Shown in pieces: positions 1-64,000 of a DNA stretch of 64,000 bases. This DNA comes from Escherichia phage anhysbys. Within the stretch, counting starts at the first letter, position 1; every line of letters begins with the position of its first letter. The position numbers were made by a program, and so were the translations under genes. Below the pieces are notes generated by a model. That model worked only from the letters and a program-made list of their open reading frames with translations, was not told the origin of the DNA and ran no database searches. The stretch lies in sequence record NC_052656.1; one strand, written 5' to 3'.

Positions 1-194
1 AGTATGATGGCAAGTTTCCGTGGGAGAAAGATGTTTGTGCCTGTGATTCAGCAGCACATGCCAAAGCAGCGGGTCAGGCAGTAGTTGACATGTATAACAA
101 CACCCCCTTTGATCCAGAAATGGCAGGTGTTACAATGAGCATGTTCACTTACTATTCTTTTGAGGTTTACTATCACGAAGGAGAGTGGAAATGA
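1..194 (+). CDS. hypothetical protein (5'-truncated at window edge)
   Basis: Frame open from position 3 to TGA at 192-194; stop overlaps next start (ATGA). Confidence 0.4.
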   Translation, partial: YDGKFPWEKDVCACDSAAHAKAAGQAVVDMYNNTPFDPEMAGVTMSMFTYYSFEVYYHEGEWK

Positions 195-511
195 GCGAAG
201 AGCTATTAACATTTTACCGCACGTATTTGGCATGGTTGGAAGCTGGTGCTCCTGAAGGTGAACCGTTCACCCGTTGCACAGGTTTGTGCACGAACCTCTA
301 TGATTTTTACGACATAGGAGAAAGCGAACGATACGAACCTGTACTGGATGAAATGCATGAGCAGTTCTACCTCAAAGGTTTGGTTATGGTGTTGCCTTTC
401 AACAGTAATTTTGGAAAGTACACCTTAGAAGCGGAAAAAGGCCGTTGTCATTTGAATGTGGATCGTGTGAACTGGGTAAAAGAACGTGTAGCAGAAGAAA
501 TAATTGGTTGA
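191..511 (+). CDS. hypothetical protein, paralog family 1 (C-terminal D-R-V-x-W-V-K-E-R-V motif)
   Basis: ORF track 185..511; ATG at 191 follows AGGAG; C-terminus aligns with ORFs at 3029 and 4334. Confidence 0.55.
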   Translation: MSEELLTFYRTYLAWLEAGAPEGEPFTRCTGLCTNLYDFYDIGESERYEPVLDEMHEQFYLKGLVMVLPFNSNFGKYTLEAEKGRCHLNVDRVNWVKERVAEEIIG

Positions 512-565
512 CAGAAGGATCTGTCTTTGTCATAATCGTCTCATCGAAACAGAGAGGAGAAAATC

Positions 566-979
566 ATGAAAAAGTTTATTTGCACCCGTTCCACTAACAG
601 TGATATCCTTGTAGGTAAAGTTATCAAAGGAGAACTCTTCCATGCAAACGGTAAGAAATATATTCTGCTGAAAGATTCTTTCAACGGGGAATATCCGCGC
701 TGCACTTTCTTCAATTACAATACTCCATTTGCTTTAGAAGGAGATGCTTGGGACTGGGCTGAACTTCATCCTTGTTGTGAGGAAGAAGAATCTATGTTCT
801 TAGGTTTAAACGTTTACCGTGTAGATTACACCATGTGCGGAGCGGAATATTCTGTTCGCGTAGAAGCCGAATCCAAACTACAAGCACCTTTCAAGGCGGG
901 ATTGACTTTGGGTCATTGTTTGGCAAACATTGAAGATGTTGTGATCCAAAGAGTTGTTTTAGAGAAAGAGGCTATTTGA
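566..979 (+). CDS. hypothetical protein
   Basis: 137-aa ORF, RBS gagaggagaaaatc upstream of ATG. Confidence 0.5.
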   Translation: MKKFICTRSTNSDILVGKVIKGELFHANGKKYILLKDSFNGEYPRCTFFNYNTPFALEGDAWDWAELHPCCEEEESMFLGLNVYRVDYTMCGAEYSVRVEAESKLQAPFKAGLTLGHCLANIEDVVIQRVVLEKEAI

Positions 980-1031
980 CAGAAGACGGTACAATATTTA
1001 AAATATAAAGATTAACCACAAAGGAGAGAAT

Positions 1032-1331
1032 ATGCAAGTTGAAGACCTGATCCACATTCTGAATAAAGCTAAAGAGAAGGGTGCTATCAAAGACTGGAAA
1101 CGTGAAACAAGTGAAGATTTATCTCATTGTTGCCGAGAATTTTACATCGAAGGTATTGCTGACGATCATTATACTATTGAATGGTATATCAACTTAATGA
1201 CTCTTAAGCACGGTTCATTTGAGGTTTGGTTTGATGATATTGATGTAAATGGTTTCCATCCTGGCTATAAAATCGCTATGCAGTTATCTTATCGTAGAGA
1301 AGTTGTAGCACATTTGGGTTTACATAACTAA
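1032..1331 (+). CDS. hypothetical protein
   Basis: 99-aa ORF preceded by aaaggagag RBS. Confidence 0.5.
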   Translation: MQVEDLIHILNKAKEKGAIKDWKRETSEDLSHCCREFYIEGIADDHYTIEWYINLMTLKHGSFEVWFDDIDVNGFHPGYKIAMQLSYRREVVAHLGLHN

Positions 1332-1341
1332 GGAGAAAAGA

Positions 1342-1665
1342 ATGCAAGCAGTTGTTAACGAAGCTATTATGAACTTATCCTTCTTGTTAGCTGGTTTAGG
1401 AGGTGTTCTCATAGGTTTGGCTCTTATCTGGTGTATTCGTCGATTAATCGGGTACCGACAAAAAGGTGTTTCATGTTTTGTATCTTACAATTTTACAACT
1501 GCTTACAGCAATGAGGTTGGATCTGGCAATGCTCAAGCATTTTTACCAACATATCCTCCTACGGTGGAAGATATTCGAAACTTGGAAGTAGAACTTATGG
1601 GACTAGGTGATAACTATACATCTCTAGTTATTCAAAATATTTTTCGACTAAAACAGGGGGCGTGA
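1342..1665 (+). CDS. hypothetical membrane protein
   Basis: 107-aa ORF; hydrophobic N-terminal segment LSFLLAGLGGVLIGLALIWCI. Confidence 0.45.
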   Translation: MQAVVNEAIMNLSFLLAGLGGVLIGLALIWCIRRLIGYRQKGVSCFVSYNFTTAYSNEVGSGNAQAFLPTYPPTVEDIRNLEVELMGLGDNYTSLVIQNIFRLKQGA

Positions 1666-1878
1666 ATGAAGGTATATTACCCTCATCCGTTTGATCCTAA
1701 AAACAAAGCCGTAATTCTTCGTCAGTGGCAACGGGTTTGTCGTACTAAATGTCCAATCAATAGCCCACACAATGTAGACAAGGACTATCTTGGGACATTT
1801 GTTGAATACACTTACATAGACAAAAACAAGCGTAAACAACATGTCGAGGAATACTGCTTAAGAGTAGAATGGCTGTAA
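1666..1878 (+). CDS. hypothetical protein
   Basis: 70-aa ORF, start overlaps previous stop. Confidence 0.4.
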   Translation: MKVYYPHPFDPKNKAVILRQWQRVCRTKCPINSPHNVDKDYLGTFVEYTYIDKNKRKQHVEEYCLRVEWL

Positions 1879-1890
1879 ATAATAAATACC

Positions 1891-1919
1891 TTGACAAGTG
1901 TTTATTCATTTTGTAAAGT
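1891..1919 (+). promoter_or_regulatory. sigma70-like promoter (TTGACA-17-TGnTAAAGT)
   Basis: TTGACA at 1891-1896, 17-nt spacer, TG-extended -10 TAAAGT at 1914-1919, upstream of recombinase gene. Confidence 0.4.
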
Positions 1920-1948
1920 GAGAATACAGCAATGGTTTAGGAGTGGTT

Positions 1949-2620
1949 ATGAAAAAGTTTGTTGTTTACAGTCGTCTTTCTAAACAGAAAAAAGGCGAGG
2001 CACAATATGGTATGGAGAGCCAAGAGAACGATATCCGTTACTTCTTAGACTCTGTGCCTGATGCGGAAGTTATTGGTCAATTTTCTGAATACTATTCGGG
2101 TAAGGGCGATTGGAAGCAACGTAAGGAACTGGTTAAAGCGGTTGAAATGTGTAAAGCTACCGGAGCAACTTTATTGGTAGCTAAAGTTGACCGCTTGGGT
2201 CGTAACAACGCCTCCGTAGCAACTCTTCTAGAAATGATTGATGTTAAGATAGCCATTATGCCAGATGCAGATAAAATGGTTATACAGCTTCTGTCTGTTC
2301 TGGCTGAACAAGAGGTTAGAGGTATTGCTGATCGTATTAAAAAGGGTCTTGCTGTAGCAAAAAGCAAAGGTGTTTTATTAGGCAGTGCTAATCCTAAAAC
2401 TGCCGCTGCACGTAGAAAAGGAAAAATGGAATACAACTCTGTTAAAGCAGACGCTTTTGCAGAGACATTTCGTGAACGTTTGGAGATCCTGAGAGATTTA
2501 AATACACCTTACAAAACTATTGCTGAAAAATTCAATAGTAAGAAAATAGCAACAGCACGTGGTGGTAAATGGGATGCTAAGACTGTTTCTCGTTTGTGTG
2601 CCAGACTGAACATTAAATAG
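1949..2620 (+). CDS. serine recombinase (resolvase/invertase family)
   Basis: N-terminal VVYSRLSKQ (catalytic Ser region), LLVAKVDRLGRN resolvase core motif, C-terminal HTH-like segment; RBS aggag before ATG 1949. Confidence 0.7.
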   Translation: MKKFVVYSRLSKQKKGEAQYGMESQENDIRYFLDSVPDAEVIGQFSEYYSGKGDWKQRKELVKAVEMCKATGATLLVAKVDRLGRNNASVATLLEMIDVKIAIMPDADKMVIQLLSVLAEQEVRGIADRIKKGLAVAKSKGVLLGSANPKTAAARRKGKMEYNSVKADAFAETFRERLEILRDLNTPYKTIAEKFNSKKIATARGGKWDAKTVSRLCARLNIK

Positions 2621-2628
2621 GAGAGGAT

Positions 2629-3051
2629 ATGAAACAAGAAAATGAATCTGTAGATCACTTAATCATGCTGTCAGCCCTTTTTGCAGGATGGGACGTATTT
2701 TTTGAAAATTTGTTCAATTCTGCTACAGATGGTTCCGATTTTATGCGCCAATTTAAACGACGAACTGTTGAGGACTATACCTTCTATTCAGGTCTGATTG
2801 AAAAAGGTTACGAAGATACAAATACAACACTCACCATTAAAGTTTTAGATGTGATGTTTAGTGTTATAGATGCTATCGACGAAAGTCTTCCGATCCTAGA
2901 CAATTGTAATACGAAAGCCTATGTTTACAAAATAGCTCGTGCTTATGTGTCTGCAAACAGTTGTCTTCTTTCCACCCAGATTGCCGTGAACAATCTTGCC
3001 AACTTGTTTGATGAAGGAGAAACTTTTTATGACAATCGATTTGAAGTGTAA
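2629..3051 (+). CDS. hypothetical protein
   Basis: 140-aa ORF with aggagaggat RBS. Confidence 0.45.
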   Translation: MKQENESVDHLIMLSALFAGWDVFFENLFNSATDGSDFMRQFKRRTVEDYTFYSGLIEKGYEDTNTTLTIKVLDVMFSVIDAIDESLPILDNCNTKAYVYKIARAYVSANSCLLSTQIAVNNLANLFDEGETFYDNRFEV

Positions 3052-3394
3052 GAGGATTCTTTTAGATTTCTATAATAATTGGTTAGAACACCTCCGTCTC
3101 TTTCCAAGAGAAAGTGGTTACGCTGATGTTGGCTTATGCCGAGGTCTGCGTATGTATATAAGCGATGAATTTCGGGCAGAGCATTCTTTAGCATATTCTG
3201 TTTATGGTATGCAATTAGCCAGTTTTGAAAACGCTGGCTTAGATACAACTTTCCCATTTAACACAGCAAAATCTTTTGAGCAAGAGTGTAAGGAAAAACG
3301 TTGTATGTTTAATGAAAAACGTGTACAGTGGGTTAAGGATCGAGTTAAACAACTGGAACAAGAGTTGGATTTCTTTTATGACGAGGCAGAATAA
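3029..3394 (+). CDS. hypothetical protein, paralog family 1
   Basis: ATG 3029 after gaaggag; shares FY..WLE / GLC / KRVQWVKDRV motifs with ORFs at 191 and 4334. Confidence 0.5.
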   Translation: MTIDLKCKRILLDFYNNWLEHLRLFPRESGYADVGLCRGLRMYISDEFRAEHSLAYSVYGMQLASFENAGLDTTFPFNTAKSFEQECKEKRCMFNEKRVQWVKDRVKQLEQELDFFYDEAE

Positions 3395-3666
3395 TGGATA
3401 GACAAACCTTAAAAACAATGGCAGATGCTACTAATTCTCCGTACTTTGAAAAAGTAAGTAAATTGGTAGCTCAAGCCGCAGAGGAAGGATATTATAACAT
3501 AAACATCCACAACCCAAGTCTTATACTAGAAATGCCAAGTGATAAAAAGATACAAGAGAGTATCTGTGAAGGTATTGTTAGTTACTGGCGCGAGCGTGGG
3601 TGTGGTGCAAACATGGCTTTAGACAGTGCAAACATTGTAAGATATATAAATATTTCTTGGGGGTGA
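3394..3666 (+). CDS. hypothetical protein
   Basis: 90-aa ORF. Confidence 0.45.
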   Translation: MDRQTLKTMADATNSPYFEKVSKLVAQAAEEGYYNINIHNPSLILEMPSDKKIQESICEGIVSYWRERGCGANMALDSANIVRYINISWG

Positions 3667-3670
3667 TTTT

Positions 3671-4282
3671 ATGATTCAATGCACTCATATCCAAATTACT
3701 TGGAGAGATGAACTTTACCATTTGGGACAATTTACTGTAGGGGAAACATACCCTATCATTAAACATAATCCTAACATCGCAAACTTTGACAGGATGGTTC
3801 TTGTTGAGGACGATCTAGGTCAAACTTATTCTTTAGATCTAAAATATCCGTTTTCTTACGGCTACGATTGGATCGTTACTTTTGAAGACGCGGAGGAAAA
3901 TAAAACAATGAACGAAAAAAATTCTTGGTATTATCGTTGCGAACTGCCGCCAGTAGGTGAAAAGGTTATCTTTGTTCCCGATTTGGAAAGATATTCTTGG
4001 GATAGTTCTTATTCTGTTCCTAAAGAAGGCACCGAAGTTGAAGTTATTGCACATCGCACAACTTCGCATGGTAACGACGTAGCAGTTGTTTTCTGGGATG
4101 ATGAAGGTGCTGCTTGTGCAGGTGGCTTTGTTGCAGGTAATTTTGAACCCCTGCCAGATCCTCTGAAGGAGGCAATTTTAGGCGTAGCTTCTTTTGGACT
4201 CTCTTACACGTCTGCACAAGAGATTGTAGAAGGTATTTTAAACGGTACCGTTCCAAACGAAATTTTCAAACAGATTAAATAA
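3671..4282 (+). CDS. hypothetical protein
   Basis: 203-aa ORF. Confidence 0.5.
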   Translation: MIQCTHIQITWRDELYHLGQFTVGETYPIIKHNPNIANFDRMVLVEDDLGQTYSLDLKYPFSYGYDWIVTFEDAEENKTMNEKNSWYYRCELPPVGEKVIFVPDLERYSWDSSYSVPKEGTEVEVIAHRTTSHGNDVAVVFWDDEGAACAGGFVAGNFEPLPDPLKEAILGVASFGLSYTSAQEIVEGILNGTVPNEIFKQIK

Positions 4283-4287
4283 CAGTT

Positions 4288-4313
4288 GCACCCCGTTCTT
4301 CGGGGTGTTATTG
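4288..4313 (+). terminator. intrinsic terminator-like hairpin
   Basis: GCACCCCG-ttctt-CGGGGTG stem-loop followed by T-rich tract. Confidence 0.45.
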
Positions 4314-4333
4314 TATACGTAAAGGAGGAGATA

Positions 4334-4672
4334 ATGTATTACACTGAAGACTACATACTGTATAACTTTTTTAAAGGCTGGTTGGAATGGGCGGAAAAAG
4401 CTCCTGTTGGAGATTGTGTTTTTCCTTGGGACTCTCGTCAAGGTTTGTGTCGTTGTTTGGAAGACTGGCTTATAACCACAAGCTACAACTCAGAAACTAA
4501 GAAATCTACATCACAAAGGTTAAAAATTTTATTTGAAGAAGATGGTTTAGATCCAATTTATCCTTTCGGTGAGGAAAGTTTCCACAATGGTCTTTTCCTT
4601 GGCACTCAACATTATGATAAAGATCGTGTAGATTGGGTAAAAGAAAAGGTAGCACAGTATGAATGGGGTTAA
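4334..4672 (+). CDS. hypothetical protein, paralog family 1
   Basis: ATG 4334 after aaggagg; C-terminal DKDRVDWVKEKV motif shared with ORFs at 191 and 3029. Confidence 0.5.
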   Translation: MYYTEDYILYNFFKGWLEWAEKAPVGDCVFPWDSRQGLCRCLEDWLITTSYNSETKKSTSQRLKILFEEDGLDPIYPFGEESFHNGLFLGTQHYDKDRVDWVKEKVAQYEWG

Positions 4673-4862
4673 GAATTATCACCGCTGGTTACAAAGCTAT
4701 CTTAAGAAATGTGAACTTGGTGTTCCAGGTTATACTTACGACACAGACGAGATCCTTGATGAAATGGAAGTTTGGTTTAAAGAACCTCGTGAGCTATTGG
4801 CAAATATTCTAATGGCTTGGGATGGTACGGCACAAAGCATCGAAGGGGGTAGAAATGAGTAA
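4659..4862 (+). CDS. hypothetical protein
   Basis: 67-aa ORF. Confidence 0.4.
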   Translation: MNGVKNYHRWLQSYLKKCELGVPGYTYDTDEILDEMEVWFKEPRELLANILMAWDGTAQSIEGGRNE

Positions 4863-5006
4863 GAAATTGTTTAATATTCGTGAGAATCGTGATGGATCGT
4901 TCTCTGTAGTCAATGAATTTAACGTTTCGGTTGGGACTTTTATTACTAAACGTCAAGCAGAACAAGTAAGAGATACTTTAAACAAGTAAATTTTTAAGGG
5001 GGACTT

Positions 5007-5426
5007 ATGTTAGGTAAGATCAAAGCTTTTTTCAAACGTATTGTTGAAGGAAGTCCAACAGAAGGTGCATTAGGAAGATCTCTAACAGGAGAACCACTTG
5101 CCATAATTTCTATCAGTCGGCATGGCGGATATTCCATTCGACAAACACCTTTAGGTATAAAAGGTAGTATGCTTTCTTGGACAATATCTCAAGTTGGTGA
5201 TAACAGACTTGCAGCTATAGCATTGCTTCGTGGGGAGTATGACTATTGTTTATCAGCATCTTGTAAAAAGCACCTCATAGAGCACATTAGAGACAGAGTA
5301 GAAAGAGAAGGCGGATACTTCTTCGAAACTAAGAGAAACGAACAAGGAACTCTTGACTTCACTAAGGTTTACTGGGACAATCATACTCGTCAAACTGTTG
5401 AACAACTTCTGGAGGAAAGATGTTAA
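5007..5426 (+). CDS. hypothetical protein
   Basis: 139-aa ORF with aagggggac RBS. Confidence 0.45.
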   Translation: MLGKIKAFFKRIVEGSPTEGALGRSLTGEPLAIISISRHGGYSIRQTPLGIKGSMLSWTISQVGDNRLAAIALLRGEYDYCLSASCKKHLIEHIRDRVEREGGYFFETKRNEQGTLDFTKVYWDNHTRQTVEQLLEERC

Positions 5427-5629
5427 AAGCTTTTGCTGTATACTCTACTGTAGGATTCTTTTATTGGATTATAGTTATTGTCGGATGTTGGTTAGGTTCT
5501 TGTGTTGTGATGGGAGAATGGTTAACATACAACGTATTTGAATGGGATGTAGTTTGTAGATCATTACTTGTTATATGGACTGCTATTGTTTGTTGGACAA
5601 CTGTTAGTCTAACATTGGATCTATACTGA
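5420..5629 (+). CDS. hypothetical membrane protein
   Basis: 69-aa ORF, two hydrophobic segments. Confidence 0.4.
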   Translation: MLKAFAVYSTVGFFYWIIVIVGCWLGSCVVMGEWLTYNVFEWDVVCRSLLVIWTAIVCWTTVSLTLDLY

Positions 5630-5638
5630 TTAATAGAT

Positions 5639-5667
5639 GGTAGATAGATGATCATAGTTTATCTACC
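5639..5667. repeat. inverted repeat GGTAGATA / TATCTACC (8-bp arms, 13-nt spacer)
   Basis: Perfect 8-bp inverted repeat directly after the stop of the 5420..5629 ORF. Confidence 0.6.
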
Positions 5668-5797
5668 TTCACTTACGTTTCATACCTCACTATCGTGAGT
5701 AACATGAAACATTATTATATAGAAATCTACTACTCGCTATCGCTCGTAAACATATGTTTAGGGTACCATATTTTTTTGAAAAAGTCAATGCTGATTC

Positions 5798-5867
5798 ACC
5801 TATCAATTATCTGTTTAAGATAAGTCTTACCTATCAATCTAACTCTTAACTAGTATTGCACCTATAG
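5798..5867. repeat. three phased direct repeats ACCTAT(C/A) at about 31-bp spacing
   Basis: ACCTATCA at 5798 and 5829, ACCTATAG at 5860, inside a 360-bp non-coding AT-rich region. Confidence 0.5.
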
Positions 5868-5922
5868 TAAGATTATTCCTATGGTTATTAACCCTCTTCT
5901 TCTATAGAATGTAATTAGATCC

Positions 5923-5952
5923 TTGACAAACTCACAAAACTTGTGTTACATT
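5923..5952 (+). promoter_or_regulatory. sigma70-like promoter
   Basis: TTGACA at 5923-5928, 17/18-nt spacer, TTACAT/TACATT -10, about 40 nt before the ORF at 5990. Confidence 0.45.
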
Positions 5953-5989
5953 GTGTCTCACAGGTGAATAATACCGAACAGGAGGAAGA

Positions 5990-6205
5990 ATGAGTTCCAA
6001 TTTTCTATACAAAGCAAAAGATTCACGAGATGGAGAGAAACATTGGTGGTTGATCACAGGAGATGGTGTTATCATCCTACCGTGGGACGGAGAGACAAAA
6101 GTTCAAATACTGGAGAAAGTAAAAGGTGTTAGTTTTAATGTTAGTCATGACATAACAACTTTCAAAGCTTTTGCAATGAATCCCAGTCTTGTTGCTGAAT
6201 GGTAA
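5990..6205 (+). CDS. hypothetical protein
   Basis: 71-aa ORF with aggagg RBS. Confidence 0.5.
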   Translation: MSSNFLYKAKDSRDGEKHWWLITGDGVIILPWDGETKVQILEKVKGVSFNVSHDITTFKAFAMNPSLVAEW

Positions 6206-6437
6206 TCCAGGAGAAAATATGACTAAAATGTATGCAGCCGTTGATAAGCTGGATGGGTCTGATTCTGTTTTTATTTTGAATAAAATGGGTGTCTTAGTTT
6301 ATGCCCGAACTTCTCAAAACATAGAGCACCAAGTGGAAGCAGCACAAATTTTAGAGCAAATAACCCCTCCATACCTATACTCAAATGTTGAGCGTTTTAA
6401 CGATGCACTTGGTTTGACGTTAATAGCGGAATGGTAA
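6189..6437 (+). CDS. hypothetical protein
   Basis: 82-aa ORF. Confidence 0.45.
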   Translation: MLLNGNPGENMTKMYAAVDKLDGSDSVFILNKMGVLVYARTSQNIEHQVEAAQILEQITPPYLYSNVERFNDALGLTLIAEW

Positions 6438-6637
6438 TAATGGCGAAAATGTTGAAAATTGATAATGTCGTAACAATCACTACGTCTATACCTTGTCCTC
6501 CTATGCCTTGCCCCTATTGTGGTGGTGCAGGATATGTTATGGCGGATGTAGGTCAAATTTACGAGTGTAACCCGTGCAAAACCACAGGTTATATCCAAAT
6601 AGAATCAGAGGAGAAACACTATGAGCCAAAACGCTAA
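6431..6637 (+). CDS. hypothetical zinc-ribbon protein
   Basis: CPYCGG ... CNPCKTTG cysteine pairs. Confidence 0.4.
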   Translation: MVIMAKMLKIDNVVTITTSIPCPPMPCPYCGGAGYVMADVGQIYECNPCKTTGYIQIESEEKHYEPKR

Positions 6638-7070
6638 AGAAAAAGAAGTAATCACGGTAATCCGTCAGATGGAAGGTGCCGAAAACAATGCTTTTGTTAC
6701 TAAGATTCTTCTTAATATCTTTGAAGATGTTATTTTAAACAACCCTGGTCATAAAGATTATCAGTATGATGTTATGATGGGTGCTTTACTTGAGATTAAC
6801 AAAAACACTTTTGCTGAATATGAGCAACACATGCTTTTACCAGAGGAAGATCAGGATTATTTGTTATCTGGTGCTTTAAGTGCACAAGAAAATTTCTACC
6901 ACGTTCTTAATATGGCTTATGCAGATGAACTTGCTGTTTCCCTTGAAGAGCGGATTCAAATGGTTCGTGACGTAATGAATGAACAAATCCAAGAAGTTGA
7001 AGACTTGGTAGCAGAACCTTTAGCAGAAATTCGTGCAGCTATTGAAAAACAAAAAGGAACTCAATCATGA
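6621..7070 (+). CDS. hypothetical protein
   Basis: 149-aa ORF. Confidence 0.5.
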   Translation: MSQNAKEKEVITVIRQMEGAENNAFVTKILLNIFEDVILNNPGHKDYQYDVMMGALLEINKNTFAEYEQHMLLPEEDQDYLLSGALSAQENFYHVLNMAYADELAVSLEERIQMVRDVMNEQIQEVEDLVAEPLAEIRAAIEKQKGTQS

Positions 7071-7234
7071 TGCAAGTAGGTGATGTGGTTTGTCTTAAAG
7101 GTGCAAACAAACAAATGACAGTAATAGAAAGTTATGGTGAATCTTGTAAAGTAACTTGGTTCGATGAAAACGGGGAATTGCAACACGCCATATTCGATCA
7201 AAAAGCTTTGAGGAAGGTTGAAGAAAAAGAATGA
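7067..7234 (+). CDS. hypothetical small protein (55 aa)
   Basis: ATG 7067 to TGA 7232-7234, below the ORF-track size cutoff; fills the gap between flanking genes. Confidence 0.35.
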   Translation: MMQVGDVVCLKGANKQMTVIESYGESCKVTWFDENGELQHAIFDQKALRKVEEKE

Positions 7235-7494
7235 GCCATCCGTCAATATTTTTCTGTTTTGTAGATCTTGAAAACGAGTCTTTAATCGTTGATAGTGAGG
7301 GTTACTTCACTTATTGGGAATCCGAGCACGAAACTATAAGTGTAGTGAAAGAAATTATGCAAACCAATCCAAGCCTACCAGCGCATAAGTACGGTATTGC
7401 AAAAGTGTTTGTTACTAAAACAGAGTACACAAAAGAGCGAAGCACTTTGTACCATAATATTGAAGTGATTCACTATTTCAAAGATGTTATTTAG
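7231..7494 (+). CDS. hypothetical protein
   Basis: 87-aa ORF. Confidence 0.45.
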   Translation: MSHPSIFFCFVDLENESLIVDSEGYFTYWESEHETISVVKEIMQTNPSLPAHKYGIAKVFVTKTEYTKERSTLYHNIEVIHYFKDVI

Positions 7495-7502
7495 GAGGTT
7501 AT

Positions 7503-8111
7503 ATGGAAGAGAAGATTTGGGATGGTAAAGATCCTTTAGAAGTTGGACACGTAGCGCGTGTCAAAAAATCTACTACAGGTCCTGGTTTTTCTGGTTTGTA
7601 TCATATACCAGAAGAAGGTCAGCACGTTACAATTTTGGCTCGTGACAAACAAAACGGAGCAACGCCTGTGTGGATTGTTCGTTGGTATGACAAAGATCTT
7701 AACATTTGCTTGTCACCTATTATGGCTCATTTGCTGGAAGCCCCTTGCTCTGAAGAAGCTCTAATTTTTGTTTCGGCTTTTCAGAAAGCCACAGGTTTAA
7801 CATTAGATGCAAAAGATGTGCAAAAAGCATTTGACATTATTCAGGAAGACAACGATACTACATCTAACGACGAACTGGTTGAAGTTACAATCTTATCTTC
7901 AGCAGATATCCGAGAGATTGATAATTGTGATTTTCCAATCACATTTAAAATGTCGCAGAAAGACATGCAGTCATCTGGAAGTTGTTTTGGTATACCTCGT
8001 TGGTTTTTTGATTCTATCAAAAATTCTACTACAGAGGGATCAGACTATGATCAAGATGACGTGCTTTGGTTCTTAAAAAACCGAGAGATTGTTCTCTCAC
8101 CACTTAAATAA
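7503..8111 (+). CDS. hypothetical protein
   Basis: 202-aa ORF with aggagg RBS. Confidence 0.5.
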   Translation: MEEKIWDGKDPLEVGHVARVKKSTTGPGFSGLYHIPEEGQHVTILARDKQNGATPVWIVRWYDKDLNICLSPIMAHLLEAPCSEEALIFVSAFQKATGLTLDAKDVQKAFDIIQEDNDTTSNDELVEVTILSSADIREIDNCDFPITFKMSQKDMQSSGSCFGIPRWFFDSIKNSTTEGSDYDQDDVLWFLKNREIVLSPLK

Positions 8112-8231
8112 GGAGAAATAATGGTTTCATTTATCGTAGGTGTAGTTGTAGGCTATCTTATTAACAAATATCAAGACGTTATCACGGCAAAAGTAAAAGA
8201 CATTTTAGACTCATCTAAATAATCTATCAAA

Positions 8232-8259
8232 GCTGCATCTTCAATAGGTGCAGCCTTTT
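8232..8259 (+). terminator. intrinsic terminator
   Basis: GCTGCA ... TGCAGC stem-loop followed by CTTTT. Confidence 0.45.
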
Positions 8260-8274
8260 AAAAGGAGATATGGC

Positions 8275-8448
8275 ATGACTAAACGCACTGATTTTAAATG
8301 TATGCATTGTGGGAAATCTTTTGGGGATCATCAAGCTCGCACATTCAACTGTCCACGTAAAGGTCGCGGAAATTTTAAAGGTTTTAATCCCGCACATGTT
8401 TATTCTCCAGATTACGATAAGCCAGAAGAAGAAAAATTTGTTATTTAA
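8275..8448 (+). CDS. hypothetical Cys-rich small protein
   Basis: ATG 8275 after aaaggag; CMHCG ... FNCPRKG. Confidence 0.45.
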   Translation: MTKRTDFKCMHCGKSFGDHQARTFNCPRKGRGNFKGFNPAHVYSPDYDKPEEEKFVI

Positions 8449-8460
8449 TAAGGAGGTCAT

Positions 8461-8742
8461 ATGGAACTCGTTCAAGAATTGTATAATGCTTTAGGAGCAA
8501 AAGGAAAAGATTGGCCCGAACATGCGCTTATTGCTATAAGAGACTCCGATGGTGAGATTAAGTTTTCAAGCGTAAGTAAAGAGCACATCGTAGAAACAAA
8601 ACTGGGTATTTACATGCGTGGAACTTATTGCTTATTCAACACCAGAATGGTAGAAGCCCCTGTTATCGAGGATGGAACAAAAGATTGCCCCACAATCGTA
8701 ACAAAATCTGAATATGAGAAGTTTTTCTACGCTAAGGCTTGA
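8461..8742 (+). CDS. hypothetical protein
   Basis: 93-aa ORF with aaggagg RBS. Confidence 0.5.
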   Translation: MELVQELYNALGAKGKDWPEHALIAIRDSDGEIKFSSVSKEHIVETKLGIYMRGTYCLFNTRMVEAPVIEDGTKDCPTIVTKSEYEKFFYAKA

Positions 8743-8787
8743 CACAGAAACAATACTATAGGATAGTGATCCTATCGTAGCAATAGA

Positions 8788-8808
8788 ACCCGCTTCGGCG
8801 GGTTTTTT
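8788..8808 (+). terminator. intrinsic terminator (UUCG tetraloop)
   Basis: ACCCGC-TTCG-GCGGGT followed by TTTTTT. Confidence 0.7.
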
Positions 8809-8833
8809 CATATCTGTAGCAATAGGAGGTCGT

Positions 8834-9064
8834 GTGTTAAATAAAATCGAAGAAGGTTGTATGGCATTTTTGGTAGATAACCCGTTTCCCTTTATGGTTA
8901 AGGTCCATGTAGGAGAGTATTTAGGTTATGACGAATGGGATTGTAGTATCAATAGTGAAATGCACCACTACCAACCAACAATACTTAAGACGGATCAAAT
9001 GGCGCGTATTACAGTAGAGGATGAATTGATCATTGAGTTATACGAGAGAGCACTACACAAGTAA
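8834..9064 (+). CDS. hypothetical protein
   Basis: 76-aa ORF, GTG start after aggagg. Confidence 0.45.
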   Translation: MLNKIEEGCMAFLVDNPFPFMVKVHVGEYLGYDEWDCSINSEMHHYQPTILKTDQMARITVEDELIIELYERALHK

Positions 9065-9105
9065 GCTAGAACCCACCTAAATCGAACAGAGACGCTCTAA
9101 AATAG

Positions 9106-9135
9106 AAAAGGCACCCACTTGGGTGCCTTTGTTTT
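9106..9135. terminator. bidirectional intrinsic terminator at the convergence of plus and minus blocks
   Basis: AGGCACCC-ACTT-GGGTGCCT hairpin flanked by A-run upstream and T-run downstream. Confidence 0.65.
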
Positions 9136-9406
9136 ATTCTTCGTTAGATTGCGTCTCAGACGCGTTAAATTCGGTTTCAGTACAACTTGCTAAGTAACTT
9201 ATATTTTGCATCACTACAACTACAGGTGTTTGAAGTTTATCTTCTAGCCCCGCAGCCACTTGAGCCAAGGCATTATCAATATTTGATTTCCTAACGCCTG
9301 TTCCATGTCCTGTTGCCAAGTAAAGATTACCTTCCCCTTTTTGTGTAGCATTGGCAAAGTAGTAAACGTAATGTGCAAGGTAGTAATCACGGATTTCTTC
9401 AGTCAT
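9134..9406 (-). CDS. hypothetical protein
   Basis: 90-aa ORF. Confidence 0.45.
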   Translation of the reverse strand: MTEEIRDYYLAHYVYYFANATQKGEGNLYLATGHGTGVRKSNIDNALAQVAAGLEDKLQTPVVVVMQNISYLASCTETEFNASETQSNEE

Positions 9407-9449
9407 TTTATTCTCCTAATAAGAAAGGGGCCGAAGCCCCTTGAGTGGT

Positions 9450-10265
9450 TTATTTGTTTAAGTGGTCTTCGACCATTTTAATGAAACCTTCATTGCTGAA
9501 GGCTGTTGCAGCTTTTTCTCGGTAAACAAAAACTCCACGATCTTCATAGAGAAGTGTTTCTTCGTAATTAACTCCAGGGTTAACTACAACCATTTTTGTA
9601 CCCATACTAAGTGCAGGAAATAATTCCCAATTAAAATTGATAATTTGGTTTGAACATCCTACTACTACAACCAAATCTTGCATGGTCAAAGTATCGAACA
9701 AGTGAGCCATATCTGCATACAAAGGTGCAGCCTCACCAAAAAATACAACATTAGGCTTCACCCAGTTATAATCATCTATGTTTATACTATTGTAACCAAT
9801 ATCTACCAGTGTTTTGTAATCTCCAGGATGCATACGGTAAACTACTTCAGGAAGATAGCCGTGTACGTGAATAACAGAATCTCTGTCTACACCTGCTCGC
9901 TCTAGTAGATCATCAACGTTTGTTGTCAAGTTTACTATTTGGTTAGGATATTCCTTAAACCACTTTGCTATTTGAATATGTGCAGCATTAGGTTGTACAT
10001 CTTTAAGCTCAACACGTCTTTTGTTATAAAATTCGTGTGTTTTGGCATACAAATCCATACCGTTCTCGTCTACACCACCGACCACTGGAAGATCTGGAGA
10101 TGTTCTAACACGATAACCTGCTTGGAAAGCTCCAATATCGCAGACCTCTTCTAAATCATATTCTTCCCATAAAGCACGACCACTATCTGTGTCTGTTCTA
10201 AATGTTCGAATCCCACTGTCTGCACTTAAACCTGCACCGCTTACAAAAATCACTCGTCTTGGCAT
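9450..10265 (-). CDS. SIR2-family (sirtuin-like) NAD-binding protein
   Basis: GAGLSADSGIRTFR, TTNVDDLLERAG, VIHVHG, NVVFFGE and VVVVGCS match sirtuin core motifs; no Zn-ribbon cysteines. Confidence 0.7.
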   Translation of the reverse strand: MPRRVIFVSGAGLSADSGIRTFRTDTDSGRALWEEYDLEEVCDIGAFQAGYRVRTSPDLPVVGGVDENGMDLYAKTHEFYNKRRVELKDVQPNAAHIQIAKWFKEYPNQIVNLTTNVDDLLERAGVDRDSVIHVHGYLPEVVYRMHPGDYKTLVDIGYNSINIDDYNWVKPNVVFFGEAAPLYADMAHLFDTLTMQDLVVVVGCSNQIINFNWELFPALSMGTKMVVVNPGVNYEETLLYEDRGVFVYREKAATAFSNEGFIKMVEDHLNK

Positions 10266-10735
10266 TCTTCCTCCTCAAATGGATCATAAGAATTGTACTC
10301 GTAAGTATCATCTTCTGAAAATTCTACTTCGAAATAAATATCAAACTCTGCAAACAGACGTAGGATGTTAGACATGCTGTAATAATTATCGTAGGCAGAT
10401 TCAGCTTCATAGTAAACATAAAGCAAATGGTTAGCCTTATCATCTTCCAAATATTTCCCGTCTGCATACGCATAGTCTGCATATGCTTTACCTGCATCTT
10501 CCACAAGAGAACGATCAAGCAGAGTAGGAAATGGTTTCTCTTTTTCTTTTAGTTTGCTCACTAACCAATGTGCAATATCATTCCATTCTGCATCCATACC
10601 ACTAAAGCAACTTGCTTCTTCTCCAAAAGAAGCTTCTCCTAAATCGCCACTAATACGAATAACATTAGATGAATTATAGCCACACGTTTCACAATCAGAG
10701 TAACTATTATGCACATTGACATTTACTTGAAACAT
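10250..10735 (-). CDS. hypothetical acidic protein
   Basis: 161-aa ORF rich in D/E/Y. Confidence 0.45.
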   Translation of the reverse strand: MFQVNVNVHNSYSDCETCGYNSSNVIRISGDLGEASFGEEASCFSGMDAEWNDIAHWLVSKLKEKEKPFPTLLDRSLVEDAGKAYADYAYADGKYLEDDKANHLLYVYYEAESAYDNYYSMSNILRLFAEFDIYFEVEFSEDDTYEYNSYDPFEEEECQDE

Positions 10736-10793
10736 ATTCCCTCCTATAAAAGAAAAGCCCCCTGAAACAGGAGGCTTTGTTCAGATGCTGGCA

Positions 10794-11447
10794 CTATACC
10801 AGACTTTGTAGGTATTTGTCAAGGGCTTCTTGATCGCCTTGACAAACATAGCAACGGAAGTCTTGAGCCGAAGGTTGTTTATTTTCATCCCAGTCCCAAT
10901 AAACATTACCCTTATAACGTGAACCAGGAAACTCAAAAGAGGCTGTATGTGTAATGTATCCTGGGCCACCAGTGAAATCACAGAATGAGAATTGGGGGTA
11001 TGCCGCCTTTACTGCCTCAATAAACCAAGCTTTACGATCTAAAGCTTCATTGATGCTATACGCATGTCTCTCCATTTCTTCCCACGTTTTCCAGACACTT
11101 CTCTCATCAGGAGAAAAGACAAGCCATTCTGGAAGGTATAGAGTGTCATAGTAATCATCATATTCGATCTCGGAGGCGCACGAAGCTGACTCCTCCAGTT
11201 TTGAGTAATCAAAAGCAGAATATACCCACCAACCATCTTCCAGTAACGCTTTGATAGGGACGAAGCCTTTATCAGCATATTGATCGAATTGTTTGACACG
11301 GTGGCTTGTGCAGTCTTCAAACTCACATTCTAAACGATATGCACCTTTTCGACGAGCCTCAAGACCGTGTGTACTGAAAATAACAACACTTCCTTCACCA
11401 TCATTACGATCTACTTGATAAGCAACCACTGGTTTTGAATTTGACAT
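10794..11447 (-). CDS. hypothetical protein
   Basis: 217-aa ORF. Confidence 0.5.
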   Translation of the reverse strand: MSNSKPVVAYQVDRNDGEGSVVIFSTHGLEARRKGAYRLECEFEDCTSHRVKQFDQYADKGFVPIKALLEDGWWVYSAFDYSKLEESASCASEIEYDDYYDTLYLPEWLVFSPDERSVWKTWEEMERHAYSINEALDRKAWFIEAVKAAYPQFSFCDFTGGPGYITHTASFEFPGSRYKGNVYWDWDENKQPSAQDFRCYVCQGDQEALDKYLQSLV

Positions 11448-12130
11448 TATTTCTCCTTATCTAGAAGATTGTTAGACAAAAACACTGCACGAGCAAAACC
11501 ACGTGCGGTTAGTGATCTAAGTTGTTTTGTTTTTGCACTAGCTCCACCTAAGCTTTTCCAACCCCAGAAGCAGCCTATATGATCTACTGGTTTCTTAACT
11601 GGTTGAACAAAACCATTGCCGTGCCAAATACAAGTTTTCTTTGTATACCCATCACGGGTAGGCATTTTAGGATGAAAGCTTCCTTCCTCTTCAAACAAAT
11701 ACCCACCATACTCATAAGGATCAAAGTAAAAATCGGGTTTACGCCATAAGGTTGAAAGTTTACCTACTGGGTTCTCAATCATCCAAGGAACATTATATTT
11801 GTTACCCAAAGCTTCCACTACACGAATATTAGCTAAAGCTTCATCCAATTCCTCTGTGCTGCGTTCGTGTTTGCTACCACTACCTGCTAACATAGTGCAA
11901 GGTGGAAATCCAAAAATAATATCGGGTTTAGGTATCCCATGATCTTCAGGGTTGAATGTAGAATCTATCCAGGCATTCACATAGGTTATGTTTGGGTGCT
12001 CCATCCTAACCTCGTATTTACCGTGATCCCCTTCATCAGCGTTTACACAAAAACACTTGTGACCTGCTTCGGCATAACGTAACACCATGATCCCAGATCC
12101 GTCAAACATAGACAAAACTGTTTTACTCAT
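11447..12130 (-). CDS. putative methyltransferase-like protein (C5-MTase-like FDGSG and GFPPC motifs)
   Basis: Start moved to ATG 12130 after GGAGGGG; SMFDGSG and FGFPPC resemble motifs I and IV of cytosine-C5 MTases; protein is short for a full MTase. Confidence 0.35.
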   Translation of the reverse strand: MSKTVLSMFDGSGIMVLRYAEAGHKCFCVNADEGDHGKYEVRMEHPNITYVNAWIDSTFNPEDHGIPKPDIIFGFPPCTMLAGSGSKHERSTEELDEALANIRVVEALGNKYNVPWMIENPVGKLSTLWRKPDFYFDPYEYGGYLFEEEGSFHPKMPTRDGYTKKTCIWHGNGFVQPVKKPVDHIGCFWGWKSLGGASAKTKQLRSLTARGFARAVFLSNNLLDKEK

Positions 12131-12536
12131 TACCCCTCCATTCAAGACAAGCCATAACTTTACGCCAATCACTTTCTGTAAGAAAAATCTCGTTTGCTTT
12201 CTTCCACAAATCTAAATCGTGAAGGGTTGGAATACGATATGTTAGTTCACAGAATCTATGCTCTTCTTCTGTAATATAACCAAAATGCAGAGCCACATCG
12301 TGAAACCAACACCAACCATGCATCTCTCGAACAACATGGTCATGTTGAGACATTATTTTATGCCGTAAACCTAACCAACAAGGAACAGATACTTTAGTAG
12401 TCTTTAATCTGTGATCAACAGTATTAGAGTATTCAATAATAGCTGTCAGTTTCAATCGTGCTTTTTCTAAATCCTCATGCGTCACTTTGAAATAACTTTC
12501 TGAAAGATATCCACACATATTAATAACCTCCTTCAA
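12123..12536 (-). CDS. hypothetical protein
   Basis: 137-aa ORF. Confidence 0.45.
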   Translation of the reverse strand: MKEVINMCGYLSESYFKVTHEDLEKARLKLTAIIEYSNTVDHRLKTTKVSVPCWLGLRHKIMSQHDHVVREMHGWCWFHDVALHFGYITEEEHRFCELTYRIPTLHDLDLWKKANEIFLTESDWRKVMACLEWRGNE

Positions 12537-13461
12537 AAGGCTTTACTACATGTTGATTAGCTTTAAAACGTTCAACATAGTCGTTTTCGCCCATGTTTTC
12601 ATATAGCTTAATAACAACATAAAAGTTTTCCCAAGCATATTCCCTAAACCAACCACTAGTGATGGATGTGCAGACTTTAGATAAAGCCATTATAAAACTT
12701 TGCTTAGGGGTTGGACCTCCGATCTCTCCACCGAAAGGAATTTGTGAACGTTCCAAAGCCAAAACACACGCTTCTTCATAAACACCTAACAGGCGCACAT
12801 GTTTTGGTTGAGCAAAAAACTTTTCTTTGCTGGTCATAACTTCACTTCCATCTTTCATATAAGATTTATATGCTGGGGCATCCATTACCGCGATTGCTTC
12901 ATGGATAGAATCATGATCATAAACATACGGAACCTCATCACCTTTAAAAAAGTCTTTACTTTTTACGTTTAAGTTCGGATGAGAGTAAGTGTATGTTTCT
13001 TTCTCACGCAACTCATAAATACTCTTAAGATTTTCTGGGATCTTTGCGCCAAGTGACCGCATGAAATGAATATCTTTCATAGTTTTAAAGAAGTGAGGAC
13101 TATCCTTTTTAAAACGATGACTCATTTTAAGAAGGTAGAGCACATCTAAAGGAGCAACAACATGTCCAGCATAAGTTCGACGAACATCATCAGAATCTTC
13201 ACAATAACTAATCAAAGCTTCTGTGCTATCTCCTTGAGAAGCAATATCGTATTCCAAATGTGCACCAGCTATCATTTTGACATGGCCTTTGTTCCCTTTA
13301 CGTTCTACAAGTTCAACAAACTCATCTTGAGAGAACATTTTTGATAATTCTTCCCACTCTTGTTCTGTACACAGGTAATCTAAATCTACACAAGGGCGAT
13401 ACAAGTCTTTTCCCATGTCCATAGCATGAATTTGTAATGCACGGCTACCAATTAACACCAT
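12520..13461 (-). CDS. hypothetical protein (313 aa)
   Basis: Long ORF; N-terminal GS...DLD pattern is only weakly nucleotidyltransferase-like. Confidence 0.5.
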   Translation of the reverse strand: MVLIGSRALQIHAMDMGKDLYRPCVDLDYLCTEQEWEELSKMFSQDEFVELVERKGNKGHVKMIAGAHLEYDIASQGDSTEALISYCEDSDDVRRTYAGHVVAPLDVLYLLKMSHRFKKDSPHFFKTMKDIHFMRSLGAKIPENLKSIYELREKETYTYSHPNLNVKSKDFFKGDEVPYVYDHDSIHEAIAVMDAPAYKSYMKDGSEVMTSKEKFFAQPKHVRLLGVYEEACVLALERSQIPFGGEIGGPTPKQSFIMALSKVCTSITSGWFREYAWENFYVVIKLYENMGENDYVERFKANQHVVKPFEGGY

Positions 13462-13519
13462 AATATTTCTCCTCTATTGGTTGATAGGTTAAGTTTATCA
13501 AGCTTCCAGATTCCTGTCA

Positions 13520-13545
13520 ATAAAAAACCCGCCGAAGCGGGTTAT
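13520..13545 (-). terminator. intrinsic terminator (UUCG tetraloop) on minus strand
   Basis: Minus-strand CCCGC-UUCG-GCGGG followed by UUUUUU. Confidence 0.7.
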
Positions 13546-13551
13546 TATTTA

Positions 13552-13824
13552 CTAACACATTGAGGAAGAAGAGATCCAAACACCTCTTGTGGTTAAACCA
13601 TTTTCATCCAACTCTACACCATAATCTTCACAAATGAAATCAATATAGTGATCTGCGGCTGGCGTTCCTGTAGGGTAATAAGTTTCTCCGTTACCGTAGT
13701 CACCTATCCAAGCTTGTTCCTGAAACTGTTCACAAAGTTCTTCAATTTCCTTACGAAACTTTCTTTGTGCTTGTTCCATCTCTTTAACTTTCTTTTTTAT
13801 CAGCAGTTCGCCTTCAGACTCCAC
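13552..13824 (-). CDS. hypothetical acidic protein, paralog family 2 (C-terminal GVWISSSSMC)
   Basis: 90-aa ORF; GTG start after AAGGAGAG overlapping upstream stop. Confidence 0.5.
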   Translation of the reverse strand: MESEGELLIKKKVKEMEQAQRKFRKEIEELCEQFQEQAWIGDYGNGETYYPTGTPAADHYIDFICEDYGVELDENGLTTRGVWISSSSMC

Positions 13825-13833
13825 AATCTCTCC

Positions 13834-14052
13834 TTAACAGCTACTACTGTGCCAAACGCCTTGAGAATTAACGACGAAACCATCATCACCTTCACCATAA
13901 CAAGAAGAGGATTGCCAATCTTCAAAACAGATTGCGTCATTTTCTAAACTAAGACCAAAACCAGCATCTTCAGCTTCTTTTGTAAGTTCGTCCACTAAAG
14001 CCATAATAGCTTGGGCTTTTTCAGTTAATTCTTCAACATTACGATCACTCAT
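13834..14052 (-). CDS. hypothetical acidic protein, paralog family 2 (EDWQSSSC and C-terminal GVWHSSSC)
   Basis: Start moved to ATG 14052 (aggaga RBS, ATGA overlap with upstream stop). Confidence 0.5.
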   Translation of the reverse strand: MSDRNVEELTEKAQAIMALVDELTKEAEDAGFGLSLENDAICFEDWQSSSCYGEGDDGFVVNSQGVWHSSSC

Positions 14053-14321
14053 TAGTATTTCTCCTCTGGTTGGAAAACTGAACGACAGGCCCACATAGAA
14101 GCTTCTTTCAACTTAGTCTTTGCTATTGAAATTTGGTCAAGGCGGGTGGATATATTGGTAGACTCTTCCAAATCTTCACAATCATCCAGTTCAGCCCACA
14201 ATTCAGACATTAGAGCATCAAAGATTAATCCTAATCGAACTTCAGCATCTTTAATAGCATTCACTTTACCAATTTTGTCATCGGTATGCGGTTTATAACC
14301 TTTGATATCTTCGATTCCCAC
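14052..14321 (-). CDS. hypothetical protein
   Basis: Start moved to GTG 14321 preceded by AGGAGG. Confidence 0.4.
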   Translation of the reverse strand: MGIEDIKGYKPHTDDKIGKVNAIKDAEVRLGLIFDALMSELWAELDDCEDLEESTNISTRLDQISIAKTKLKEASMWACRSVFQPEEKY

Positions 14322-14332
14322 TTTACCTCCTA

Positions 14333-14530
14333 TTAACAACTTAAAGAAGATGGATGCCAATTTGTTCCAGTATTCTCATTTTCATCTTCTGGATCATAAT
14401 AACCTCCCATCCCATATTCAGGGGAGAAACTGAAACCTTCACCAGTCTCGTCTGCTAACTGTTCTGCTTCCGCTAAAGCCTCATAAGCTGCTTTTACGGC
14501 TTCTTCTACTGTTTTAAACTTGGTCGTCAT
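14333..14530 (-). CDS. hypothetical acidic protein, paralog family 2 (C-terminal NWHPSSLSC)
   Basis: 65-aa ORF. Confidence 0.5.
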   Translation of the reverse strand: MTTKFKTVEEAVKAAYEALAEAEQLADETGEGFSFSPEYGMGGYYDPEDENENTGTNWHPSSLSC

Positions 14531-14804
14531 AAAATTTCTCCTCTCCTAAAGACATGTTGACATGAAATGCACGATATGTAAATTCGTTGTCCGTTGTGTT
14601 TGAATAAAACTCAAATTGAACAACACCGTCTTGAGAAGACAGATACATGCCAATTTGAACTGTTCCTTCTGGTACCAGGTAAGCATACTCTGGACGTAGT
14701 GTTACATTGTAAAAATAAAGTTCCCCAACACCCATTTCATCCCAAGCTTCCCAAGCGGTAACGAAGTTACTTTCAAAACTTGTTACTGATCCGAACTCTG
14801 CCAT
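14514..14804 (-). CDS. hypothetical protein
   Basis: 96-aa ORF. Confidence 0.45.
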   Translation of the reverse strand: MAEFGSVTSFESNFVTAWEAWDEMGVGELYFYNVTLRPEYAYLVPEGTVQIGMYLSSQDGVVQFEFYSNTTDNEFTYRAFHVNMSLGEEKFYDDQV

Positions 14805-15295
14805 AAAACCTCCTCAATCTTGTAGTTTGACTCCATCTCCAACACATTTCCACGAACGTCTCTCCGAAGAAAGGCATAAGCTTTATTAGGTATTGTAGAC
14901 TCATATTTAACCATATCTGGCACAGCAAAAGATACTACTACTCCTGCTGGGCTTCTGTCAAGAGCCTTATTAATATTTCTAAGGATATCGTTAGCCAAAA
15001 TTTCTGCCAATTCTCCAAGAACGGTTTCGGTTATATCTTTATATCCCATTAAGTATTTGTTGATATCTTTCATCTCTGTATTGTTCAGAGTATAATCCAA
15101 AGGATAGAAATTCAAAGCGGAGTCACTTTTATGTGTCCACATGAAATGCACCCGATCCGAGCAGAATCGTAACCCTCTTTGAAGAATATCTTCTACAACA
15201 GGCAGAATTTCTTTTGTCACATCATTAACCATGTTGTAATCTAAGATTTCTGCCAAGTTTGTTCTTTGTTCACCACGTTTACGTTTAGGAATCAC
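14783..15295 (-). CDS. hypothetical protein
   Basis: 170-aa ORF. Confidence 0.5.
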   Translation of the reverse strand: MIPKRKRGEQRTNLAEILDYNMVNDVTKEILPVVEDILQRGLRFCSDRVHFMWTHKSDSALNFYPLDYTLNNTEMKDINKYLMGYKDITETVLGELAEILANDILRNINKALDRSPAGVVVSFAVPDMVKYESTIPNKAYAFLRRDVRGNVLEMESNYKIEEVLWQSSDQ

Positions 15296-15866
15296 TTGTT
15301 ATTGCCCTCATTACCAAAGGTCGTAGAAAATCGTAAATCTCTTGTTTTGTTTTCCCACGAATGTTTAAACAAGGAACATTATTGGCTTTAGCTATCTTCC
15401 AAGCCGTAGCTGTTCCACCTTTTGCATCTCCATGTTTATCAGTATTAGCACAAGCCAACAAGAAACATGATGGAGCAGGATTCTCCAAATCTCTACCTAA
15501 CACTTGATGCACATTACGTTGGTGCAATTTTCTAGCACCCTGCTTAAGCTTTTCATAGGCTGGGTGAACATCTTTGATCCATTGCACAGAGATAGCATAG
15601 TTCATTGTATCTGGTTTTGCAAGAACAATAACATCCCCTGGAATCTGATTACCTTTGAAATTTTCCCAAGGAACATAAATCTCCTTGTTAGTAGGATTTT
15701 CAGACTCTTGGACACCTGTTTCAAAAGCAGAATCACTACCCTCTGCCTTCCCAGACCTTAATTTAAACCCAAGGTTTGAAAGCCATTTCCCTATGCCTAC
15801 CATCAAAGCCCACTCTTCTTCGGATATGTCTCTACTTCCAACTCCCGTATAGAACAGTTCTGCCAT
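15285..15866 (-). CDS. DprA/Smf-like Rossmann-fold protein (SLOG superfamily)
   Basis: GVGSRDIS ... GFKLRSGKAEGSDSAFETG resembles the DprA/SLOG nucleotide-binding motif; start moved to ATG 15866 after GAGGTG. Confidence 0.4.
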   Translation of the reverse strand: MAELFYTGVGSRDISEEEWALMVGIGKWLSNLGFKLRSGKAEGSDSAFETGVQESENPTNKEIYVPWENFKGNQIPGDVIVLAKPDTMNYAISVQWIKDVHPAYEKLKQGARKLHQRNVHQVLGRDLENPAPSCFLLACANTDKHGDAKGGTATAWKIAKANNVPCLNIRGKTKQEIYDFLRPLVMRAITSDS

Positions 15867-15873
15867 AATCACC

Positions 15874-16182
15874 TCAACAAGTAATTTCAAAAGGTGTATA
15901 GGGTTCCGTATTTCTCATGATCCAAGGACTGCTAGGATTGCTCGGATCATAAGGGCCAAAAGGTTTTATGGTAGGTTGTGTTTCTTTCTTCTGAATCTCT
16001 TCAAAAATACGACGAAGTTCAGAATATTCTTGATCCACCATAAGATTCGGTGCATCTGATTCTACAGCTTGCAGGTTATCTTCCTTAAGAACAATCTCAC
16101 GAACAAGATTAACATCTTCTGTTTCTAAGATAACTTCTTTACGGATATTACCTACACTTTGAATAATTGTAATCTTATACAT
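15874..16182 (-). CDS. hypothetical protein
   Basis: 102-aa ORF. Confidence 0.45.
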   Translation of the reverse strand: MYKITIIQSVGNIRKEVILETEDVNLVREIVLKEDNLQAVESDAPNLMVDQEYSELRRIFEEIQKKETQPTIKPFGPYDPSNPSSPWIMRNTEPYTPFEITC

Positions 16183-16925
16183 TAATCCTCCTCAAGAGTT
16201 GAATAAAATTGAAGACCACCGTCCATATCGAAATAAGCAAATGTTAAGTTATTATTGAACACAGATCCAGTATCCATATAAACACGATTCGCATTGATAA
16301 TAGGTGTTTTTACATAAGAGTGTCCATGAAACACATAATCCACACCCATCACAACAGGAAGTTTCATTCCCTCTTTAGCACAATCCACCATATCTCTGTC
16401 CCACATAAGTGCTTCAGCAAAACGGTTTTCCTGTGTTTTTGTCATCTTCGAAGTGTATTCTGGAATATCTGTTACAGGGAGATATTCCAAAGAAGACGGA
16501 TACCCACCATGAATAAACGCAAGTTTCATGCCTCTGTAGTTAACAATGAGAACAACAGGTAAATCTTCTGTCATCATTGCTAAGGCTGTAGCTCCTTCTT
16601 CACCACATTCTTCAAAGACCGTATATCCTCCATTTTGATACCAACACTCGTAGTAGCTACGATCTCCTTCCAGCATACCTTTAATCATCATGTCTTCATG
16701 ATTGCCACGAATAGCGTAGCGATTGTGTTTACGAGTAAATTCTAAAACACAACGAAAATTTTGCTTTCCACGGTCAGTAAGATCTCCTAGAGATACAACC
16801 ACATCTGTATCTCGGATACCTAACTTTGCCTTTCCTTTTTCATACAAATTATAACAACCGTGTAGATCTCCAATTATAAAAAGATCTTGATCGCTTTTAA
16901 CAGTAATTTCTCTGTGTATGATCAC
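16182..16925 (-). CDS. Ser/Thr protein phosphatase (PPP family, lambda-PPase-like)
   Basis: GDLHG, GDLTDRG and GNHE metallophosphatase motifs. Confidence 0.85.
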   Translation of the reverse strand: MIIHREITVKSDQDLFIIGDLHGCYNLYEKGKAKLGIRDTDVVVSLGDLTDRGKQNFRCVLEFTRKHNRYAIRGNHEDMMIKGMLEGDRSYYECWYQNGGYTVFEECGEEGATALAMMTEDLPVVLIVNYRGMKLAFIHGGYPSSLEYLPVTDIPEYTSKMTKTQENRFAEALMWDRDMVDCAKEGMKLPVVMGVDYVFHGHSYVKTPIINANRVYMDTGSVFNNNLTFAYFDMDGGLQFYSTLEED

Positions 16926-17251
16926 TTATCCTCCTCAAAATCTAAGAAAATAAAAATATTCACCTTTCCTTCAATCTCTTGTTCTAAAACAAGATCGGCA
17001 AATTCTGCATAAGCTTTCTCTTCAACTTTTTCAATATGTTCTGCGGCATCTTTAAAAGGCGTATCCCCATCCACCTTTACTAATAAGAAAAGAGATCGCA
17101 TTTCGACGTTTTTACTGTTACGAGGAAGGAAATCTACAGCTTCAACAATTCTCCAACCCAAATAGCCAGGGGTTTTATGAATCTCCCCTAAATACTTTTC
17201 TAAGATTTTACGACCCTCGTCGATAAGGGCTTGTTCTGTAGTAATTTCCAT
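16922..17251 (-). CDS. hypothetical protein
   Basis: 109-aa ORF. Confidence 0.45.
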   Translation of the reverse strand: MEITTEQALIDEGRKILEKYLGEIHKTPGYLGWRIVEAVDFLPRNSKNVEMRSLFLLVKVDGDTPFKDAAEHIEKVEEKAYAEFADLVLEQEIEGKVNIFIFLDFEEDK

Positions 17252-17261
17252 TCCTTCCTCC

Positions 17262-17852
17262 TCAAATTATTAACGAAACCGCATGACTAAATCTTGGTTC
17301 AGATATAACCTCTGCTACAGTCACATATGTATCGTGCAGCCAAAAAGATTCTACTCTACAAACACAAATACCGTTGATAATGAAATCTACACAGGCTTTA
17401 TTATTTTCGCACACTTGTTGACTATAAACAACCCCTAAAGAGTCATAAAGTGATCTCACTGTTGCTACCATTTCATCTGTTTCGTCTTCCTGTGAAACAA
17501 AGAAAACGAATACAGACAAGTTATTAGCGAAAGTATTGCTATTCTCTACTTCAACCGACTTACAAGGTAAAAAGGAGTAATATTTACCGTTAGGTATCAA
17601 TTTCGCCTCAACCTGGTTAAGTATGCTTTGAGATGGTTTTGTTACATAAAAAAGATTTTCTGTTGGGTTTTCAACATTGCTCCTTACTATGCAACGAGTG
17701 GGGTTCGAAGGATCAAAAACATGATCGAAATCGACACACACAGGTAAGTTAACAACTTTAAACTTTTTGCTAAGAATGCTTACTGCTGTAAAAATCAAAC
17801 CAGCATTTATTTTGCCAGTGAAAGTTGAACGCATAACTACTCCTCGGATCAT
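17262..17852 (-). CDS. hypothetical protein
   Basis: 196-aa ORF. Confidence 0.5.
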   Translation of the reverse strand: MIRGVVMRSTFTGKINAGLIFTAVSILSKKFKVVNLPVCVDFDHVFDPSNPTRCIVRSNVENPTENLFYVTKPSQSILNQVEAKLIPNGKYYSFLPCKSVEVENSNTFANNLSVFVFFVSQEDETDEMVATVRSLYDSLGVVYSQQVCENNKACVDFIINGICVCRVESFWLHDTYVTVAEVISEPRFSHAVSLII

Positions 17853-18043
17853 TCTACCAAAGAGAATTCCGCCTCTTCTAGGTAGATTACAGACCTTGTT
17901 GCATGATATTTAACGCTCCAGAAATTACCTTCGCGCCGTAAAAGTATCTCATTCACATCAAGATTGCTTAGAAAAACCATATAACTTAAAGCTTGTTGAC
18001 GCGTTGAGAATTGTTTCTCTAAAAGTTCTTCTCCGCTCTGCAT
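17849..18043 (-). CDS. hypothetical protein
   Basis: 64-aa ORF. Confidence 0.4.
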   Translation of the reverse strand: MQSGEELLEKQFSTRQQALSYMVFLSNLDVNEILLRREGNFWSVKYHATRSVIYLEEAEFSLVE

Positions 18044-18089
18044 AATCCCTCCTTAAAAATACTCCCTCCGAAAAGGGAGTATAAGTATA

Positions 18090-18293
18090 TCACGTAGTTG
18101 TTATGTTGTCTTCTTGGATACTAGAATCCACTTCTGCAAACATATCTTCTGCACTGTAATTATTTCCAGTCCAGCGTGATAAAAGGATAGCACCAATCTC
18201 TTTTGCATGAGATTCGGACTCCGCATAAACGTTAGTCCCAGTGTCACCTTTTTTCTTTTCATGTGCATAAATGCAGTAATAATTGTAAGCCAT
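18090..18293 (-). CDS. hypothetical protein
   Basis: 67-aa ORF. Confidence 0.4.
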   Translation of the reverse strand: MAYNYYCIYAHEKKKGDTGTNVYAESESHAKEIGAILLSRWTGNNYSAEDMFAEVDSSIQEDNITTT

Positions 18294-18529
18294 TAATCTT
18301 CCCAGTCATTGCCCTCGGTAGAGTGAACTAAAGCTCGCACGATACCACCGTAATCTACTGCCTGATTTGCAGCATGTTCGGCATAAACTTCAATGGCTTT
18401 TTTGAAGAAAAGAGCAGTAGCTGCTTCAATATTATCCATTTCGCCATCTACGTCAGTAGAAAGTGAAAGGTTGAGGCTTTCATCTACTTCATCAAAATCA
18501 ATAGCCACTGTCATAATTAGTTTACCCAT
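18293..18529 (-). CDS. hypothetical protein
   Basis: 78-aa ORF. Confidence 0.4.
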   Translation of the reverse strand: MGKLIMTVAIDFDEVDESLNLSLSTDVDGEMDNIEAATALFFKKAIEVYAEHAANQAVDYGGIVRALVHSTEGNDWED

Positions 18530-18541
18530 AGTTCACACTCC

Positions 18542-19051
18542 TTAAACAAAATAAAATGGTTGAGAGAGGCCCAAACGATTCTTTGGGTCGTATACATACC
18601 AAGCGTATGCTGTTTTATCTGTTCCACCTGCAACAAACGAAGGCCGTTCTGAAAGGACTATAAGGTTTGTTGGTGGATTCTTTTGATGGAACTCTCGTCG
18701 TTTCTTTGACTCCAAGAAGCCCAACCGAAGAAGATAAATACAAACATCCGCCTCTTTTAAGCTCTTTTCCAAGAACTCCATTGCTAACTTAAATGGAGGA
18801 TTTGTGATTATAATGTCGGGACGATTTTCCCATTCATGACTAAAATAATCTTTACCTTCTTCAAGTTCGCAATATTCTGAACCTTCAGGAAAATGGCGAT
18901 AAATCGCTTCAGCTTCACCTCTGCAAGGTTCTGCAAAAACCCAACCTTCTTCCTTTAGATTTTTGAAATCTATAACACTAAACAAACTATTGATTGCTTT
19001 TTGCGGTGTCGGATAATAATCGCTCGTTGGGCGATCATAATCTAATGCCAT
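18542..19051 (-). CDS. putative DNA N6-adenine methyltransferase (NPPF motif)
   Basis: DYYPTP and IIITNPPF motifs typical of small amino-methyltransferases. Confidence 0.5.
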   Translation of the reverse strand: MALDYDRPTSDYYPTPQKAINSLFSVIDFKNLKEEGWVFAEPCRGEAEAIYRHFPEGSEYCELEEGKDYFSHEWENRPDIIITNPPFKLAMEFLEKSLKEADVCIYLLRLGFLESKKRREFHQKNPPTNLIVLSERPSFVAGGTDKTAYAWYVYDPKNRLGLSQPFYFV

Positions 19052-19469
19052 CTAAAATCTCCTCTTTTGTAATATTATCCAACTCTTTAAAGGATGAAAT
19101 CTCGTTTAATAATCCTATTTGATCAGCTTCTAGAGGATAAGTGTTTTTATCTGTTTTTCTAGACAGAATATCTTCAACAAACTTATCAATAGCCAAAGAA
19201 GAATCATAAAATTTTAAAAGTTGGTAATCCATAGGAGATATTTTGTCATCTCTTAGAAATATTTCTAACATGTTTTCAGGAGTATCATGGTTTAGTTTAT
19301 GTTCACCAAAAATATTAACTTCGTAAACATCTTTGCCAAACCAACGTTTCTTCTTTTCAACAGTATAGGTTTTTTCCACCAGACCATCTAAACAGTTTCT
19401 TGCCCTCTTACATGTTTGACGGTAAGAGTGGATAGCGCCTTCAACAAACTTAGCAGGAACTTGTAACAT
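19035..19469 (-). CDS. hypothetical protein
   Basis: 144-aa ORF. Confidence 0.45.
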   Translation of the reverse strand: MLQVPAKFVEGAIHSYRQTCKRARNCLDGLVEKTYTVEKKKRWFGKDVYEVNIFGEHKLNHDTPENMLEIFLRDDKISPMDYQLLKFYDSSLAIDKFVEDILSRKTDKNTYPLEADQIGLLNEISSFKELDNITKEEILDGIRL

Positions 19470-19514
19470 TATTAATCTCCTATGTTTAAGAAATGCCCCC
19501 GAAGGGGCAGTTTG

Positions 19515-20207
19515 TTAAATAGCGGTTCCTTCGAAATCCGCCACATTTACGAGATTAATATTTTCAGATTTAGAAGTCAAGTTGTTTTCTGCAACAGATT
19601 TTTCTTCAGTATCCGCCTCGTTACCTGCCACGTTACGAGGTTCTTCTTCACCGTAGGGATTACCGAATTTCAAAAGATTGATCAATTCTTCTTTGGAGAA
19701 GTTTTCTAAATCATCATCTGTTAATTCAATAATCTCGTCTTGTTCTTCAATAAATGTTTCACCACCAGAAAAAGCATCTCGCTTTTTAGCTACTTCCATA
19801 GCCTGTTCTGGTGTTGCTCCTGCATCAAGAGCAGCTAAAGCAAAGTCTGACCCGCTTCCTACCGCATAATATTCTTCATCAATCGGATATGCACGTGTTG
19901 GGTTGTTACCTTCGTGCAGGAAAATACGTCCGTCTGGATGAACAACAAGTGCAATAAACTCTTCATCTTCTTTATCTGGATCAGAGTGAATCATCAAACC
20001 AGGGACAGCATCACGTGCTGCTTCGCACTGTAGATTTTGTTCAAACCATTGAAAGAAAGAAAGCACGGAGGTCAGACGACCAGCACCACCTACAAGGTAA
20101 TCTCCAATTTTTCGGACCTTTTTGAAATTAATAGAATCTACACGTCCACCAAAAGTTACCTTACCGTCACTCAAAATCTTATTTTTGGTCGCAATAATTG
20201 TCGTCAC
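19515..20207 (-). CDS. HslV / proteasome-beta-like Ntn-hydrolase peptidase
   Basis: N-terminal MTTIIATKNK (Thr nucleophile after Met), KVRKIGDYLVGGAG and AVGSGSDFALAAL align with HslV motifs; acidic C-terminal extension. Confidence 0.65.
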   Translation of the reverse strand: MTTIIATKNKILSDGKVTFGGRVDSINFKKVRKIGDYLVGGAGRLTSVLSFFQWFEQNLQCEAARDAVPGLMIHSDPDKEDEEFIALVVHPDGRIFLHEGNNPTRAYPIDEEYYAVGSGSDFALAALDAGATPEQAMEVAKKRDAFSGGETFIEEQDEIIELTDDDLENFSKEELINLLKFGNPYGEEEPRNVAGNEADTEEKSVAENNLTSKSENINLVNVADFEGTAI

Positions 20208-20710
20208 TATTCTTCCTCCTCTGTTAATGTTTTAAGAACCGCTTTCCCGCCATTCACATATTTGCAGATGTATTCTATCGCACGTAGTGTCTCTTTGTCA
20301 ACAAAAATTTGATCAGACGTTGCGAGCGGGTTATTAAGAAGATCACTGCAATCACGAACAAGCAGTGCTTTCTTATTAAACAAATTACTTAAGAACAGTA
20401 ACTTCGCCTCTTCTTCTGTTATGTGCAGAAGGCTAGGATCGGAGCCAGCTATTCCTATTATACAATCAAACAAGCTTTCTTTACTATCAGAAAGTTCTTG
20501 AAAATGGTTTAAAAGCCAATCTTCTCCTAGACACCAACATTTAAACATTTCCAGTTTATCTCGGAGGGTCATATTCTCTAAAGTAAGAGCAATCTCTTTT
20601 TCAATATGGTTTACACAAATTTGACGAAATTCGTTAGGTTTTACGAGTCCCGTTTGATAGCACTCATCTATACCGCTTCTTCCGATAGCTATTGTTGCTA
20701 CACCCATCAA
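20207..20710 (-). CDS. hypothetical protein
   Basis: 167-aa ORF. Confidence 0.45.
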   Translation of the reverse strand: MMGVATIAIGRSGIDECYQTGLVKPNEFRQICVNHIEKEIALTLENMTLRDKLEMFKCWCLGEDWLLNHFQELSDSKESLFDCIIGIAGSDPSLLHITEEEAKLLFLSNLFNKKALLVRDCSDLLNNPLATSDQIFVDKETLRAIEYICKYVNGGKAVLKTLTEEEE

Positions 20711-20742
20711 TCCTCCTTATAAATGGCTTCCCTGCCACATTA

Positions 20743-21501
20743 TTAAATAAACACTTCAGTAATCAGTTTAGACAAACGTCCACGTTTATTATCGTCCGTT
20801 GTCAGTTCAACATATCCAATAAAATCTACAATTGGCTCACGAACACCTTCTTCATTCTCTGGATATAAAAGTTCCAAAATTTGATGCAGACCATTGCTAC
20901 GTTTTTTAATTGCATATGTCTGGCGAACATCGCCTAATACAATAACATGCGTATTAATACCTGCACGTTCAATAAGAAGTTTAAGTGTTTCTGTTGACAT
21001 AAGTTGTGCTTCGTCAATAATGACGATTGTATTATCCAGGGTAGCCCCCAACAAATAGTTAGGAATATTCAATTCGATCTTACCTGATCCAATATCGTTT
21101 TCCAATTTGTTGGCTGTCATGAATTGCTGGAAAATACGTTTTGTAGATTCATAGTGTGCTGCTAGTTTATCTGTTTTATCCCCAGACAAGAAACCAATCT
21201 GGTCATCTCCGACTTCAGTAGGGTTCTTGATAAAAAGTAGTTTACGGAAGTCTCCTGAACGAAGCATCTGCAAAGCTTTCCATAAAGCAACAGAGGTTTT
21301 ACCAGTCCCTGCCGGAGCATTTACAACAGTCAGATCATTCCAAATCATGCTTTGAACAATCTTATTTTGGTCCCCTTCAGGCATAAATTCATCTAAACGG
21401 TAATCGTCATTACCTACCGCTTTTGCTGCATAACGGCTTTCAATCTTTGCTGAATTAGCCAGTTTCTGCCGTTGTGTTTTAGCTGCGGTTTTATTTCCCA
21501 T
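20743..21501 (-). CDS. phoH: PhoH-like ATPase
   Basis: Walker A NAPAGTGKTSVAL and PhoH-like core; start moved to ATG 21501 after AAGGAG. Confidence 0.8.
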   Translation of the reverse strand: MGNKTAAKTQRQKLANSAKIESRYAAKAVGNDDYRLDEFMPEGDQNKIVQSMIWNDLTVVNAPAGTGKTSVALWKALQMLRSGDFRKLLFIKNPTEVGDDQIGFLSGDKTDKLAAHYESTKRIFQQFMTANKLENDIGSGKIELNIPNYLLGATLDNTIVIIDEAQLMSTETLKLLIERAGINTHVIVLGDVRQTYAIKKRSNGLHQILELLYPENEEGVREPIVDFIGYVELTTDDNKRGRLSKLITEVFI

Positions 21502-21520
21502 AGTAGCACTCCTTTTAGAA

Positions 21521-21540
21521 GGGGCCGAAGCCCCTTTATT
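21521..21540 (-). promoter_or_regulatory. intergenic GGGGC-CGAA-GCCCC stem-loop between lysozyme and phoH
   Basis: Same hairpin as at 9427 and 25813; minus-strand U-tract is weak, so it may be a processing/stability element rather than a terminator. Confidence 0.4.
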
Positions 21541-22039
21541 AGTTGTAAGCATCTAAAGTTCCAGAAGTCAGAACTTTAATTACTCGTTCAGCACGGTTTG
21601 GCGTCTGGCTATACCATCGGCTTTTACGCATGTTTTTACCTGCTTGAGTATAATATGCATTGCTGATTAAAGTCAAGCTATTTTGAAACCCTTCAGCACC
21701 TTTTAACCCCAACTGGAAAACCATGTTGATTATTCCCAATTTACGAGTATCACTAACCTTATCATAGATTGGTGATAAGATAGTACTGTTTTTTATGTCT
21801 CTCTTCACTTTTGCAACATCGTCAGCAAAGATTTGACGGGCTTCTTTTTCTGTGATAACTCCATTAGTCTTACGACCAAGAAGATTATCTAAGATTTGAA
21901 TAGCCTTTGCTTTATCTTTTATTTTAGTCAGAAGGTGTCCTATGCCGACTGTCCAATAACCAAGATGGTCTTGATAAACAGTAAGCTTCAGTCCTTCATC
22001 GACTCGTAGCATATCAAACTCATCTACTACTTTAGCCAT
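21539..22039 (-). CDS. T4-type lysozyme (endolysin, GH24)
   Basis: FDMLRVDEGLKLTVYQDHLGYWTVGIGHLL closely matches the T4 lysozyme N-terminus including the catalytic Glu/Asp/Thr positions. Confidence 0.9.
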   Translation of the reverse strand: MAKVVDEFDMLRVDEGLKLTVYQDHLGYWTVGIGHLLTKIKDKAKAIQILDNLLGRKTNGVITEKEARQIFADDVAKVKRDIKNSTILSPIYDKVSDTRKLGIINMVFQLGLKGAEGFQNSLTLISNAYYTQAGKNMRKSRWYSQTPNRAERVIKVLTSGTLDAYN

Positions 22040-22046
22040 TTACTTC

Positions 22047-22196
22047 CTACTCGTCGTCTCCTACTCCGTGATCCAACTCGTTAAACAACAGATGTTCTGG
22101 AGAAGTTTCACGTTTTGGTTTCGTTTTCTTTATGTTGGACTTCAGCTCATTTGCCAAAGCACGAGAAAAGATCTTACGTTTCTGTTTACTTTTCAT
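22047..22196 (-). CDS. hypothetical small basic protein (49 aa)
   Basis: ATG 22196 after GGAG, between glutaredoxin and lysozyme genes; below ORF-track cutoff. Confidence 0.3.
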   Translation of the reverse strand: MKSKQKRKIFSRALANELKSNIKKTKPKRETSPEHLLFNELDHGVGDDE

Positions 22197-22201
22197 AATT
22201 G

Positions 22202-22462
22202 TTACTCCGCAATTTGAGCCATGAGATCACGCAGTTCGGTAAAACCGCCTACGTATGTTACCTCCCCGTTCACTTCAGACAGAATTTGTGGAAATGTGCG
22301 TGGAGGAACTCCGGTAAGATCAACAACTGTTTTAGTCATTGATTCTAAATCATAGTCTTGATCAAGACTTAAATATTCAAACTGTTTATTGCGCATGGTT
22401 AATAGTTGTTTTGACATTTCGCAAAATTGACAGTTAGGTTTACCAAAAATTACAAATTCCAT
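22202..22462 (-). CDS. glutaredoxin/NrdH-like redoxin
   Basis: N-terminal FGKPNCQFCEMSK (CxxC) thioredoxin-fold signature; sits near nrdAB. Confidence 0.6.
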   Translation of the reverse strand: MEFVIFGKPNCQFCEMSKQLLTMRNKQFEYLSLDQDYDLESMTKTVVDLTGVPPRTFPQILSEVNGEVTYVGGFTELRDLMAQIAE

Positions 22463-23304
22463 TACCTCTCCTTATTAAGTAATACTGCTAAAGACTGTTC
22501 AATACCTTTATTTAAATCTGATTTTGTAAGATAGTGACTGGTTACTAATTGTGACTTCACCGGACGTGCTGCTGGAGCATTATAGGTTGAAGCTGATACC
22601 GCCGATATCTTAACAGGTTCTGGCATCTGTGTCAAGATCTTTTCCGCAAACTCCGCCCAAGAAATAAAATGGCTTCCTGCAAAATGGTAAGTCTTAACAG
22701 ACCTTGACCAACCTGTTTTTAATACTTCAAAAATAGCTTCTGCTAAATCTGGAGCATATGTTGGACAAGAGAACTGATCAGCAACAACAATAAAATCACG
22801 TTGTCCATCATTATAGCGAGACAACATGGTTTTTAGAAAGTTATTTCCAAATTCGCTATATACCGAGGCTGTTCGAATAATATATGCATTTGGGTTAACT
22901 CCTCGCACCATTTTTTCACCGAGTTCTTTCGTATACCCATAATTGTTTATTGGGTTAGGTGTAGTATCTTCAAAAATAGGATGAGAATAATTAAAAATAT
23001 AATCTGTAGAAATATGCACAAAATCAATTTTAAGTTTGCTGCACACTGCCGCAATATTTGCAGGTCCATACGCATTAACAGCCAAAGCAGTAGCAAAATC
23101 ATGTTCTGCTTTATCTACAGCCGTATAAGCAGCGCAGTTAATAACACCGTCTACATAATCTTCAACAATAGCGTTTCGCACAGCTTCAAAATTTGTAATA
23201 TCTACACGTTCTTTAGGATAAATTAAAGATACATTCGAAGGAACCACTTTACGTAAAGCTTGTCCCAGTTGTCCATTACCACCTAATACCAGATATGTTA
23301 GCAT
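22462..23304 (-). CDS. rmlD: dTDP-4-dehydrorhamnose reductase
   Basis: LVLGGNGQLG NAD(P)-binding N-terminus, AAYTAVDKAE, STDYIF, YGYTK, FSCPTYAPDLA characteristic of RmlD. Confidence 0.8.
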   Translation of the reverse strand: MLTYLVLGGNGQLGQALRKVVPSNVSLIYPKERVDITNFEAVRNAIVEDYVDGVINCAAYTAVDKAEHDFATALAVNAYGPANIAAVCSKLKIDFVHISTDYIFNYSHPIFEDTTPNPINNYGYTKELGEKMVRGVNPNAYIIRTASVYSEFGNNFLKTMLSRYNDGQRDFIVVADQFSCPTYAPDLAEAIFEVLKTGWSRSVKTYHFAGSHFISWAEFAEKILTQMPEPVKISAVSASTYNAPAARPVKSQLVTSHYLTKSDLNKGIEQSLAVLLNKER

Positions 23305-23864
23305 ACACCCTCACTACGTAGCTGTTGAAAAGATTTAGCCATTGCATCTTTTGTTGATAAAATAGGTTTAAAATCTTCATCAAAAATCATATCAAAGCCC
23401 CAATCGATCCCTATATCAGGATCATCCCAACGTAAACTTTGTTCACTAGAAGGGTCGTATGGAGTTGTGCATTTGTATTCAAAGATAGCATCCATACTCA
23501 AAACTATAAAACCGTGTGCCAAACCAGGTGGAAGCCAAAACTGCGTATGGTGTCGTGCACGAAGAACAACACCGTCCCAAGCACCGTAAGTTGGACTATC
23601 TTTACGTAAATCTACAGCGAAATCCAATACTTCTCCACTTACACAACGAACAAGCTTACCTTGCGGGTTGTTTGTTTGGAAGTGCATTCCTCGCAAAACA
23701 CCGAAGTTTGATTTAGACATGTTATCTTGAACGAAAGTTTGTCTACCAATAATATCTTCGTATTTTTGTTCATTGTATGTTTCTAAAAAGAAACCACGAT
23801 CATCTTTATAAACGTCTGGTTTGATAATTACCGCACCTTCAATTTTTGTTTTTTCTACTTTCAT
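23298..23864 (-). CDS. rmlC: dTDP-4-dehydrorhamnose 3,5-epimerase
   Basis: DDRGFFLETYN, LRGMHFQ, AWDGVVL, PPGLAHGF characteristic of RmlC cupin. Confidence 0.8.
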   Translation of the reverse strand: MKVEKTKIEGAVIIKPDVYKDDRGFFLETYNEQKYEDIIGRQTFVQDNMSKSNFGVLRGMHFQTNNPQGKLVRCVSGEVLDFAVDLRKDSPTYGAWDGVVLRARHHTQFWLPPGLAHGFIVLSMDAIFEYKCTTPYDPSSEQSLRWDDPDIGIDWGFDMIFDEDFKPILSTKDAMAKSFQQLRSEGVC

Positions 23865-23873
23865 TTTCTCTCC

Positions 23874-24200
23874 TTACCAGACATGTTGAGAAATAATAGT
23901 TTCCGTTTTAATGTTATATTTTTCAAGTAGCTCTGCATAGGCTTCTTTTGCATTCTCATTTAATTGCTCAAGATCTACAGCTACGCTTCCTTCTCCGCCT
24001 TCTAAATAAATACCATATATGCAATAAGACTCATCAGCATCGTAGAAAGGAGAGATGCGACTTAAGTCCAGACCTTCTTGTAAGAACCAGTTAAAATCTC
24101 CGTCAAATTCTTCTTCAATTCTAGGATCTTCTCCTACAGCCTCTTCCCACTTATTAAAAGGTGCACCCTGTAACATACGCCATTCGATATCAATACCCAT
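23874..24200 (-). CDS. hypothetical protein
   Basis: 108-aa ORF. Confidence 0.45.
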   Translation of the reverse strand: MGIDIEWRMLQGAPFNKWEEAVGEDPRIEEEFDGDFNWFLQEGLDLSRISPFYDADESYCIYGIYLEGGEGSVAVDLEQLNENAKEAYAELLEKYNIKTETIISQHVW

Positions 24201-24495
24201 TTTTCATCTCCTCCTCTTCTTGAGCAGCTTTAATAATTGCTTCATAAATATCGTAAGCAATGCCTCCACAACATCTAGCTTCGAAAGCTATTGCTTCTGC
24301 AATGTGGTCTGTTAATTCTCGTGGAATTCGGACATACTCTTTTTCACTCTCCATCTTCTACCTCCGACCCTGCTTTTTCAAATACTACTACTCGTCCTTC
24401 ACCATGACAATTCAGGCAAGGAAATGTTACCATAATTTCCACTTCCATCTGTCCAGTCCCACCACACACAGGACAAAAAATAAGTTTTTCAGCCA

Positions 24496-24705
24496 TTATT
24501 CCTCCTTAATTATTTCAAACTTGGCAACACCATTTACAATAATATGACCACAAGACATAACTCCTAGCCAAGGATCGCCGTTTTTCTTCAGGCGTTTACC
24601 GAATACATCACAAAAACCATTCTTCATTTCGGAGGCTTCATAAGAAGCCCCTTTGTCAAAAACGTCTTTGAATGTGTCGATTATACCAACACATCTCAAA
24701 ATCAT
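24496..24705 (-). CDS. hypothetical protein
   Basis: 69-aa ORF. Confidence 0.4.
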   Translation of the reverse strand: MILRCVGIIDTFKDVFDKGASYEASEMKNGFCDVFGKRLKKNGDPWLGVMSCGHIIVNGVAKFEIIKEE

Positions 24706-25790
24706 TAGAAGTCAAGCTCCTCATCATCAGAGAGATCTTTGTTAGCTGAATTCAATTTGTAATTAGTTAACTGAATCTCTTGGGCTGCTGACTGAATCAA
24801 ATCAGGATTCAACCATTTTTCCATCCAAGCTAAAGGACTATGTTTAGGTGCTTTAAACTTGGCTTTCATTTTCAATCGACGATAAATAGGAGCAGCATTG
24901 AAATAAACCCACTGTTTAGACAATTCGGCGTTAAGACCTACAATAAAACGACCTTCACTAAACAGGTAGTCACACCACTGTTCCTCTTGTTCAACAACAG
25001 TGTCGAGGATCAAAGTCAACTCTTCAATATTGTCTTCGTAAATTTTACGCCAAATTGGGTCATGCATCAATGCATCAATTACAGCATAATCCATCTTAAC
25101 ATGCAAGATTTCATCTAGCATAATTTTCTGGATCAGCTTACAAGCCCCAACAAACAATTGTTGTTCTGCCATAGCAAAAGTAGCAGAGAAGGAAGATATA
25201 AACTGAATACCTTCTAATCCAATCAGGGCTACCATCCCTTTAAGAATCAGCAATCGAAGTTCATCGTTAGCTTCAATCAATCCTAGAGCATACTTATGAC
25301 CAGCTTCTTCCAACTGACCCATGATATCAGCAATGATACCCATACGATTGAAAATTTTATCATTAATCATAATCTGATTGATGACTTCAATTGGATCTGG
25401 AGTACATTGACGGATTATTTCAGAATACGTTAACGCATGGAGAACTTCCATTTCACTCTGCTTCATCATCATAGCACAGGCTTCATTGTTACTCAAGAAT
25501 GGAGAGAACAAAGTGATGATTGATTTTGCAAGAGAATCATTTTCCCATTGGAACGATAAGTTTTTAATCATAACATCATAGTTGTTTTTAGAACAAGCTA
25601 CGAAATCTTTACGTGTCTGATCCAAGTTAACTTCGTTTTCATCCCAATCTTGTGCTTTTTGAAGTTTGTAGAGTTTGTGCATTTCTGGATAAGTTACGTT
25701 AACAGAATCAAAGATCCCTAATTGCTCCCCCAAAAATACTGGATATTTTCCTGTTTTGTAAACTTCGTTGTGTAAATTAATTGCTGCCAT
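24705..25790 (-). CDS. nrdB: ribonucleotide reductase class Ia beta subunit
   Basis: 361-aa ORF with ferritin-like R2 features (EVLHALTYSEIIR etc.) directly downstream of nrdA. Confidence 0.85.
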   Translation of the reverse strand: MAAINLHNEVYKTGKYPVFLGEQLGIFDSVNVTYPEMHKLYKLQKAQDWDENEVNLDQTRKDFVACSKNNYDVMIKNLSFQWENDSLAKSIITLFSPFLSNNEACAMMMKQSEMEVLHALTYSEIIRQCTPDPIEVINQIMINDKIFNRMGIIADIMGQLEEAGHKYALGLIEANDELRLLILKGMVALIGLEGIQFISSFSATFAMAEQQLFVGACKLIQKIMLDEILHVKMDYAVIDALMHDPIWRKIYEDNIEELTLILDTVVEQEEQWCDYLFSEGRFIVGLNAELSKQWVYFNAAPIYRRLKMKAKFKAPKHSPLAWMEKWLNPDLIQSAAQEIQLTNYKLNSANKDLSDDEELDF

Positions 25791-25807
25791 TTAAAATTCT
25801 CCTCAAT

Positions 25808-25828
25808 AAAAAGGGGCCGAAGCCCCTA
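25808..25828 (-). terminator. intrinsic terminator/attenuator between nrdA and nrdB
   Basis: Minus-strand GGGGC-UUCG-GCCCC followed by UUUUUUAUU. Confidence 0.55.
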
Positions 25829-25834
25829 GTTTCA

Positions 25835-28075
25835 TCACATCTTGCAAGCTTCACAACCACCATCAGAATCTTCTTGTGCTAAAGAGTCTGCTGATTTTGT
25901 TCTACTATTAAGGTAATACAACGACTTACCACCCAGTCTAGCAAAATTCAGAATAAACTGCATCTCAGCTTTCACTGATAAACGTCCACCTACCAATTTA
26001 GAATAATCTAGCCAAGAATCACAAGAAATTCCTTGGTCCGTAAACTTGGTAAAGATACCATACATTTCTGCAAGGTCTTTAGCAGGAGTGTCCCAGGCGG
26101 ACTGGTAGAACATTTTCAGTTTTTCGTAGTCTGGAACAATAAATAATACACTACCTTTCTGACTTTGTTTATACATAATAGTATCACGAACAGGATACAG
26201 AGAGTTAGTAGTATTGCTTACCAAACTGCTGGACTCATTAGGTGCGATAGCAGCCAAGACACTGTTACGGATACCACCTTGTTCAATGATTTCAGCACGT
26301 AAGCCTTCCCAATCCATTTTAAGATCAAAATTACCGATACTATCTACTGTTTTAGCATAAGTGTCAATTGGTAGCCAACCTTGAGGCCATTTGGTCTTAT
26401 CGATCCATTCCGCATTACCTTTTTCCTTAGCCAGACGCAGAGAGGCTTTTGCCAACCAAAAGTAATGACGTTCTGCAAGTTCATGCATTAATTTTTTAGC
26501 ATAAGCATCTGAATAATTTACAAAATTACTTGCCAAGTAATGTGCTAAGTTTGTAATACCTACACCAATAGATCTACGTGCTTTAGCAGTTATTTCGTTA
26601 TGTTTAAATGGATAATCCATTGTTTCAATAACGTTGTCAATTGTCAATACAGTGTAGTATGCAACATCCTCATATTCTTCAGGTAAGACACGACCAGCAA
26701 CAATAGAAGATAAGAAGCATAAAGCCAATTCTTGATCTTCTGTATTCTCACCAGTAAAGAGATCCGGCATACTGTGGAAAGCTTTAGTTGGTAAGAAGAT
26801 CTCTTGACACAGGTTTGATTGATACACCGTATCCAGGAAAGGTGTATGGTTGTTAACGTTGTCCGCAAAGAACATGTAAATACGTCCTGTTTCTGCACGT
26901 TGAACAATAATCTCTGTCAGAAGATCACGAGCCTTAACAAATTTTTTCTTAATGCGACGACGGCTTACTTTGTCATAAACTGCATCAAACTCTTCTTCAC
27001 TTTTATACAAAGCTTCATAAAGTTCAGGAGCATCATCACAACTAACTAACATCCAATCTTCGTTTTTTGCTGCTCGACGCAAGAACGAACGGTTAACAAC
27101 AATAGAATAATCCAGTTTGTCTACTCGTTTATCTATAGGTGTTGTTGGATTCTTCAGTCGAATCAGATCGTCGAAGTCTGGTTCAAGTATGGTAAAGGTA
27201 ACTGTAGCACTACCTCCACGGCTTGCTTGCTTCGAAGCTCCAACACTATCTTCCATCCATTTCAGATACGGAAGAAGACCACCATGAATAATACGATTAT
27301 TCTTAACACCTTGACCTGTGGCACGAGTTTGAAGATTAACACCAATACCTGCGTTATTCAACGTATACTCATGAGCTAAGTAATTAGCAATGGCTAAAGA
27401 CTCTGCTGTGTCATCTGCACGGAATAAACAACAAGACGCACTTCCTTTGATTGGAGTTCGTAGAGTTGTCAGATATGGTGATGGCAGATTAATCTTAAGA
27501 TCGCTAACATAAGTATACAGTTTTTTAATATCTTCTATACGGCGTTCTTTTGGTTGGATCTCCATAACCTTCATTGCGATACCAATGAAAAGAAACTGTG
27601 GAGACTCATGCACCACATCGTTTACTGCATCTCGGATAAGATATTTATCCACCATCTGACGTAAAACAGAATAGCCATAAGTTAGATTTTTATTATGCTT
27701 TACAATCTTACCAATTTCTTTGATCTCTTCATCAGTATAATCCATTTTAGCCCAATGTCCACGTTCTACCATATCATGATAAAAGGTATTCAGTGAAGGG
27801 ATACTGTGGTATCCCCCATGAGCCTGTTTGTAAATCATACCCAGAAGAAGTCTTCCTGCCATATCACTGTAAGCTTGTGTTTTCTTGTCAATACACGCTG
27901 CAATCATTGCTTTATGCAGATCACGTGTAGACACACCGTCATAACACCGCTTCACAGCTTCTAATTCAATTTCAGACCAGTTTAGTTTACCTGCTGCAAA
28001 TTCAGACCACTTGCGAAGTTTTTCTGGATTAAACTCCTCTATCTTACCGTTAGATTTAGTTACAAAACGAATCAA
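25835..28075 (-). CDS. nrdA: ribonucleotide reductase class Ia alpha subunit
   Basis: 746 aa; N-terminal ATP-cone-like segment, NLCQEIFLPT active-site region, C-terminal Cys pair (CEACKM). Confidence 0.9.
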   Translation of the reverse strand: MIRFVTKSNGKIEEFNPEKLRKWSEFAAGKLNWSEIELEAVKRCYDGVSTRDLHKAMIAACIDKKTQAYSDMAGRLLLGMIYKQAHGGYHSIPSLNTFYHDMVERGHWAKMDYTDEEIKEIGKIVKHNKNLTYGYSVLRQMVDKYLIRDAVNDVVHESPQFLFIGIAMKVMEIQPKERRIEDIKKLYTYVSDLKINLPSPYLTTLRTPIKGSASCCLFRADDTAESLAIANYLAHEYTLNNAGIGVNLQTRATGQGVKNNRIIHGGLLPYLKWMEDSVGASKQASRGGSATVTFTILEPDFDDLIRLKNPTTPIDKRVDKLDYSIVVNRSFLRRAAKNEDWMLVSCDDAPELYEALYKSEEEFDAVYDKVSRRRIKKKFVKARDLLTEIIVQRAETGRIYMFFADNVNNHTPFLDTVYQSNLCQEIFLPTKAFHSMPDLFTGENTEDQELALCFLSSIVAGRVLPEEYEDVAYYTVLTIDNVIETMDYPFKHNEITAKARRSIGVGITNLAHYLASNFVNYSDAYAKKLMHELAERHYFWLAKASLRLAKEKGNAEWIDKTKWPQGWLPIDTYAKTVDSIGNFDLKMDWEGLRAEIIEQGGIRNSVLAAIAPNESSSLVSNTTNSLYPVRDTIMYKQSQKGSVLFIVPDYEKLKMFYQSAWDTPAKDLAEMYGIFTKFTDQGISCDSWLDYSKLVGGRLSVKAEMQFILNFARLGGKSLYYLNSRTKSADSLAQEDSDGGCEACKM

Positions 28076-28091
28076 CTTCTCCTCCCTATTA

Positions 28092-28346
28092 TTAATGCAT
28101 ATTCAAAACATCTACATCATAACCGAACTTCATTTCATTAAAAAGTCCATTAGCATATAGAAAACCTTCAAAATGAGTTATGTCATCAAACCCTTTTGCT
28201 TTTGCTCGACGGTCTGCTTCTTGTCTTTTAGGAGATAAACGTTTTGAAGTGTCTAGAATTACAGTTACATTACAACCAACAGTTTCATCAAAATAGACTT
28301 CGATTTCACAGCCTTCATATTTATTATCAGTCATTGTCCCTCTCAT
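28092..28346 (-). CDS. hypothetical protein
   Basis: 84-aa ORF. Confidence 0.4.
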   Translation of the reverse strand: MRGTMTDNKYEGCEIEVYFDETVGCNVTVILDTSKRLSPKRQEADRRAKAKGFDDITHFEGFLYANGLFNEMKFGYDVDVLNMH

Positions 28347-28786
28347 TGATTAGTATCATCTGCTTTCGCAGGATCATAAGAGTTACCGAAATCATCCATC
28401 TTAATATGTGACGCACCCCAACCTGTAAATTCTTCATCACCAAAATGAAAAATATCGTTTTCTTGATAGATTCGTTTAAAACCACAATTAGGTGAAACAG
28501 GGAAAGTGAAAAGCGTTGTATTTGCAAACACTACTCGCTTATCGTTATTGCTTCGGATATTCACATTACGCTCAACAGAATAGTGTGAATCTTCAGCCAT
28601 ACCCAGCATTACAAGCGACGCTCTAATAACAGCATTTTGTTTCTCGTGTGGGATATTGCCATTGTGTTTATTTGATTCTAGTTTCCAGATAGGGGTAGAC
28701 ATTACAGTAGACATGCTTACGGTAGCCCAAGTTGTAGTATTTACTAATGACATATTTTCTCCTTCATTTTGAATGGGAGGACTCAC
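28343..28786 (-). CDS. hypothetical protein
   Basis: 147-aa ORF. Confidence 0.45.
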   Translation of the reverse strand: MSPPIQNEGENMSLVNTTTWATVSMSTVMSTPIWKLESNKHNGNIPHEKQNAVIRASLVMLGMAEDSHYSVERNVNIRSNNDKRVVFANTTLFTFPVSPNCGFKRIYQENDIFHFGDEEFTGWGASHIKMDDFGNSYDPAKADDTNQ

Positions 28787-28851
28787 CTCCTCCCAGTATT
28801 GTGCTATATTATACTAAAACTAATACTAAAGTCAATAATTATTTAAACAGA

Positions 28852-29850
28852 TCACCATTTAGTATGATTTGTTAAAAGTTGACGATGTTGAATCCAGCCT
28901 TTGAAATTGCCAGACCAAAACTTACCATTACGATCTACATGGGTAATACCTGGTTCCCAAGAGTTAAAATCCCAAGGAGCATTGATAAACAAATCTTCAA
29001 AACAGTTCTCCCCATATTGTTCGCATGTTTCTTGCATTGGGGTGGCTTGATGTTCAAACGGAGAAGCATGAACCTTGCGCCCAGTCAGCAAACGACCATA
29101 GATATCTAAAGCTTTATCTTTAGTTGCATTCAAACGACGATAGCTAACCTGTGCACAACACGAAGCTGAAATAGCTTTGGCTTCTTCCAAAGTAAGCACA
29201 ACAACTTCTCCAGATTCATCTTGAACATAGTATCCACCAAAAACAAAATGATCGTCACCTTCTGTGCCAATATTATCATAGAAATGGTCTACATAAGGTG
29301 TGTGCCATTGCCCTGGTTTCAGCACTTCTGGTGTAGATTCTTCATACTCTTTGTGCATCTCTTTAGCCAAAGCTTCGATAGTAGGATCGGCTTCTTTGTC
29401 ATCACGTAGCCACCAGAAATTTTCATATTCTGTTGCTGTCAGAACTGTTTTAATTCGTTGGAAAGGTTCCAGAAGACGGTTTGCAACTTGTTTGTGGTAC
29501 CCTGCCAAAGAGAATTCTTCTGCAAAACGTGCTGCACTAAGCGCGGCAAGATCCCACCACTCTTGAGCAGTATAACCTGCATCAATAAGAGCATCATGGT
29601 CAACACCTTTGTCCTGCATACCAGGTTGGTTAGCCCCAAAACGATAAGGACGAGCAGGCTGATTTCGAACCATTTCGATCAGTGTTTTAACAGGTATAGC
29701 ACGGCTAGAAGCAGCATTACGACTGAACAGGCGGTGAGTCATCAGTTCTGAATGAATAATACGTGGATATTCAAGTTCGAAAGTTACAATCTCTTTTCCG
29801 TCTTCAGTGATGGAATGCGCAATAATACTAGCCGAAATCTGTTTTGTCAT
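28852..29850 (-). CDS. thyX: ThyX-like flavin-dependent thymidylate synthase
   Basis: LMTHRLFSRNAASSR resembles the ThyX RHR...S...SxR signature; longer than typical ThyX. Confidence 0.6.
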   Translation of the reverse strand: MTKQISASIIAHSITEDGKEIVTFELEYPRIIHSELMTHRLFSRNAASSRAIPVKTLIEMVRNQPARPYRFGANQPGMQDKGVDHDALIDAGYTAQEWWDLAALSAARFAEEFSLAGYHKQVANRLLEPFQRIKTVLTATEYENFWWLRDDKEADPTIEALAKEMHKEYEESTPEVLKPGQWHTPYVDHFYDNIGTEGDDHFVFGGYYVQDESGEVVVLTLEEAKAISASCCAQVSYRRLNATKDKALDIYGRLLTGRKVHASPFEHQATPMQETCEQYGENCFEDLFINAPWDFNSWEPGITHVDRNGKFWSGNFKGWIQHRQLLTNHTKW

Positions 29851-29859
29851 TTTTTCTCC

Positions 29860-30468
29860 TTAGTTTTTAAAATTGTTCAAAGTGTTAAAAACATCCAAAC
29901 ATGTTAGCCACTGATCTTCTAAACCTGTGATCACAACATTTGGTTTTTTCTTTAGTTCTTCTAGATGGTTATCTTTATAAGGCGTATTAAAATATATTTT
30001 AACCACTTCATCTGGAAAATATAGTAGGTTATCAGCCCTGTCATCTATTGCTATATCACAAGGCAATAAGTATTTTTCTTTCGTAGCAAAAAAGCCGTTG
30101 CCAGATCCTTTGCTAAAATCAATCGTATCTAATGTTCTTAAAACATGCTTATGTTTAGAACTTAAGTGACCACCTTTTGTCACACTTGCGATCAAAAGAT
30201 TGCTACCTTTCCTTGAAACATACTTTAAGAAATCTGGCATACCTGGAACAAAACCCATTGTATCATAGAGATGAGGATTATCCAGAAATCCGTAAGGATC
30301 TATATTGAACTCCTCCCTGAAACCAGGAAAGTAGTTGGTAAGATCATAGTCTGCATTTTTTGTGAATGTGTCTATCTTAACACCAAGTCCACTAATCTTA
30401 TTCAACCATTCTAACCAAGCAACATCTAATGGAGCCACAACTAAATCCCAATCACATACTATCTGCAT
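29860..30468 (-). CDS. putative HAD-like 5'(3')-deoxyribonucleotidase
   Basis: N-terminal CDWDLVVAPLD (DxD) and C-terminal CDIAIDDRADN resemble HAD motifs I and IV; weak. Confidence 0.35.
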   Translation of the reverse strand: MQIVCDWDLVVAPLDVAWLEWLNKISGLGVKIDTFTKNADYDLTNYFPGFREEFNIDPYGFLDNPHLYDTMGFVPGMPDFLKYVSRKGSNLLIASVTKGGHLSSKHKHVLRTLDTIDFSKGSGNGFFATKEKYLLPCDIAIDDRADNLLYFPDEVVKIYFNTPYKDNHLEELKKKPNVVITGLEDQWLTCLDVFNTLNNFKN

Positions 30469-30504
30469 AAAACCTCCTCTCTCTTTTAGTATAGTTATCT
30501 TATA

Positions 30505-31080
30505 CTAACTTTCAATTTCCTGCAATAGGATTTTGACTATTTGTTTACGGCGTTTTGCTACTGTGCTTTCAGGTTCTATTTTACGCTTCTTCAGCCATGC
30601 TTTATCTTTCTTAGCTCTGCACAAAGCTATCGCTTCTTTTTCAGCTTTCGCTTCTTCAAAAGATATACCTTGTTTATCTGCATAAGCAAGAATAGAGTTG
30701 CACAATTTACAAACCATTCGCAAATCTTCTTCTTTCACATAGATTAAACGGAAAACAAAAAGAGGAATATCATCAAAACATTGAAGTTGTTTTGCTGCGT
30801 GAATATGATCCACTTGGAAGTCTTTCATTCCTCCTCTATGTCCACATATTTCGCACTCACAATTCCAAACTTGTTTTGGTTTTCCAGTTTTCTTGTCTAT
30901 CATCACATTGCCGTCTTTATCTACTCGATCAACTTTAAAACGCCTTGCATTGATAACCTTAATTTTATTAGGGTGTCTCATCCATGCTTTTCTAAAACAT
31001 CCCCTAAGATAAGTATAAAATTCAGCTTGTGTTTTCCAGGGTGTTCCTTCACCCCACATTATTTTTGGTTCACCTGCCAA
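30505..31080 (-). CDS. HNH endonuclease
   Basis: CECEICG ... VDHIHA ... CKLCN: HNH motif flanked by Cys pairs. Confidence 0.6.
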   Translation of the reverse strand: MAGEPKIMWGEGTPWKTQAEFYTYLRGCFRKAWMRHPNKIKVINARRFKVDRVDKDGNVMIDKKTGKPKQVWNCECEICGHRGGMKDFQVDHIHAAKQLQCFDDIPLFVFRLIYVKEEDLRMVCKLCNSILAYADKQGISFEEAKAEKEAIALCRAKKDKAWLKKRKIEPESTVAKRRKQIVKILLQEIES

Positions 31081-31136
31081 TATTGCTCACCTTTTTAGCT
31101 GTATATTCCCCTGGTGGGATATTGTGTTTAAAAAAC

Positions 31137-31167
31137 AAAAGGCGGTCTAACCCCGCCTTGCACATTG
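31137..31167 (-). terminator. intrinsic terminator on minus strand
   Basis: Minus-strand GC-rich hairpin (AAGGCGG...CCGCCUU) followed by UUUUGUUUUUU. Confidence 0.6.
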
Positions 31168-31247
31168 TTTCTGGAATAGTCAAAGTTAGTAAAAGTTTAT
31201 CACCTTTTCGGTTGAATATTTTATAAACTTCTCCTGCTCCATATTGT

Positions 31248-31649
31248 TTAGTATTGCTCGCCACTAATACGTTCCTTAAGTTGTTTAATAGCTTCGATTG
31301 CATCTACATAAGAAGAGTTATACATGTGTTTCAGTGCTACTCGTACTAAAGGATCTTTTGTGAAGAAATCAATAAGAAGCATAGCTTGATCATGTTTAGC
31401 TGCATTTGTCATAGATGGATAATTTTCACGAACCATATACGTGTTATTTTGCATAAGGGTTCTTTCTAGTTCAATACAATGAATAGCTTTATCTAGGTTA
31501 ATCTGACGTTCACCTTTAATACGTGTTGCGTATTTTGCCAATTTGCAAAAACAAGGTGTGCCACCAACCAAATAAGCTAGTTCAATAGGTTGCATTGCCA
31601 TTTTTGTGTAGTGATCACCGTCAACCTGATTATCAAAAGCATTAGACAT
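31248..31649 (-). CDS. hypothetical protein (possibly DUF3310-like)
   Basis: N-terminal NQVDGDHYT resembles the DUF3310 start often found near phage nrd genes; tentative. Confidence 0.4.
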   Translation of the reverse strand: MSNAFDNQVDGDHYTKMAMQPIELAYLVGGTPCFCKLAKYATRIKGERQINLDKAIHCIELERTLMQNNTYMVRENYPSMTNAAKHDQAMLLIDFFTKDPLVRVALKHMYNSSYVDAIEAIKQLKERISGEQY

Positions 31650-31914
31650 AATTTTCCTCCTGAATTCCTACTGCGCCTTCTTCTGGGTAATCTGTATAAT
31701 AAGCTACCCTACCTTGATAGATAACATCACCATCATCATTGTAGATTGCTGTATCTTCTTGAATTGTTATTTCAACGTCAAGTAAATCTGGGTCTTTCTC
31801 GATGGTATAGTTTAAACCTAACATTTCAAACAGTTCGAAAATTTCGTTACCTGTTAATGTAATGCTCATATTTCCTCCTTTTATTGTGGTTAGCAGAGTA
31901 TACACTAATATCAA
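31642..31914 (-). CDS. hypothetical protein
   Basis: 90-aa ORF. Confidence 0.45.
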   Translation of the reverse strand: MILVYTLLTTIKGGNMSITLTGNEIFELFEMLGLNYTIEKDPDLLDVEITIQEDTAIYNDDGDVIYQGRVAYYTDYPEEGAVGIQEENYV

Positions 31915-31955
31915 ATTTTTGTCAATAAAAAAGGGAGCAATAAGCTCCCTGATTA

Positions 31956-32915
31956 TTAGATTCCAATAATAGTTGCTGCTCGTTTATCTTTGGATCTGGT
32001 GTTTGCTCTACTACGTGACAAACCTCCACAAGATTCACAACGAATGATATCGAAAGAACTTACCGCAGTGTGGTATTGCTTACCAGTAACAACGTGAACA
32101 TGATCACTGCCGCAACGAGAACAACGGACTTTCTCATCTGGGTAATAAGCGGATAAGTTAGGATGCTGTGGAATCCACGGAAGGATTTTCATATACAAAT
32201 CACGAAGTGAAACAACATCACCATCATTGTAAATCTGCATACGTTCAAAAGCATCACGATCACCTTCACAACATGCTTTCCATAAAGGGAACCCCTCGTT
32301 ATCCAGTTTTTCACTTTCTGTTTCAAAATACGCTCCCATCTCTTTAAGAGAATTGGAAGGAAGTGCAAACTGTTTCTTAGCTGCCTTCAAGGTATCAACA
32401 ACTACATAGTTAGAAGGTGGAGCCATATCATGATATGCGAAGCGTTGGTTAATGTATGCACGGTCAAACTTGTACCCATTGTGAGCCACAACAACATCAG
32501 CTTCATTCAGAAGATTCCAAAGATCTTGGCAAAGTTCCCAATCATCTGTATGATCGATATCGAAAAGAGGATAAGAAGATAAATTCTTACCTTCTACTTC
32601 ACCTGTATACAAATCAGCAGAAGAGTAAGATAACAAATAACCCCTACGAATTACCTGGTCTGGAGAAATGAAGGCTTTGAATCGACGGAAAGTATATGCA
32701 ATCTCTGGTGCAGTTTCAACATCAATAATTTTAATAACTGGTTGTTTCTTTTTAACTGGCTCTTGTTTACTTGCACCGAAACGTGCAAGAAAATCATTTA
32801 CTGTGCTTTTTCTTGTTGGACTACCTAAAACAATTGCTGCAATATTGCGAGAAGACATACCCTCTGCACTCATACTAAGGATATCTGCTTTCTGCTCTTC
32901 TGTTAATCTGCTCAC
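31956..32915 (-). CDS. DEDD-family 3'-5' exonuclease with N-terminal HTH and C-terminal zinc ribbon
   Basis: IIDVETA (Exo I), VAHNGYKFD (Exo II), YNDGDVV (Exo III); CSRCG ... CESCG at C-terminus. Confidence 0.6.
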   Translation of the reverse strand: MSRLTEEQKADILSMSAEGMSSRNIAAIVLGSPTRKSTVNDFLARFGASKQEPVKKKQPVIKIIDVETAPEIAYTFRRFKAFISPDQVIRRGYLLSYSSADLYTGEVEGKNLSSYPLFDIDHTDDWELCQDLWNLLNEADVVVAHNGYKFDRAYINQRFAYHDMAPPSNYVVVDTLKAAKKQFALPSNSLKEMGAYFETESEKLDNEGFPLWKACCEGDRDAFERMQIYNDGDVVSLRDLYMKILPWIPQHPNLSAYYPDEKVRCSRCGSDHVHVVTGKQYHTAVSSFDIIRCESCGGLSRSRANTRSKDKRAATIIGI

Positions 32916-33601
32916 TCTGCCTCCTGTTGTGAGATGTATGACTGAAGCATACTCTCAAATGTTGTATCGTCATTATCCCAGCGTTTCATGTATACCAACT
33001 GGAAAATTGTTTCTATCCATTCATCTGTTGTCATATGGACTTCTTCTCCATCCCAAGAAGTAAAATTAACGCCATCTGGGAACCACGAGTAGTAAGTATC
33101 TTTAACTGTTTGGAAAAGTTCTGCTTGAGTTTTACAAGCTGAAAGAAGATTAAAACAAGTAATATCTCCGAACTTAATATCAAAATCTTGATAAGGTCGG
33201 ATACTATCTGTTTTATCTCCCATTAGCATCTGATAGGCTAACCAATAACTTCCCCAACCTTTAACTTCTTTCTTTTTACCTTTATCTACGATCCATATGT
33301 CGCCAATAGACTCGTCAATAAGAATTATATCTGGATTTTTAAATACTCCATCCTCTTTGTAGAAATTAAAAAGGATACTAGGAGTATGTAAACTATCTTT
33401 ATCTATAGACACTACGATATAAGAAAATTTACCCGTCCTTTTATAATCTTTATAACCTTGGAAACCATACTTCTCTAACTCATCGTCAGCCTCTATTACA
33501 GTAACAACATCACCATTGTGGAACTCCACAAGATAATCTTTGGTTTCTGAAAGCTGAAGTGGTTTGATATCTAATCGTTCAGATTTATATTCTACAGGCA
33601 T
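32912..33601 (-). CDS. hypothetical protein (possible PD-(D/E)xK-like nuclease)
   Basis: 229-aa ORF; IILIDESIGDIWIVDKGKK resembles a D...E.K core; ATG 33601 has only a weak RBS. Confidence 0.45.
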   Translation of the reverse strand: MPVEYKSERLDIKPLQLSETKDYLVEFHNGDVVTVIEADDELEKYGFQGYKDYKRTGKFSYIVVSIDKDSLHTPSILFNFYKEDGVFKNPDIILIDESIGDIWIVDKGKKKEVKGWGSYWLAYQMLMGDKTDSIRPYQDFDIKFGDITCFNLLSACKTQAELFQTVKDTYYSWFPDGVNFTSWDGEEVHMTTDEWIETIFQLVYMKRWDNDDTTFESMLQSYISQQEAE

Positions 33602-34038
33602 TTTGAAGGCGTGTCTGAAAGTTTTTCCTACGCCAATAACTCCGCAATATTTTTCTAAACGTAGATGTTTTAGAATACCTAAGACTTTTGTTTTAGCTGC
33701 TTGGAAGGTGTGTCCGATATCTTCTGGCGGGTATTGCTTATCAATAATTTCGAACTCTTCCTTTGTGAAGGGACGTTTGTTTTTGGAGGCTCTTTCTGCA
33801 TTTGTATCTCCTAGCCAACCTCCAATTTTAGTCTTACTTTTACCCCAAAACTCTGTCTTATTTTTAAATTCCTTTTGAGCACCTGAAGGGATGTGCTTCG
33901 CAATGATTGTTCTTTTCTCTAATGCAGACGCTGCTTGGAAAGCGATCTGATCATAATCAATTGCAGCTATTGTTTCTTCGTTGACATATAAATGAAGATC
34001 TTCAGGTTTAATTAAAATATAACCGCTAATATTTCCCC
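33595..34038 (-). other. 148-codon stop-free open frame lacking any ATG/GTG/TTG (possible non-canonical start, recoding, or pseudogene)
   Basis: Minus frame read codon by codon from TAG at 34039-34041 to TAG at 33592-33594 with no stop; K/E-rich protein-like translation; different frame from both neighbours. Confidence 0.35.
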
Positions 34039-34042
34039 CTAA

Positions 34043-34252
34043 TTATTCATCGTCATCCTCTGTTGAGAATGTTTTAGTATACGGACATTGACGACTTTTC
34101 GGGATTGCTATAACTTCATCTTGGTTAGCGTTAGAATAGTAGCAATATTTTGTGTTGCCATTAACTTCAGAATCAGACAAGATTAAAGTAATTTGACCTG
34201 CTGCTACTGTGAAACTAAAAGCTAAAAGAACGACTGTCAGAATCTTTTTCAT
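34043..34252 (-). CDS. small secreted/lipoprotein-like protein
   Basis: N-terminal signal-peptide-like MKKILTVVLLAFSFTVAAG; own promoter and AGGAGG RBS. Confidence 0.55.
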   Translation of the reverse strand: MKKILTVVLLAFSFTVAAGQITLILSDSEVNGNTKYCYYSNANQDEVIAIPKSRQCPYTKTFSTEDDDE

Positions 34253-34260
34253 AACGCCTC

Positions 34261-34291
34261 CTAAAAAGCCTACCTCATTAAGTAGGTAGGC
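34261..34291 (-). terminator. intrinsic terminator overlapping the downstream promoter
   Basis: Minus-strand GCCUACCU-ACUUAAUG-AGGUAGGC followed by UUUUUAG. Confidence 0.55.
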
Positions 34292-34320
34292 ATAATATCA
34301 TAACTAATCCCGCAAGTCAA
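34292..34320 (-). promoter_or_regulatory. sigma70-like promoter (TTGACT-17-TATTAT)
   Basis: Minus-strand TTGACT (34315-34320), 17-nt spacer, TATTAT (34292-34297); predicted start falls inside the terminator 5' arm. Confidence 0.55.
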
Positions 34321-34324
34321 GAAC

Positions 34325-35203
34325 TTATTTAAGGATTGTTGCTTTGGTTAAATCTTCCATCAGACCTCGAATCTCATTGAAGCACAGAAGGACTGAAGCT
34401 TCAATACTACCTTCTTCGTCTGCAAAATATTTCGGAAAACGTAGTTTAGAAAGTTTAAACTCTTTATCCACTACAAAATCTACAACACCATCATATTCAA
34501 GACCGATTGCAACCACATCTTTACCATCTTCTTTTAGTTCGACAGCTTTAGACTCGTATAGGGATTCTTTACTCCAAACAACAACGCCCTCGCTATCCTC
34601 CATTTTGATATAATTTCCGAGAGTAATACGATCTGCTTCGTGATTCTCCAACAATTCGCCAAAACCTTTTACAATAGCTTCTTCGTGCACACTAAAACCT
34701 ACCGAAGGGAAAGTCCCCAGAACGGAACGGAGGAAAGAAGTAATCTCTTCTGCAACCTTTTTACTTCCATTAAGAACATAAAGAAGATTCGTAGTTTTAT
34801 CCAAGACAACATAGTTAAAGAAATCTTCAGGTTCTGTTTCAGGCAATAGTGCAAATTCAATATCTTCCTTCATTGCTTTGACTACTTCTTTATCAACATA
34901 AAACTCTTTACCTTCGCTCCCCATGTCCTGACGCATTTCTTCTAGACGTTCATTCAGAATACGTTTAACTTTCTTTTTATCTACTTTCTTCACAGATTGA
35001 CCTACATTAAGTAGTTCAAGATCTGAAAACTCTTTTACAAATTTAGAGTCATCTTCGAAACGAACAAGACCGATAGTGTGTGACTGGGAGCCTTCTGCCG
35101 TTACAAATTCCAGAGGAATATCTGTAATGCTGTTAAGGGATGCTACAGAAGCATTGTCACCAACAACCATAGGCAGAGCGGATTTAAAAGATTTTACAAA
35201 CAT
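34325..35203 (-). CDS. putative RdgC-like recombination-associated protein
   Basis: 292 aa; overall pattern resembles RdgC from memory only. Confidence 0.35.
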   Translation of the reverse strand: MFVKSFKSALPMVVGDNASVASLNSITDIPLEFVTAEGSQSHTIGLVRFEDDSKFVKEFSDLELLNVGQSVKKVDKKKVKRILNERLEEMRQDMGSEGKEFYVDKEVVKAMKEDIEFALLPETEPEDFFNYVVLDKTTNLLYVLNGSKKVAEEITSFLRSVLGTFPSVGFSVHEEAIVKGFGELLENHEADRITLGNYIKMEDSEGVVVWSKESLYESKAVELKEDGKDVVAIGLEYDGVVDFVVDKEFKLSKLRFPKYFADEEGSIEASVLLCFNEIRGLMEDLTKATILK

Positions 35204-35259
35204 GTTTCCTCCTATTTAATACATCTCACATTACCGCCCATAAAGGGCGGCTTACAACA

Positions 35260-35985
35260 TTACTTGTTAATAATACCTGCAATATTAGGTTTGACAAAGG
35301 TCGATGGTTTCATGATCTTACCTTTATCATCAAAGAATACATACACTTTCTGTTTTTCATTATAAACAGCATGAACACCAGTGTATGCCCCTTCTGGACG
35401 ATTGGCATTTCGTTCTTCAATTGCAGCGCATTCTTGTGCAATTGCTGAATCGATATCTGAAGTTTTCCAGGTTTTCAGCAACTGTTGTTTAGTTGGATAC
35501 TTGGAATCATTACTTTTCAATACCTCTTTAATAACTTTCTTTTCTGGATATTTTGAACGGATTAGAGTGTCACGAGACATACGCATAATACCAGCAGCCA
35601 TTAGTGCCATTTGAACTGGCTCTGTAAATGTTTGTTCCAAAGCATCGAAATCGGTATACACAGTTGGAGTAAAAACATCGCCTACAGCATAGTCCAAGAA
35701 ATTCATCGTATGTTCTTCACCAAAGAACATGTAAGTCAGATAACTGGATACTACAAAAATATCCGCTGCTGCATCCAAGAGTTCTACATGATCGTTTACT
35801 TTCGCGGCTGTTTCATACTCTTTAAGCTCTTCACGAACGAACCCGATTTGGGACATAAATAGCTCTTGAGTGAATTCAGGTTGTTCACCACCTCGTGCTT
35901 TGGCATTCCAATCAATCACGTGCTTTGCTGCATTTTTGAAAAATTCAGTATCGAATTTAATATCTTTAAAAAAATTCTCGATCAT
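35260..35985 (-). CDS. putative MazG-like nucleotide pyrophosphohydrolase
   Basis: REELKEYETAAKVNDHVELLDAAADIFVV resembles the MazG EExxE...D helix motif. Confidence 0.4.
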   Translation of the reverse strand: MIENFFKDIKFDTEFFKNAAKHVIDWNAKARGGEQPEFTQELFMSQIGFVREELKEYETAAKVNDHVELLDAAADIFVVSSYLTYMFFGEEHTMNFLDYAVGDVFTPTVYTDFDALEQTFTEPVQMALMAAGIMRMSRDTLIRSKYPEKKVIKEVLKSNDSKYPTKQQLLKTWKTSDIDSAIAQECAAIEERNANRPEGAYTGVHAVYNEKQKVYVFFDDKGKIMKPSTFVKPNIAGIINK

Positions 35986-35994
35986 TATAACTCC

Positions 35995-36177
35995 TTATTT
36001 AAAATAGCTTTCTAGAAAGTTGCTAATATTTACTACAGTCTCACCCATGTAAATTCCTGCGAAACCGAAAACAAGCATACGTGGAATATTGAAATACCAT
36101 TTATCCGCCGGAAAAGATGCCAGAATTACAATAGCAATTGCTATCAACATCATAAGAATTGTTGCTAAAATTATCAT
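35995..36177 (-). CDS. small membrane protein
   Basis: Start moved to ATG 36177 (ATGA overlap with upstream stop); two hydrophobic helices. Confidence 0.4.
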   Translation of the reverse strand: MIILATILMMLIAIAIVILASFPADKWYFNIPRMLVFGFAGIYMGETVVNISNFLESYFK

Positions 36178-36368
36178 AAAAATGCCTCCAGGTATTTTGC
36201 ACAATGGTAAGCTAAGAAACAAGAAACTACCGCATACCCAACTCCAGACATACATGAATCAATCGCAATACATACGGTTCTTTTCTTTGAATTCTTAGGA
36301 AAGCTTTCCGAAGCATTCATACAATAAAAAGAAAGCACACTGAAAACGATTAAAATGGCTAAGAACAT
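36174..36368 (-). CDS. small membrane protein
   Basis: 64-aa ORF with hydrophobic segments. Confidence 0.4.
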   Translation of the reverse strand: MFLAILIVFSVLSFYCMNASESFPKNSKKRTVCIAIDSCMSGVGYAVVSCFLAYHCAKYLEAFL

Positions 36369-36377
36369 TTTTCCTCC

Positions 36378-37505
36378 TTATTCTGCTGGTTCCCAAGTAC
36401 CTGGGATCATTTCTCGAATACGAACACCAACAGGTTTTGTTGGAATACCTTCATCTGAAAATTCTTCATACTCTATTTCAACGAACTGATTAATCAAGGT
36501 AGAAGCATTCTCTGCTTTACGATAATTGATAGTCTCATGAGCATCTTTACGCATTAAGAATTCGACTACTTTACCATTTTCCATCTCACCTGTCAACACT
36601 CCATCACCATTTTTATCACTTTTTGAATTTGTTACTTTAACTTCAAGGGTGTGGCGAGGCTTACGTTTAATAACGTCATAAGAACGTTTATCAAATTCGT
36701 AAACTCCGTGAGCATTACGATATACTACACCTTCAGCTTTCTCAAGTAAAGCTTTTTCATAGAAAGCATCAAACTGTTCTTGGTTTTCAATATACTCTGT
36801 ATGAACTACGCAAATAAGCTCGTCAAGACCATAATCTTCAACTACTGCCTTAAGAGCAGTAAGAACATCAACACGTTTTTCAAACGGTAGATCTGGAACT
36901 GGAATATCATATACGTAATAATTCAGCAAAGGTGTATTTGCATTATGCTTCTTCCAGGCACTGTTAATTTGTTGCAGACTAAGGACACCTAACCCAGCAA
37001 ACACTTCACCATCAAGAGGATGACCAACAACTTCACTAATAAAGTTTGGAATACCTTTCCAATGAGGTGGCAGGTTATACACTTCCCCAGCTTTTGATAA
37101 ACACTCCCCTTTCATGTTAATCATAGAACGTAACCCGTTCAGTTTGTATTGTGCATAACCAGGGAACACAACCCTTTCAGGATAATCTTTATAATCCTGG
37201 CATTTCATTGGTGTAGAAGGAACATGGTTTTCAGCTTCTTCTTTTGTTTTATAATAGCCATTCTTTAACTGTTTTGTCCATTTGGCAAAAGCTTCAAGTT
37301 CAGCTTGTTCTTCTGGTGTTGTTTCATTGGAACGACCGATGTTTTTTGCTTCTGCTGTATAAGATTTTTCTGTGATTTTTCCACCTACCCTTCCATGAGC
37401 TACAGTAACAACTGCACCATCTGTATACACTGTCCACTGTTTAAGTTTTCCTTTTGAATCTTTACCATACAGCGTTTGATTTGTTTGTTGCATTAGTCCT
37501 CCCAT
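36378..37505 (-). CDS. ATP-dependent DNA ligase
   Basis: YKLNGLR (motif I KxNGxR), DGEVF (III), EGVVYR (IV), DVIKRK (V). Confidence 0.7.
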   Translation of the reverse strand: MGGLMQQTNQTLYGKDSKGKLKQWTVYTDGAVVTVAHGRVGGKITEKSYTAEAKNIGRSNETTPEEQAELEAFAKWTKQLKNGYYKTKEEAENHVPSTPMKCQDYKDYPERVVFPGYAQYKLNGLRSMINMKGECLSKAGEVYNLPPHWKGIPNFISEVVGHPLDGEVFAGLGVLSLQQINSAWKKHNANTPLLNYYVYDIPVPDLPFEKRVDVLTALKAVVEDYGLDELICVVHTEYIENQEQFDAFYEKALLEKAEGVVYRNAHGVYEFDKRSYDVIKRKPRHTLEVKVTNSKSDKNGDGVLTGEMENGKVVEFLMRKDAHETINYRKAENASTLINQFVEIEYEEFSDEGIPTKPVGVRIREMIPGTWEPAE

Positions 37506-37714
37506 TTAAAAACTGAAATTTTCAATCTGTTACACACTTCATCCAAATCTGCGTCGAGTAACGTTGTAGATGTTGCCAACATATAATCAATGCTTGTGAA
37601 ACCTTGCCCTTTGGCATAGTCAAGCATATCTTCATACATATCTTCAAGATCACCGTCATCAAAAGTAGCTAGAAAATCCTCGTCCCCGCTACGAACATAA
37701 AATGCAGTACTCAT
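37493..37714 (-). CDS. hypothetical protein
   Basis: 73-aa ORF. Confidence 0.4.
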   Translation of the reverse strand: MSTAFYVRSGDEDFLATFDDGDLEDMYEDMLDYAKGQGFTSIDYMLATSTTLLDADLDEVCNRLKISVFKWED

Positions 37715-37902
37715 TCATCTTCATCCCAAGATTCAAAAACGCAGCAATCATCGGTTTCTATAATACCAACACGTCCGCAGGTATTGCAAGTGATTTTATC
37801 ACCGTAGAATAAATAATTTTTATCACCCTCTGTGTTTACAGTTATGTCATTACTACCACAAGGGCAAGTCAGCCAACCAACAACAACGATATCTTTTTTC
37901 AT
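37711..37902 (-). CDS. hypothetical zinc-ribbon protein
   Basis: CPCG ... CNTCG cysteine pairs. Confidence 0.4.
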   Translation of the reverse strand: MKKDIVVVGWLTCPCGSNDITVNTEGDKNYLFYGDKITCNTCGRVGIIETDDCCVFESWDEDE

Positions 37903-37911
37903 AATCCCTCC

Positions 37912-38238
37912 TTAAGCGTTCAGTTCGTTGTTGAGTTCGTAAATCTCTTCTTGAAGAGCATCAATCTCTTCCTCCAAACGGGAGATCTCTTCTTTTAGAT
38001 ATACCATTTCTGATTCTTTCTCTTCTAATTCATTTTCAAATTTTACTTTATTCGCCTCATTTTCATAATGCAGTTCAGCGTAATCATCACGCATTTGTTC
38101 AATAAGATGAATCAGAGATAAGATATAGTTATCCCCAGTTTCATCTCGCCACTCTTCCCCGTGGCGCAAGATTGTGATTCGTCCCGTGTTTTCATCTAAA
38201 ATTGTCTCATATTTACGATCATCTGTATAAATCTGCAT
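37912..38238 (-). CDS. hypothetical coiled-coil protein
   Basis: 108 aa with heptad-like E/L-rich C-terminus. Confidence 0.45.
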   Translation of the reverse strand: MQIYTDDRKYETILDENTGRITILRHGEEWRDETGDNYILSLIHLIEQMRDDYAELHYENEANKVKFENELEEKESEMVYLKEEISRLEEEIDALQEEIYELNNELNA

Positions 38239-38247
38239 TATTACTCC

Positions 38248-38652
38248 TTATTGAAGTTTAAGTGAACCACGAAGACGTTTCTCTTGCTGATCACGAATAT
38301 ATTGTGGAACCTCGTGAATTGAATCATTACCGTGCCTATTTTCAACAACTAAAGAGATAACTTGATAACCAAACTCTTCAGCAAGAGTTAGATAAGGTTT
38401 AAGTTCTTTCTCTGTGGTTGAAGTGTTAGAAACAATAATCTTGTTAAGATTAGATGCCATAGCATCACGAACAATACTCTGACACCATGCGTGTGCTTTA
38501 CCTACATTTTCTGGCTTCCAATCGTAAACACCACTTTCTGTATAATGATATTGATCTGCCTCACAGATAGGCCAATAACCTTCAGAAATAATTTCTGCTA
38601 CCGTAGATTTACCAGCACCTGAAACGCCACGTAAAATGATAAGTTGTTTCAT
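38248..38652 (-). CDS. P-loop kinase (polynucleotide-kinase-like)
   Basis: Walker A ILRGVSGAGKST at N-terminus; adjacent to RNA ligase and phosphoesterase genes. Confidence 0.55.
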   Translation of the reverse strand: MKQLIILRGVSGAGKSTVAEIISEGYWPICEADQYHYTESGVYDWKPENVGKAHAWCQSIVRDAMASNLNKIIVSNTSTTEKELKPYLTLAEEFGYQVISLVVENRHGNDSIHEVPQYIRDQQEKRLRGSLKLQ

Positions 38653-39585
38653 TTATCCTCCAAAGAAGTTTTCGATTTTTTCACGTCGCTCTTGCTGATT
38701 TAAAGCAGCCCATTGAGTCTTCGTAAAATTATTTCGAATCCATTCTAACAAAGCGTAATATTCTTCGTCAACAATTTGTTTGGCATTTTTCGGATTATCC
38801 CAAATCAGATCCCACTTTTTATCTCCACCACGCATAAGAAACTTCTTAGTAAGATAGTGTGGTGATTTAATTTTTAAAAGTAAGTTGAACGGATAGTTTG
38901 TTTCACGAACTACAAACCCTTCGTGTTTACAATGTTTAGACATTTCAACAACATCTGAAAACTTAACCATTGGATGAACTTCAGGACGCTTAAATTTGGT
39001 GACAGAAGCAATTCCATCAAGAGCACCTTCAGGTAACATAAAACTTGTCCCATCAGGATTTTGAATTCTGGCACCAATTAAGTATGCACCTGGTTCTTCT
39101 TCGACAATATGTGGATCAGAAGGATCACAGATTTCAAACAGGAAAGTTGCTTTTGCACTCTCTGCCCATTTGATGAAATGTTCTATGTCATCGCACTCTG
39201 AAACAATATGATTCTTTGCAATACTTGCAAAATCTGATTCAAGGCTTCCTGTTGTCGATACAATAAGTTGACCTTTATATACACCTACAGAGGCCATAAA
39301 ACCATTTACTTTACGAACCACATCTACAAGTTCATCCGCTGGTAGATCTGTGCCATTCTCAAAACGATTAAAAATCTTAGTGAAAGGCCAAATAACAACA
39401 TTGTCATCAGCATCAACAACGATTCCGCGACATTCTAGAAGACGAGAATCAATGCTCCATAAATTATCCCAGAAAACTTTGTTCTTATACTTAAGAACAG
39501 ATAGACCAGAATACTCTCCTTCTTTATATGTTTTCTTATGAACTAAACCTTTTTCAACCAAATCGTCGCAATTAAATTTAGCCAC
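38653..39585 (-). CDS. RNA ligase (nucleotidyltransferase superfamily)
   Basis: RKVNGFMA (motif I KxNG), HEGFVVRE (motif IV), LLLKIK (motif V). Confidence 0.6.
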   Translation of the reverse strand: MAKFNCDDLVEKGLVHKKTYKEGEYSGLSVLKYKNKVFWDNLWSIDSRLLECRGIVVDADDNVVIWPFTKIFNRFENGTDLPADELVDVVRKVNGFMASVGVYKGQLIVSTTGSLESDFASIAKNHIVSECDDIEHFIKWAESAKATFLFEICDPSDPHIVEEEPGAYLIGARIQNPDGTSFMLPEGALDGIASVTKFKRPEVHPMVKFSDVVEMSKHCKHEGFVVRETNYPFNLLLKIKSPHYLTKKFLMRGGDKKWDLIWDNPKNAKQIVDEEYYALLEWIRNNFTKTQWAALNQQERREKIENFFGG

Positions 39586-39586
39586 A

Positions 39587-40138
39587 TTATTCTCCTTTGA
39601 TTATTTTGTGATGGTCTACAGTCACGATATCTCGTTTACTCATCATAGAAATTATCTCATCAAAATGCAAGATTTTTCCGTGTGCATCCCAACCCACATC
39701 TAACATTTTACCATAAGCTTCATCAGGGAAAGATCCGTGGGAATGCCCGTGTAGCATGATTGATCCACGACCTTGTTTATTCCAGGAGGCCATAGGGTAA
39801 TGGCTTAAGACGAAGAACAGCTTCTGATATTTCACTTCGTCATAATACACCACTTCTCCATACTCTGCAAGCACTTCTCGGTGTTTGCTGTAGTCATGGT
39901 TCCCAACACAGTAGGTGATATCTCCTTGGAGACGGGAAGCAATTTTACGGGTATCTTCTTCAGTTCCGAAACAGAAGTCGCCCAAATGCCACATCTTAAC
40001 ACCAGGAGTAGTAGCACATTTGTTCCATGCTTCGATCAAGGCTTCTGTCATGTGGTCCATATCTTCCCACGGACGATATTCAGGAGCAAACTCTCGAATG
40101 CGTTTATGCATAAAATGCAAATCGCTTGTAATAAACAT
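39587..40138 (-). CDS. calcineurin-like metallophosphoesterase
   Basis: SDLHF (DxH), HLGDF (GD), VGNHDY (GNHD) motifs. Confidence 0.7.
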   Translation of the reverse strand: MFITSDLHFMHKRIREFAPEYRPWEDMDHMTEALIEAWNKCATTPGVKMWHLGDFCFGTEEDTRKIASRLQGDITYCVGNHDYSKHREVLAEYGEVVYYDEVKYQKLFFVLSHYPMASWNKQGRGSIMLHGHSHGSFPDEAYGKMLDVGWDAHGKILHFDEIISMMSKRDIVTVDHHKIIKGE

Positions 40139-40494
40139 TAGTATAATCCCTCGCTAAATAATTCATGGTCGTGACCATTACGCTCATGGTCGATCTGGTC
40201 AGCATTTTCCGCGATGATGTAAGCATCCGCACGACTCCACCAATTGTAATACTGATCGATAAAGCCTTGATTATCTGGTGTGCACAAAGTTTTGTTGATT
40301 ACACCTGCTTCTTTCAACACGTTTAACTGTGCATATAGTACAGGATTTGCATGTCGAACACAAGGAATAATTAACTCTTCGCCATTATTCAAAATATACT
40401 TATTTGCAGCACAGACAATAACACGTTGCGCATAATGACCCTCACCCATCCAGGTAAGAGGTTGGTAACAAATGTTGTTTTCAATACCACTCAT
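40138..40494 (-). CDS. hypothetical protein
   Basis: 118-aa ORF. Confidence 0.45.
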   Translation of the reverse strand: MSGIENNICYQPLTWMGEGHYAQRVIVCAANKYILNNGEELIIPCVRHANPVLYAQLNVLKEAGVINKTLCTPDNQGFIDQYYNWWSRADAYIIAENADQIDHERNGHDHELFSEGLY

Positions 40495-40653
40495 TGTTTC
40501 CTAATCCTCCTCTCTTAAATTATCCTCGAAAAAACTAGTATCTGGAAGTAAAAGATCATTGCTTGTGTCGGGCCAATCCTCTTCTTCTCTGTAGATAAAG
40601 TAACCTTCGTCCTCTTCTTGTTCCGACCAAACCGAATGATGCATGTTCTCTCC

Positions 40654-41010
40654 TTAGTAGTGCACACGAATCATTTTAATACCATAACGCTGCATGGATT
40701 CTTTTGCAAGCATGAATTTATCCCCAGCGGCGGGATTAGAAGTATGCACGAAAATGGTAGGTGAACCAAAGCAAGGTTTACCAAACACCAGAAGTTCTTC
40801 CAGGTGCAGGAAAACATCATACCCATCTTGGTCTGACTCCATACCTAAATCGTTGTCAAAATGCCACTCGTCTACAAAACGATAACCCTTCTGCACCTCA
40901 TTCATGTAACGAGAGGCAAGAAGTTCCTGTGAGGTTTTAAACCAGATTGCATCTGGACAACCATAATCTTTTGGATCACGTAAATCATCAAGCCAAATAA
41001 TAGTACCCAT
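40654..41010 (-). CDS. hypothetical protein
   Basis: 118-aa ORF. Confidence 0.45.
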   Translation of the reverse strand: MGTIIWLDDLRDPKDYGCPDAIWFKTSQELLASRYMNEVQKGYRFVDEWHFDNDLGMESDQDGYDVFLHLEELLVFGKPCFGSPTIFVHTSNPAAGDKFMLAKESMQRYGIKMIRVHY

Positions 41011-41020
41011 ATAACCTCCT

Positions 41021-41491
41021 CTAAGCTGGCATGATTAAAAAAGAACTCTCCACTTCAAAATGCCAATCATCCACAAGCCCTGATTCCCAATCCTTCTCTT
41101 CATGGAAAGAGCAAATCCAACGGTACATACCTGGCGGTGTATTCTCAACATCTTCTGGCAACCCATAATCCAAAGCTGTCTTACCGTTCTCTGTAAAACC
41201 AGGATGGAGATTAGGAGCTTTCAGTACAGAAACCATACCTCCAACATCCACAGCTACGATCCACTCTGTCATGTATGGGCTGTCATATTGAGGCTCATCA
41301 GAACCTACCTCAACAGCCTCTGTGCGTAAGATGATAATAGCCTGCTCTGTGATTGGGGCTTTGACAATATACCCGTGATCCTCAAAAAGATCGATAACCT
41401 CGAACTCATCACCGTTTTCTACACCATAGCTCTTATTCAAAGAGATAAACTTCGGGTTATCATCGTAAGCTTTAGTTACTTTAATTTTCAT
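41021..41491 (-). CDS. hypothetical protein
   Basis: 156-aa ORF. Confidence 0.5.
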   Translation of the reverse strand: MKIKVTKAYDDNPKFISLNKSYGVENGDEFEVIDLFEDHGYIVKAPITEQAIIILRTEAVEVGSDEPQYDSPYMTEWIVAVDVGGMVSVLKAPNLHPGFTENGKTALDYGLPEDVENTPPGMYRWICSFHEEKDWESGLVDDWHFEVESSFLIMPA

Positions 41492-41712
41492 TTTTCCTCC
41501 TTCACTTTAACCTCAAATTCTACAGGCTTACCCTCAATGTAAAAACATTGATACTCTGCCTTATCATCCTCATCACGAGGCCAAGTTACCAAGGAGTTAT
41601 AGCAATCTTCTGGTGCTTTGAAGATGGTTTTAGTCTCCACAGTAACATTCCCATTAAGTGTTGCCAATACCACCCACCCAGCTATAGGGATCATAGTGCC
41701 TCCACTTTCCAC
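41488..41712 (-). CDS. hypothetical protein
   Basis: 74-aa ORF. Confidence 0.4.
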   Translation of the reverse strand: MESGGTMIPIAGWVVLATLNGNVTVETKTIFKAPEDCYNSLVTWPRDEDDKAEYQCFYIEGKPVEFEVKVKEEK

Positions 41713-41873
41713 GTTTTACCCTTATCAACCAAGGTCTTTGCTACAGCATACTCCTTCCCATTAACAAGGAAATAATAAACGATAAAAGATTTCCCGATTG
41801 TTACTGTCTTAGTAACCTCTACACGTTTAACACCTTGCATGTATTTTGCCTTACCGGAATAGAGTAAAATCAT
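41691..41873 (-). CDS. hypothetical protein
   Basis: 60-aa ORF. Confidence 0.3.
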   Translation of the reverse strand: MILLYSGKAKYMQGVKRVEVTKTVTIGKSFIVYYFLVNGKEYAVAKTLVDKGKTWKVEAL

Positions 41874-42151
41874 TTTGCATTCCTCTTGTTGTTGATAACA
41901 TCCATAGCAGTATATGGTTTATTAGTGCCATGATACTCCAGAATCATTGGAGAGCCTTCTTGCACTACTTCAAAGATACCATAAACAGAACTTTCAGCAA
42001 ATACCATTTGCTTCGTTCCTTCATCATTTACAACAAGAGAAAACTTCTTGCCTGTTCCGTTGAGGATCTCGTATTTCTTGCCAGCAGTGAATAATCCAGA
42101 GTACCACTCATTATCTGTTGCTTTTACACACTTCAGAAAAGTCTTGATCAT
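41870..42151 (-). CDS. hypothetical protein
   Basis: 93-aa ORF. Confidence 0.45.
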   Translation of the reverse strand: MIKTFLKCVKATDNEWYSGLFTAGKKYEILNGTGKKFSLVVNDEGTKQMVFAESSVYGIFEVVQEGSPMILEYHGTNKPYTAMDVINNKRNAK

Positions 42152-42501
42152 TTCTTTTTGCTCCTCTTTTTAGATTTCTCATACAAACCTAACACAGCCG
42201 CTTCTTTTGCACAAGTAGGAACTGAAGTCATTCCTCTTCTTTTTGCTTCTGGCAGTTGCAAAGTCCATATTCCCCACCAATAAATTTGGTCTGCCGTGAG
42301 TGGTTCAGCCATTGGATCTGCCTCCTGCTCCTCAAGACGTTGCAACGCTTCTTCAATCTTCTCGATTGGTGTGTCAAAGACGAATGCCTCCGTATCAAAT
42401 TTATCTTTCTTAGGAACTGATTTGGCTACTTTGAGAACCTCGTTTTTCGGTTTCTTAGTAACGTTCTTTGGCTTTGATAACTTCTTCGGTGTTTTCGCCA
42501 C
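42148..42501 (-). CDS. hypothetical basic protein
   Basis: 117 aa, Lys-rich at both termini. Confidence 0.45.
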   Translation of the reverse strand: MAKTPKKLSKPKNVTKKPKNEVLKVAKSVPKKDKFDTEAFVFDTPIEKIEEALQRLEEQEADPMAEPLTADQIYWWGIWTLQLPEAKRRGMTSVPTCAKEAAVLGLYEKSKKRSKKK

Positions 42502-42694
42502 TTACTACCTCCATACGATCTAAAAAGTCATTCACAAATCTCCAGTAACGTTGACCTGTTCTAAGATCTTCATAGATAACCACAGGATCAAACACTTTAG
42601 ATATTCCAGCAGGTTTTGGAAATTCCACTACCGTATATAAACCACCTTTTGCTACACAAGAATAGGTTACGCCTGTAATTGGATAGTTGCTCAT
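42455..42694 (-). CDS. hypothetical protein
   Basis: 79-aa ORF. Confidence 0.4.
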   Translation of the reverse strand: MSNYPITGVTYSCVAKGGLYTVVEFPKPAGISKVFDPVVIYEDLRTGQRYWRFVNDFLDRMEVVSGENTEEVIKAKERY

Positions 42695-42885
42695 TTCTTT
42701 ACGTACTCCATGATTGGGGTATGGTCGCCAGTAAGCGTAACACGGCTGTAGGACACATCTTGTGTCTTCAGTGTATCAATCCACTCTAAGAAGTGTTCTT
42801 TCGCTTCTGTGTAGTTCTGTGTGCCTTTAACAACGTGTATACCATCTAGAGTTACACGGAATACCATTTGAATAACGTCTTTCAT
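42691..42885 (-). CDS. hypothetical protein
   Basis: 64-aa ORF. Confidence 0.4.
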   Translation of the reverse strand: MKDVIQMVFRVTLDGIHVVKGTQNYTEAKEHFLEWIDTLKTQDVSYSRVTLTGDHTPIMEYVKK

Positions 42886-42981
42886 TTCTTACCTCCTTTG
42901 TTGTCAAAATAACTTACCAGAACATCGTGAACCACACACATGGCAAAAATCAGAACAATTGTTGTCAGGACTGGATTCTCA

Positions 42982-43305
42982 CTAATTAGTGCTATCATCT
43001 TTAACCACCTCCAATTGCCTTTCGAGTTTGACTTTGTTTGAGAACTGATAATGACACAACTTACATTGCATGTCAACAATCTGATCGTGATTTAACCCTA
43101 CAATTTTAACTTCCTTTGCACCATCCCATTCCAAATACTCAAAGCCATCCAAATGATTACTCTTGTCCAACAAGAATGCTATCTGCTGCCATTCAATCTG
43201 AATGTCATTTAAATGATATGCTGCACAGAAGATATCCTCGTAGTAAAAGACGATCATTGTCATTGCTTCGTCCAGCACAACTACCTCTTGTCTTGTAAAT
43301 CTCAT
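42982..43305 (-). CDS. hypothetical protein (first gene of the minus-strand block)
   Basis: 107-aa ORF with taggaggcta RBS. Confidence 0.45.
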   Translation of the reverse strand: MRFTRQEVVVLDEAMTMIVFYYEDIFCAAYHLNDIQIEWQQIAFLLDKSNHLDGFEYLEWDGAKEVKIVGLNHDQIVDMQCKLCHYQFSNKVKLERQLEVVKDDSTN

Positions 43306-43536
43306 TCTAGCCTCCTAAACGCGTCTCTGACGCACTTTTTATATATAAGATGATAAATCACCTTACCTAGTAAGTAAACTTGCTCTACGAGCCTCTTATG
43401 AAGCTTGTGTTATAGGCTATACTATTGCTACCTGTTTAAGCAAGGTTTTTGCGCACAGAAAATAATTTTTAATAAAACTCTTGACTTTTGTGTTCGAAGT
43501 ATGCTACCCTAGAAATCTATTAACGAGCGCAGCGAG

Positions 43537-43562
43537 TTAAGGTTTTAAGGTTTTAAGGTTGT
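43537..43562. repeat. tandem repeat, about 3 copies of AAGGTTTT
   Basis: ttaaggttttaaggttttaaggtt read directly. Confidence 0.8.
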
Positions 43563-43569
43563 TGATGTA

Positions 43570-43601
43570 GTACTCTGTACTCAAGTACTGTACTCCGTAC
43601 T
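43570..43601. repeat. cluster of five GTACT pentamers
   Basis: GTACT at 43570, 43577, 43585, 43590 and 43597. Confidence 0.7.
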
Positions 43602-43604
43602 AGA

Positions 43605-43618
43605 TTAATAATTATTAA
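43605..43618. repeat. perfect 14-bp palindrome TTAATAATTATTAA
   Basis: Read directly; sits in an AT-only tract. Confidence 0.7.
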
Positions 43619-43735
43619 ATATTAATAATAAATAATTATTAGATCTAACAAACAGGTATAGTGTATCAGAACTGGTACGTACAGATCAACTTCTATCAAT
43701 TAAAAATAAAATAATAAATTATTATAAATAATACT

Positions 43736-43749
43736 TGATCTATAGATCA
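43736..43749. repeat. perfect 14-bp palindrome TGATCTATAGATCA
   Basis: Read directly, about 45 bp upstream of the first plus-strand late-block ORF. Confidence 0.7.
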
Positions 43750-43795
43750 GTATGAAGTACAGTACGGAACATCTTAACAAGAATGGAGGTGTGCA

Positions 43796-43981
43796 ATGAT
43801 TAGTGAGAATCCGTGCAAATGGCATCATGTGCCTATTAAAGATTGTATGTCTTGTAATCCACGTTCTATTTATAACATTGCATCTTATGATGACGACAAT
43901 GTGTTAGACGATGATGAAGGCTGGGAGGATTTAGATTGGACTGGTTATGAAACCAAAAAGGATAAAATTATTCCTAGTTGA
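43796..43981 (+). CDS. hypothetical Cys-rich small protein
   Basis: 61-aa ORF with ggagg RBS. Confidence 0.45.
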   Translation: MISENPCKWHHVPIKDCMSCNPRSIYNIASYDDDNVLDDDEGWEDLDWTGYETKKDKIIPS

Positions 43982-44018
43982 CTTAAGATATCCTTCGTGC
44001 TAAACTAGAAGTGAGGAG

Positions 44019-44270
44019 ATGCCGATCACTCCCCATTTGGGGTTCGAAGGATATATGCAAAATAGCTTTTATTTTAGGTGCCGTGCTTGTAATAGGCATT
44101 TGACAAACCACTCCAGACGTGATAAAAATGGAGTCATCAAGGAATCAGACCTCTGTTCTATTTGCACAGGTTTGGCTTTTGATGATAGTCCCGAAAGGGT
44201 TTATCAGCATCAATGTATAACAGACGTTCTCGTGTCAAACTTGGTAGAGGACGAACAACTAACAGATTAG
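44019..44270 (+). CDS. hypothetical Cys-rich protein
   Basis: 83 aa; CRACNRH ... CSICTG. Confidence 0.45.
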   Translation: MPITPHLGFEGYMQNSFYFRCRACNRHLTNHSRRDKNGVIKESDLCSICTGLAFDDSPERVYQHQCITDVLVSNLVEDEQLTD

Positions 44271-44278
44271 GAGGAACA

Positions 44279-44527
44279 ATGTCTCTATTAGAAAAACACG
44301 TGTTTGAAGATGGTAACGGCAACGCAGTTTTTCTTTTCCATCCAGAAAAATACACATCTGAAAACAATGGTACAACTTCTATTGTAATCACTAAAGATGT
44401 TAAAGTTATTGATTTCTTGGCTCTGATGCGAGAGATGGATCTTGAAATTAATACTTTTAACGCAGAAGCTTTGGTTGTTGCTCTTCTGGAAAAGAAAGAT
44501 AGTGAAGAAGTAGCAGAATATGCTTAA
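44279..44527 (+). CDS. hypothetical protein
   Basis: Start moved to ATG 44279 after aggagg. Confidence 0.45.
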   Translation: MSLLEKHVFEDGNGNAVFLFHPEKYTSENNGTTSIVITKDVKVIDFLALMREMDLEINTFNAEALVVALLEKKDSEEVAEYA

Positions 44528-44534
44528 ATAACTA

Positions 44535-44564
44535 TTGACAAACGTATCCTTCATATGTTAGGAT
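44535..44564 (+). promoter_or_regulatory. sigma70-like promoter (CTATTGACAA family)
   Basis: TTGACA at 44535-44540, about 18-nt spacer, TAGGAT. Confidence 0.4.
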
Positions 44565-44773
44565 ACGTTCATCAAGTGTGGTAACAGGGTCGTTGACTTT
44601 TGTTAAGAGGGGCTTGCACTGCGGTAGTGTTAGAGACTACTTCTTCAGAGGTTAGCTACCAAAGAGGAAAAGGAATAGTCTCGGCTCAAGAACTTTTACG
44701 CTGAAAGTTGGGCTTGGTCTTAGAGAATGTAGCGGTTCTCTACAATCGTCAGCGTCTCTGTTACCACATTTAT

Positions 44774-44848
44774 GGCCCTGTAGCTCAATGGGAGAGCTGT
44801 CGGCTCATAACCGATAGGTAGCTGGATCGAAACCAGCCAGGGCCACCA
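44774..44848 (+). tRNA. tRNA-Met (anticodon CAT)
   Basis: Manual cloverleaf: acceptor GGCCCTG/CAGGGCC, loop CTCATAA, T-arm GCTGG-ATCGAAA-CCAGC, encoded CCA. Confidence 0.8.
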
Positions 44849-44850
44849 AC

Positions 44851-44925
44851 GTCTTTATGGTGTAATGGATAGCACAGGAGTCTTCTAAACTCTTAGTCAA
44901 GGTTCGATTCCTTGTAAAGACACCA
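44851..44925 (+). tRNA. tRNA-Arg (anticodon TCT)
   Basis: Acceptor GTCTTTA/TAAAGAC, loop CTTCTAA, T-loop TTCGATT, encoded CCA. Confidence 0.8.
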
Positions 44926-45120
44926 GAACATTTTAACATGAATTAGCTCAAGTGATTTGAACCCACTACTGATCATGGTGGCAGAGAATGAGGCAAGTAT
45001 GTCAGACATTATAAACAAAGGCCACGGTTATATTAGAAGACATAAATGCTCGAAGAGCACCGTTCGTTGAGAACGGGGGTTGGTGGAGTCACCATTCATG
45101 GTAAAATGTTTTAAAAACTA

Positions 45121-45150
45121 TTGACAACTAACATTATTTTATGTTAGATT
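45121..45150 (+). promoter_or_regulatory. sigma70-like promoter (CTATTGACAA family)
   Basis: TTGACA at 45121-45126, 18-nt spacer, TAGATT. Confidence 0.4.
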
Positions 45151-45158
45151 ATAAGTAT

Positions 45159-45249
45159 GGAAGGGCAAATCGACGTGGCGACGAAAACGGTCTTGAAAAC
45201 CGCCGAGCTTGAAAGAGCCTTGGGAGTTCGACTCTCCCTCCTTCCGCCA
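45159..45249 (+). tRNA. tRNA-Ser (anticodon TGA), class II
   Basis: Acceptor GGAAGGG/TCCTTCC, loop CTTGAAA, long variable arm, T-arm GGGAG-TTCGACT-CTCCC, encoded CCA. Confidence 0.75.
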
Positions 45250-45254
45250 GATTA

Positions 45255-45340
45255 GGTAGATTGGTGAAATGGTAGCCACAACAGTTTGCTAAACTGTAGT
45301 CGGAAACGGCGTGTAGGTTCGAGTCCTACATCTACCGCCA
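45255..45340 (+). tRNA. tRNA-Ser (anticodon GCT), class II
   Basis: Acceptor GGTAGAT/ATCTACC, stem ACAGT/ACTGT with loop TTGCTAA, long variable arm, encoded CCA. Confidence 0.8.
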
Positions 45341-45470
45341 AGTTCTTTTTAATATAGCTTACTTTAATAGAGTAAACTTTCGGCAGATGGCCTCCACCAT
45401 CTTACCGATAACTCATAGTTAGTGGTGTGAACACTGGCTATTTTAAAAAGAATTTAAATATTAGTATTTA

Positions 45471-45558
45471 GGTGAGTTAATTCCGTAGGGGTAGCGGGGC
45501 AGACTGTAAATCTGTTATCATTGCGATTCGGGTGGTTCGACTCCATCACTCACCACCA
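45471..45558 (+). tRNA. tRNA-Tyr (anticodon GTA), class II
   Basis: Acceptor GGTGAGT/ACTCACC, loop CTGTAAA, long variable arm, T-arm GGTGG-TTCGACT-CCATC, encoded CCA. Confidence 0.75.
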
Positions 45559-45564
45559 AATTAA

Positions 45565-45650
45565 GATGAGTTGGCTGAATGGTTTAAGCGGCGGACTGTT
45601 AATCCGTGTTCGAAAGAACGATATAGGTTCAAATCCTATACTCATCGCCA
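45565..45650 (+). tRNA. class II tRNA with anticodon GTT (Asn-decoding by anticodon, isotype uncertain)
   Basis: Acceptor GATGAGT/ACTCATC, stem GCGGA/TCCGT with loop CTGTTAA, variable-arm hairpin GTTC-GAAA-GAAC, T-arm ATAGG-TTCAAAT-CCTAT, encoded CCA. Confidence 0.6.
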
Positions 45651-45657
45651 GAATTAT

Positions 45658-45734
45658 GGACTTGTAGAGTTAAGGTAAACCCCCAGTCGCCAAGAGGCTT
45701 CTGGAATTGCAGGTATCGAATCCTGCCGAGTCCC
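45658..45734 (+). tRNA. tRNA-like element with non-canonical anticodon arm (possible pseudo-tRNA)
   Basis: 7-bp acceptor GGACTTG/CGAGTCC and T-stem GCAGG/CCTGC with 8-nt loop TATCGAAT, but no standard 5-bp/7-nt anticodon stem-loop; no CCA. Confidence 0.3.
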
Positions 45735-45740
45735 AGCTTT

Positions 45741-45815
45741 GCTCCTATAGTATAATGGCTATTACAACGGTTTTGTAATCCGTGGATCTCTGTTCGATTC
45801 AGAGTGGGAGCACCA
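45741..45815 (+). tRNA. tRNA-Thr (anticodon TGT)
   Basis: Acceptor GCTCCTA/TGGGAGC, loop TTTGTAA, T-arm CTCTG-TTCGATT-CAGAG, encoded CCA. Confidence 0.75.
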
Positions 45816-46088
45816 ACACAACATTAAGGGCACTGTGATTGATCGTCGTATCCTGTGCACAAGGTCTGTTCGAAAGACAGTGTTCTTAGTATTGTGTTGA
45901 TCACACAAAGAGTCACCTGAAACTTGACCGGAGTAGGGTTGGATGGGGCAAAAGAAGAAGCGGCTCTCCCATCGACAGCAACGAAGAATAATATTTGACT
46001 TTGGTTTTGTATTATTTTAAGTTAGCTTACCGAACGTAGGGCTAGTCACCCAATGGGATACTCGTCACTGTCCCACTCAATAAAACTA

Positions 46089-46118
46089 TTGACAACCAAT
46101 AGTAAAATGTAGTATAGT
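46089..46118 (+). promoter_or_regulatory. sigma70-like promoter (CTATTGACAA family)
   Basis: TTGACA at 46089-46094, 18-nt spacer, TATAGT. Confidence 0.45.
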
Positions 46119-46129
46119 AAAGATGTAGG

Positions 46130-46203
46130 GCGTTCTTGGTGTAGCGGTAGCATTCCGTCCTTCCAAGTCGGCGGCACGAGTTCGATCCTCGTAGAACGCT
46201 CCA
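46130..46203 (+). tRNA. tRNA-Gly (anticodon TCC)
   Basis: Acceptor GCGTTCT/AGAACGC, loop CTTCCAA, T-arm ACGAG-TTCGATC-CTCGT, encoded CCA. Confidence 0.75.
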
Positions 46204-46301
46204 AATTATTTAATAAAGGGTTGCCAGAAAACTTTCTCTTTTACTCATGGTTTTCTCCTTCTCTCACACCTCTTCTGGTTGCCCTTCATTAAATGATTTA
46301 T

Positions 46302-46376
46302 TGGTTTGTAGTGTAGTCCGGTAGCACACGACACTTTGACTGTCGTAGGTTTGGTTCAAATCCAGACAGACCAGCC
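46302..46376 (+). tRNA. tRNA-Gln (anticodon TTG)
   Basis: U1-A72 acceptor TGGTTTG/CAGACCA with discriminator G, stem CGACA/TGTCG with loop CTTTGAC, encoded CCA. Confidence 0.8.
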
Positions 46377-46382
46377 ATATAA

Positions 46383-46459
46383 CGGAATTTAGCTCAGTTT
46401 GGTAGAGCATACGCTTTGGGAGCGTAGGGTCGCAGGTTCGAATCCTGCAATTCCGACCA
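46383..46459 (+). tRNA. tRNA-Pro (anticodon TGG)
   Basis: C1-G72 acceptor CGGAATT/AATTCCG, stem TACGC/GCGTA with loop TTTGGGA, T-loop TTCGAAT, encoded CCA. Confidence 0.8.
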
Positions 46460-46465
46460 ATCAAA

Positions 46466-46539
46466 TGTTTCGTAGTTCAATGGTAGAACCCACGACTGAT
46501 AATCGTGAGACACAAGTTCGATTCTTGTCGAAACAACCA
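46466..46539 (+). tRNA. tRNA-Ile (anticodon GAT)
   Basis: Acceptor TGTTTCG/CGAAACA, stem CACGA/TCGTG with loop CTGATAA, T-arm ACAAG-TTCGATT-CTTGT, encoded CCA. Confidence 0.75.
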
Positions 46540-46541
46540 GT

Positions 46542-46611
46542 TTCCCGTTAGACTTACAGGATAAGAGTTCCACAACTTATTGTGATGCTGGTTCGAATCC
46601 AGCACGGGATA
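46542..46611 (+). tRNA. tRNA-like element with non-canonical anticodon arm (possible pseudo-tRNA)
   Basis: Acceptor TTCCCGT/ACGGGAT (1-72 mismatch) and canonical T-arm GCTGG-TTCGAAT-CCAGC, but middle folds only as CACAA-CTTA-TTGTG; no CCA. Confidence 0.3.
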
Positions 46612-46617
46612 CATAAT

Positions 46618-46696
46618 AGCGGGATAGAGGAGTCTGGTCGTCCTCGCCAGTTTCATATGCTGGAGATCATCGGTTCAAATCCGATTCCCGCCTCCA
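46618..46696 (+). tRNA. tRNA-Met (anticodon CAT), second copy, initiator/Ile2 not excluded
   Basis: Acceptor AGCGGGA/TCCCGCC with A1.C72 mismatch, stem CCAGT/GCTGG with loop TTCATAT, T-arm ATCGG-TTCAAAT-CCGAT, encoded CCA. Confidence 0.65.
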
Positions 46697-46811
46697 AATA
46701 TCGCTTGCCAGCGGTATCTTTGAAGACCTTGCCTGGTTCCTTCTAAGATGGAGGGGTGCGACTCCTTAACGCACAATTATAATAAAGCATTTCAAATTAA
46801 CAGTATTTATT

Positions 46812-46835
46812 AGCCTCCTTATTGGAGGCTTTTTG
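46812..46835 (+). terminator. intrinsic terminator closing the tRNA cluster
   Basis: AGCCTCC-ttatt-GGAGGCT followed by TTTTT. Confidence 0.7.
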
Positions 46836-46853
46836 CTATCTATTGAATAAAAC

Positions 46854-46882
46854 TTGACTTATTATTTTTTATATGTTAAGAT
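46854..46882 (+). promoter_or_regulatory. sigma70-like promoter
   Basis: TTGACT at 46854-46859, 17-nt spacer, TAAGAT. Confidence 0.35.
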
Positions 46883-46903
46883 AAAGTTTAGGAGGATTTT
46901 ATT

Positions 46904-47200
46904 ATGCCTAAACTAAAACGTGGTCGTGGAAGACCAACAGCCGAAATGCAACAGATCTACGCAATGGATGCGGCGCAAGCAAGTGTAAAAGAATTATTTG
47001 CAGAGCATTATTTAGAAGCTATGCGATATATTGTTGAACTTGTTAATGATAAGGATGCAGCAAAACCTCTCCGCTTCCAAGCAGCTAAAGCTATTAAAGA
47101 GCAAGTAGAAGAATGGTTAGAAGAACATTATGAAGCTATGGAAGAAGAAACCCCTGCCGTGCAGAATACAGATGACGTTCCTAAAAAGATCGTAATCTAA
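46904..47200 (+). CDS. hypothetical DNA-binding-like protein (small terminase not excluded)
   Basis: 98 aa; N-terminal KRGRGRP (AT-hook-like); strong taggagg RBS. Confidence 0.45.
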   Translation: MPKLKRGRGRPTAEMQQIYAMDAAQASVKELFAEHYLEAMRYIVELVNDKDAAKPLRFQAAKAIKEQVEEWLEEHYEAMEEETPAVQNTDDVPKKIVI

Positions 47201-47214
47201 TCCCTCTCCTCTCT

Positions 47215-47282
47215 TGGGGCTTTGCCCCTCCTCCTTGTTATTTTTAACACCCCTCTCCGAAAGGTTAGGGGCTTTTTTATTT
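47215..47282 (+). terminator. tandem hairpins ending in a T-run (intrinsic terminator)
   Basis: GGGGC-ttt-GCCCC, then CCCCT...AGGGG followed by CTTTTTTATTTTT. Confidence 0.6.
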
Positions 47283-47340
47283 TTAATGCTTGCAATTGTA
47301 TATCATTTTGTGATAAGATCAGATATGAGGAGGATAAAAT

Positions 47341-47511
47341 ATGCGCAATTTTGTAGTTAAAAATGATTTTAACCGTTCTTCTTATCATAAAGATAAAAAG
47401 AATGATTACACACGGGCTTGGAACTTGGAGGAAGAACTTTATGATGACAGAGAAGACGTGGGAAGAGATCCTAGCGGAGGCTCAACCGATGGAAGTGAAG
47501 AAGATAGTTAA
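47341..47511 (+). CDS. hypothetical small protein (56 aa)
   Basis: ATG 47341 preceded by GAGGAGG at ideal spacing; below ORF-track cutoff. Confidence 0.4.
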   Translation: MRNFVVKNDFNRSSYHKDKKNDYTRAWNLEEELYDDREDVGRDPSGGSTDGSEEDS

Positions 47512-47578
47512 CAACGCCCCTTCTCTTCCTAAAATAAAATTTTATGAGGAAGTAGAAGATAATGAATCTAAAGACTAA
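47441..47578 (+). CDS. hypothetical small protein (45 aa), overlapping in another frame
   Basis: ATG 47441 preceded by GGAGGAAG; lies inside ORF-track entry 47363..47578. Confidence 0.35.
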   Translation: MMTEKTWEEILAEAQPMEVKKIVNNAPSLPKIKFYEEVEDNESKD

Positions 47579-47948
47579 AACTGTATTAAGTTTTGTTTTA
47601 ATTGTTATTCTTGCAGGAATGTTTGCTTATAACAAGATACGTGAGTCTGGCTACAAAGATGGTGTTGCCTATCAAACACAAGTATATCAAGCAGCCCAAG
47701 CAAAAGCAAAACAAGATTTTGATGTTCTTCAAAAAAGAGCAGATGAAGAAAGAGCATTATTAAATACTCAAATAAACAACTTGTCTAAAAACAATGCACA
47801 ATTAAAAGCAGATTTAGAGAAGAAGAAACAAACGATCAATGAGGATACAACGAATTATGCAAAAACTAATTCTGGCAGTATGTCTTGCTTTGCCCCTAAT
47901 GATGACGGGTTGTTCATCATCAACAAAAGTTTCCCCAGTTCTTATTGA
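47562..47948 (+). CDS. i-spanin (Rz-like)
   Basis: N-terminal TM segment TVLSFVLIVILAGMFAY followed by coiled-coil periplasmic domain; o-spanin gene embedded at its 3' end. Confidence 0.6.
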   Translation: MNLKTKTVLSFVLIVILAGMFAYNKIRESGYKDGVAYQTQVYQAAQAKAKQDFDVLQKRADEERALLNTQINNLSKNNAQLKADLEKKKQTINEDTTNYAKTNSGSMSCFAPNDDGLFIINKSFPSSY

Positions 47949-48183
47949 TGAGTGTAAGGCTGTAGCCATAGAAAAGGTTAAAGGTCCAGATTCGGACTTG
48001 ATGGATAAAGTATCGACACCTGTGCCATACACTAAAAATCAAATTGCAAAAGGGGTTAGTAGATCTGAAGTTGTTAACAACCAAACTCAAAACAATGCTC
48101 TTTGGGAGCAAGATAGACGAAAGGTTCTAGGTTTACAAACATATATTAAAACACTGCAAGAAAAAGGTATTATTGCTGAATAA
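47839..48183 (+). CDS. o-spanin (Rz1-like outer-membrane lipoprotein)
   Basis: Lipobox LALPLMMTGC; starts inside the i-spanin gene in a different frame and extends beyond it. Confidence 0.55.
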   Translation: MRIQRIMQKLILAVCLALPLMMTGCSSSTKVSPVLIDECKAVAIEKVKGPDSDLMDKVSTPVPYTKNQIAKGVSRSEVVNNQTQNNALWEQDRRKVLGLQTYIKTLQEKGIIAE

Positions 48184-48192
48184 GGAGGGAAT

Positions 48193-50268
48193 GTGGCAAA
48201 GAAAAAGGCAGCAGGTAGTTTAGCTGGAGTAGATATTGAAGTAAAGGCTCAACCAGGTAAACAGACTCTTGCAATGGATTTAATGCCAGAAGTTATGATT
48301 TATGGTGGTGCCGCTGGATGTGTTTCTGCTGAAACGGAATATCTTACAAAAGATGGTTGGAGGCAGATTAGTGAATATTCGGGAGAGGATATTTACCAAT
48401 ATAATCCTAAGAATAAGCGTTTAGAATTGGTAACACCTTATTTTGTAGAATACGATTTAAATGGAGATAACCTATACAGAATAACAAATGGTGTAGGATT
48501 ATTCCAAGAACTTAGTATGGAACACCGTTTTGTATTCTATAAGAAAAAGAAATCAAAGAAACATTTCGAGATTCTTGTAGGAGATCTTATTGCATTACAG
48601 CAAATAGGAAAACCCCTGCAAGGTTATGTAGAAAATCCATTCGGTAAACGTGTTCCTTTTAACATACCTGGTAAAAAGAGCACTTACTTAAAAATACACG
48701 AGGTTATTTCAACAGATGATAAGAAATATTGTTTTGAGACTCCAAGCAGCTATATTGTCTTTAGACGTGGCGATCACTGCTTCGTTACTGGGAATAGCGG
48801 CAAGTCTCGTCTGCTATTGCTGAAAGCTTTAAAATACGCCTACAAAGACCCTTTGTTTGGTGGAATACTTTTCCGTAAGAACACCACTGCTCACCGTAAA
48901 CCAGGTGGTCTGTTTACAGAAGCAAAACGTTTGTATCTTCCTTTACAACCACACGTAAAAGAAAGTACAATGGATATCATTTTTGAAGCCACTGGTGGTG
49001 GAACCCTCAAATTTGACCATTTGGAAAATGATAACGTAACAGCAGAAACAAACCATCAGGGTACCCAGTATTCAATGGTAGGTTTTGACGAGTTAACCCA
49101 CTTCACACAATATGAAATGCTATATCTTCTGGGACGTATGCGTTCAGAGTCAGAAACAAGTTTCATGTTGTGCACATGTAACCCTGACGCAGATAGTTGG
49201 GTTTTGAATTGGGTGTTACCTTATCTTGATGAGGGTGGTTATCCTAGAGAAGATATGTGTGGTAAACAAAAATATTTCATCATTGTTAACGATGAACCTG
49301 TTTTTGCTGACACACCTGAAGAACTGAAAGAAAAATATCCAGAAAACTGTTTCATGGAAAACCCTAATACAGGGGAGACAGTTGTTATTGAACCACAAAC
49401 TTTCGTATTTATTGGTGGGACAATATTTGATAACCCAGAACTCATTAGGCTTAACCCTAATTACTTAGCACAGCTTAAATCACAAACAGCGATCAAAAGA
49501 GCACAGCTTCTGGACGGTTGTTGGTTTGCACGTATCCAGAAAGAATCTTTCTTTCAACGTGAATGGTTACATAAAATATCTTATAAAGATGTTCCTAACA
49601 ATCTTAAACTAATGCGAGCATGGGATAAAGCTGTTTCAGTTCCTACAGAAACTTACCGTTATCCAGACTATACAACATCTGTCAAAATGGGTAAAGATCA
49701 AGATGGTAATATCTACATCTTTGGCGACTATGATTATGATGCTGTGGATGAGAAAAGTAAAATTTTCGGAAGGTTTCGAAGACTACCTGGGGAAAGGGAT
49801 AACCTGATTCTAAATCAATGTAAGATTGATGGACCAGAAGTTACAGTAGTGCTTCCTAAAGACCCATCTGGTGCTGGGACAATAGAATACACAGAGTCTG
49901 CAAAGAAACTTATTCTAGAAGGTTTTGTTGTTAAACCAGATGCTATGCCAGGTAACAAGAAAAAGCTTCAGCGTTTTATGCCTTTTAGTAGTGCGTGTCA
50001 AAACGGTTTTGTTTATATTGTTGAAGATTCTTTCCCTAATGTGGAAACTTTAACCCACTTTTATAAAGAATTGGAATCTTTCAATGGTGAAAGATCTACA
50101 GCCACTATTAAAGATGACATTCCCGATGCTGCTGCCTCTTGTTTTAATACTCTGTCAAAAGAGAATACTTTCAAAGCAGTAGCTATCCCTACAACAACAA
50201 ATGCTCCTACAGGATACAGTAGAATGAACAGCGGATTTCACCAGCCGTATAGTGTCCGTAAAAGATAA
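48193..50268 (+). CDS. terminase large subunit (intein-containing)
   Basis: Walker A GAAG|SGKS split by the insertion, Walker B MVGFDELTH, C-terminal nuclease-size domain; GTG start after AAGGAGGG. Confidence 0.8.
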   Translation: MAKKKAAGSLAGVDIEVKAQPGKQTLAMDLMPEVMIYGGAAGCVSAETEYLTKDGWRQISEYSGEDIYQYNPKNKRLELVTPYFVEYDLNGDNLYRITNGVGLFQELSMEHRFVFYKKKKSKKHFEILVGDLIALQQIGKPLQGYVENPFGKRVPFNIPGKKSTYLKIHEVISTDDKKYCFETPSSYIVFRRGDHCFVTGNSGKSRLLLLKALKYAYKDPLFGGILFRKNTTAHRKPGGLFTEAKRLYLPLQPHVKESTMDIIFEATGGGTLKFDHLENDNVTAETNHQGTQYSMVGFDELTHFTQYEMLYLLGRMRSESETSFMLCTCNPDADSWVLNWVLPYLDEGGYPREDMCGKQKYFIIVNDEPVFADTPEELKEKYPENCFMENPNTGETVVIEPQTFVFIGGTIFDNPELIRLNPNYLAQLKSQTAIKRAQLLDGCWFARIQKESFFQREWLHKISYKDVPNNLKLMRAWDKAVSVPTETYRYPDYTTSVKMGKDQDGNIYIFGDYDYDAVDEKSKIFGRFRRLPGERDNLILNQCKIDGPEVTVVLPKDPSGAGTIEYTESAKKLILEGFVVKPDAMPGNKKKLQRFMPFSSACQNGFVYIVEDSFPNVETLTHFYKELESFNGERSTATIKDDIPDAAASCFNTLSKENTFKAVAIPTTTNAPTGYSRMNSGFHQPYSVRKR
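48319..48795 (+). mobile_element. putative mini-intein (159 aa) in the terminase P-loop
   Basis: Insertion begins with Cys and ends ...FVTGN immediately before Ser; excising it restores GAAGSGKS; too short to carry a homing endonuclease domain. Confidence 0.6.
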
Positions 50269-50271
50269 TTG

Positions 50272-50300
50272 TTGACAAAAGTCACTTTAAAGTGTATTAT
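50272..50300 (+). promoter_or_regulatory. strong sigma70-like promoter (TTGACA-17-TGnTATTAT)
   Basis: TTGACA 50272-50277, 17-nt spacer, TG-extended TATTAT 50295-50300, upstream of portal gene. Confidence 0.55.
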
Positions 50301-50369
50301 AACTAGATAGGTGAGGTTGTATATAATACAGCCTTGCCTTAACGATTTTATACCTGACTGGAGGAACAA

Positions 50370-51935
50370 GTGTCAACAGGAAAAAGAACGTACACTAAAA
50401 AGTCAGAATACTGGGACAAAGGTGCTGCAAATAAAGCTGCTCTCTCTCCAACAAAAGAGGCAGAGAAAGAGAAAACGTTACTCCTGTCACCTGAAATAGG
50501 AACGATCGGATTAAACTCAATCAAAGCATTTACGAATTTCATGCAACCCTATGAGACTCGTTTCCCAGAATGTATTCGCACTTTTAAAGAGATGGGTGAA
50601 GACCCTGATGTAGCTACTGCTCTTGACGCTACATATATCTTTGTAGATAGAGCATTCTTTGATTTCAAGATAAAATACAATGTAAACTCGGCAAAGTCAA
50701 GAAAAGCTGCTAAGTTTATTGATTACATGTTACGCAATATGCAAGCCCCTCTACGTCAATATGTTAGATCACTTTTGACATATAAGCAATATGGTTTTGC
50801 ATTCGCAGAGAAAGTTTATGAGTTGGATGAAGATCCTAAAAGTCCTTACTTTGGGTATTGGCGATTGACCAAATTGGCTTTTAGACCACAAGACACTCTT
50901 CACATGGCTCAACCTTTTACATATTCGGCAGACGGACGTTCTATTCTATCTGTTAACCAGAATATCACCAATACGATGTTAGCTCCAGGTAATACAACTT
51001 TAGAAACGGGTATTAAAGAAATTCCTTTCAGTAAAGTTTTATTTGTTGGTAGCAACATTACAGAGAATAACCCATTAGGAGTTAGTCCGCTTTTAGCTGT
51101 ATATCGTAGCTGGCGTGAAAAATCTCTTATTCAGGAATTTGAGGTTATTGGGGTATCTAAAGATTTAGGCGGTATGCCAGTTCTTAAGGTTCCAAGTGAC
51201 ATTCTAAACAGGGCATCTTTAGATCCTGCGGGGGATGAAGCACAATCTCTTCGAGTTCTCCAAGCCAACATCGCTAACCTGCACTCTGGTGAGCAAGCCT
51301 ACATGGTGTTGCCTTCAGACGTTTATGAAGGCACAGTGATGCGTCAATACGATCTTGTATTCCAAGGTGTTGATGGCACGGGTAAACAGTTTGACACTCA
51401 AGCACTAATCAAACAACGTAAACTGGATATTTATAACCGCTTTGGTGCGGGTGTGTTGATTATGGGTGATGGTGACGCAGGAAGTTTTGCGCTTTCTGAC
51501 AACAAACAAACACTATTGTCTCATTTTATTGAGCGAGATGTAGATATTGTTGTAGAAGCTATAAACTCTCAACTGATCCCTCAAACACTACGACTAAACA
51601 ATATCTTCCTTTCTGATGAAGATATGCCTAAGTTTGTCAGTGGTGAAATGGGTGATCCTGATATTGAAGTAAATGCTAAAGCTATTCAGCAGTTGGTAGC
51701 CTCTGGTGCAATACCTTTAACCCCAGAAGTTATTAACGAGTTTCTTGAAAAAATTGGTTTTGAATATCGCATCCCTGATGATATTGTTGCCAATAAAGAG
51801 AAATTCTTTGAATTCATGGATAACTATATGCCTGACAAAACTTCACGATCAGGAGATGGTTTAGCTACAGCGGGAACTGGAACGTCTGATACTGTTTCTG
51901 CTCTAGATCCTTCAGCACAAAACCTGTCGAATTAA
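50370..51935 (+). CDS. portal protein (putative)
   Basis: 521-aa ORF immediately downstream of terminase; GTG start after GGAGGAACAA; call is positional. Confidence 0.55.
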   Translation: MSTGKRTYTKKSEYWDKGAANKAALSPTKEAEKEKTLLLSPEIGTIGLNSIKAFTNFMQPYETRFPECIRTFKEMGEDPDVATALDATYIFVDRAFFDFKIKYNVNSAKSRKAAKFIDYMLRNMQAPLRQYVRSLLTYKQYGFAFAEKVYELDEDPKSPYFGYWRLTKLAFRPQDTLHMAQPFTYSADGRSILSVNQNITNTMLAPGNTTLETGIKEIPFSKVLFVGSNITENNPLGVSPLLAVYRSWREKSLIQEFEVIGVSKDLGGMPVLKVPSDILNRASLDPAGDEAQSLRVLQANIANLHSGEQAYMVLPSDVYEGTVMRQYDLVFQGVDGTGKQFDTQALIKQRKLDIYNRFGAGVLIMGDGDAGSFALSDNKQTLLSHFIERDVDIVVEAINSQLIPQTLRLNNIFLSDEDMPKFVSGEMGDPDIEVNAKAIQQLVASGAIPLTPEVINEFLEKIGFEYRIPDDIVANKEKFFEFMDNYMPDKTSRSGDGLATAGTGTSDTVSALDPSAQNLSN

Positions 51936-51963
51936 AAATATTTAATATTTTTTAATTTTTCTA

Positions 51964-51992
51964 TTGACAAAACAACAAATATCCTGTAGACT
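51964..51992 (+). promoter_or_regulatory. sigma70-like promoter (CTATTGACAA family)
   Basis: TTGACA 51964-51969, 17-nt spacer, TAGACT. Confidence 0.4.
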
Positions 51993-52028
51993 AAGATTTA
52001 TGGGATATCTGTTTTTAAGAGGTTTCAA

Positions 52029-52508
52029 ATGGAACTCAATAAAGATACACTGTGGGAACTCTTCAAAACCTTCGCTGGTTTTAAAGAGAATTCTGAATCC
52101 CAACAAGATTCTATACCATCTCAAAAACCTGAAACTCTAGTCAAACAAAATAAATTTGATGAAGAAAAGATGCAGGTTATTGAGGTCTTGTATTGTCCAC
52201 CTGAAGAAGACGATCTCCACGGAGAGCGCATGTCTGATTTGGAAATCAGGAAGATGGTTGACAACTTCAATGAGAATATTACCAATATTAGCGGTAATCT
52301 TGGTCACATGAAGAACACCGATAAGTTTGCTCCAATTAAAGCTTGGGTAAATGAAGTCGATTGTTACATTGGTGACGAACTCGTTGTGGAAGGAACTCCC
52401 CTCGTTAAAATCCAATTCAACGACCCTGAATTATATCAAGCTCGTAAAGACGGCGTTCTTAAAGGTTTGAGTATAGGCGCAATGGGCGTTAAAGTCAAGA
52501 AGGACTAA
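52029..52508 (+). CDS. putative head morphogenesis / prohead protease-like protein
   Basis: 159 aa between portal and scaffold genes; assignment is positional. Confidence 0.35.
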   Translation: MELNKDTLWELFKTFAGFKENSESQQDSIPSQKPETLVKQNKFDEEKMQVIEVLYCPPEEDDLHGERMSDLEIRKMVDNFNENITNISGNLGHMKNTDKFAPIKAWVNEVDCYIGDELVVEGTPLVKIQFNDPELYQARKDGVLKGLSIGAMGVKVKKD

Positions 52509-52510
52509 TC

Positions 52511-53626
52511 GTGGCAAATACATATTTAACTAACGTAGACTTTTCAGGAAAAGCTACGGAAGAGTCACTAGGTGCTCATATTGCTTACACTTTTGATTTT
52601 CAAGGTGGAGCGGCATCTGGTTATAATACCCCCCTTTTATTTAAGTCAGACGGATCTCCAGACATAACTTTTGAAAAGTTAGAAGCTCTCACTAAAATGG
52701 GAGAAGATGTTACAGAGTTACGTAAAAGCTATATTCAACAAGTGATGGATCGCATTTCTGAAAAAGTGCGTGAAAAATTTGAAGCTGGTTGGGATTGGGT
52801 TTACGTTATTGATGCTGACTTCGATGCGAACGTTGCAATTTTCTGTTCAGATAACGGTATGTTCTCTGTTGGCTTTAAAGTTGACGGACTGAATGTTGAA
52901 GTTGAAGAGGTTGCTAAACCTGTTGTTCGTGTTACTGATTATCAAGTTGTTGATGGTGATGTAATGATCTCCATTGATTTCTTTGAGGACGTTTTAGACG
53001 ATGCTTTGAGTAATCTCGTTAAGAGTTCCTTGAAACAAAGTCAAGTTAAAGATTATTTAGTGAAAGCTCACGCTAAAGCTAATACAAACTCTGTGGATGC
53101 AGAGGCTAACCCCGCAGGTGATAAATCTGCAAACACAACTGGAATCAATAAAGGAGAAACCCCTTTGGAAAATATCAACAAAGAAGAATTCCTGAAATCT
53201 GCTGAATTCCAAGAACTGATGAAAGCACAGATCGCTGAAGCTGTAGAAAAAGCAGCAGCAGATGCACGTGCAGCCGCAGAACTTGAAGCACAGGAAAAAA
53301 TCGCTAAGGCAGAACAGGAAGCAGAAGAACTTCGTAAAGCTGAACAAGCTCGTATCGAAGAAGAATATACAACTGTTGTTAAATCCTATTCTTTCGTAGA
53401 AGAAGACAAAGTTGAAGCTCTCGTTAAATATCTGGTAGACAATAAAGATATCGCTGAAACTATCGTCAAAGCATTCGAAAAAGCACGTGCAGAAGTGGAC
53501 GCAGTTAAGAAAGAATTTGGAACAGAACGTGGTGTTGACGTGATCAATACTCAACCTGTAGCTAAATCTTCTTCTGAACTGATTAGTCAGAAAGCTGCTG
53601 AACTTAAAAAAGCCCAGAAACAATAA
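52511..53626 (+). CDS. putative capsid scaffolding protein
   Basis: 371 aa with long A/E/K-rich coiled-coil segment, directly upstream of decoration and capsid genes. Confidence 0.5.
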   Translation: MANTYLTNVDFSGKATEESLGAHIAYTFDFQGGAASGYNTPLLFKSDGSPDITFEKLEALTKMGEDVTELRKSYIQQVMDRISEKVREKFEAGWDWVYVIDADFDANVAIFCSDNGMFSVGFKVDGLNVEVEEVAKPVVRVTDYQVVDGDVMISIDFFEDVLDDALSNLVKSSLKQSQVKDYLVKAHAKANTNSVDAEANPAGDKSANTTGINKGETPLENINKEEFLKSAEFQELMKAQIAEAVEKAAADARAAAELEAQEKIAKAEQEAEELRKAEQARIEEEYTTVVKSYSFVEEDKVEALVKYLVDNKDIAETIVKAFEKARAEVDAVKKEFGTERGVDVINTQPVAKSSSELISQKAAELKKAQKQ

Positions 53627-53645
53627 TCTTAGGAGATTAAATTAA

Positions 53646-54044
53646 ATGGCTAAAGGAATTACTTTATCTAACTCTCGCCAGGAATTCGGACACCTGGTTC
53701 TGGGTGGAGTGTTTAGCTCTGACCTTGGACACTGTGTACGTGAAGTTAACCTGGTTAAAACAGCAACCATGAAAATTGGTTCTATCCTGAAAGCTGACAA
53801 CACTGAAGCTGCTAAAGCTGAAGCTGCCGATGCTGCTAAAGTTCTGATTTGGACTGATGCTCTGTTCGGTATTGACGATGTAGCAGTAGGTGACACTTTC
53901 ACCGCAGTTGTTGGCGTACGTGATCTTACTCTGAACCGCTTTGCAGTATACTACAAAGATGGCTCCCTTGTAGATGAAGCTGGCGTAGCAGCACTGGAAA
54001 CACATGATCTGAAACTGACCGAAAAAGTCGTTTTCACTTCTTAA
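53646..54044 (+). CDS. putative head decoration protein
   Basis: 132 aa, strong taggagatta RBS, immediately upstream of major capsid gene (lambda D/E-like arrangement). Confidence 0.45.
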   Translation: MAKGITLSNSRQEFGHLVLGGVFSSDLGHCVREVNLVKTATMKIGSILKADNTEAAKAEAADAAKVLIWTDALFGIDDVAVGDTFTAVVGVRDLTLNRFAVYYKDGSLVDEAGVAALETHDLKLTEKVVFTS

Positions 54045-54065
54045 TTTTAATAGGAGATTAATATA

Positions 54066-55067
54066 ATGCCAGCAGTAATTTTAGATCAGGTTGTAGATTT
54101 CAGCCCTATGATCGAACTTCAGGATTCCCCTGATACACTGATTGCCAGCCTGAATCTGTTCAGTGTTGACTATCATTCAACTACCGCTATTGAAATCGGT
54201 AAAGAAAAAGCTGAAGATGCTCTGATCTCCGCTCGTGAGCGTGGTGGTGAGCGTAACTTCCTGAGCATGAAAAATCCAGAACTGAAAGCGTTCCGCATTC
54301 CGTTCTTCCCTCTGGATAAAAACATCAAAGCTCAAGATATTCAATCTTTCCGTAGCTTTGCAATGGCAGGAATCAATGACTCTCTGCGCACAGACGCTGA
54401 AGTTGTTAACCGCTATATGTCCCAGATTCTGCGTGACGTAGCAAAAACCAAAGAGAAAATCTTTGCAGAAGCAGTTATGGGTCGTGCCTATAACGGCGTA
54501 GGTGGTGCAGCTAACTCTGCATACAACTGGTATACAGAATGGGGTGCTACCCAGAAATCTGTTGCTGTAGACTTTGCTTCTACCACTGTTTCTCCAGCAG
54601 CCACTATCGAGAAAGAAGCTCGTGCTTACATCATCGATACTAAACAAGATGGCTCTACCGCTACTCGTATCGTAGCTCTGTGTTCTCGTGAATTTTTCGC
54701 ATCTCTGGTTAACTCTCCATTTGTTCGCCAGGCATATCAGTATTTCCAGGGAACTCCTAACCTTCTGCGTGATCGCCTTAGCGGTAACATGGATGTTCAG
54801 GTGTTCGAATGGAACGGTGTAACTTACATTGAAGATATCCACGGTAACATCCCTGCTGGTGAAGCATATGTTCTGCCTATGGGTATCGAAGGTATGTTCC
54901 AGGCGCACTACGCTCCTGCGGATACTCCAGAACTGGCTAACACCCAGGCTCGTGAACTGTATACCTTCATGATCAGCCAGCACCGCACTATTCAGCTTCA
55001 GTCTGAATTCTCGCTGCTCGCAGTTAACACCCGTCCAGAACTGGTAGTTAAACTGACTACGGCTTAA
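54066..55067 (+). CDS. major capsid protein (lambda gpE-like)
   Basis: 333 aa; ELANTQARELYTF resembles the lambda gpE NTQARGL segment; strong RBS and terminator right after the gene. Confidence 0.6.
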   Translation: MPAVILDQVVDFSPMIELQDSPDTLIASLNLFSVDYHSTTAIEIGKEKAEDALISARERGGERNFLSMKNPELKAFRIPFFPLDKNIKAQDIQSFRSFAMAGINDSLRTDAEVVNRYMSQILRDVAKTKEKIFAEAVMGRAYNGVGGAANSAYNWYTEWGATQKSVAVDFASTTVSPAATIEKEARAYIIDTKQDGSTATRIVALCSREFFASLVNSPFVRQAYQYFQGTPNLLRDRLSGNMDVQVFEWNGVTYIEDIHGNIPAGEAYVLPMGIEGMFQAHYAPADTPELANTQARELYTFMISQHRTIQLQSEFSLLAVNTRPELVVKLTTA

Positions 55068-55088
55068 TAGAACTCTGTTAAGATTAGA

Positions 55089-55120
55089 GGCTCGTCCGTG
55101 ATGGGCGAGCCTTTTCTGTT
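55089..55120 (+). terminator. intrinsic terminator after major capsid gene
   Basis: GGCTCGTCC-gtgat-GGGCGAGCC followed by TTTTCTGTTT. Confidence 0.7.
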
Positions 55121-55151
55121 TACAATAAGAGTTTACAACGAGGAGATTGAT

Positions 55152-55496
55152 ATGTCAAACCCAGAATTGAAACGTTACTTTAGTTATCACGAAATGATTC
55201 GTGATTTCGAATCGCTTTCACCACTGATCGATGCTGATAAAACATTAGTATCTGCGCCACCAATGTCTTTCTATCTGAAAGATGGTCGTGTTGCATTAGG
55301 TGGAAACTTCATTCACTTCCTCACGCGTTTGAGAGAAGAAACAGGTATTCTTGTGCATCCTTTTGCAAGTGAAGAACACATGGGTTACTATCTTGTAAGT
55401 TACGAAGATTATGCACCTGTAAAAATCAAAGAAGAAGTTTTAAAAGTAGAAGCGGTAGACACTCCAGCTAAAAAACGTTCCCTTCGTAAAAAATAA
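55152..55496 (+). CDS. hypothetical structural protein
   Basis: Start moved to ATG 55152 after gaggag so it does not overlap the terminator. Confidence 0.45.
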   Translation: MSNPELKRYFSYHEMIRDFESLSPLIDADKTLVSAPPMSFYLKDGRVALGGNFIHFLTRLREETGILVHPFASEEHMGYYLVSYEDYAPVKIKEEVLKVEAVDTPAKKRSLRKK

Positions 55497-55505
55497 GGTG
55501 GGTTT

Positions 55506-56054
55506 ATGCTGAATGCGGTAGAGTTGGCACCACTGATCCGAATTCTTGTTTATAACCCTTCTCAAGAAGTATTGCCAGATGCAATGCTGATTCAGATCAT
55601 CCAAACTTGGATTGATATTATAGGGAATGAAGATAAGGATAAGTGTGCAGTATTGTGGAACAGCTTGATTTCTGTTTTAGAGTATTTATGGAACAACGAT
55701 GTTCTTAACAACAGTACTCAAACAGGAGGAGCTATGTCCCGCAGAGAGAAGATGGGTGAAGTCGAAGTTGAAGTTAAATTTAACAACGGTCAAGTAACTT
55801 ATAAGTCTCCGTGGGAAGATATCTATCATAACTATTTAAATGGTCTTATGGTCATTCCTGGGTGCACGGCAGGACGAGGGGCAACCAGTAAAGTTCTTAT
55901 TGGCGGTGTTGATGCTCGTGAGATTGATCGAGTAAACAGCGATCCTAACTCTGTGAATGGTCTTGGTAATGTTGCAAGTGTTGATCGTAATACCCGCAAC
56001 GTTAATTATTTGCGAAATTACGGACCTGTTTCTTTTTATCGTAGGGACAAATAA
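55506..56054 (+). CDS. putative head-tail joining protein
   Basis: 182-aa ORF in the head-to-tail module. Confidence 0.4.
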   Translation: MLNAVELAPLIRILVYNPSQEVLPDAMLIQIIQTWIDIIGNEDKDKCAVLWNSLISVLEYLWNNDVLNNSTQTGGAMSRREKMGEVEVEVKFNNGQVTYKSPWEDIYHNYLNGLMVIPGCTAGRGATSKVLIGGVDAREIDRVNSDPNSVNGLGNVASVDRNTRNVNYLRNYGPVSFYRRDK

Positions 56055-56542
56055 TGGAAAGTGAGATCTTACCAGGTGACGATACAGATTGGGAAACCAT
56101 TATCAAAAAGATGATGGACCTTGAACAAGTTCAAATCGAAGCTGGTTTTTTAACAAACAAAAGGCATCCTGAATCAGATCTCACTATTCCTGCAATAGCA
56201 GCTATTCAACAATATGGTAATGAAACAAATAACATACCTGCTCGCCCTTTTATAACAGATGGTGCTGTTATCTCACAGAACAATATCGCTAAAAAGATGA
56301 AGCAGGTGTTTGCAAATTACTTACTGAATAATGTCGGGTTAGCTGTTTTTGAGCCTATAGCGAGAGCCTCTAGAGAAGGAATAGCTCAAGCGATTGCAAT
56401 GCAACGTTATCGTCCTTTATCTCCTGTGACAATTAAGATACGACAAGATAAAGGCAACTATTCTAATCATATCTTAATAGATACGGCACACATGATAAAT
56501 GCAATCGAAACAAAAATCACAAAAAGCAAGTCTAAAAAATAA
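56054..56542 (+). CDS. putative head-tail joining protein
   Basis: 162-aa ORF, ATGA overlap with previous gene. Confidence 0.4.
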   Translation: MESEILPGDDTDWETIIKKMMDLEQVQIEAGFLTNKRHPESDLTIPAIAAIQQYGNETNNIPARPFITDGAVISQNNIAKKMKQVFANYLLNNVGLAVFEPIARASREGIAQAIAMQRYRPLSPVTIKIRQDKGNYSNHILIDTAHMINAIETKITKSKSKK

Positions 56543-56587
56543 CTTGCATAAACTTTGTTTTTGATGTATACTAAAAAGGAGATACAA

Positions 56588-57004
56588 GTGTTACTAGATC
56601 AATTTACTCTCCTTGATCTAACTGAATACCAAGGTCGTAGACGAGTCTACAAAGAGGCCGTTGGTTCAGTTATTGCTAACTTAGAAAGTAGTGTAGAATA
56701 TGAACCATTTACTATTGAAGCGGCAAGCTTACAACCGATATCTGGTAAAACACTGAATGCACTACCCGAAGGTTACAGATCTAAGGCTCAATATAGTTTC
56801 TGGACTAAAACAGAAATGAAGGGGTTACAACAAGGAACAGAACAGTTATCAGATCAAATATTGATAGATGGTAAATGGTATTCTGTTTATTCCCTTAAAG
56901 ATTGGACCAGAACATCTTTCTTAGTCCATCATCATTGTGTTGCAATATTAGACGATCAAAACAACTCCTGGTCTTATGGAACAGAAGGAGGAAACTTTGG
57001 CTAA
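56588..57004 (+). CDS. hypothetical structural protein
   Basis: Start moved to GTG 56588 after aaaaaggag. Confidence 0.4.
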   Translation: MLLDQFTLLDLTEYQGRRRVYKEAVGSVIANLESSVEYEPFTIEAASLQPISGKTLNALPEGYRSKAQYSFWTKTEMKGLQQGTEQLSDQILIDGKWYSVYSLKDWTRTSFLVHHHCVAILDDQNNSWSYGTEGGNFG

Positions 57005-57635
57005 TATTTACCAACAAATAGAAGCATACGAAAATGCCATCTACTTAAATATAGGTGGCTTCCTTCAAGAATTAGTGGGGTTGCCAGTCTATGTTATGGA
57101 TAAGCCATTCATTAAACCGGATACTCCTTACCTAGCACTACGTATTATCACTTCCAGCGATTCTGGAGGTTGGTCTTACCGAAGCTCTATTCAAAATGAT
57201 ATGTATTCCTACGAGATGGATAATACCTACGAGATTGAACTTGTAGCCTATCGTGGAAGACCTACCACTTTGATGAGCTATGTTCTGGCTGCTCTCCGTG
57301 GTGCAGAGGAATTAAAATACAAACATCTCTATTCTAAAGGTCTTGGTTTTTTAGGAGCCTCCAATATAGCTCAAGCCAATACAATTGTAGACGGAGATAA
57401 GACTGAATTAAGAGCGCGTATGGTTATGACGTTCAACACTCGTATGAGTATTGAAGATATTGCTACTACACCAATAGAAGCAATCAACATGCACATCCGT
57501 TCATTCAGAGATAGTTACAATGATCCTATCCCTTTAGATTTAATTCTAAACAGGGTTTATGCAATTACTTTGGTTCCAGGCGAATACTCGTCAGTCAATC
57601 AAAATGGATCATTATTTAACAACCCTACCGAATAA
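56997..57635 (+). CDS. hypothetical structural protein
   Basis: Start moved to TTG 56997 after GGAGGAAAC. Confidence 0.4.
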   Translation: MANIYQQIEAYENAIYLNIGGFLQELVGLPVYVMDKPFIKPDTPYLALRIITSSDSGGWSYRSSIQNDMYSYEMDNTYEIELVAYRGRPTTLMSYVLAALRGAEELKYKHLYSKGLGFLGASNIAQANTIVDGDKTELRARMVMTFNTRMSIEDIATTPIEAINMHIRSFRDSYNDPIPLDLILNRVYAITLVPGEYSSVNQNGSLFNNPTE

Positions 57636-57669
57636 ACTCATTGGAATTAAGTTTCTAACAGGAGCATAA

Positions 57670-59043
57670 ATGGCAACTTTTCGTGAAAAGGTAGCAACCG
57701 TAACTTTACTGTATGGTGCTACATCAATTCGTGAAACCCAGTTCGATATTCCCCTGATCCTTACAGGTCAGAACGTAACTGGCGAAGCGATTCAATATTA
57801 CTCTTCTTCCGATGCACTTTTGGAAGCAGGTTATGGATTAAATGATCCAGCGTATATTATGGCAGTCAAACTGTTTAACGGTTTGTTCCCACCAGATCAA
57901 GTCATGGTTGGTAAGCGTGAAGTTACAAACTTTACTCTAACTCCAATCGTAGAAGATAGTGCAACTTACACAATTACCATCAAAAATGGTACCAAGAAAA
58001 AAGAATTTAAATTCATTGCTGATGACACTGCAACTGCACAAGAGATTGTAGTTGGTCTGACTGAAATGATCAATGCAGATCTTGTTTATGGCCCACTGTT
58101 TACAGTAGCTAACAACGGCGCTGCAATGACTTTCACTCCAGTAGAAGGTAAGTTTGGTTCTATTGACAGCACAGGTTTCACTCAAGAAACTGTCTATGCT
58201 AATGCTATTACGGAAGATATTGCTGCTCTGCATGATATTGATAGTAGCTGGTTCTGGACCCTTTCAGATTCCCATGAAACAGAAGATGTTCTAGCTTTGG
58301 CTGCATGGGTAGAAGAGAATGATAAAGTTTACTTCTTCTCTAGCTCTGAACCTGGAATTAAAACGAAAGCAGAAGATAACGTTCTGGAACGACTGAATGA
58401 CCTCGGTTATAATAACACTTGCTTTGCTTTGTGGATGACCGATGCAGATTCTGTATTCCCAGAAGCGGCAGTTGTTGGTGCAATCTGTTCTCGTCAACCT
58501 GGTTTAACTACTCTTCACGGTAAAACACTGGTAGGTGTAGAGATCGAGAAACTGGATCAGACTTCGGAAAACAATATTGTTCAACAGAACGGTAACATCT
58601 ATCGTAAAGAGCATGGAACTCTGTTCTATCGTGATGGATTGATGGTTAGCGGTTTCTTTGTTGACTATGTTGTTCATGCTTTGTGGTTTAAAGCTCGCAC
58701 AGAAGAATCACTGTTTACACTGTTTAAACAACAGTCTATGCTGGGTGGTGGTGTTCGTGCTACTTCAAACGGTCTGGCTTTGATTCGACAAGCTGTTCTG
58801 GCTAACCCGATCCAAGTAGGTATCCTCAACGGTTCCATCGCTAATGAAGTTGTTACTTCTGAAGAGACTGGTTTGCGTGTCGATCTGAAACCTATTGTTT
58901 ATATTCCTTCTCGTGCCGATATGACTGATGCGCAAATCAATGCTCGTCTGGTCGATGGGATGAAGATTGAATATGTTTACGCTGGCTTCTTCCATTACGT
59001 TAAAGTTCAGGTCAACGTCCTGACTAACCGTACTGCAAACTAA
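57670..59043 (+). CDS. putative tail sheath (or major tail) protein
   Basis: 457 aa, followed by a 159-aa protein, chaperone pair and tape measure; assignment is positional. Confidence 0.4.
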   Translation: MATFREKVATVTLLYGATSIRETQFDIPLILTGQNVTGEAIQYYSSSDALLEAGYGLNDPAYIMAVKLFNGLFPPDQVMVGKREVTNFTLTPIVEDSATYTITIKNGTKKKEFKFIADDTATAQEIVVGLTEMINADLVYGPLFTVANNGAAMTFTPVEGKFGSIDSTGFTQETVYANAITEDIAALHDIDSSWFWTLSDSHETEDVLALAAWVEENDKVYFFSSSEPGIKTKAEDNVLERLNDLGYNNTCFALWMTDADSVFPEAAVVGAICSRQPGLTTLHGKTLVGVEIEKLDQTSENNIVQQNGNIYRKEHGTLFYRDGLMVSGFFVDYVVHALWFKARTEESLFTLFKQQSMLGGGVRATSNGLALIRQAVLANPIQVGILNGSIANEVVTSEETGLRVDLKPIVYIPSRADMTDAQINARLVDGMKIEYVYAGFFHYVKVQVNVLTNRTAN

Positions 59044-59089
59044 TACGGCGGGGGTTAAGCCCCCGTTATCAAAATAAAGAGGATCTATA

Positions 59090-59569
59090 ATGGATAAAAT
59101 GCTTACTGGCGTAATGGCCTACGACCCATCTCAAGTTATCCTTTCATTAGGTGGTTGGGAACCGTGGGGTTTTGCGGCTGATACTAAAATCGTTATTGCT
59201 AAATCTAACGATATTATCAACCCTTATTCAGGGACTGATGGTGACGTTTCACTAGCTTTGAGTCGTAACCGTTTGGGAACACTCACAATGTCTTTGCAAC
59301 GCACATCTCCAGCTAACGAAGTACTTGCAACATATGCACAAACAATGTATTCTACTCGTCAAGTAGCATTCAGCGTTTACTTGGAAGACCCACGTGGCTA
59401 TTACATTAGCACGATTGGATGGATTCAAAGTCAGCCTGAAGATACTATTGGCGAAATGATTACAGAGAACCAATGGGTTATTGGTCTTAAAGATGCAAGC
59501 CTTCTGCGTAATGAAGTTGGTGTAGGTTTGAGCACCCTTAACTCAATCTCTGCTCTGACAATTCAATAA
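59090..59569 (+). CDS. putative tail tube protein
   Basis: 159 aa, directly upstream of the frameshifted chaperone pair. Confidence 0.4.
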   Translation: MDKMLTGVMAYDPSQVILSLGGWEPWGFAADTKIVIAKSNDIINPYSGTDGDVSLALSRNRLGTLTMSLQRTSPANEVLATYAQTMYSTRQVAFSVYLEDPRGYYISTIGWIQSQPEDTIGEMITENQWVIGLKDASLLRNEVGVGLSTLNSISALTIQ

Positions 59570-59581
59570 TAAATAAAGGGC

Positions 59582-59602
59582 AGAAATGCCCTTTTTATCA
59601 TT
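59582..59602 (+). terminator. intrinsic terminator
   Basis: AAGGGCA-gaaa-TGCCCTT followed by TTT. Confidence 0.6.
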
Positions 59603-59614
59603 AGAGAGGAAAAT

Positions 59615-60097
59615 ATGTCACAAGAACAAGATAACACAATTCAAAAATATGCTCGACCAGAAGAAGTAGTTGAGATTCCGTTAGATGGAAACAGATCTGT
59701 TACTTTCCGTATTATGAAGTGGAGTCCATCTAAAGTGTTTGACAGGATTCCAGAATTGGGTAGTGTTCTGGTTGTTCCTATGACTATGTACAGCACAGCA
59801 ACAATGTCCGCAGACGAAGACCTTGAGTCACGTATTGCTATGGCACTGATCCAACTTTTTGCAGGTTTGGAAGAAAAGAATTTAACTGTCTTTTTGCGTA
59901 AAATTTTAGATGAGGTTTATACTCAAGACGGTTATAACGTTGCAGAAAATTTTGATGAATTATTTATGGCTCACCCAGAACTAGTGTTAGATCTTACGGC
60001 TAAAGTTCTGGAGGTAAACTACGGCCCTTTTTTCAAACGAGGTTTCGGAAAACTGTTCACACAGCTTCAGGCGATGACGAGTTTAGCAGCAAATTAA
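59615..60097 (+). CDS. tail assembly chaperone (G-like)
   Basis: 160-aa ORF immediately upstream of tape measure; contains a slippery heptamer near its 3' end. Confidence 0.55.
   Translation: MSQEQDNTIQKYARPEEVVEIPLDGNRSVTFRIMKWSPSKVFDRIPELGSVLVVPMTMYSTATMSADEDLESRIAMALIQLFAGLEEKNLTVFLRKILDEVYTQDGYNVAENFDELFMAHPELVLDLTAKVLEVNYGPFFKRGFGKLFTQLQAMTSLAAN
60028..60034 (+). promoter_or_regulatory. -1 programmed frameshift slippery site T_TTT_TTC
   Basis: Zero-frame codons CCT TTT TTC; the -1 frame is open from 60004 through 60363. Confidence 0.5.
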
Positions 60098-60144
60098 CAC
60101 CTGCGATTGAACATGCTATCGACACAGCAACGAAAACCCTTACT

Positions 60145-60363
60145 TTGAAGTGGTATGAGGTTATTCTTTGCAAAGTCGTTAAAGATACCTCGGAAACACT
60201 GAAAACATTGGATAACTACGGTGTAGATTATCTTTTAAAACTATATGAGTATTTAACATACGAAGAGTATGTTGAAGCCATGTATGTTAAAGACACTTCA
60301 ATAAAGAGAAAACATCAAAACCAGACAAATAAAATGTCAGATTTGTTTAAGAAACTTGTTTAA
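60145..60363 (+). CDS. -1 frame extension of the tail chaperone (GT-like product)
   Basis: ORF track shows a TTG-initiated ORF with no RBS; frame is -1 relative to 59615..60097 and open back to the slippery site. Confidence 0.5.
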   Translation: MKWYEVILCKVVKDTSETLKTLDNYGVDYLLKLYEYLTYEEYVEAMYVKDTSIKRKHQNQTNKMSDLFKKLV

Positions 60364-60383
60364 TCCAACACGAGGAACATACT

Positions 60384-62372
60384 TTGTTAGAAATTAACGC
60401 CTCCAAAATTAGTAACGTGGTTACGTTTAAGGTGGACAAGAACAGTCTCAAGGAAGCAAAAGATGCCGTGTTGAGTGTTCAGAAGTTTGCAAATAAAATG
60501 CAACCCACTATGAACATGACCAAGTTTAGACAACAAATGAAAGAGATTGAGCGTGAACTTAAGAAAGCTCAAACTCAAAGTCAAAAACCTATGCGAGCAC
60601 CTACTCCCGCTGGAGCGGGTGCTCCTGTAGGTGGATCTGGCAGACCAAGAACTCCTAAAACCCCGCAAGGAAGAGAAGAAGAAAAAGCTCGTAAAGCGGC
60701 TGAACGCGAAGCTAAAGCAGCAGCACGTAGGGAAGACTTAGGTAATCTTCGTTTGCAAAACTTTAACTACCGAGCAAAAGCGTTTAGTAAAGCCAGCCCT
60801 GGCGCTATGCAAGAAGCTAGAGACGTTATGGGTAAAGCTGTAGAGCAATACAAAAAGGGTGAAATAACTCTTCAACGTATGAACCAAGCTCTTGCTCACC
60901 AGTTAGATGCCTTACGCAGATCTCATCGTGAAAAGAATGCTGAAATAGAAGACGAGGTTCGCGGTCGTCGCCGTATTCGTAGAGAGCTAGAAGCAGAAGC
61001 TAAAATGCGTATACGTATGCGAAATCGTGAACTTAGAGATATAGAACGCAACCGTAAGCGTGAATTAGCTCAACAAAAACGTGATCGTGATCGTCGATAT
61101 GGACAATTAAAAGAAGGTGCAGCAGGTCTTAATCCACGTATGATTGCATCCTCTTTGATAGGTGCTGGGCTGTTTGCAGGTGGTTCTGTAGTTGGTAACA
61201 CTTTGATGAATACTAACGAAAGAATTAAAATGGTTAGTCGCGGTGCTGAAAACGTCCAAACAAATGCTAACTCTATTTTAACAATGACCGCATGGGGTGA
61301 ACAAAACGGTGTAGACTCGGCAAATATTATTAAAGCAATAGATAACATTAAAGACGTTCGTGAACGTCTAGGTAATACCATGATGAACACCAAATGGAAC
61401 GCAAAAGAAGGGAAATGGAAAGGTGGTGATAACGGTATTACTGATATTATGAATGCTTTTGGTTGGAACCCCGATCAAATAAAACATTTGCAAAATGACC
61501 CGTTAGCTTTTATCCAAGCCACTGTTAATGAAGGCGAACGTCGAGGCATGAACTCTGCTCAAATCGGGCGACTTCTTGAAAACCTTGGTGATGACCTTAT
61601 GCACTACCAACGCATGTTTAGTAAAAATGGCGAAGGTTACAATGAAACATTGAAAATGCTTCAAAGAACAGGTGCAACATTAACTCAAGAACAAATAGAT
61701 GCTTCTAAAGAGTTTACTCGTTTTGCTGCAACAGTTCAGCTTGTAGGTCAAGGTATGCAGAACCACTTCTTAGAGGGTTTTGTGAAAGCGTTACCTAAAG
61801 ATGATTCTTGGTTGGATAACGTTAAAGTGCTAGATCAGTTTGCCAAAGATTTAGGTGAAGAACTCGGTAAGACAACAGTTCAATTAGGAGGTTTTGCTAA
61901 AGAATTGGGAGATGGTTTCGGATCTTTTACCAATTGGCTTAAAGAAACATTCCCAGATACATTCGGAGACAACACAGATCCTAATAAATCTATGGCACAA
62001 AAAGCATACGAGGCAACGCAAAGTGGAGACAGCAATCCTGTAGCAGATTGGTTGTATAATTTAACAGGTATTGATACACAAGATATTGGTCGTATGTGGA
62101 GAGGAGAACAAACAAGGACACGTGCTTTTGGATTTGGTAATCCTCTTGAAGATTTACGTGAATCAGCCTATACACCTAACGTAAGTTTGGCTCGTAATCA
62201 ACCTGTTGTTGAGAATACGGTAGCAATACCAAGTGATCTTATCAAAGTTACGATCAGTCCTTCTTCCGAGTTTGGAAATATTCTTGATGCAAGAATTCAA
62301 AATAGCGGAAATAGCATTTTCCAACGTTTATCTCTTTCAACTCTAAGTGGACAATCTAACACTGGTGGTTAA
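60384..62372 (+). CDS. tail tape measure protein
   Basis: 662 aa; N-terminal coiled-coil/charged repeats, Gly-rich hydrophobic segment, located after the chaperone pair; TTG start. Confidence 0.65.
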   Translation: MLEINASKISNVVTFKVDKNSLKEAKDAVLSVQKFANKMQPTMNMTKFRQQMKEIERELKKAQTQSQKPMRAPTPAGAGAPVGGSGRPRTPKTPQGREEEKARKAAEREAKAAARREDLGNLRLQNFNYRAKAFSKASPGAMQEARDVMGKAVEQYKKGEITLQRMNQALAHQLDALRRSHREKNAEIEDEVRGRRRIRRELEAEAKMRIRMRNRELRDIERNRKRELAQQKRDRDRRYGQLKEGAAGLNPRMIASSLIGAGLFAGGSVVGNTLMNTNERIKMVSRGAENVQTNANSILTMTAWGEQNGVDSANIIKAIDNIKDVRERLGNTMMNTKWNAKEGKWKGGDNGITDIMNAFGWNPDQIKHLQNDPLAFIQATVNEGERRGMNSAQIGRLLENLGDDLMHYQRMFSKNGEGYNETLKMLQRTGATLTQEQIDASKEFTRFAATVQLVGQGMQNHFLEGFVKALPKDDSWLDNVKVLDQFAKDLGEELGKTTVQLGGFAKELGDGFGSFTNWLKETFPDTFGDNTDPNKSMAQKAYEATQSGDSNPVADWLYNLTGIDTQDIGRMWRGEQTRTRAFGFGNPLEDLRESAYTPNVSLARNQPVVENTVAIPSDLIKVTISPSSEFGNILDARIQNSGNSIFQRLSLSTLSGQSNTGG

Positions 62373-62379
62373 TAAAATA

Positions 62380-62402
62380 CCTCGCTTCGGCGGGGTTTTT
62401 TC
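62380..62402 (+). terminator. intrinsic terminator (UUCG tetraloop) after tape measure gene
   Basis: CCTCGC-TTCG-GCGGGG followed by TTTTTT. Confidence 0.65.
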
Positions 62403-62498
62403 GTTTCCCTTGACACGAAGTTTCTATATGTGTTACAATAATCAATATGGGAAGATCTTGCGTCTTCCTTTTGGCATTATCATTACCACGAGGTTATC

Positions 62499-63206
62499 AT
62501 GGCAGCAATGACTCCACAACAGTCGGTGAGAGCCGTCTACAAGGCAGAACAGGAAATCAACTCTACCGAGAATAAAAATACCTCGGCATCTACCGTAAAG
62601 GGTGATAATGGTTTCTGTATTTTAGCAAGTGTTTATAATAGTTCAAGCGATCAATACATTCAAAACTTTAAAGCAATTACTTTCGATTCAGTCCCTGAAA
62701 TAGGTGTAACTCGTGAAGCAGATGTTACAAGTTTTCCTGTGGAATCAGGATCGGATGTAAGCGATCACGTTCAGATAAAAAATAACAGATTTAAACTTTC
62801 AGGTATAATTACCGAAACACCAATTCGACTTATGCGAGATCAATTATACAGTGCAGGTGTAAATGGAGCGAGGATTTCTCAAGCAATAGAATATCTGGAC
62901 CAAATATTTGAGTCAAGACAACCAATAGTCCTTTTGACAGAACACAGAACTTTTGAAAATGTTATTCTCAAAGGCTACTCTTATGATTATAAATCTGAAT
63001 TTGCTATGCAATTTGATTTAGAGTTCGAACAAATCCGTCTAGTCTCTAAGGCCACTACTAACGCTATCGCTGTAAAAACAGCACCAAATAAGTCAACTGG
63101 TGGTGATGTGAAAGGACAGGTTCCATCTGGCGGTCCTAAAGTGGATAACCCAATTACAAGAAACACTGCGTCATCTACTGGAACACCAACTAATACGGGG
63201 AATTAA
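62499..63206 (+). CDS. hypothetical tail protein
   Basis: 235-aa ORF downstream of tape measure. Confidence 0.45.
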   Translation: MAAMTPQQSVRAVYKAEQEINSTENKNTSASTVKGDNGFCILASVYNSSSDQYIQNFKAITFDSVPEIGVTREADVTSFPVESGSDVSDHVQIKNNRFKLSGIITETPIRLMRDQLYSAGVNGARISQAIEYLDQIFESRQPIVLLTEHRTFENVILKGYSYDYKSEFAMQFDLEFEQIRLVSKATTNAIAVKTAPNKSTGGDVKGQVPSGGPKVDNPITRNTASSTGTPTNTGN

Positions 63207-63208
63207 TA

Positions 63209-63622
63209 ATGGCAACATATTCTAAGACAACCCGATCTACAAGCAATTCTGGTTATAGTGCAGTATATTTAGAAGATCATTCAACATACTTTGCATGGTA
63301 TTTGAAAACAGAGGAATATCCAGACCAAACCTATACAGTAACTTTAGATGGTGTTGATTACGATATCCGTTTAAGGTGGAATACAAGAGATGAATCTTGG
63401 CAATGCCAAATAGGATTGTCTGGGGGTGATCCAAGTATAAGTTTCAAAGTTACAAATGGTTTAGATCTTCTTAAACCTTATAAATATCTTGAAAGTGTGC
63501 CAGATGGTCAATTGTATATAGTAGATACAGTTAAGATTAATGGTCGTCCTGGGTATACAACTACAGGTCGAGATAAACGTTTTGTATTGGTTTATATTGA
63601 TAATAAACCTAATCAGGCGTAA
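63209..63622 (+). CDS. hypothetical tail protein
   Basis: 137-aa ORF. Confidence 0.45.
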   Translation: MATYSKTTRSTSNSGYSAVYLEDHSTYFAWYLKTEEYPDQTYTVTLDGVDYDIRLRWNTRDESWQCQIGLSGGDPSISFKVTNGLDLLKPYKYLESVPDGQLYIVDTVKINGRPGYTTTGRDKRFVLVYIDNKPNQA

Positions 63623-63631
63623 GGAGATAAT

Positions 63632-64000
63632 ATGGCAGAAAGAGAGTATACAAAAGCTCCTGCCCCTAATTTAAACAGGGCATACAAATTATTAATTGGT
63701 TCTGCCACAAACACAATACAGAAGAGAACTAAGAACTCGGCATTTAAATCTACAGTAGATTTGGATACCAAGTTAGGGACAACAGAAAAATCCTCTTCTA
63801 ATTTGTATTTGTTGCAAGACCATCAAATAACCTTCAGTATTAAGAAAGATAATAACAAAGATCCTAACCAAGCAGAGATTGTAGTTTATAACCTTTCGGA
63901 TGATACTGTTAACTATATAAACCGTGGTATCCGAAATAACTTGGCTGTTGCTTTAGCGGTAGGATACGAAGGTGAAGAGTTGGTTATGATCTTCAAAGGA
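63632..64000 (+). CDS. hypothetical tail/baseplate protein (3'-truncated at window edge)
   Basis: ATG 63632 after aaggagataat; frame open to end of window. Confidence 0.45.
   Translation, partial: MAEREYTKAPAPNLNRAYKLLIGSATNTIQKRTKNSAFKSTVDLDTKLGTTEKSSSNLYLLQDHQITFSIKKDNNKDPNQAEIVVYNLSDDTVNYINRGIRNNLAVALAVGYEGEELVMIFKG

Follow-up and report, generated by a model that had tools for sequence, protein, structure and literature searches.

On the minus strand of the window (the whole stretch of DNA that was analysed, 64 kb), a short intergenic region separates an RdgC-like gene from a gene for a small secreted protein, and in it a promoter-like sequence lies directly against a terminator-like hairpin (Table 1). 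The question raised by this locus is whether the region ends one transcript, starts the next or does both and, if both, how RNA made from the promoter gets past the hairpin in front of it. Our reading, which we consider probable, is that a single element of about 60 bases is a terminator-promoter overlap: it ends the transcript from the rdgC side and starts the next one, whose own RNA escapes.

The phage group is that of the phAPEC8-like phages (Stephanstirmvirinae, genus Phapecoctavirus), and across positions 33000-36000 the window shares 99% identity with many Escherichia phages in this genus, e.g., dw-ec and ESCO13. The element sits within a 34-kb block of minus-strand genes (approximately 43300 to 9100) for replication, recombination and nucleotide metabolism. 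This block is proposed to be early and transcribed by the host sigma-70 RNA polymerase. The RdgC-like gene has the same annotation in ESCO13.

Table 1 Features of the locus in the direction of transcription (coordinates are those of the window)
Feature	Position	Strand	Remarks
MazG-like pyrophosphohydrolase gene	35985-35260	minus	first in the gene order listed
RdgC-like recombination-associated protein, 292 aa	35203-34325	minus	Pfam RdgC PF04381, E = 7e-22; PHROG 724
Stop codon TAA of the RdgC-like gene	34327-34325	minus	
GTTC		minus	4 nt between the rdgC-like stop and the -35 hexamer
-35 hexamer TTGACT	34320-34315	minus	5/6 matches to the consensus (TTGACA); 4 nt past the rdgC-like stop
Spacer TGCGGGATTAGTTATGA, 17 nt	34314-34298	minus	ends in TGA (34300-34298), the TGn of an extended -10
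-10 hexamer TATTAT	34297-34292	minus	5/6 matches to TATAAT
Hairpin GCCTACCT / ACTTAATG / AGGTAGGC	34291-34268	minus	first base directly after the -10; 8 perfect pairs, 5 of them G-C
Parts of the hairpin	5' arm 34291-34284; loop (8 nt) 34283-34276; 3' arm 34275-34268	minus	
T-tract TTTTT	34267-34263	minus	predicted terminator tail; also opens the downstream unit's 5' UTR
Shine-Dalgarno sequence AGGAGG	34262-34257	minus	4 nt (CGTT) before the ATG at 34252; RBS annotated in ESCO13 and phi92
Small secreted protein, 69 aa	34252-34043	minus	PHROG 4641, E = 7e-27 over the full length
5'-exonuclease gene	34030-32912	minus	PHROG 107; conserved N-terminus starts at an ATT codon
Exonuclease-subunit gene	32915-31956	minus	last gene of the inferred unit
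Terminator hairpin with TTTTTT, then promoter TTGACA-17-TATACT	31950-31932 (hairpin); 31925-31897 (promoter)	minus	classical order; inferred end of the unit

The promoter, the hairpin and the small protein

A first-pass annotation of this DNA had read a near-consensus promoter, TTGACT-17-TATTAT, on the minus strand, and every one of its elements is present. In a consensus scan it has 10 of 12 matches with a TG ahead of the -10. It combines a -35 hexamer, a spacer within 17 ± 1 bp that carries TGn and a -10 hexamer, as a sigma-70 promoter does, and it fits the type found in the phage's own intergenic regions (TTGACW-17/18, TGn frequent). Sigma-70-type promoters, many of them with an extended -10, have also been predicted in rV5-like phages (PMC3606486). 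Taken alone, promoter-like matches are near chance in this 38% G+C genome, with 34 found in 9 kb vs. 27.9 expected.

The same annotation had placed a perfect hairpin with an 8-bp stem and a U-tract directly after the promoter, and this too was confirmed. The hairpin is the strongest terminator-like site of the region in our scan and folds by itself with -12.7 kcal/mol. Its G+C-rich stem in the sense RNA, closed at the base by GCC/GGC and followed directly by the U-tract, has the makeup predicted for an intrinsic terminator. The loop of 8 nt is at the long end of the terminator range. Because of this large loop and a tract of only 5 U, termination may be partial. Terminator-like sites are enriched in the 9 kb scanned (17 found vs. 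4.6 expected). In the annotation of ASO2A the hairpin is a terminator, by prediction only, and published annotation of the site is limited to this, with neither a promoter nor an overlap recorded. A search of positions 33800-34800 against Rfam 15 gave no family at the gathering score, and the sub-threshold matches (E of at least 0.5) are at chance level. A known RNA family was therefore rejected.

The co-occurrence of promoter and hairpin was compared with a chance baseline of 100 dinucleotide-preserving shuffles of the 64-kb window. Promoters with at least 10 of 12 matches are followed by a terminator-like hairpin within 0-3 nt twice in the window (0.09 expected), once in the element at 34320 and once in an antisense match inside a coding region. 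At distances of 0-20 nt there are six such pairs, vs. 0.27 ± 0.53 in the shuffles (maximum 2). The combination is rare, though promoter matches alone are not significant.

Downstream, the ribosome-binding site and the signal-peptide protein of 69 aa that had been described from the sequence were both borne out. The N-terminus, MKKILTVVLLAFSFTVAA/GQ, is that of a Sec-type signal peptide of 18 aa, with an n-region KK, a hydrophobic core and V-A-A/G at its end, and gp086, the orthologue in phi92, is annotated with a signal peptide (SignalP probability 1.000). In the alignment of the PHROG 4641 family, the mature peptide of ~50 aa has two invariant Cys and an acidic tail. A read-through fusion of the small ORF with the exonuclease was considered and rejected, as their reading frames agree in the window but not in phi92.

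Conservation of the element among related phages

Relatives were collected from GenBank at DNA identities of ~75% (phiWec190 and PsgM04F), ~70% (the Justusliebigvirus phages phi92 and EmilieFrey), ~68% (Klebsiella phages FKP3 and phi1_175008) and 67% (Citrobacter phage Tr1). To these we added 13 IMG/VR contigs, down to 41-46% RdgC identity, by a search with an RdgC alignment. The alignment retrieved 13 loci, as against one with a single protein. Together the sequences contain 13 distinct versions of the promoter-hairpin core, or 16 when the flanking sequence is counted.

All 13 versions have TTGAC(T/A), a spacer of 17-18 nt, TG and TAnnAT, followed at a gap of 0 nt by a hairpin of -10 to -15 kcal/mol. 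Positions T1, A2, A5 and T6 of the -10 are invariant in all relatives, as are TTGAC and TG. The gap between the -10 and the hairpin stays at 0 nt although indels hit every other segment of the intergenic region. The distance from the stop codon to the -35 ranges over 3-6 nt and that from the stem to the ATG over 15-20 nt. The sequence of the spacer differs between versions (TGCGGGATTAGTTATGA, CGCTCAGTCTAGTTATGT and TCCGAAGTCTAATCGTGA), the loop has 5-8 nt, the stem varies in length, and the stem sequence falls into three unrelated families (GCCTACCT/AGGTAGGC, GCCCTTC/GAAGGGC and GCCTCTCA/TGAGAGGC). The 8 bases after the stem include 3-7 T in the relatives; most have 4-7, and FKP3 and phi1_175008 have 3 (tail ATTATGAG, compared with TTCATTGA in Tr1).

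A covariance model trained only on the nine window-type sequences detects the hairpin at the homologous site and on the sense strand in lineages L024 (24.9 bits), L019/L022 (18.3) and L018 (15.5), all of which are outside its training set and have stem sequences different from those in it. Base pairs were counted in the covariance-model alignment of 13 sense-strand rows (12 of them distinct); MAFFT had misplaced the 3' arm of the shorter hairpins. In the 12 distinct rows, 90 of 93 pair cells hold standard pairs, and when the 3' partner is slid by 1-3 columns the paired cells drop to between 24/63 and 60/93. Compensatory changes are found at pair 4 (TA/TG/CG), pair 5 (AT/TA/CG) and pair 6 (CG/TG/TA). 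Three wobble pairs are U-G in the sense RNA and A.C on the other strand, which gives 90/93 in sense and 87/93 in antisense.

Both parts of the element are present, they abut, and because the hexamers are fixed amid varying sequence and the stem changes are compensatory, both are under selection. Fixed points amid free change are the footprint expected of a sigma-70 promoter in use and of a hairpin selected for its structure; the conserved hexamers are a sign of selection and not proof of activity in infection. To judge from the aligned sequences, conservation across the relatives settles that the element is real, and no other line of evidence is as strong. The pairing data favour an RNA structure in transcripts that run in the direction of the genes and speak against a DNA operator.

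More distant homologues of the small protein have the hairpin shifted upstream over the -10 or the spacer, and never downstream. Klebsiella phage KP13-16 has a hairpin of 10-12 bp (z = -5.2) whose loop contains the TGnTA of the -10. The Seunavirus phages 4MG and FENT2 have a different upstream gene, and in them a promoter with 11 of 12 matches (TTGACA-18-TATCAT) is wrapped in a 12-bp plus a 7-bp hairpin, and the 3' arm of the hairpin begins with the -10 (z = -4.7 to -6). A comparable case in the window, at (+)508-536, has a stop codon inside TTGACA and a 6-bp hairpin with TTTGT that fills the spacer before CATAAT. In all of these registers the hairpin is upstream of the expected start. Since the promoter's own RNA would lack a complete hairpin, they are consistent with the escape model. 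The U-tract is absent in KP13-16 and the Seunavirus phages and weak in FKP3 and phi1_175008, and the hairpin is kept. Because it persists where the U-tract is weak or absent, termination is perhaps not its only role, and it may also shield the 3' end of the upstream RNA or serve as a pause site.

Other layouts are found elsewhere in the window. At 31950/31925 and 13543/13520 the order is the classical one, terminator then promoter, and the T-tract leads straight into TTGACA. Other promoters have hairpins 9-17 nt past the -10, a position that would correspond to the RNA's 5' end. The sites (-)10822, (+)62410 and (+)8739 are nearer to the promoter-then-terminator layout of phage lambda. A second candidate for an abutting pair, at 18089/18082 (an extended -10, TGATATACT, with a 10-bp terminator), was rejected, its promoter part not being conserved in phiWec190 and JohannJBalmer.

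Expected start site, proposed escape and alternative readings

E. coli RNA polymerase usually starts 7 nt past the -10, within a range of 6-9 nt, and prefers a purine after a pyrimidine. The bases after TATTAT are G C C T A C C T A, with C34285 at position 7 and A34283, preceded by T, at position 9, and a Y-A step is found 8-9 nt past the -10 in every lineage. The start is accordingly expected between C34286 and A34283, ~6-9 nt past the -10, as far as the letters can tell. As a start 7-9 nt past the -10 is expected, the 5' arm (positions 1-8) would be the discriminator and would remain largely or wholly untranscribed from its own promoter. No mapped start site, 3' end or transcriptome for Phapecoctavirus, Justusliebigvirus or rV5-like phages was found in the searchable literature.

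Folding of RNAs with different starts agrees with this geometry. Only RNAs that begin at 34291 or further upstream retain the whole terminator hairpin, and those that start at least 8 nt past the -10 (34284 onwards) have no terminator-like hairpin. Starts 6-7 nt past the -10 leave a weak stem, CCUACUU-AAUG-AGGUAGG in a shifted register, after which come C and UUUUU; it has -6.5 kcal/mol from C34286 and -3.2 kcal/mol from C34285.

The mechanism we propose is as follows. RNA arriving from the rdgC side would contain the complete 8-bp hairpin and UUUUU, and many of these transcripts would end at ~34262-34258, with release some bases into the U-tract or within the Shine-Dalgarno sequence and ahead of the ATG. 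Directly ahead of the hairpin, the putative extended -10 sigma-70 promoter (TTGACT-N14-TGA-TATTAT) would have its discriminator filled by the 5' arm, and initiation at or past the end of that arm would give a new RNA that lacks it. Without the 5' arm, RNA from the promoter would be unable to fold the terminator and would continue across the gene for the small secreted protein and both exonuclease genes, up to the 31950 terminator. The scan found no further terminator-like site on the minus strand between the element and 31950-31932, and the unit is therefore probably ~2.4 kb long and includes the small gene and both exonuclease genes. The start site, the efficiency of termination and the extent of the unit are what we infer from the arrangement of the elements.

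Measured against this, the interpretation given in the first-pass annotation is partly supported: it is largely correct, and its "insulated independent module" is overstated. Its proposal that read-through from upstream terminates while RNA from the promoter escapes gains from the geometry and from the 0-nt gap in 13 of 13 versions; the start of the promoter's RNA is expected at or beyond the 5' arm. The unit probably goes beyond the small gene and takes in the 5'-exonuclease and exonuclease-subunit genes. As for insulation, the point of release is downstream of the promoter, so that polymerases from upstream traverse it, and the analogous tufB-secE arrangement couples its units (PMC6735719). 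Because upstream polymerases would cross the promoter before terminating, the two units are probably not independent of each other but linked through promoter occlusion, polymerase recycling or both.

The zero-gap fusion could be a selected coupling device and not mere compaction, with occlusion or polymerase hand-over as the route; we give this a small but appreciable chance. By occlusion, heavy upstream transcription would hold the promoter down until early transcription wanes, which would time the operon of the small periplasmic protein and the exonuclease. By hand-over, the host polymerase would free its RNA at the U-tract, stay on the DNA and re-initiate at the promoter 30 bp behind. A downstream termination point, which makes every upstream polymerase traverse the promoter, suits both routes. 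Precedents exist for each, in the tufB-secE overlap, which lowers secE-nusG expression when tufB transcription rises (PMC6735719), and in E. coli polymerase, which at an intrinsic terminator can stay bound to the DNA and start anew from the closest promoter (PMC11347151). The invariance of the gap amid indels everywhere else in the element also points to a link, as does the recurrence of a hairpin-promoter overlap before the small-protein gene in two phage subfamilies, even with a different upstream gene (Seunavirus); the device may belong with the PHROG 4641 gene in particular. Against this, compaction alone could account for the overlap, and the genome also uses the classical order (31950/31925 and 13543/13520), so that no single logic is enforced.

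Three further readings do without one half of the overlap or give the hairpin another task. One takes the hairpin as a 5'-terminal stem-loop that stabilises the RNA made from this promoter, or as a leader structure in that RNA, in the shifted register. That register, of 7 bp, is present in the window at 34286-34269, where a CCTAC-CTAC repeat allows it, and FKP3 and phi1_175008, whose full register contains a T.T mismatch, have it in perfect form; the hairpins 9-17 nt past the -10 at other promoters of the window would fit the same task. However, the shifted register is broken in Tr1, and lineages L018 and L024, in which different stems abut the -10 in the usual way, lack it; as a general explanation it was rejected on these grounds. 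The full register is moreover the more stable one everywhere (-10 to -15 kcal/mol), in KP13-16 and the Seunavirus phages the whole hairpin precedes the expected start, and a stabiliser would be expected downstream of +1 and not over the discriminator. We judge this reading quite unlikely. Very unlikely, in our estimate, is a site that is a terminator only, whose promoter-like hexamers are inactive in infection and whose downstream genes are reached by read-through of a leaky terminator. Consensus promoter matches that are no commoner than chance in an A+T-rich genome (34 vs. 27.9) would allow it, published annotations call the site a terminator and nothing else, and the 8-nt loop and 5 U suggest leakiness. 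It is at odds with the 13 sequences in which TTGAC, TG and T-A-n-n-A-T never change and the 14 intervening bases differ freely in sequence but not in length, and with the match of the element to the phage's other intergenic promoters. The third reading, a DNA operator at which a dimeric phage or host regulator represses the promoter, draws on an 8-bp inverted repeat, perfect and with 8 bp at its centre, over the start site (+1 to +16), the classical position of a repressor. The stem sequence is nevertheless replaced with pairing kept (GCCCTTC/GAAGGGC; GCCTCTCA/TGAGAGGC), stem and loop lengths vary, the wobble pairs are valid in the sense RNA only, and a T-tract follows in most lineages. We rejected the operator on the turnover of the stem with its pairing kept and on the sense-only wobble pairs, and regard it as extremely improbable. 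The terminator-promoter overlap with escape of its own RNA is the reading we retain.

Meaning of the overlap and comparison with known systems

For annotation, the site would be recorded not as a terminator alone but as the probable start of a ~2.4-kb unit with a secreted small protein and two exonuclease genes. As a natural part it is compact: 60 nt would end one transcript and start another, with the new RNA escaping by way of an untranscribed 5' arm. The design rule, a terminator whose 5' arm is placed in the discriminator, is easy to test and to reuse in synthetic constructs. Overlaps of this kind have so far been studied mainly in host ribosomal operons, and the present one would extend them to a lytic phage that depends on the host polymerase. 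The element would also serve as a small and well-conserved model for occlusion or polymerase recycling between adjacent units.

Terminator-promoter overlap is of a kind known from bacterial operons, and no new category is opened. The closest known case is the operon concatenation of tufB-secE. In Salmonella, the terminator of tufB and the promoter of secE-nusG overlap, and more tufB transcription leads to less secE-nusG expression (PMC6735719). In the E. coli sequence, a TAA is followed after 13 nt by TTGACG and by a hairpin, GGGCATCA-TTTG-ATGCCC with TTTTT, that lies over the spacer and the -10. As in that case, the phage has a co-directional downstream promoter just past the upstream stop (13 nt in tufB-secE, 4 nt in the phage), which adjoins and overlaps the intrinsic terminator of the upstream gene, with termination predicted downstream of the -35, an expected start beyond the 5' arm of the hairpin and conservation over long evolutionary distances. 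The two differ in register, in that the tufB-secE hairpin is inside the spacer and -10 of TTGACG-18-CATCAT, whereas the phage hairpin comes directly after the -10 and fills the discriminator. They differ in setting, a ribosomal-protein supercluster there and a lytic phage here. Coupling by the level of upstream transcription, through occlusion, was shown experimentally for tufB-secE only (PMC6735719); for the phage element it is a proposal.

Compared with classical punctuation, the phage element likewise brings a hairpin, a T-tract and a sigma-70 promoter into one short intergenic region and would do the same job. The classical order of terminator then promoter protects the promoter. In the phage element the promoter comes before the terminator, so that upstream polymerases cross it before release, and escape depends on a start inside or after the hairpin. 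Phage lambda PR'-tR' resembles the element in having a strong sigma-70 promoter and an intrinsic terminator within tens of bases. There, however, the full terminator is transcribed from the lambda promoter and Q is required to pass it, whereas here the 5' arm is upstream of the expected start and an antiterminator would be unneeded.

E. coli RNA polymerase that slides on the DNA after termination favours re-initiation, upstream or downstream (Kang et al. 2020 and Harden et al. 2020, reviewed in PMC11347151). The phage terminator is within ~30 bp of a promoter, as such recycling would have it; recycling is a property of the host enzyme and not of a sequence family, and its operation at the phage site is hypothetical. 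Set beside these systems, what is new here appears to be a clean phage case with a distinct register, in which the 5' arm is the predicted discriminator, and with deep conservation.

Hairpin-wrapped promoters before the small secreted protein

In the Vequintavirinae, a different subfamily, homologues of the small secreted protein likewise have a hairpin-wrapped promoter upstream. The hairpin of Seunavirus 4MG and FENT2 comprises 12 + 7 bp, and the -35 element itself is paired with downstream sequence. No U-tract follows the hairpin in KP13-16, 4MG or FENT2. Since the Vequintavirinae homologues keep this arrangement despite a different upstream gene (that of 4MG and FENT2 is not the one in the window), the hairpin-promoter overlap seems, from the sequence comparison, to travel with the small secreted-protein gene.

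Promoters, hairpins and related features in the window and in stored loci from related phages (L numbers)
Feature	Position	Strand	Context or basis
Promoter wrapped in long hairpin	L011 (Seunavirus 4MG) 1141-1206		Before small secreted protein homologue
Promoter wrapped in long hairpin	L012 (Seunavirus FENT2) 1101-1164		Before small secreted protein homologue
Promoter wrapped in long hairpin	L010 (KP13-16) 1108-1166		Before small secreted protein homologue
G+C-rich 7-bp hairpin, GCCGCCC-TTTAT-GGGCGGT	Window 35251-35233	-	Between MazG-like gene and rdgC
Terminator, promoter, hairpin in series	Window 62379-62469	+	Sequence scan
Promoter-then-hairpin, like 62379-62469	Window 8739-8806	+	
Promoter-then-hairpin, like 62379-62469	Window 50272-50339	+	
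Near-consensus promoter and terminator	Window 10822-10754; L029 (phi92) 13756	- (window)	Scan and comparison
Extended -10-like TGATATACT and terminator	Window 18112-18059	-	Scan and comparison
tRNA cluster, 10 genes	Window 44774-46696, within region 43400-46900	+	
ATT at start of 5'-exonuclease conserved N-terminus	Window 34030-34028; L009 ~1374; L003 ~967	- (window)	Sequence comparison
Fully nested promoter/hairpin overlap	Window 508-536	+	Sequence scan

Other promoters and hairpins in the window

Promoter-then-hairpin layouts are enriched in the 64-kb window, with 6 observed against 0.27 expected. In the series starting at 62379, a terminator (62379-62396) precedes the promoter TTGACA-18-TACAAT with TG (62410-62439), and the hairpin GGGAAGA-TCTTG-CGTCTTCCT, followed by TTTGG, begins 9 nt past the -10. 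At 10822-10754, a promoter, TTGACA-18-TATAGT with TG, sits within the end of a coding region; a strong 11-bp terminator with a T-tract lies 14 nt past it, and the next gene's RBS comes after that. RNA from this promoter would carry the full terminator, and the site might be the source of a short RNA or need antitermination. phi92 keeps this layout, although its stem sequence differs and its promoter scores 12/12.

An apparent second abutting case was rejected. At 18112-18059, TGATATACT lies 1 nt ahead of a 10-bp terminator (ATACTCCCTT..AGGGAGTAT) followed by TTTTT and AAGGAGG, the -35 is poor (AAGACA), and the promoter part is not kept in phiWec190 or JohannJBalmer. The hairpin upstream of rdgC, a terminator according to the ASO2A annotation, has no T-tract after it; its role may rather lie in RNA stability or processing. 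Among the tRNA genes of 43400-46900 there are at least seven promoters of the form TTGACW-17/18-TAnnnT, mostly with TGn. Short tandem motifs, namely (AACCTTAA)x3 and repeats of GAGTAC, occur at 43560-43605, directly ahead of the minus-strand block.

Start codon of the 5'-exonuclease gene

The conserved N-terminus of the 5'-exonuclease (PHROG 107), I-S-G-Y-I-L-I-(K/Q)-P-E-D-L-H, has no ATG, GTG or TTG; its first codon is ATT in the window, phi92 and phiWec190, and in all three a Shine-Dalgarno-like GGGGGA or AGGAGG lies 3-4 nt before it. RefSeq ESCO13 annotates the gene from the same ATT, and other records cut it to 229 aa or begin it at GTG. These features suggest a conserved AUU start codon like that of infC, and initiation could be IF3-sensitive.

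A nested overlap in the register of tufB-secE

At 508-536, the TGA stop of an ORF (185-511, plus strand) falls within the -35 TTGACA. The spacer is occupied by the hairpin GACAGA-AGGA-TCTGTC (510-525) with TTTGT, after which come CATAAT with TG and the next gene. The logic is identical to that of the minus-strand overlap at 34320-34263, and the register is that of the host tufB-secE case, where the secE promoter overlaps the tufB terminator.

Follow-up and report, generated by a model that had tools for sequence, protein, structure and literature searches.

Locus and gene organization

Three adjacent genes at 38248-40138 on the minus strand of the window (the whole 64,000-nucleotide stretch of Escherichia phage anhysbys analyzed here; NC_052656.1) encode a P-loop kinase, an RNA ligase, and a metallophosphoesterase (MPE). 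The window belongs to Phapecoctavirus (99.4% identity to deposited phages), and the cassette lies in a replication/nucleotide-metabolism block, away from the structural genes. The features discussed below are as follows.

9450..10265, minus strand: Sir2-family protein, 271 aa (Pfam SIR2, 5.4e-22; tblastn, 46% identity and 5.6e-80 to rV5 gp080)
35260..35985, minus strand: MazG-like nucleotide pyrophosphohydrolase, 241 aa (Pfam PRA-PH, 2.7e-6; 31% identity to rV5 gp081)
36378-37505: ATP-dependent DNA ligase, 1.1 kb downstream of the cassette
38248..38652, minus strand: kinase, 134 aa (open reading frame and Pfam/PHROG/PDB profile); candidate active-site parts are the P-loop G9-T17 with K15/S16, the candidate general base D33, and the lid R106
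38653..39585, minus strand: RNA ligase, 310 aa, GTG start (Pfam/PHROG/PDB profile); active-site parts, as placed by motif, are the adenylylation lysine K92 (motif I), E151 (III), E222-G223 (IV), and K238/K240 (V), followed by a 66-aa C-terminal module
39587..40138, minus strand: MPE, 183 aa (Pfam, invariant residues, AlphaFold, and fold match)
40138..40494, minus strand: T4_Y16D-family protein, 118 aa, translationally coupled to the MPE
40654..41010, minus strand: cREC (cyclic-phosphate-processing Receiver-like) protein, 118 aa (Pfam cREC_REC PF20274, 1.5e-13; 51.7 bits against a cut-off of 27)
44774..46696, plus strand: tRNA gene cluster, 10 firm genes and 2 lenient ones (Ser-TGA and Tyr-GTA)

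The initial annotation had described three adjacent minus-strand genes for separate polypeptides, and open reading frames were found exactly at its positions, with all of the kinase, ligase, and MPE motifs that it had cited. The gene order on this strand is cREC, Y16D, MPE, ligase, and kinase, with tightly coupled starts and stops within the cassette: the upstream gene overlaps the MPE start as TAATG, 1 nt lies between the MPE stop and the ligase GTG, and the kinase ATG directly follows the ligase stop TAA, with GGAGGA inside the 3' end of the ligase gene. The three enzymes are separate, translationally coupled polypeptides, and their family matches, given below, are much stronger than chance would produce. 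A promoter and terminator scan of 35000-45000 was uninformative (32 promoter-like sites versus 30 expected; 7 terminator-like sites versus 5.7 expected).

Properties of the three enzymes

The ligase carries K92-V-N-G95, E222-GFVV, and L237-KIK240 and matched Pfam PF09511 (RNA_lig_T4_1; 4.4e-15, 56.6 bits, cut-off 28.3) across profile positions 1-227 of 227, as well as PHROG 562 (3.5e-70). Single-sequence PDB searches gave no usable matches for either the ligase (0.086) or the kinase, so clade profiles were needed. With its profile, the ligase matched the T4 Rnl1 structures 2c5u, 5tt6, and 9do4 at an E value of 3e-24, whereas the next PDB entry, deposited as 'ATP dependent DNA ligase', scored 3e-6; no capping enzymes were among the PDB matches of this profile, and no Trl1 structure was matched at an E value of ≤1. 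Grouping with DNA ligases or capping enzymes, one of two outcomes that the initial annotation had named in advance as counting against its reading, was thus not found.

Ligase residues R53, K70, F72, K92, and G95 align with T4 Rnl1 R54, K75, F77, K99, and G102, and E151, E222, G223, K238, and K240 align with T4 Rnl1 E159, E227, G228, K240, and K242. Conserved in this way are 10 of the 11 T4 Rnl1 residues reportedly found to be essential in mutational work by the Shuman laboratory, the exception being T4 K119, which is T112 here. The alignment to T4 Rnl1 stops near residue 266, and 66 residues follow motif V; this short module takes the place of the large C-terminal domain of T4 Rnl1 (about residues 255-374), from which, the same laboratory is said to have found, its tRNA specificity comes. 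The score against the NCBIfam T4 RnlA equivalog model TIGR02308 was 24.7 bits (cut-off, 242.25). By model threshold and motifs, the ligase is assigned to the Rnl1 family, yet it is no T4 RnlA equivalog. The ligase was present in over 680 genomes of the phage collection. Literature searches returned nothing on an RNA ligase in Phapecoctavirus and nothing on PF26092.

The kinase P-loop GVSGAGKST occupies residues 9-17 and includes K15/S16. Matches were to Pfam AAA_33 (4.1e-10), PHROG 2071 (2.6e-56), and the PNK PHROG 505 (1.7e-8, over residues 1-104), while the dNMP-kinase PHROG covered only the P-loop (residues 1-35; 1.6e-4). The best solved relatives of the clade profile include Pnkp1 (1.9e-7), T4 Pnk (3e-5), and the Clostridium thermocellum Pnkp kinase domain (6e-5), with the tRNA kinase PSTK (1e-3) and nucleoside/nucleotide kinases (5e-3 or weaker) below them. 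The second adverse outcome named by the initial annotation, a nucleotide or dNMP kinase, likewise did not appear, since polynucleotide kinases score above nucleotide kinases and the dNMP-kinase match is confined to the P-loop. K15, S16, and D33 are invariant in the clade and align with T4 Pnk K15, S16, and D35. H36 occupies the position of T4 R38; the invariant R106 falls opposite T4 R122 and not opposite the essential R126, which has no clear counterpart, in a lid alignment that is unreliable per residue. The protein consists of the kinase domain only, without a HAD (DxDxT) 3'-phosphatase domain. The profile and PHROG matches support its prediction as a stand-alone mini polynucleotide 5'-kinase.

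The MPE (motifs D6-L-H8, G53-D54, and G79-NHD82) matched Pfam Metallophos (3.1e-5; 24.9 bits against a cut-off of 21.5), Metallophos_2, and PHROGs (6.5e-56). D6, H8, D54, N80, H81, H113, H132, and H134 are invariant across 34-37 homologues, and the binuclear site, as read from its motifs (DxH, GD, GNH(D/E), H, GH, and GHxH), is intact. The AlphaFold model had a pLDDT of 94.4. The best match was aq_1665 (1xm7; profile, 1.6e-22; Foldseek, 7.8e-9, TM 0.71), and further solved relatives were MJ0936 (a generic phosphodiesterase), Mre11, the Pseudomonas putida MPE (a DNA nuclease), and LpxH. Lambda phosphatase ranked 34th by fold (E value, 0.018; TM 0.41), and Pnkp phosphatase domains were not found in the fold or profile match lists. 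The MPE belongs to the uncharacterized aq_1665 clade (1xm7 is without known function), outside the lambda-phosphatase/Pnkp clade; the aq_1665 family comprises 23,670 cluster representatives at an E value of ≤1e-3. The earlier description of the trio as a Pnkp/Rnl-type healing and sealing set is supported overall, with the correction that the MPE is not of the Pnkp/lambda-phosphatase type. In the literature searched, the ligase, kinase, and MPE clades had no biochemically characterized member.

Conservation among phages

Linkage was scored in 80 IMG/VR viral contigs with a ligase homologue (29-88% identity), using 12-kb neighborhoods. Within 6 kb of the ligase, a kinase gene was present in 70 of the 80 loci and an MPE gene in 62 (both in 54, neither in 2), whereas cREC, Sir2, and MazG were each scarce (5-7/80). 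It is therefore the trio, and not the sirtuin, that makes up the conserved core. The same trio occurs in distant genera, namely, Vequintavirus (rV5), Plateaulakevirus, Pakpunavirus, Thalassavirus, and Saclayvirus. A scan of bacterial and archaeal genomes returned only a 554-bp contig, which is probably contamination.

Fusions also join these domains. Kinase and ligase are fused in single open reading frames in three contigs (L040, L041, and L090), one MPE relative (P0364) is fused to an RNA_ligase domain (PF09414), and another (P0424) is fused to HAD_SAK_2, a 'Swiss Army Knife RNA repair' phosphatase domain. Because of this conserved linkage and these fusions, we propose that the three enzymes work together. 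The linkage of the MPE gene in 62/80 loci and its fusions to RNA_ligase and HAD_SAK_2 domains are likewise why we place it at RNA ends, where it would act as a 2',3'-cyclic phosphodiesterase/3'-phosphatase in 3'-end healing, a role suggested by context.

The nearby ATP-dependent DNA ligase, whose gene also lies close to the trio in rV5, Plateaulakevirus, and Pakpunavirus, invites a different reading, in which the kinase and MPE would clean 5'-OH/3'-phosphate DNA ends for that enzyme, or act as a nuclease, and the role of the RNA ligase would be unrelated. T4 Pnk acts on DNA too, Mre11 and the P. putida DNA nuclease are fold neighbors of the MPE, and the NCBIfam ligase-associated endonuclease PdeM gave a weak match (E value, 0.0034). 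That match, however, reached only 16.8 bits, far under the cut-off of 150; the fusion partner of the kinase is an Rnl1-type ligase and not a DNA ligase, and the domains fused to MPE relatives are those of RNA ligation and RNA repair. DNA end processing is, in our judgment, very unlikely.

It is also conceivable that the genes are neighbors that act independently, with the ligase mainly a tail-fiber attachment factor and the MPE and kinase acting on nucleotides, for example, by degrading cyclic-nucleotide immune signals. T4 gp63 is also a tail-fiber attachment factor, and its T4 label, 'RNA ligase and tail fiber attachment catalyst', has been carried over into numerous GenBank entries; MPE enzymes can hydrolyze cyclic nucleotides, and in Pakpunavirus and Thalassavirus the trio lies beside NAD+ salvage genes. 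Against this, the cassette is in the replication/nucleotide-metabolism block rather than among structural genes, and a PADLOC scan of seven proteins gave a P-loop-level match only and nothing related to signals. Without a shared pathway, it is difficult to account for the fusions and for three genes that stay linked in distant genera, and we consider independence of the genes very improbable.

Flanking genes and tRNAs

Predicted partners beyond those listed in the initial annotation are the cREC protein at 40654-41010, the MazG-like gene, and the distant Sir2 gene. The cREC protein is 55% identical to rV5 gp079, whose gene adjoins that of the rV5 RNA ligase, and its predicted function is the opening of 2',3'-cyclic phosphate (PMC7824862, PMC9503650). 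The Sir2 orthologue lies about 28 kb from the cassette in the window, where no sirtuin gene was found between 28000 and 43300, whereas its rV5 orthologue adjoins the ligase gene and Sir2 is <2 kb from the ligase in rV5 and close relatives. The membership of Y16D in the repair module is doubtful. Y16D was considered as a sirtuin remnant because its PHROG profile and rV5 Sir2 are both 253 positions long; the idea of a truncated sirtuin was rejected (BLASTP against rV5 Sir2, E value of 0.36).

Iyer et al. (Viruses 2022; PMC9503650) independently predicted RNA repair for this neighborhood, which includes cREC, MazG, and Sir2, in rV5-like phages (Escherichia phage V5) and in Proteus phage Mydo; it would clean 2',3'-cyclic-phosphate RNA ends for ligation. 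Their type 2 set (T4-like ligase, cREC, kinase, MazG, and calcineurin-like esterase) lies entirely within 35260-41010 of the window, on the minus strand and orthologous to rV5. The repair that they envisage is NAD dependent and centered on the sirtuin: cREC would open the cyclic phosphate to a 2'-phosphate, Sir2, like KptA/Tpt1, would remove the 2'-phosphate through ADP-ribosyl transfer, the main task of the MPE and MazG would be to clear ADP-ribose-cyclic-phosphate by-products, and the kinase would be a nucleotide kinase. The window does contain genes for cREC, a MazG-like protein, and an rV5-type Sir2, and the closeness of Sir2 to the ligase in the rV5 group agrees with this published proposal. 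The 28-kb separation here and the scarcity of cREC, Sir2, and MazG beside the kinase (70) and MPE (62) among the 80 loci speak against it, as do the polynucleotide kinases among the best solved relatives of the kinase and the kinase-ligase fusion in three contigs. We regard a sirtuin-centered mechanism as unlikely.

The initial annotation had also counted at least 12 tRNA genes. The number depends on stringency, with 10 at the ARAGORN default, 11 at the Rfam gathering score, and 12 at ARAGORN -ps90, so 'at least 12' stands only at lenient thresholds. The two genes added at -ps90 are Ser(TGA) at ~45160-45249 and Tyr(GTA) at ~45475-45558, and Rfam matches were present at both places. The cluster is on the strand opposite to the cassette, 3.8 kb beyond the cREC gene, and any tRNA gene lay <6 kb from the ligase in just 8 of 60 related loci. 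The use of the cluster as an argument for a countermeasure against anticodon nucleases is accordingly weak, and the link between the cassette and the cluster is circumstantial.

Predicted function

The cassette probably serves this Phapecoctavirus as a 'heal-and-seal' RNA repair module split into separate proteins. The breaks would be made by a ribonuclease of the host, with an anticodon nuclease or some other metal-independent RNase the most plausible candidate, and would leave a 2',3'-cyclic phosphate and a 5'-OH. The MPE would convert the 3' end to a 3'-OH, possibly after ring opening by cREC, and the mini-kinase would phosphorylate the 5'-OH with an NTP as the phosphate donor. The Rnl1-type ligase, adenylylated at K92, would then transfer AMP to the 5'-phosphate and seal the nick. 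We infer the MPE chemistry and a counter-defense role, with tRNA or other RNA as the substrate.

A broader proposal, to which we give slightly less than an even chance, is that aq_1665-type MPEs form a new enzyme class that heals RNA 3' ends. On this view, the MPE, the mini-kinase, and the short Rnl1-type ligase would be self-sufficient as a three-protein repair machine and would need no NAD. This machine would be the commonest RNA repair module of large non-T4 phages and would shield them broadly from defenses that cleave tRNA or mRNA.

Effectors that cleave tRNA or other RNA are common anti-phage weapons, e.g., PrrC, RloC, PARIS, retron-associated nucleases, Cas13, and colicin-type tRNases. 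To our knowledge, T4 Pnkp/Rnl1 is the only bench-tested phage repair pathway. The cassette likely plays the corresponding part in phages that are far more numerous and varied, among them candidates for therapy against E. coli, Klebsiella, Pseudomonas, Acinetobacter, and Vibrio. If its chemistry were proven, the many MPEs of the aq_1665 family would gain a function, and it would become easier to predict the host defenses that these phages evade. The three-gene kit is real and widespread in phages, and its predicted role is the mending of RNA. The novelty is small, as GenBank records already carry annotations of these genes and a prediction for the neighborhood is in print (PMC9503650).

Comparison with known repair systems

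The cassette and the rV5/Mydo neighborhood represent a single predicted system, with rV5 orthologues at 47% (ligase), 43% (kinase), 36% (MPE), 55% (cREC), and 46% (Sir2) identity; MazG was named there as well (PMC9503650). The sirtuin gene is beside the ligase gene in rV5, whereas in the window it is 28 kb off and the gene order differs. In the published account, the MPE is described as 'occasional' and the kinase is labeled a 'nucleotide kinase', whereas in the 80-locus sample the kinase and MPE are the constant members and the sirtuin, cREC, and MazG are occasional.

Clostridium thermocellum Pnkp/Hen1 and Capnocytophaga Pnkp1-Rnl-Hen1 share the enzyme classes of the cassette (P-loop polynucleotide kinase, calcineurin-type MPE, and ATP-dependent ligase). 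These bacterial systems place the kinase and MPE domains in one polypeptide (together with the ligase in CthPnkp), whereas the phage has three; they pair a lambda-phosphatase-like MPE with a non-Rnl1 ligase, in contrast to the aq_1665-clade MPE and Rnl1-type ligase of the phage; and they partner with the Hen1 methyltransferase, which was not seen in the phage.

The fungal and plant tRNA ligase Trl1 likewise joins an Rnl1-family ligase to polynucleotide kinase and cyclic phosphodiesterase functions, and its substrates are 2',3'-cyclic-phosphate/5'-OH breaks. Unlike the cassette, Trl1 is one polypeptide with a 2H-family phosphodiesterase, and it needs a 2'-phosphate at the junction, followed by Tpt1.

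T4 Pnkp and Rnl1, which counter the PrrC anticodon nuclease, share with the cassette the ligase family and, as we propose from the genes, the logic of healing 5'-OH and 2',3'-cyclic phosphate ends before sealing. The fold and the P-loop and Asp chemistry of the T4 Pnk kinase domain are predicted to be common to the phage kinase. Most of the Rnl1 C-terminal domain is missing from the phage ligase, which has Thr at the K119 position, and where T4 Pnkp fuses its kinase to a HAD (DxDxT) phosphatase, the phage has a 134-aa stand-alone kinase and an unrelated binuclear MPE.

The window belongs to a Phapecoctavirus of E. coli (phAPEC8-like, Stephanstirmvirinae); region 36378-41491 is shared with Escherichia phages dw-ec and ETEC-TG at 99.4% identity and with dozens of further phages at 97 to 98%. 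The initial annotation had described three adjacent minus-strand genes encoding separate polypeptides, and the open reading frames lie exactly where it placed them:

39587-40138, minus strand: metallophosphoesterase (MPE), 183 aa
38653-39585, minus strand: RNA ligase, 310 aa, GTG start
38248-38652, minus strand: kinase, 134 aa

Though separate polypeptides, the three are translationally coupled: the stop codon of the upstream 118-aa gene (T4_Y16D family) overlaps the MPE start in TAATG, the ligase GTG is one base from the MPE stop, and the kinase ATG immediately follows the ligase stop. A scan around the cassette for consensus promoters and terminators returned nothing above chance. RefSeq labels the trio in phage ESCO13 "phosphoesterase," "RNA ligase and tail fiber protein attachment catalyst," and "ATPase"; other records name the kinase gene "putative polynucleotide kinase."

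The ligase covered the whole Pfam model RNA_lig_T4_1 (4.4e-15; 56.6 bits, cut-off 28.3). A profile of seven homologues (25 to 49% identity, from six other phage lineages) was matched best, among solved structures, by three T4 Rnl1 entries (3e-24 to 8e-23), followed at 3e-6 by an entry titled "ATP dependent DNA ligase" and at 2e-3 by what we take to be an archaeal Rnl3-type ligase. The protein therefore groups with RNA ligase 1 rather than with DNA ligases or capping enzymes. R53, K70, F72, K92, G95, E151, E222, G223, K238, and K240 map to T4 R54, K75, F77, K99, G102, E159, E227, G228, K240, and K242, with a threonine at the T4 K119 position. Equivalence to T4 RnlA was rejected (NCBIfam TIGR02308, 24.7 bits; cut-off 242). 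Whereas T4 Rnl1 has a C-terminal domain of ~120 aa, the phage ligase has only a conserved 66-aa module after motif V, so T4 tRNA specificity is not transferable to it.

Ligase homologues occur in 684 phage-collection records. In a pattern scan covering 185,579 bacterial and archaeal genomes, the sole hit was a 554-bp contig of a Lysobacteraceae assembly (JAPMLR010000050.1), 97% identical to the ligase N-terminus and probably phage contamination; the clade appears essentially viral. This E. coli-phage ligase, or the region, also appears under other host names in records MG065645.1, MG065676.1, MG065662.1, and OP562383.1; the host labels of "Campylobacter phage" A145 (87% protein identity) and A116/A142 (48%) and of "Acinetobacter phage vB_AbaM_ABPW7" (97% DNA identity to the region) look doubtful.

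The kinase matched Pfam AAA_33 (4.1e-10), and its close homologues are all stand-alone proteins of 126 to 145 aa with invariant G12, G14, K15, D33, N76, T77, E104, R106, H107, and H113. The top solved relative of the clade profile was Pnkp1 of the Capnocytophaga RNA-repair complex (1.9e-7); further matches were two fungal kinases (about 1e-5 to 2e-5), T4 polynucleotide kinase (3e-5), the Clostridium thermocellum Pnkp kinase domain (6e-5), the tRNA kinase PSTK (1e-3), and nucleoside and nucleotide kinases (from 5e-3). D33 aligned with the T4 general base D35, a histidine stands opposite T4 R38, and the conserved lid arginine R106 falls opposite T4 R122, not R126, in a lid alignment that is approximate at single residues. 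The alternative of a dNMP kinase was rejected: the dNMP-kinase PHROG aligned with the P-loop only.

The six MPE motifs are all unchanged in 34 to 37 homologues, and the AlphaFold model is confident (pLDDT 94.4). The nearest solved relative was Aquifex aq_1665, of unknown function (profile, 1.6e-22; fold, 7.8e-9, TM 0.71), followed by MJ0936 phosphodiesterase, Mre11, a Pseudomonas putida MPE nuclease, and LpxH. Lambda phosphatase ranked 34th (E=0.018). The calcineurin-type assignment thus stands, but the protein is not of the lambda-phosphatase/Pnkp type. A role at RNA 3' ends is predicted from its gene context. The family is very large: at E≤1e-3 it numbers 23,670 cluster representatives.

The trio occurs together in Vequintavirus rV5, Aeromonas Plateaulakevirus (in the same order), Pseudomonas Pakpunavirus, Vibrio Thalassavirus, and Acinetobacter Saclayvirus; in Streptomyces phages the ligase is paired instead with a classical 302-aa Pnkp. 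Alignment profiles were used to search the open reading frames of 80 IMG/VR loci that encode a homologue of the ligase (29 to 88% identity). Within 6 kb of the ligase lay the kinase in 70 loci, the MPE in 62, both in 54, and neither in 2, counts that show how broad the association is but cannot serve as a statistical test, the loci being phylogenetically non-independent. In a Pakpunavirus locus (L004, 5346-8857) and a Thalassavirus locus (L005, 7420-8903), the trio sits beside NAD+ salvage genes (ribose-phosphate pyrophosphokinase, nicotinamide phosphoribosyltransferase, and a "phosphatase," in Pakpunavirus a Macro-domain protein); this arrangement in Pseudomonas and Vibrio phages may mean that RNA repair and NAD+ supply are connected.

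The cassette ends a nucleotide-metabolism and replication block (28852-37505, minus strand). Its surroundings are as follows:

40654-41010, minus strand: cyclic-phosphate-processing Receiver-like (cREC) protein, upstream in the same gene string (Pfam, 1.5e-13)
40501-40644: 47-aa reading frame between the cREC and T4_Y16D-family genes
36378-37505, minus strand: ATP-dependent DNA ligase, downstream, in the block
35260-35985, minus strand: MazG-like pyrophosphohydrolase, downstream, in the block
34325-35203, minus strand: RdgC-like, in the block
31956-32915, minus strand: RNase H-fold exonuclease, in the block
29860-30468, minus strand: NT5C-like nucleotidase, in the block
28852-29850, minus strand: ThyX-like protein, in the block
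9450-10265, minus strand: rV5-type Sir2-family gene (46% identity to the rV5 sirtuin)

The cREC gene, absent from the initial annotation, is 55% identical to the gene adjoining the rV5 ligase. The rV5 sirtuin also adjoins the RNA ligase; the Sir2 gene here lies ~28 kb from the cassette amid genes of unknown function. For rV5 and Proteus phage Mydo, Iyer et al. (Viruses 2022, PMC9503650) described a neighbourhood (sirtuin, T4-like tRNA ligase, cREC, "nucleotide kinase," MazG, and "occasionally" a calcineurin-like esterase) and predicted that it tidies 2',3'-cyclic-phosphate RNA ends before ligation; the cREC prediction is the same group's (PMC7824862). Among the 80 loci, cREC, Sir2, and MazG were each found in 5 to 7 even after profile iteration, only in the enterobacterial rV5/phi92/phAPEC8-like group, and the constant ligase partners were the kinase and MPE. 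The trio singled out initially thus forms the conserved core, with the sirtuin branch as an accessory.

Kinase and ligase form a single reading frame in three contigs. Among the 150 closest MPE representatives, the MPE is fused to the RNA_ligase domain PF09414 in one (P0364) and in another (P0424) to HAD_SAK_2, which serves as phosphatase domain in "Swiss Army Knife" RNA-repair proteins; both fusions point to RNA repair. Mainly because of these kinase-Rnl1 and MPE fusions, three other readings are less well supported: an NAD/sirtuin-centred variant of repair, DNA end processing serving the neighbouring DNA ligase, and unrelated roles, for example in attaching tail fibres or degrading nucleotide signals. 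A split heal-and-seal pathway is the best-supported reading of the cassette. The MPE, perhaps once cREC has opened the ring, would convert a 2',3'-cyclic phosphate to a 3'-OH, the kinase would convert the 5'-OH to a 5'-phosphate, and the ligase, adenylylated at K92, would then seal the nick. The analysis shows the families, the intact active sites, the coupling, the linkage, and the fusions; what chemistry the MPE performs, which RNA is mended, and a part in counter-defence are inferred.

The suggested countering of host anticodon nucleases drew on "at least 12 tRNA genes," a count reached at a relaxed ARAGORN threshold (12) but not at the ARAGORN default (10) or Rfam gathering score (11). The genes found only by relaxed ARAGORN are long-arm and tRNA-like, Ser(TGA) (~45160-45249, plus strand) and Tyr(GTA) (~45475-45558, plus strand); Rfam agrees at these sites (tRNA, 39 bits, above gathering; tRNA-Sec, 37.4 bits, below gathering), and RefSeq lists 10 tRNAs, without these two, for the close relative ESCO13. 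The cluster is on the strand opposite the cassette, and only 8 of 60 loci from related phages have tRNA genes within 6 kb of the ligase. Circumstantially, tRNAs and a repair kit together are consistent with defence against tRNA-cleaving nucleases. Just past the cluster, a RyhB-like Rfam match (46783-46837, plus strand; 29.4 bits against gathering 55) is most likely chance.

Among the papers searched, none describes a biochemical or genetic test of this clade. Novelty is low, since the genes are already annotated and the neighbourhood is already published as a computational prediction; the value of the cassette is as a very widespread phage module with a predicted function. The initial observation holds and its RNA-repair interpretation is supported; the cassette represents a variant of a known scheme, heal-and-seal RNA repair.

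Follow-up and report, generated by a model that had tools for sequence, protein, structure and literature searches.

Early promoters of the T4 type carry an extended -10 element and A/T-rich upstream elements, and the boxB hairpins of lambda nutL and nutR and the put sites of HK022 are promoter-proximal RNA elements of early transcripts. The primary origin of T7 consists of promoters 1.1A and 1.1B together with an A/T-rich stretch, while T4 oriF and oriG each combine a middle promoter with an unwinding element. Clusters of GATC are found at control regions such as E. coli oriC, P1 oriR and P1 pac. Mini-hairpins of the d(GCGAAGC) type, which have a GNA loop, reportedly occur in the origin regions of phiX174 and G4 and in some promoters (work of Hirao and colleagues). 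In phage rV5, which shares the four-unit layout of the phage studied here, bidirectional sigma-70 promoters have been predicted at the divergent junction between genes 10 and 11 (PMC3606486). The phAPEC8-like and phi92-like phages are widely isolated candidates for therapy and biocontrol, and their transcription programme, origin and regulatory elements are still uncharacterised. Our search of the literature found neither a transcriptome nor mapped transcription starts for any member of the subfamily, so the three promoters P_L, P_R1 and P_R2 described below are predictions from consensus and conservation.

The window analysed here is a 64,000-nucleotide stretch of Escherichia phage anhysbys (NC_052656.1), a Phapecoctavirus (phAPEC8/ESCO13-like). 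We examined a 490-bp gap at 43306-43795, which lies between a minus-strand gene (ATG 43305) and a plus-strand gene (ATG 43796) and is located 4.4 kb upstream of the large terminase gene (48193). A sequence-only reading had placed this gap where transcription diverges, as the two start codons confirm, and had called it the largest intergenic region, which is true of the window; the bigger non-coding stretches of a related complete genome all fall outside it. A sequence check recovered each motif listed in that reading at the same coordinates. The region is 98.6% identical to that of phage Ro121lw and is matched by 63 Phapecoctavirus records at 93-99% identity, and the flanking genes diverge from it. 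Ten close relatives were aligned, and the cross-genus comparison set comprised phi92, FKP3, Tr1 and phiWec190, with phiWec181 and IMG/VR contigs added for some elements.

We read the region as probably controlling divergent, two-way early transcription in a phAPEC8-like myovirus. The host's sigma-70 RNA polymerase would start leftward at P_L, into a block of about 34 kb for nucleotide metabolism, ligase and exonuclease, and rightward at the tandem promoters P_R1 and P_R2, reading the small early genes together with the tRNA cluster. The result is a testable map of one of the two divergent junctions, with three predicted promoters, two leader hairpins and a recurring cassette.

Promoter-like sites of the divergent junction

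The features of the gap are as follows.

43311-43333, minus strand: Shine-Dalgarno GGAGG (43311-43315) and 5'UTR hairpin GCGTC-AGA-GACGC (43321-43333) of the leftward 107-aa gene
43350-43378, minus strand: P_L, predicted leftward promoter; -35 TTTACT (43378-43373), 17-nt spacer, -10 TATCAT (43355-43350); score 9/12
43481-43510, plus strand: P_R1, predicted rightward promoter; -35 TTGACT (43481-43486), 18-nt spacer, TG (43502-43503), -10 TACCCT (43505-43510)
43520-43540, plus strand: predicted leader hairpin; the stem arms TTAAC/GTTAA flank the invariant core GAGCGCAGCGA, and the hairpin begins 1-5 nt from where transcription is expected to start
43537-43560, plus strand: perfect tandem repeat (TTAAGGTT)x3, 24 nt, shorter in most relatives
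43570-43601, no strand: five GTACT pentamers starting at 43570, 43577, 43585, 43590 and 43597 (spaced 7, 8, 5 and 7 nt)
43584-43640, no strand: partial copy, in inverted orientation, of the P_R2 segment, forming the left arm of a large imperfect inverted repeat; contains the first A/T-only run (43604-43641)
43601-43647, no strand: inner 17-bp inverted repeat, TAGAT-TAATAATTATT (43601-43616) and AATAATTATTAGATCTA (43631-43647), perfect in UP17
43642-43687, no strand: GATC-bearing blocks; block A GATCTAACAAAC (43642-43653) and block B ACAGATCAAC (43681-43690), with GTACGTAC (43675-43682) between
43698-43763, plus strand: P_R2, predicted second rightward promoter; -35 TTGATC (43735-43740), 17-nt spacer, -10 TACAGT (43758-43763)
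43785-43798, plus strand: Shine-Dalgarno GGAGG (43785-43789) and ATG (43796) of the 61-aa gene (phrog_26411, no function assigned)

All three promoter-like sites agree with the sigma-70 type at the key positions of TTGACA/TATAAT and have spacers within 16-18 nt. The elements conserved across genera are P_L with its 5'UTR hairpin, P_R1, the leader hairpin, the GATC blocks, and the A/T block with P_R2; their order, the hexamers and the 17-18-nt spacers are retained in phi92, phiWec190/181, FKP3 and Tr1, where the flanking 107-aa proteins are just 33-58% identical. It is from this conservation of hexamers, spacing and order that we infer promoter activity, and the earlier suggestion of a regulator-binding hub is thereby upheld in the form of a transcription hub. 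As in rV5 and at T4-type early promoters, back-to-back sigma-70-type promoters are found where opposite transcription units meet, with TTGAC-type -35 hexamers, a TGn extended -10 and A/T-rich UP-like blocks, and the GC skew flips with the direction of transcription. The locus differs from these systems in having two tandem rightward promoters about 250 bp apart, a conserved atypical -10 (TACCCT) coupled to a conserved leader hairpin, and a clade-specific inverted duplication with a GTAC cluster.

The P_L block AGGTAAGGTGAT occurs once in the window and is unchanged in all ten close relatives. Its position and 17-nt spacing are common to FKP3 (TTGACA-17-TATCAT) and Tr1 (TTGACT-17-TACCAT), and the -10 match in phi92 is weak. 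The stem of the 5'UTR hairpin at 43321-43333 (DNA fold -4.9 kcal/mol, z -2.5) is retained with other letters in phi92 and Tr1 (GCTC...GAGC in both) and in phiWec190 (GCGT...ACGC). The same segment gave the sole match to an intrinsic terminator, on the plus strand, which we rejected: there is no rightward transcription upstream, the T-run is missing in relatives and the count equals the shuffle expectation.

P_R1 has the form TTGACT-N18-TGcTACCCT, with an extended -10 and an A/T-rich upstream stretch, and is retained in phi92, phiWec190, FKP3, Tr1 and IMG/VR contigs. It shares the motif AAAACTnTTGAC with six more plus-strand promoter-like sites at 43978-46854, which gives seven in 43481-46854. 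The pattern TTGAC-N16-18-TAnnnT matches 39 times in the window, compared with 11.5 +/- 3.5 in first-order Markov resamples of it. Although the -10 hexamer TACCCT resembles TATAAT poorly, it is strictly conserved, which hints at a constraint beyond simple promoter function.

P_R2 scores under the threshold of the promoter scan and was called on conservation: its layout, in which an A/T block is followed by TTGAC(T/C), 17-18 nt and TAnnnT, is also present in phi92, phiWec190, FKP3 and Tr1. The second A/T-only run, an UP-like stretch of 36 bp (43698-43733), lies directly upstream of the -35 and would be the UP element of this promoter. Both of the perfect 14-bp palindromes noted earlier exist, TGATCTATAGATCA and TTAATAATTATTAA. 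TGATCTATAGATCA (43736-43749) would be a promoter part, the P_R2 -35 and spacer; its left arm, which is the -35, is invariant in the ten close relatives, and its right arm is mutated in five of them. TTAATAATTATTAA (43605-43618) lies within the 38-bp A/T-only run at 43604-43641 and is compatible with chance, a perfect 14-nt palindrome arising in about 24% of shuffles of both A/T-only runs. No recognisable promoter adjoins this first run on either strand. A LexA box in TACTGT/ACAGTA was dismissed by eye on its incorrect half-site spacing.

Pfam and PHROGs searches of ten flanking ORFs gave no function for any of them except a spanin 3.8 kb away; no Pfam family was matched, and an Rfam scan of 42800-44800 with E up to 5 returned nothing meaningful. 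The small ORFs annotated inside the gap in some records (ETEC-TG, WPEC) are A/T-rich and non-conserved, and we took them to be spurious.

The TACCCT promoter and its leader hairpin

Transcripts from P_R1 would open with the stem-loop at 43520-43540. Its core GAGCGCAGCGA is a GC-GNA-GC mini-hairpin with tandem G.A pairs (motif CGAGCG-N-AGCGAG), and variation is restricted to the N position of the loop (C, A or AT). Among 11 distinct copies, 84% of cells are paired, compared with 75% in shuffles (0/500 reaching the observed value) and 31-46% in slid controls. The covariation score of the same 11 copies, 0.345 against 0.174 in shuffles (1/500), is significant. RNAalifold was also applied to the hairpin, and no Rfam family matched it.

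The promoter and hairpin form a module present in three copies per genome, each hairpin standing behind a TACCCT promoter. The two further copies are as follows.

5727-5793 (5788), minus strand: second copy, TTGACT-N17-TGgTACCCT, then TAAACATATGTTTA, then CGAGCGATAGCGAG
128,649 of the Schickermooser genome, minus strand: third copy

The second copy in Justusliebigvirus contigs (L052, and probably L043) leads almost straight into a ribosome-binding site, and an A/T-only run is absent between the two. Given the recurrence of the module and the copy that has no A/T run, a promoter-plus-leader cassette fits better than an origin-specific element. A scan of IMG/VR for the pattern TACCCT...GAGCGNAGCGAG returned 114 loci, approximately our chance estimate, and a TTGAC -35 and true relatives were found at only about eight of these; a stricter pattern returned one phiWec-like contig.

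In common with the lambda nut and HK022 put sites, the hairpin is small and conserved, has a purine-rich loop, falls in the first ~30 nt of the transcripts expected from early promoters and is present in several copies (three here). It differs from the nut sites in that neither a boxA-like element, as judged by eye in the leader, nor an N-like protein was identified, and from both systems in its loop, which is of the GNA/GNNA type closed by tandem G.A pairs. Its core, GC-G(C/A)A-GC, matches the d(GCGAAGC) motif, whereas here the core sits within a longer covarying stem of a predicted transcribed leader. Placement at the very 5' end would suit a 5'-terminal stabiliser equally well as a nut- or put-like element. 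The stem-loop would most likely act as a 5'-terminal RNA element, in mRNA stabilisation or factor loading.

Lineage-specific repeats and the GTAC cluster

The other repeats of the region are probably recent lineage-specific additions: a slippage-prone TTAAGGTT array, extra GTACT units, and an inverted duplication of part of the P_R2 segment, from which the first A/T-only run and one GTAC-rich arm would have arisen. The three tandem units described in the sequence-only reading are a genuine perfect array of TTAAGGTT, but the copy number is not stable among close relatives, most of which carry TTAAGGTTTTAGGTTG; Ro121lw and UP17 have a 7-nt variant, and the array is absent in phi92 and FKP3. The GTACT cluster is likewise absent in phiWec190, phi92, FKP3 and Tr1. 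That reading had held that absence of the repeats from related phages would count against its proposals, and beyond the ESCO13/phAPEC8 clade both the TTAAGGTT array and the GTACT cluster are indeed missing.

In the large inverted repeat, the P_R2 segment itself (43698-43763) forms the right arm. The two arms align locally with a score of 40, compared with 23 +/- 3.9 in shuffles (0/500 reaching it), and the DNA fold has a z of -2.5. Of the other genera, phi92 and FKP3 gave no significant analogous repeat, and phiWec190 and Tr1 gave a marginal one; significance of the inverted duplication is confined to the present lineage. A leftward promoter within the left arm was rejected by eye, as the -35 is missing and the spacing is wrong. 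The motifs of the GATC blocks retain their order across genera, with GATCTAACAGAC in phi92 and Tr1, GATCTAAAAGAC in phiWec190, and AACAGATCTGCTC in phiWec190 and Tr1.

The five GTACT pentamers do lie within 32 bp, as had been counted, and belong to a cluster of nine GTAC sites spanning 196 bp (43570-43765), the other four being at 43675, 43679, 43757 and 43762. The window contains 54 GTAC sites where 183-224 are expected, and nine of the 54 fall within these 196 bp, a clustering with a probability of about 1e-8 by our Poisson estimate from the counts, corrected for all positions. Genome-wide, GTAC is the most depleted 4-bp palindrome (O/E 0.32). Methyl-cytosine decay was rejected as the cause of this depletion, as neither GTAT nor ATAC shows an excess (O/E 1.03-1.06). 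The site recalls the GATC clusters of oriC, P1 oriR and P1 pac, in that a control region holds a 4-bp palindrome at a density much greater than that of the genome; here, however, the site is GTAC, which is depleted rather than neutral genome-wide, the cluster is clade-specific and GTAC methylation is putative. The cluster is left unexplained by promoter function, and neutral duplication fits poorly with selection against GTAC across the genome. We single the cluster out as a conserved group of the genome's most avoided restriction-type site. Should it prove functional, it would provide a way into the timing of early genes or the origin of these phages.

Operator, origin and packaging readings

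A supplement to the promoter hub, rather than a replacement for it, would be an operator array or methylation-sensitive switch, in which the five GTACT units, GTACGTAC and GTACAGTAC bind a clade-specific protein or take a GTAC-specific modification; P_R2 would then be shut off or timed and read-through from P_R1 blocked, possibly by looping between the inverted arms. We regard this as possible but doubtful. It would account for the densest GTAC cluster of 151 kb (10 sites per 200 bp in Schickermooser, nine in the window) in a genome that otherwise avoids the site, and for the overlap of GTACAGTAC with the P_R2 -10, two GTAC sites overlapping the -10 in all. The GTAC arms form the significant inverted repeat, the composite motif has no comparable second occurrence in the rest of the window, a 45-mer of the GTACT cluster is identical in 49 of 62 related records, and the phage encodes a Dcm-domain protein and an N6-adenine methyltransferase. 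Against this, close relatives are too alike (95-99%) for such conservation to demonstrate constraint, the cluster could be a by-product of duplication or slippage, and no candidate binding protein was identified among the flanking ORFs, which have neither function nor Pfam family. The records of BI-EHEC and KKP 3954 lack most GTAC sites of the cluster. In BI-EHEC the loss is genome-wide (18 of 33 aligned sites by blastn scoring, two 'kept' sites also being altered in the close-relative alignment), with a strand-biased G>A pattern and seven of 12 coding changes nonsynonymous, and it looks partly technical; seemingly compensatory changes between the GTAC arms of the two records were dropped from consideration, and both records are therefore evidence for neither side. 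A bolder and rather unlikely reading would take the GTAC-rich inverted repeat with its A/T-only core as a clade-specific control element held against selection that removes two-thirds of GTAC sites, serving either as an origin (GTAC as initiator sites, the A/T inverted repeat as unwinding element) or as a methylation- or protein-gated switch of the early promoters, and would add that the TACCCT promoter with the CGAGCG-N-AGCGAG hairpin, three per genome and in at least three subfamily clades, is a nut/put-type RNA element, promoter-proximal and not previously described.

The layout of promoter and A/T-only run is compatible with a replication origin, but we consider a transcription-activated one unlikely here. 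Transcription from P_R1, P_R2 or both would open the 38-bp A/T-only inverted repeat as an unwinding element, the transcript or a phage primase-helicase would prime bidirectional synthesis, and the GTAC repeats or GATC blocks might bind an initiator or tie firing to methylation state. What recalls the T7 primary origin and T4 oriF/oriG is that a conserved promoter (P_R1, 43481-43510) is followed within ~100 bp by a stretch of 100% A/T (43604-43641, at +90 to +130), and the replisome is T7-like, with a family A polymerase and a gp4/DnaB-type primase-helicase (PMC3606486). The two runs (38 and 36 bp) are among just three A/T-only runs of at least 28 bp in a related 151-kb genome; the third also adjoins a TTGACA promoter-like site. 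The significance of the large inverted repeat, the conservation of the GATC blocks across genera alongside a phage-encoded N6-adenine methyltransferase, and the position of the region at a divergent junction with a local minimum of cumulative GC skew also speak for an origin, and that of the phage group is not yet known (PMC3606486). The skew, however, switches sign at all four strand-switch points and has its global minimum at ~130 kb; it thus reflects transcription only, as was likewise concluded for rV5 (PMC3606486), and was dropped as an origin indicator. The first A/T run is clade-specific and, like the GTACT cluster, missing in phiWec190, phi92, FKP3 and Tr1, where the sole A/T block is exactly at the UP-element position of P_R2, and the promoter-hairpin module is also found with no A/T run behind it. 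An iteron-type origin would have at least three direct repeats of ~17-22 bp in helical phase, whereas the units here, TTAAGGTT with 8 bp and GTACT with 5 bp, stand 5-8 bp apart, out of phase and non-conserved; A/T-rich stretches do lie adjacent, and no initiator gene was recognised among the neighbouring ORFs, which belong to no known family. DnaA boxes and IHF sites in the region amount to one 1-mismatch match each, the chance expectation. A more iteron-like array, four 19-bp units at exactly 29-bp spacing, is located at ~137 kb of the related genome. The region had also been proposed as a packaging site, a pac or cos site recognised by terminase upstream of its gene, a reading favoured by its dense repeats, its position 4.4 kb from the large terminase gene and a related record, nieznany, that starts and ends within it. 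Such a role is extremely improbable, and was rejected because the genome ends map ~54 kb away: Schickermooser (MK373788) has identical 329-bp direct terminal repeats (1-329 and 150,866-151,194) to which nothing in the window is homologous, and in that record the region occupies 54,492-54,968, 54.5 kb from the left end. Many records share one start point ~54-57 kb upstream of the region, and separate repeats adjoin the right terminal repeat. Short direct terminal repeats have been reported for the subfamily (PMC6563267, PMC12210895, PMC12695924). The ends of nieznany together hold, by coordinate arithmetic, ~650 bp of a region of ~480 bp and so seem to overlap, as would the ends of a contig assembled as a circle.

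Conserved predicted promoters of the divergent region

The 490-bp region (43306-43795) is matched by 63-70 phage records at 93-99% identity, nearly all from Phapecoctavirus (phAPEC8/ESCO13-like myoviruses of the subfamily Stephanstirmvirinae), with Ro121lw as the closest match (98.6% identity). Leftward lies a minus-strand block of approximately 34 kb with ribonucleotide reductase, ThyX, ligase, exonucleases and polynucleotide kinase/RNA ligase; rightward, three small ORFs and ten tRNA genes come before the large terminase at 48193. The best-supported interpretation is that the region is a divergent early-promoter control region and that most of its conspicuous repeats are promoter parts or recent clade-specific duplications. 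The sequence-only reading, all of whose listed motifs were found at the region, had proposed a regulatory hub among other roles, and it is this proposal that stands.

Features of the region and its flanks
43305, minus strand, ATG of the 107-aa gene on the left flank
43378-43373 (-35) and 43355-43350 (-10), minus strand, element 1, predicted leftward promoter P_L, TTTACT-17-TATCAT (FKP3, TTGACA-17-TATCAT; Tr1, TTGACT-17-TACCAT)
43481-43510, plus strand, element 2, predicted rightward promoter P_R1, TTGAC(T/A)-N17/18-TGnTACCCT
43520-43540, plus strand, leader hairpin, containing element 3, the invariant core CGAGCG-N-AGCGAG, 10-17 nt past the -10, with complementary bases on both sides
Element 4, GATC-bearing blocks GATCTAACA[A/G]AC and ACAGATC
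43537-43560, tandem array (TTAAGGTT)x3
43570, 43577, 43585, 43590 and 43597, five GTACT units
43605-43618, first palindrome, TTAATAATTATTAA
43698-43733, element 5, A/T-only block adjoining the second predicted rightward promoter P_R2 (-35 43735-43740, -10 43758-43763), TTGATC-17-TACAGT (phi92, TTGACT-17-TAGAGT; FKP3, TTGACC-17-TACACT; Tr1, TTGACC-17-TAGTAT)
43736-43749, second palindrome, TGATCTATAGATCA
43796, plus strand, ATG of the 61-aa gene on the right flank
44774-46696, ten tRNA genes to the right of the region

Diverged relatives were located via the flanking 107-aa protein, and the homologous gaps of phi92, phiWec190/181, FKP3 and Tr1 were read. The five elements keep an identical order in the window and in all of these gaps, and the leftward promoter is followed by a small 5'UTR hairpin in which the pairing is kept and the stem sequence varies. 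We note that phiWec190/181 have an extra 70-aa leftward gene between P_L and P_R1 (L008/L009 2216-2428) that is absent from the window; this stretch is therefore an insertion-tolerant spot.

The pattern TTGAC-N16-18-TAnnnT has 39 matches in the window, compared with 11.5 +/- 3.5 in first-order Markov resamples of it. An extended upstream motif, AAAACTnTTGAC, is common to P_R1 and six more plus-strand sites (43978-46854) which precede small ORFs and tRNAs, and the P_R2 sequence ATAATACTTGATC is a degenerate form of it. Just three A/T-only runs of at least 28 bp occur in the related Schickermooser genome; two lie within the region and the third immediately precedes a TTGACA site, an arrangement that favours the interpretation of such runs as UP elements. 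A long A/T-only run at window 51941-51990, the only one besides the region's two, has a 10-bp tandem repeat and immediately precedes TTGACA-17-TAGACT in the structural-gene block. The six promoter-like sites at 43978-46854(+), of the form AAAACTnTTGAC(A/T)-N17/18-(TGn)TAnnnT, are interspersed among the three small ORFs and ten tRNA genes, which points to early transcription of the tRNA cluster from many tandem host-type promoters.

A recurring predicted promoter and leader hairpin

The stem around the invariant core is supported on 11 distinct copies, with 84% of cells paired against 75% in shuffles (0/500 reach the observed value), a covariation score of 0.345 against 0.174 (1/500 shuffles) and only 31-46% pairing in slid controls. 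Pairs change type between copies (e.g. C-G/A-U and U-A/C-G). A GC-G(N)A-GC structure with closing tandem G.A pairs is possible in the core, whose sole variation is in the loop (GCA, GAA or GATA). The hairpin begins 1-5 nt from the predicted start site; a search of Rfam gave no family match to it. There are three copies of the promoter-plus-hairpin module per genome (the region, window 5788(-) and 128,649(-) of the related 151-kb genome Schickermooser) and two in Justusliebigvirus and phiWec genomes, where the second copy (L052, probably L043) leads almost straight into a ribosome-binding site. We read the module as a putative promoter-plus-leader cassette, in which the hairpin would probably act as a 5'-terminal RNA element, either a stabiliser or a nut/put-type factor-loading site. 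This recurring cassette and the GTAC cluster are the features that merit attention.

The second module in the window, at 5727-5793(-), combines a TACCCT promoter with the CGAGCG..AGCGAG hairpin, is antisense to adjacent plus-strand early ORFs and includes the perfect palindrome TAAACATATGTTTA (5747). Next come a CTCAC-GATA-GTGAG hairpin and what may be a 64-aa minus-strand ORF (5461-5655). With a promoter-like site on the plus strand at 5923, this is a second small divergent junction. In unrelated IMG/VR contigs (L014, L041, L066, L087, L094 and others) the GAGCG(A/C)AGCGAG core often has complementary flanks, such as CCCC...GGGG and GTTTAGC...GCTAAAC, and the number of IMG/VR matches to the pattern is about the chance level. 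It is possible that the core serves widely as a stable mini-hairpin.

Repeats, palindromes and the GTAC cluster

The TTAAGGTT array is a genuine repeat. Among close relatives only the window has three perfect units; most strains carry TTAAGGTTTTAGGTTG at this position, with a 7-nt variant in Ro121lw and UP17, and this pattern of variation is a slippage signature. The first palindrome alone has little meaning, because 24% of the shuffled versions of the two A/T-only runs contain a perfect 14-nt palindrome. The left arm of the second palindrome, which is the -35 TTGATC, is invariant in close relatives, and the right arm is altered in five of ten strains (GATTA, AAATCA, GATGA), so there is no constraint on the palindrome as such.

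The first A/T-only run (43604-43641) lies within a 17-bp inverted repeat, TAGAT(C)TAATAATTATT-N14-AATAATTATTAGATCTA; UP17 has this repeat in perfect form. On a larger scale, the reverse complement of 43700-43766 aligns to 43584-43640 with a score of 40, compared with 23 +/- 3.9 for shuffles (0/500 reach it). The left GTAC arm together with the first A/T-only run thus resembles an inverted copy of the P_R2 segment (-10, spacer, -35 and UP element) that has partly decayed; a usable -35 at the proper spacing was sought in this left copy and was not found. When 43515-43800 is folded as RNA (z = -2.3), the arms pair. The equivalent test was not significant in phi92 and FKP3 and marginal in phiWec190 and Tr1, which marks the duplication as clade-specific. 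None of the four diverged relatives has the TTAAGGTT triple, the five GTACT units or the first A/T-only run.

The GTAC cluster is the statistical outlier among the flagged motifs. The window contains 54 GTAC sites in 64 kb, against 183-224 expected, and nine of the 54 lie inside 43570-43765; the composite GTAC motif occurs at no other site in the window. In the Schickermooser genome, joined from six pieces (L003+L137+L134+L135+L136+L004), the region is the densest GTAC cluster (10 sites in 200 bp). A tenth site, at 43657, is present in most relatives, and a 45-mer of the cluster is identical in 49 of 62 records. In Schickermooser GTAC has an observed/expected ratio of 0.32, the lowest of the sixteen 4-bp palindromes. 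CCGG (0.39), GGCC (0.40) and CTAG (0.54) are also strongly depleted genome-wide, and GATC (1.01) is at expectation; the depletion of these four palindromes fits restriction avoidance. GTAT and ATAC show no excess, so methyl-cytosine decay is an unlikely cause of the GTAC depletion and restriction avoidance is the better reading.

The records of BI-EHEC and KKP 3954 are without most of the cluster sites, the losses in KKP 3954 resembling those of BI-EHEC inside the region. The BI-EHEC loss is genome-wide in a record that is 98.9% identical across 48 kb (L133, OL505078.1 25000-74999, compared with window 13.5-63.5 kb): 18 of 33 aligned GTAC sites were scored as lost by blastn mapping, and two scored as kept were also altered in a MAFFT alignment. 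The changes are strand-biased (14 G>A versus 3 C>T on the record plus strand, mostly GTAC>ATAC), and 7 of 12 coding GTAC changes are nonsynonymous, compared with 18% for other substitutions. This pattern fits either base calling that errs systematically at a modified motif or very strong selection against GTAC, and under either reading the two records are uninformative on the cluster specifically. Were it sequencing error, GTAC modification of virion DNA would be implied. Promoter function does not explain why the most avoided site persists in a dense cluster; an operator or methylation switch added to the promoter hub is a plausible candidate role, albeit one that we consider rather unlikely.

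Replication origin and packaging

An origin role for the region is unproven and, in our view, improbable. In having a predicted promoter with an A/T-only inverted repeat after it, the region resembles the transcription-activated origins of T7 and T4. The replisome is T7-like (PMC3606486). Against this, extremes of cumulative GC skew fall at all four strand-switch points (~17, 55, 95 and 130 kb) with the global minimum at 130 kb; the authors of the rV5 study, too, found skew to follow transcription alone (PMC3606486). DnaA boxes and IHF sites are not in excess in the region, and its repeats are too short, out of phase and not conserved. Furthermore, Schickermooser holds a far more iteron-like array at 136.7-137.2 kb (136,665-137,240, L136:32165-32740, outside the window), where a 575-bp non-coding gap contains four 19-bp palindromic units (AAATGAGAAnnnTTCTCAT) at exactly 29-bp spacing together with 34- and 72-nt direct repeats. 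As an iteron-like candidate this array is better than the region; similar sequence is found in 242 phage records, T5-like ones included, there within the annotated left terminal repeat.

The suggestion of a packaging site was rejected. The Schickermooser record has an identical 329-bp repeat at both ends, with no homologue in the window, and the region corresponds to 54,492-54,968 of that record. Korf et al. describe a 328-bp terminal repeat in Schickermooser (PMC6563267), PhageTerm gave a 342-bp repeat in the related BME3 (PMC12210895), and direct terminal repeats are described as general across the subfamily (PMC12695924). Many records begin ~54-57 kb upstream of the region. From the record starts and terminal repeats, the left end is therefore ~11 kb from the start of the window, and the region does not lie at a terminus. 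The nieznany record is broken within the region; by coordinate arithmetic its two ends jointly hold more sequence than the region length and so seem to overlap, like those of a circular assembly. Outside the window, a long non-coding stretch to the left of the right terminal repeat copy (Schickermooser 149,974-151,194, L004:1780-3000) carries several dispersed repeat families, e.g. TAACGATAA x3 and a 15-bp unit x2.6, which are possible candidates for terminase-recognition or end-processing signals.
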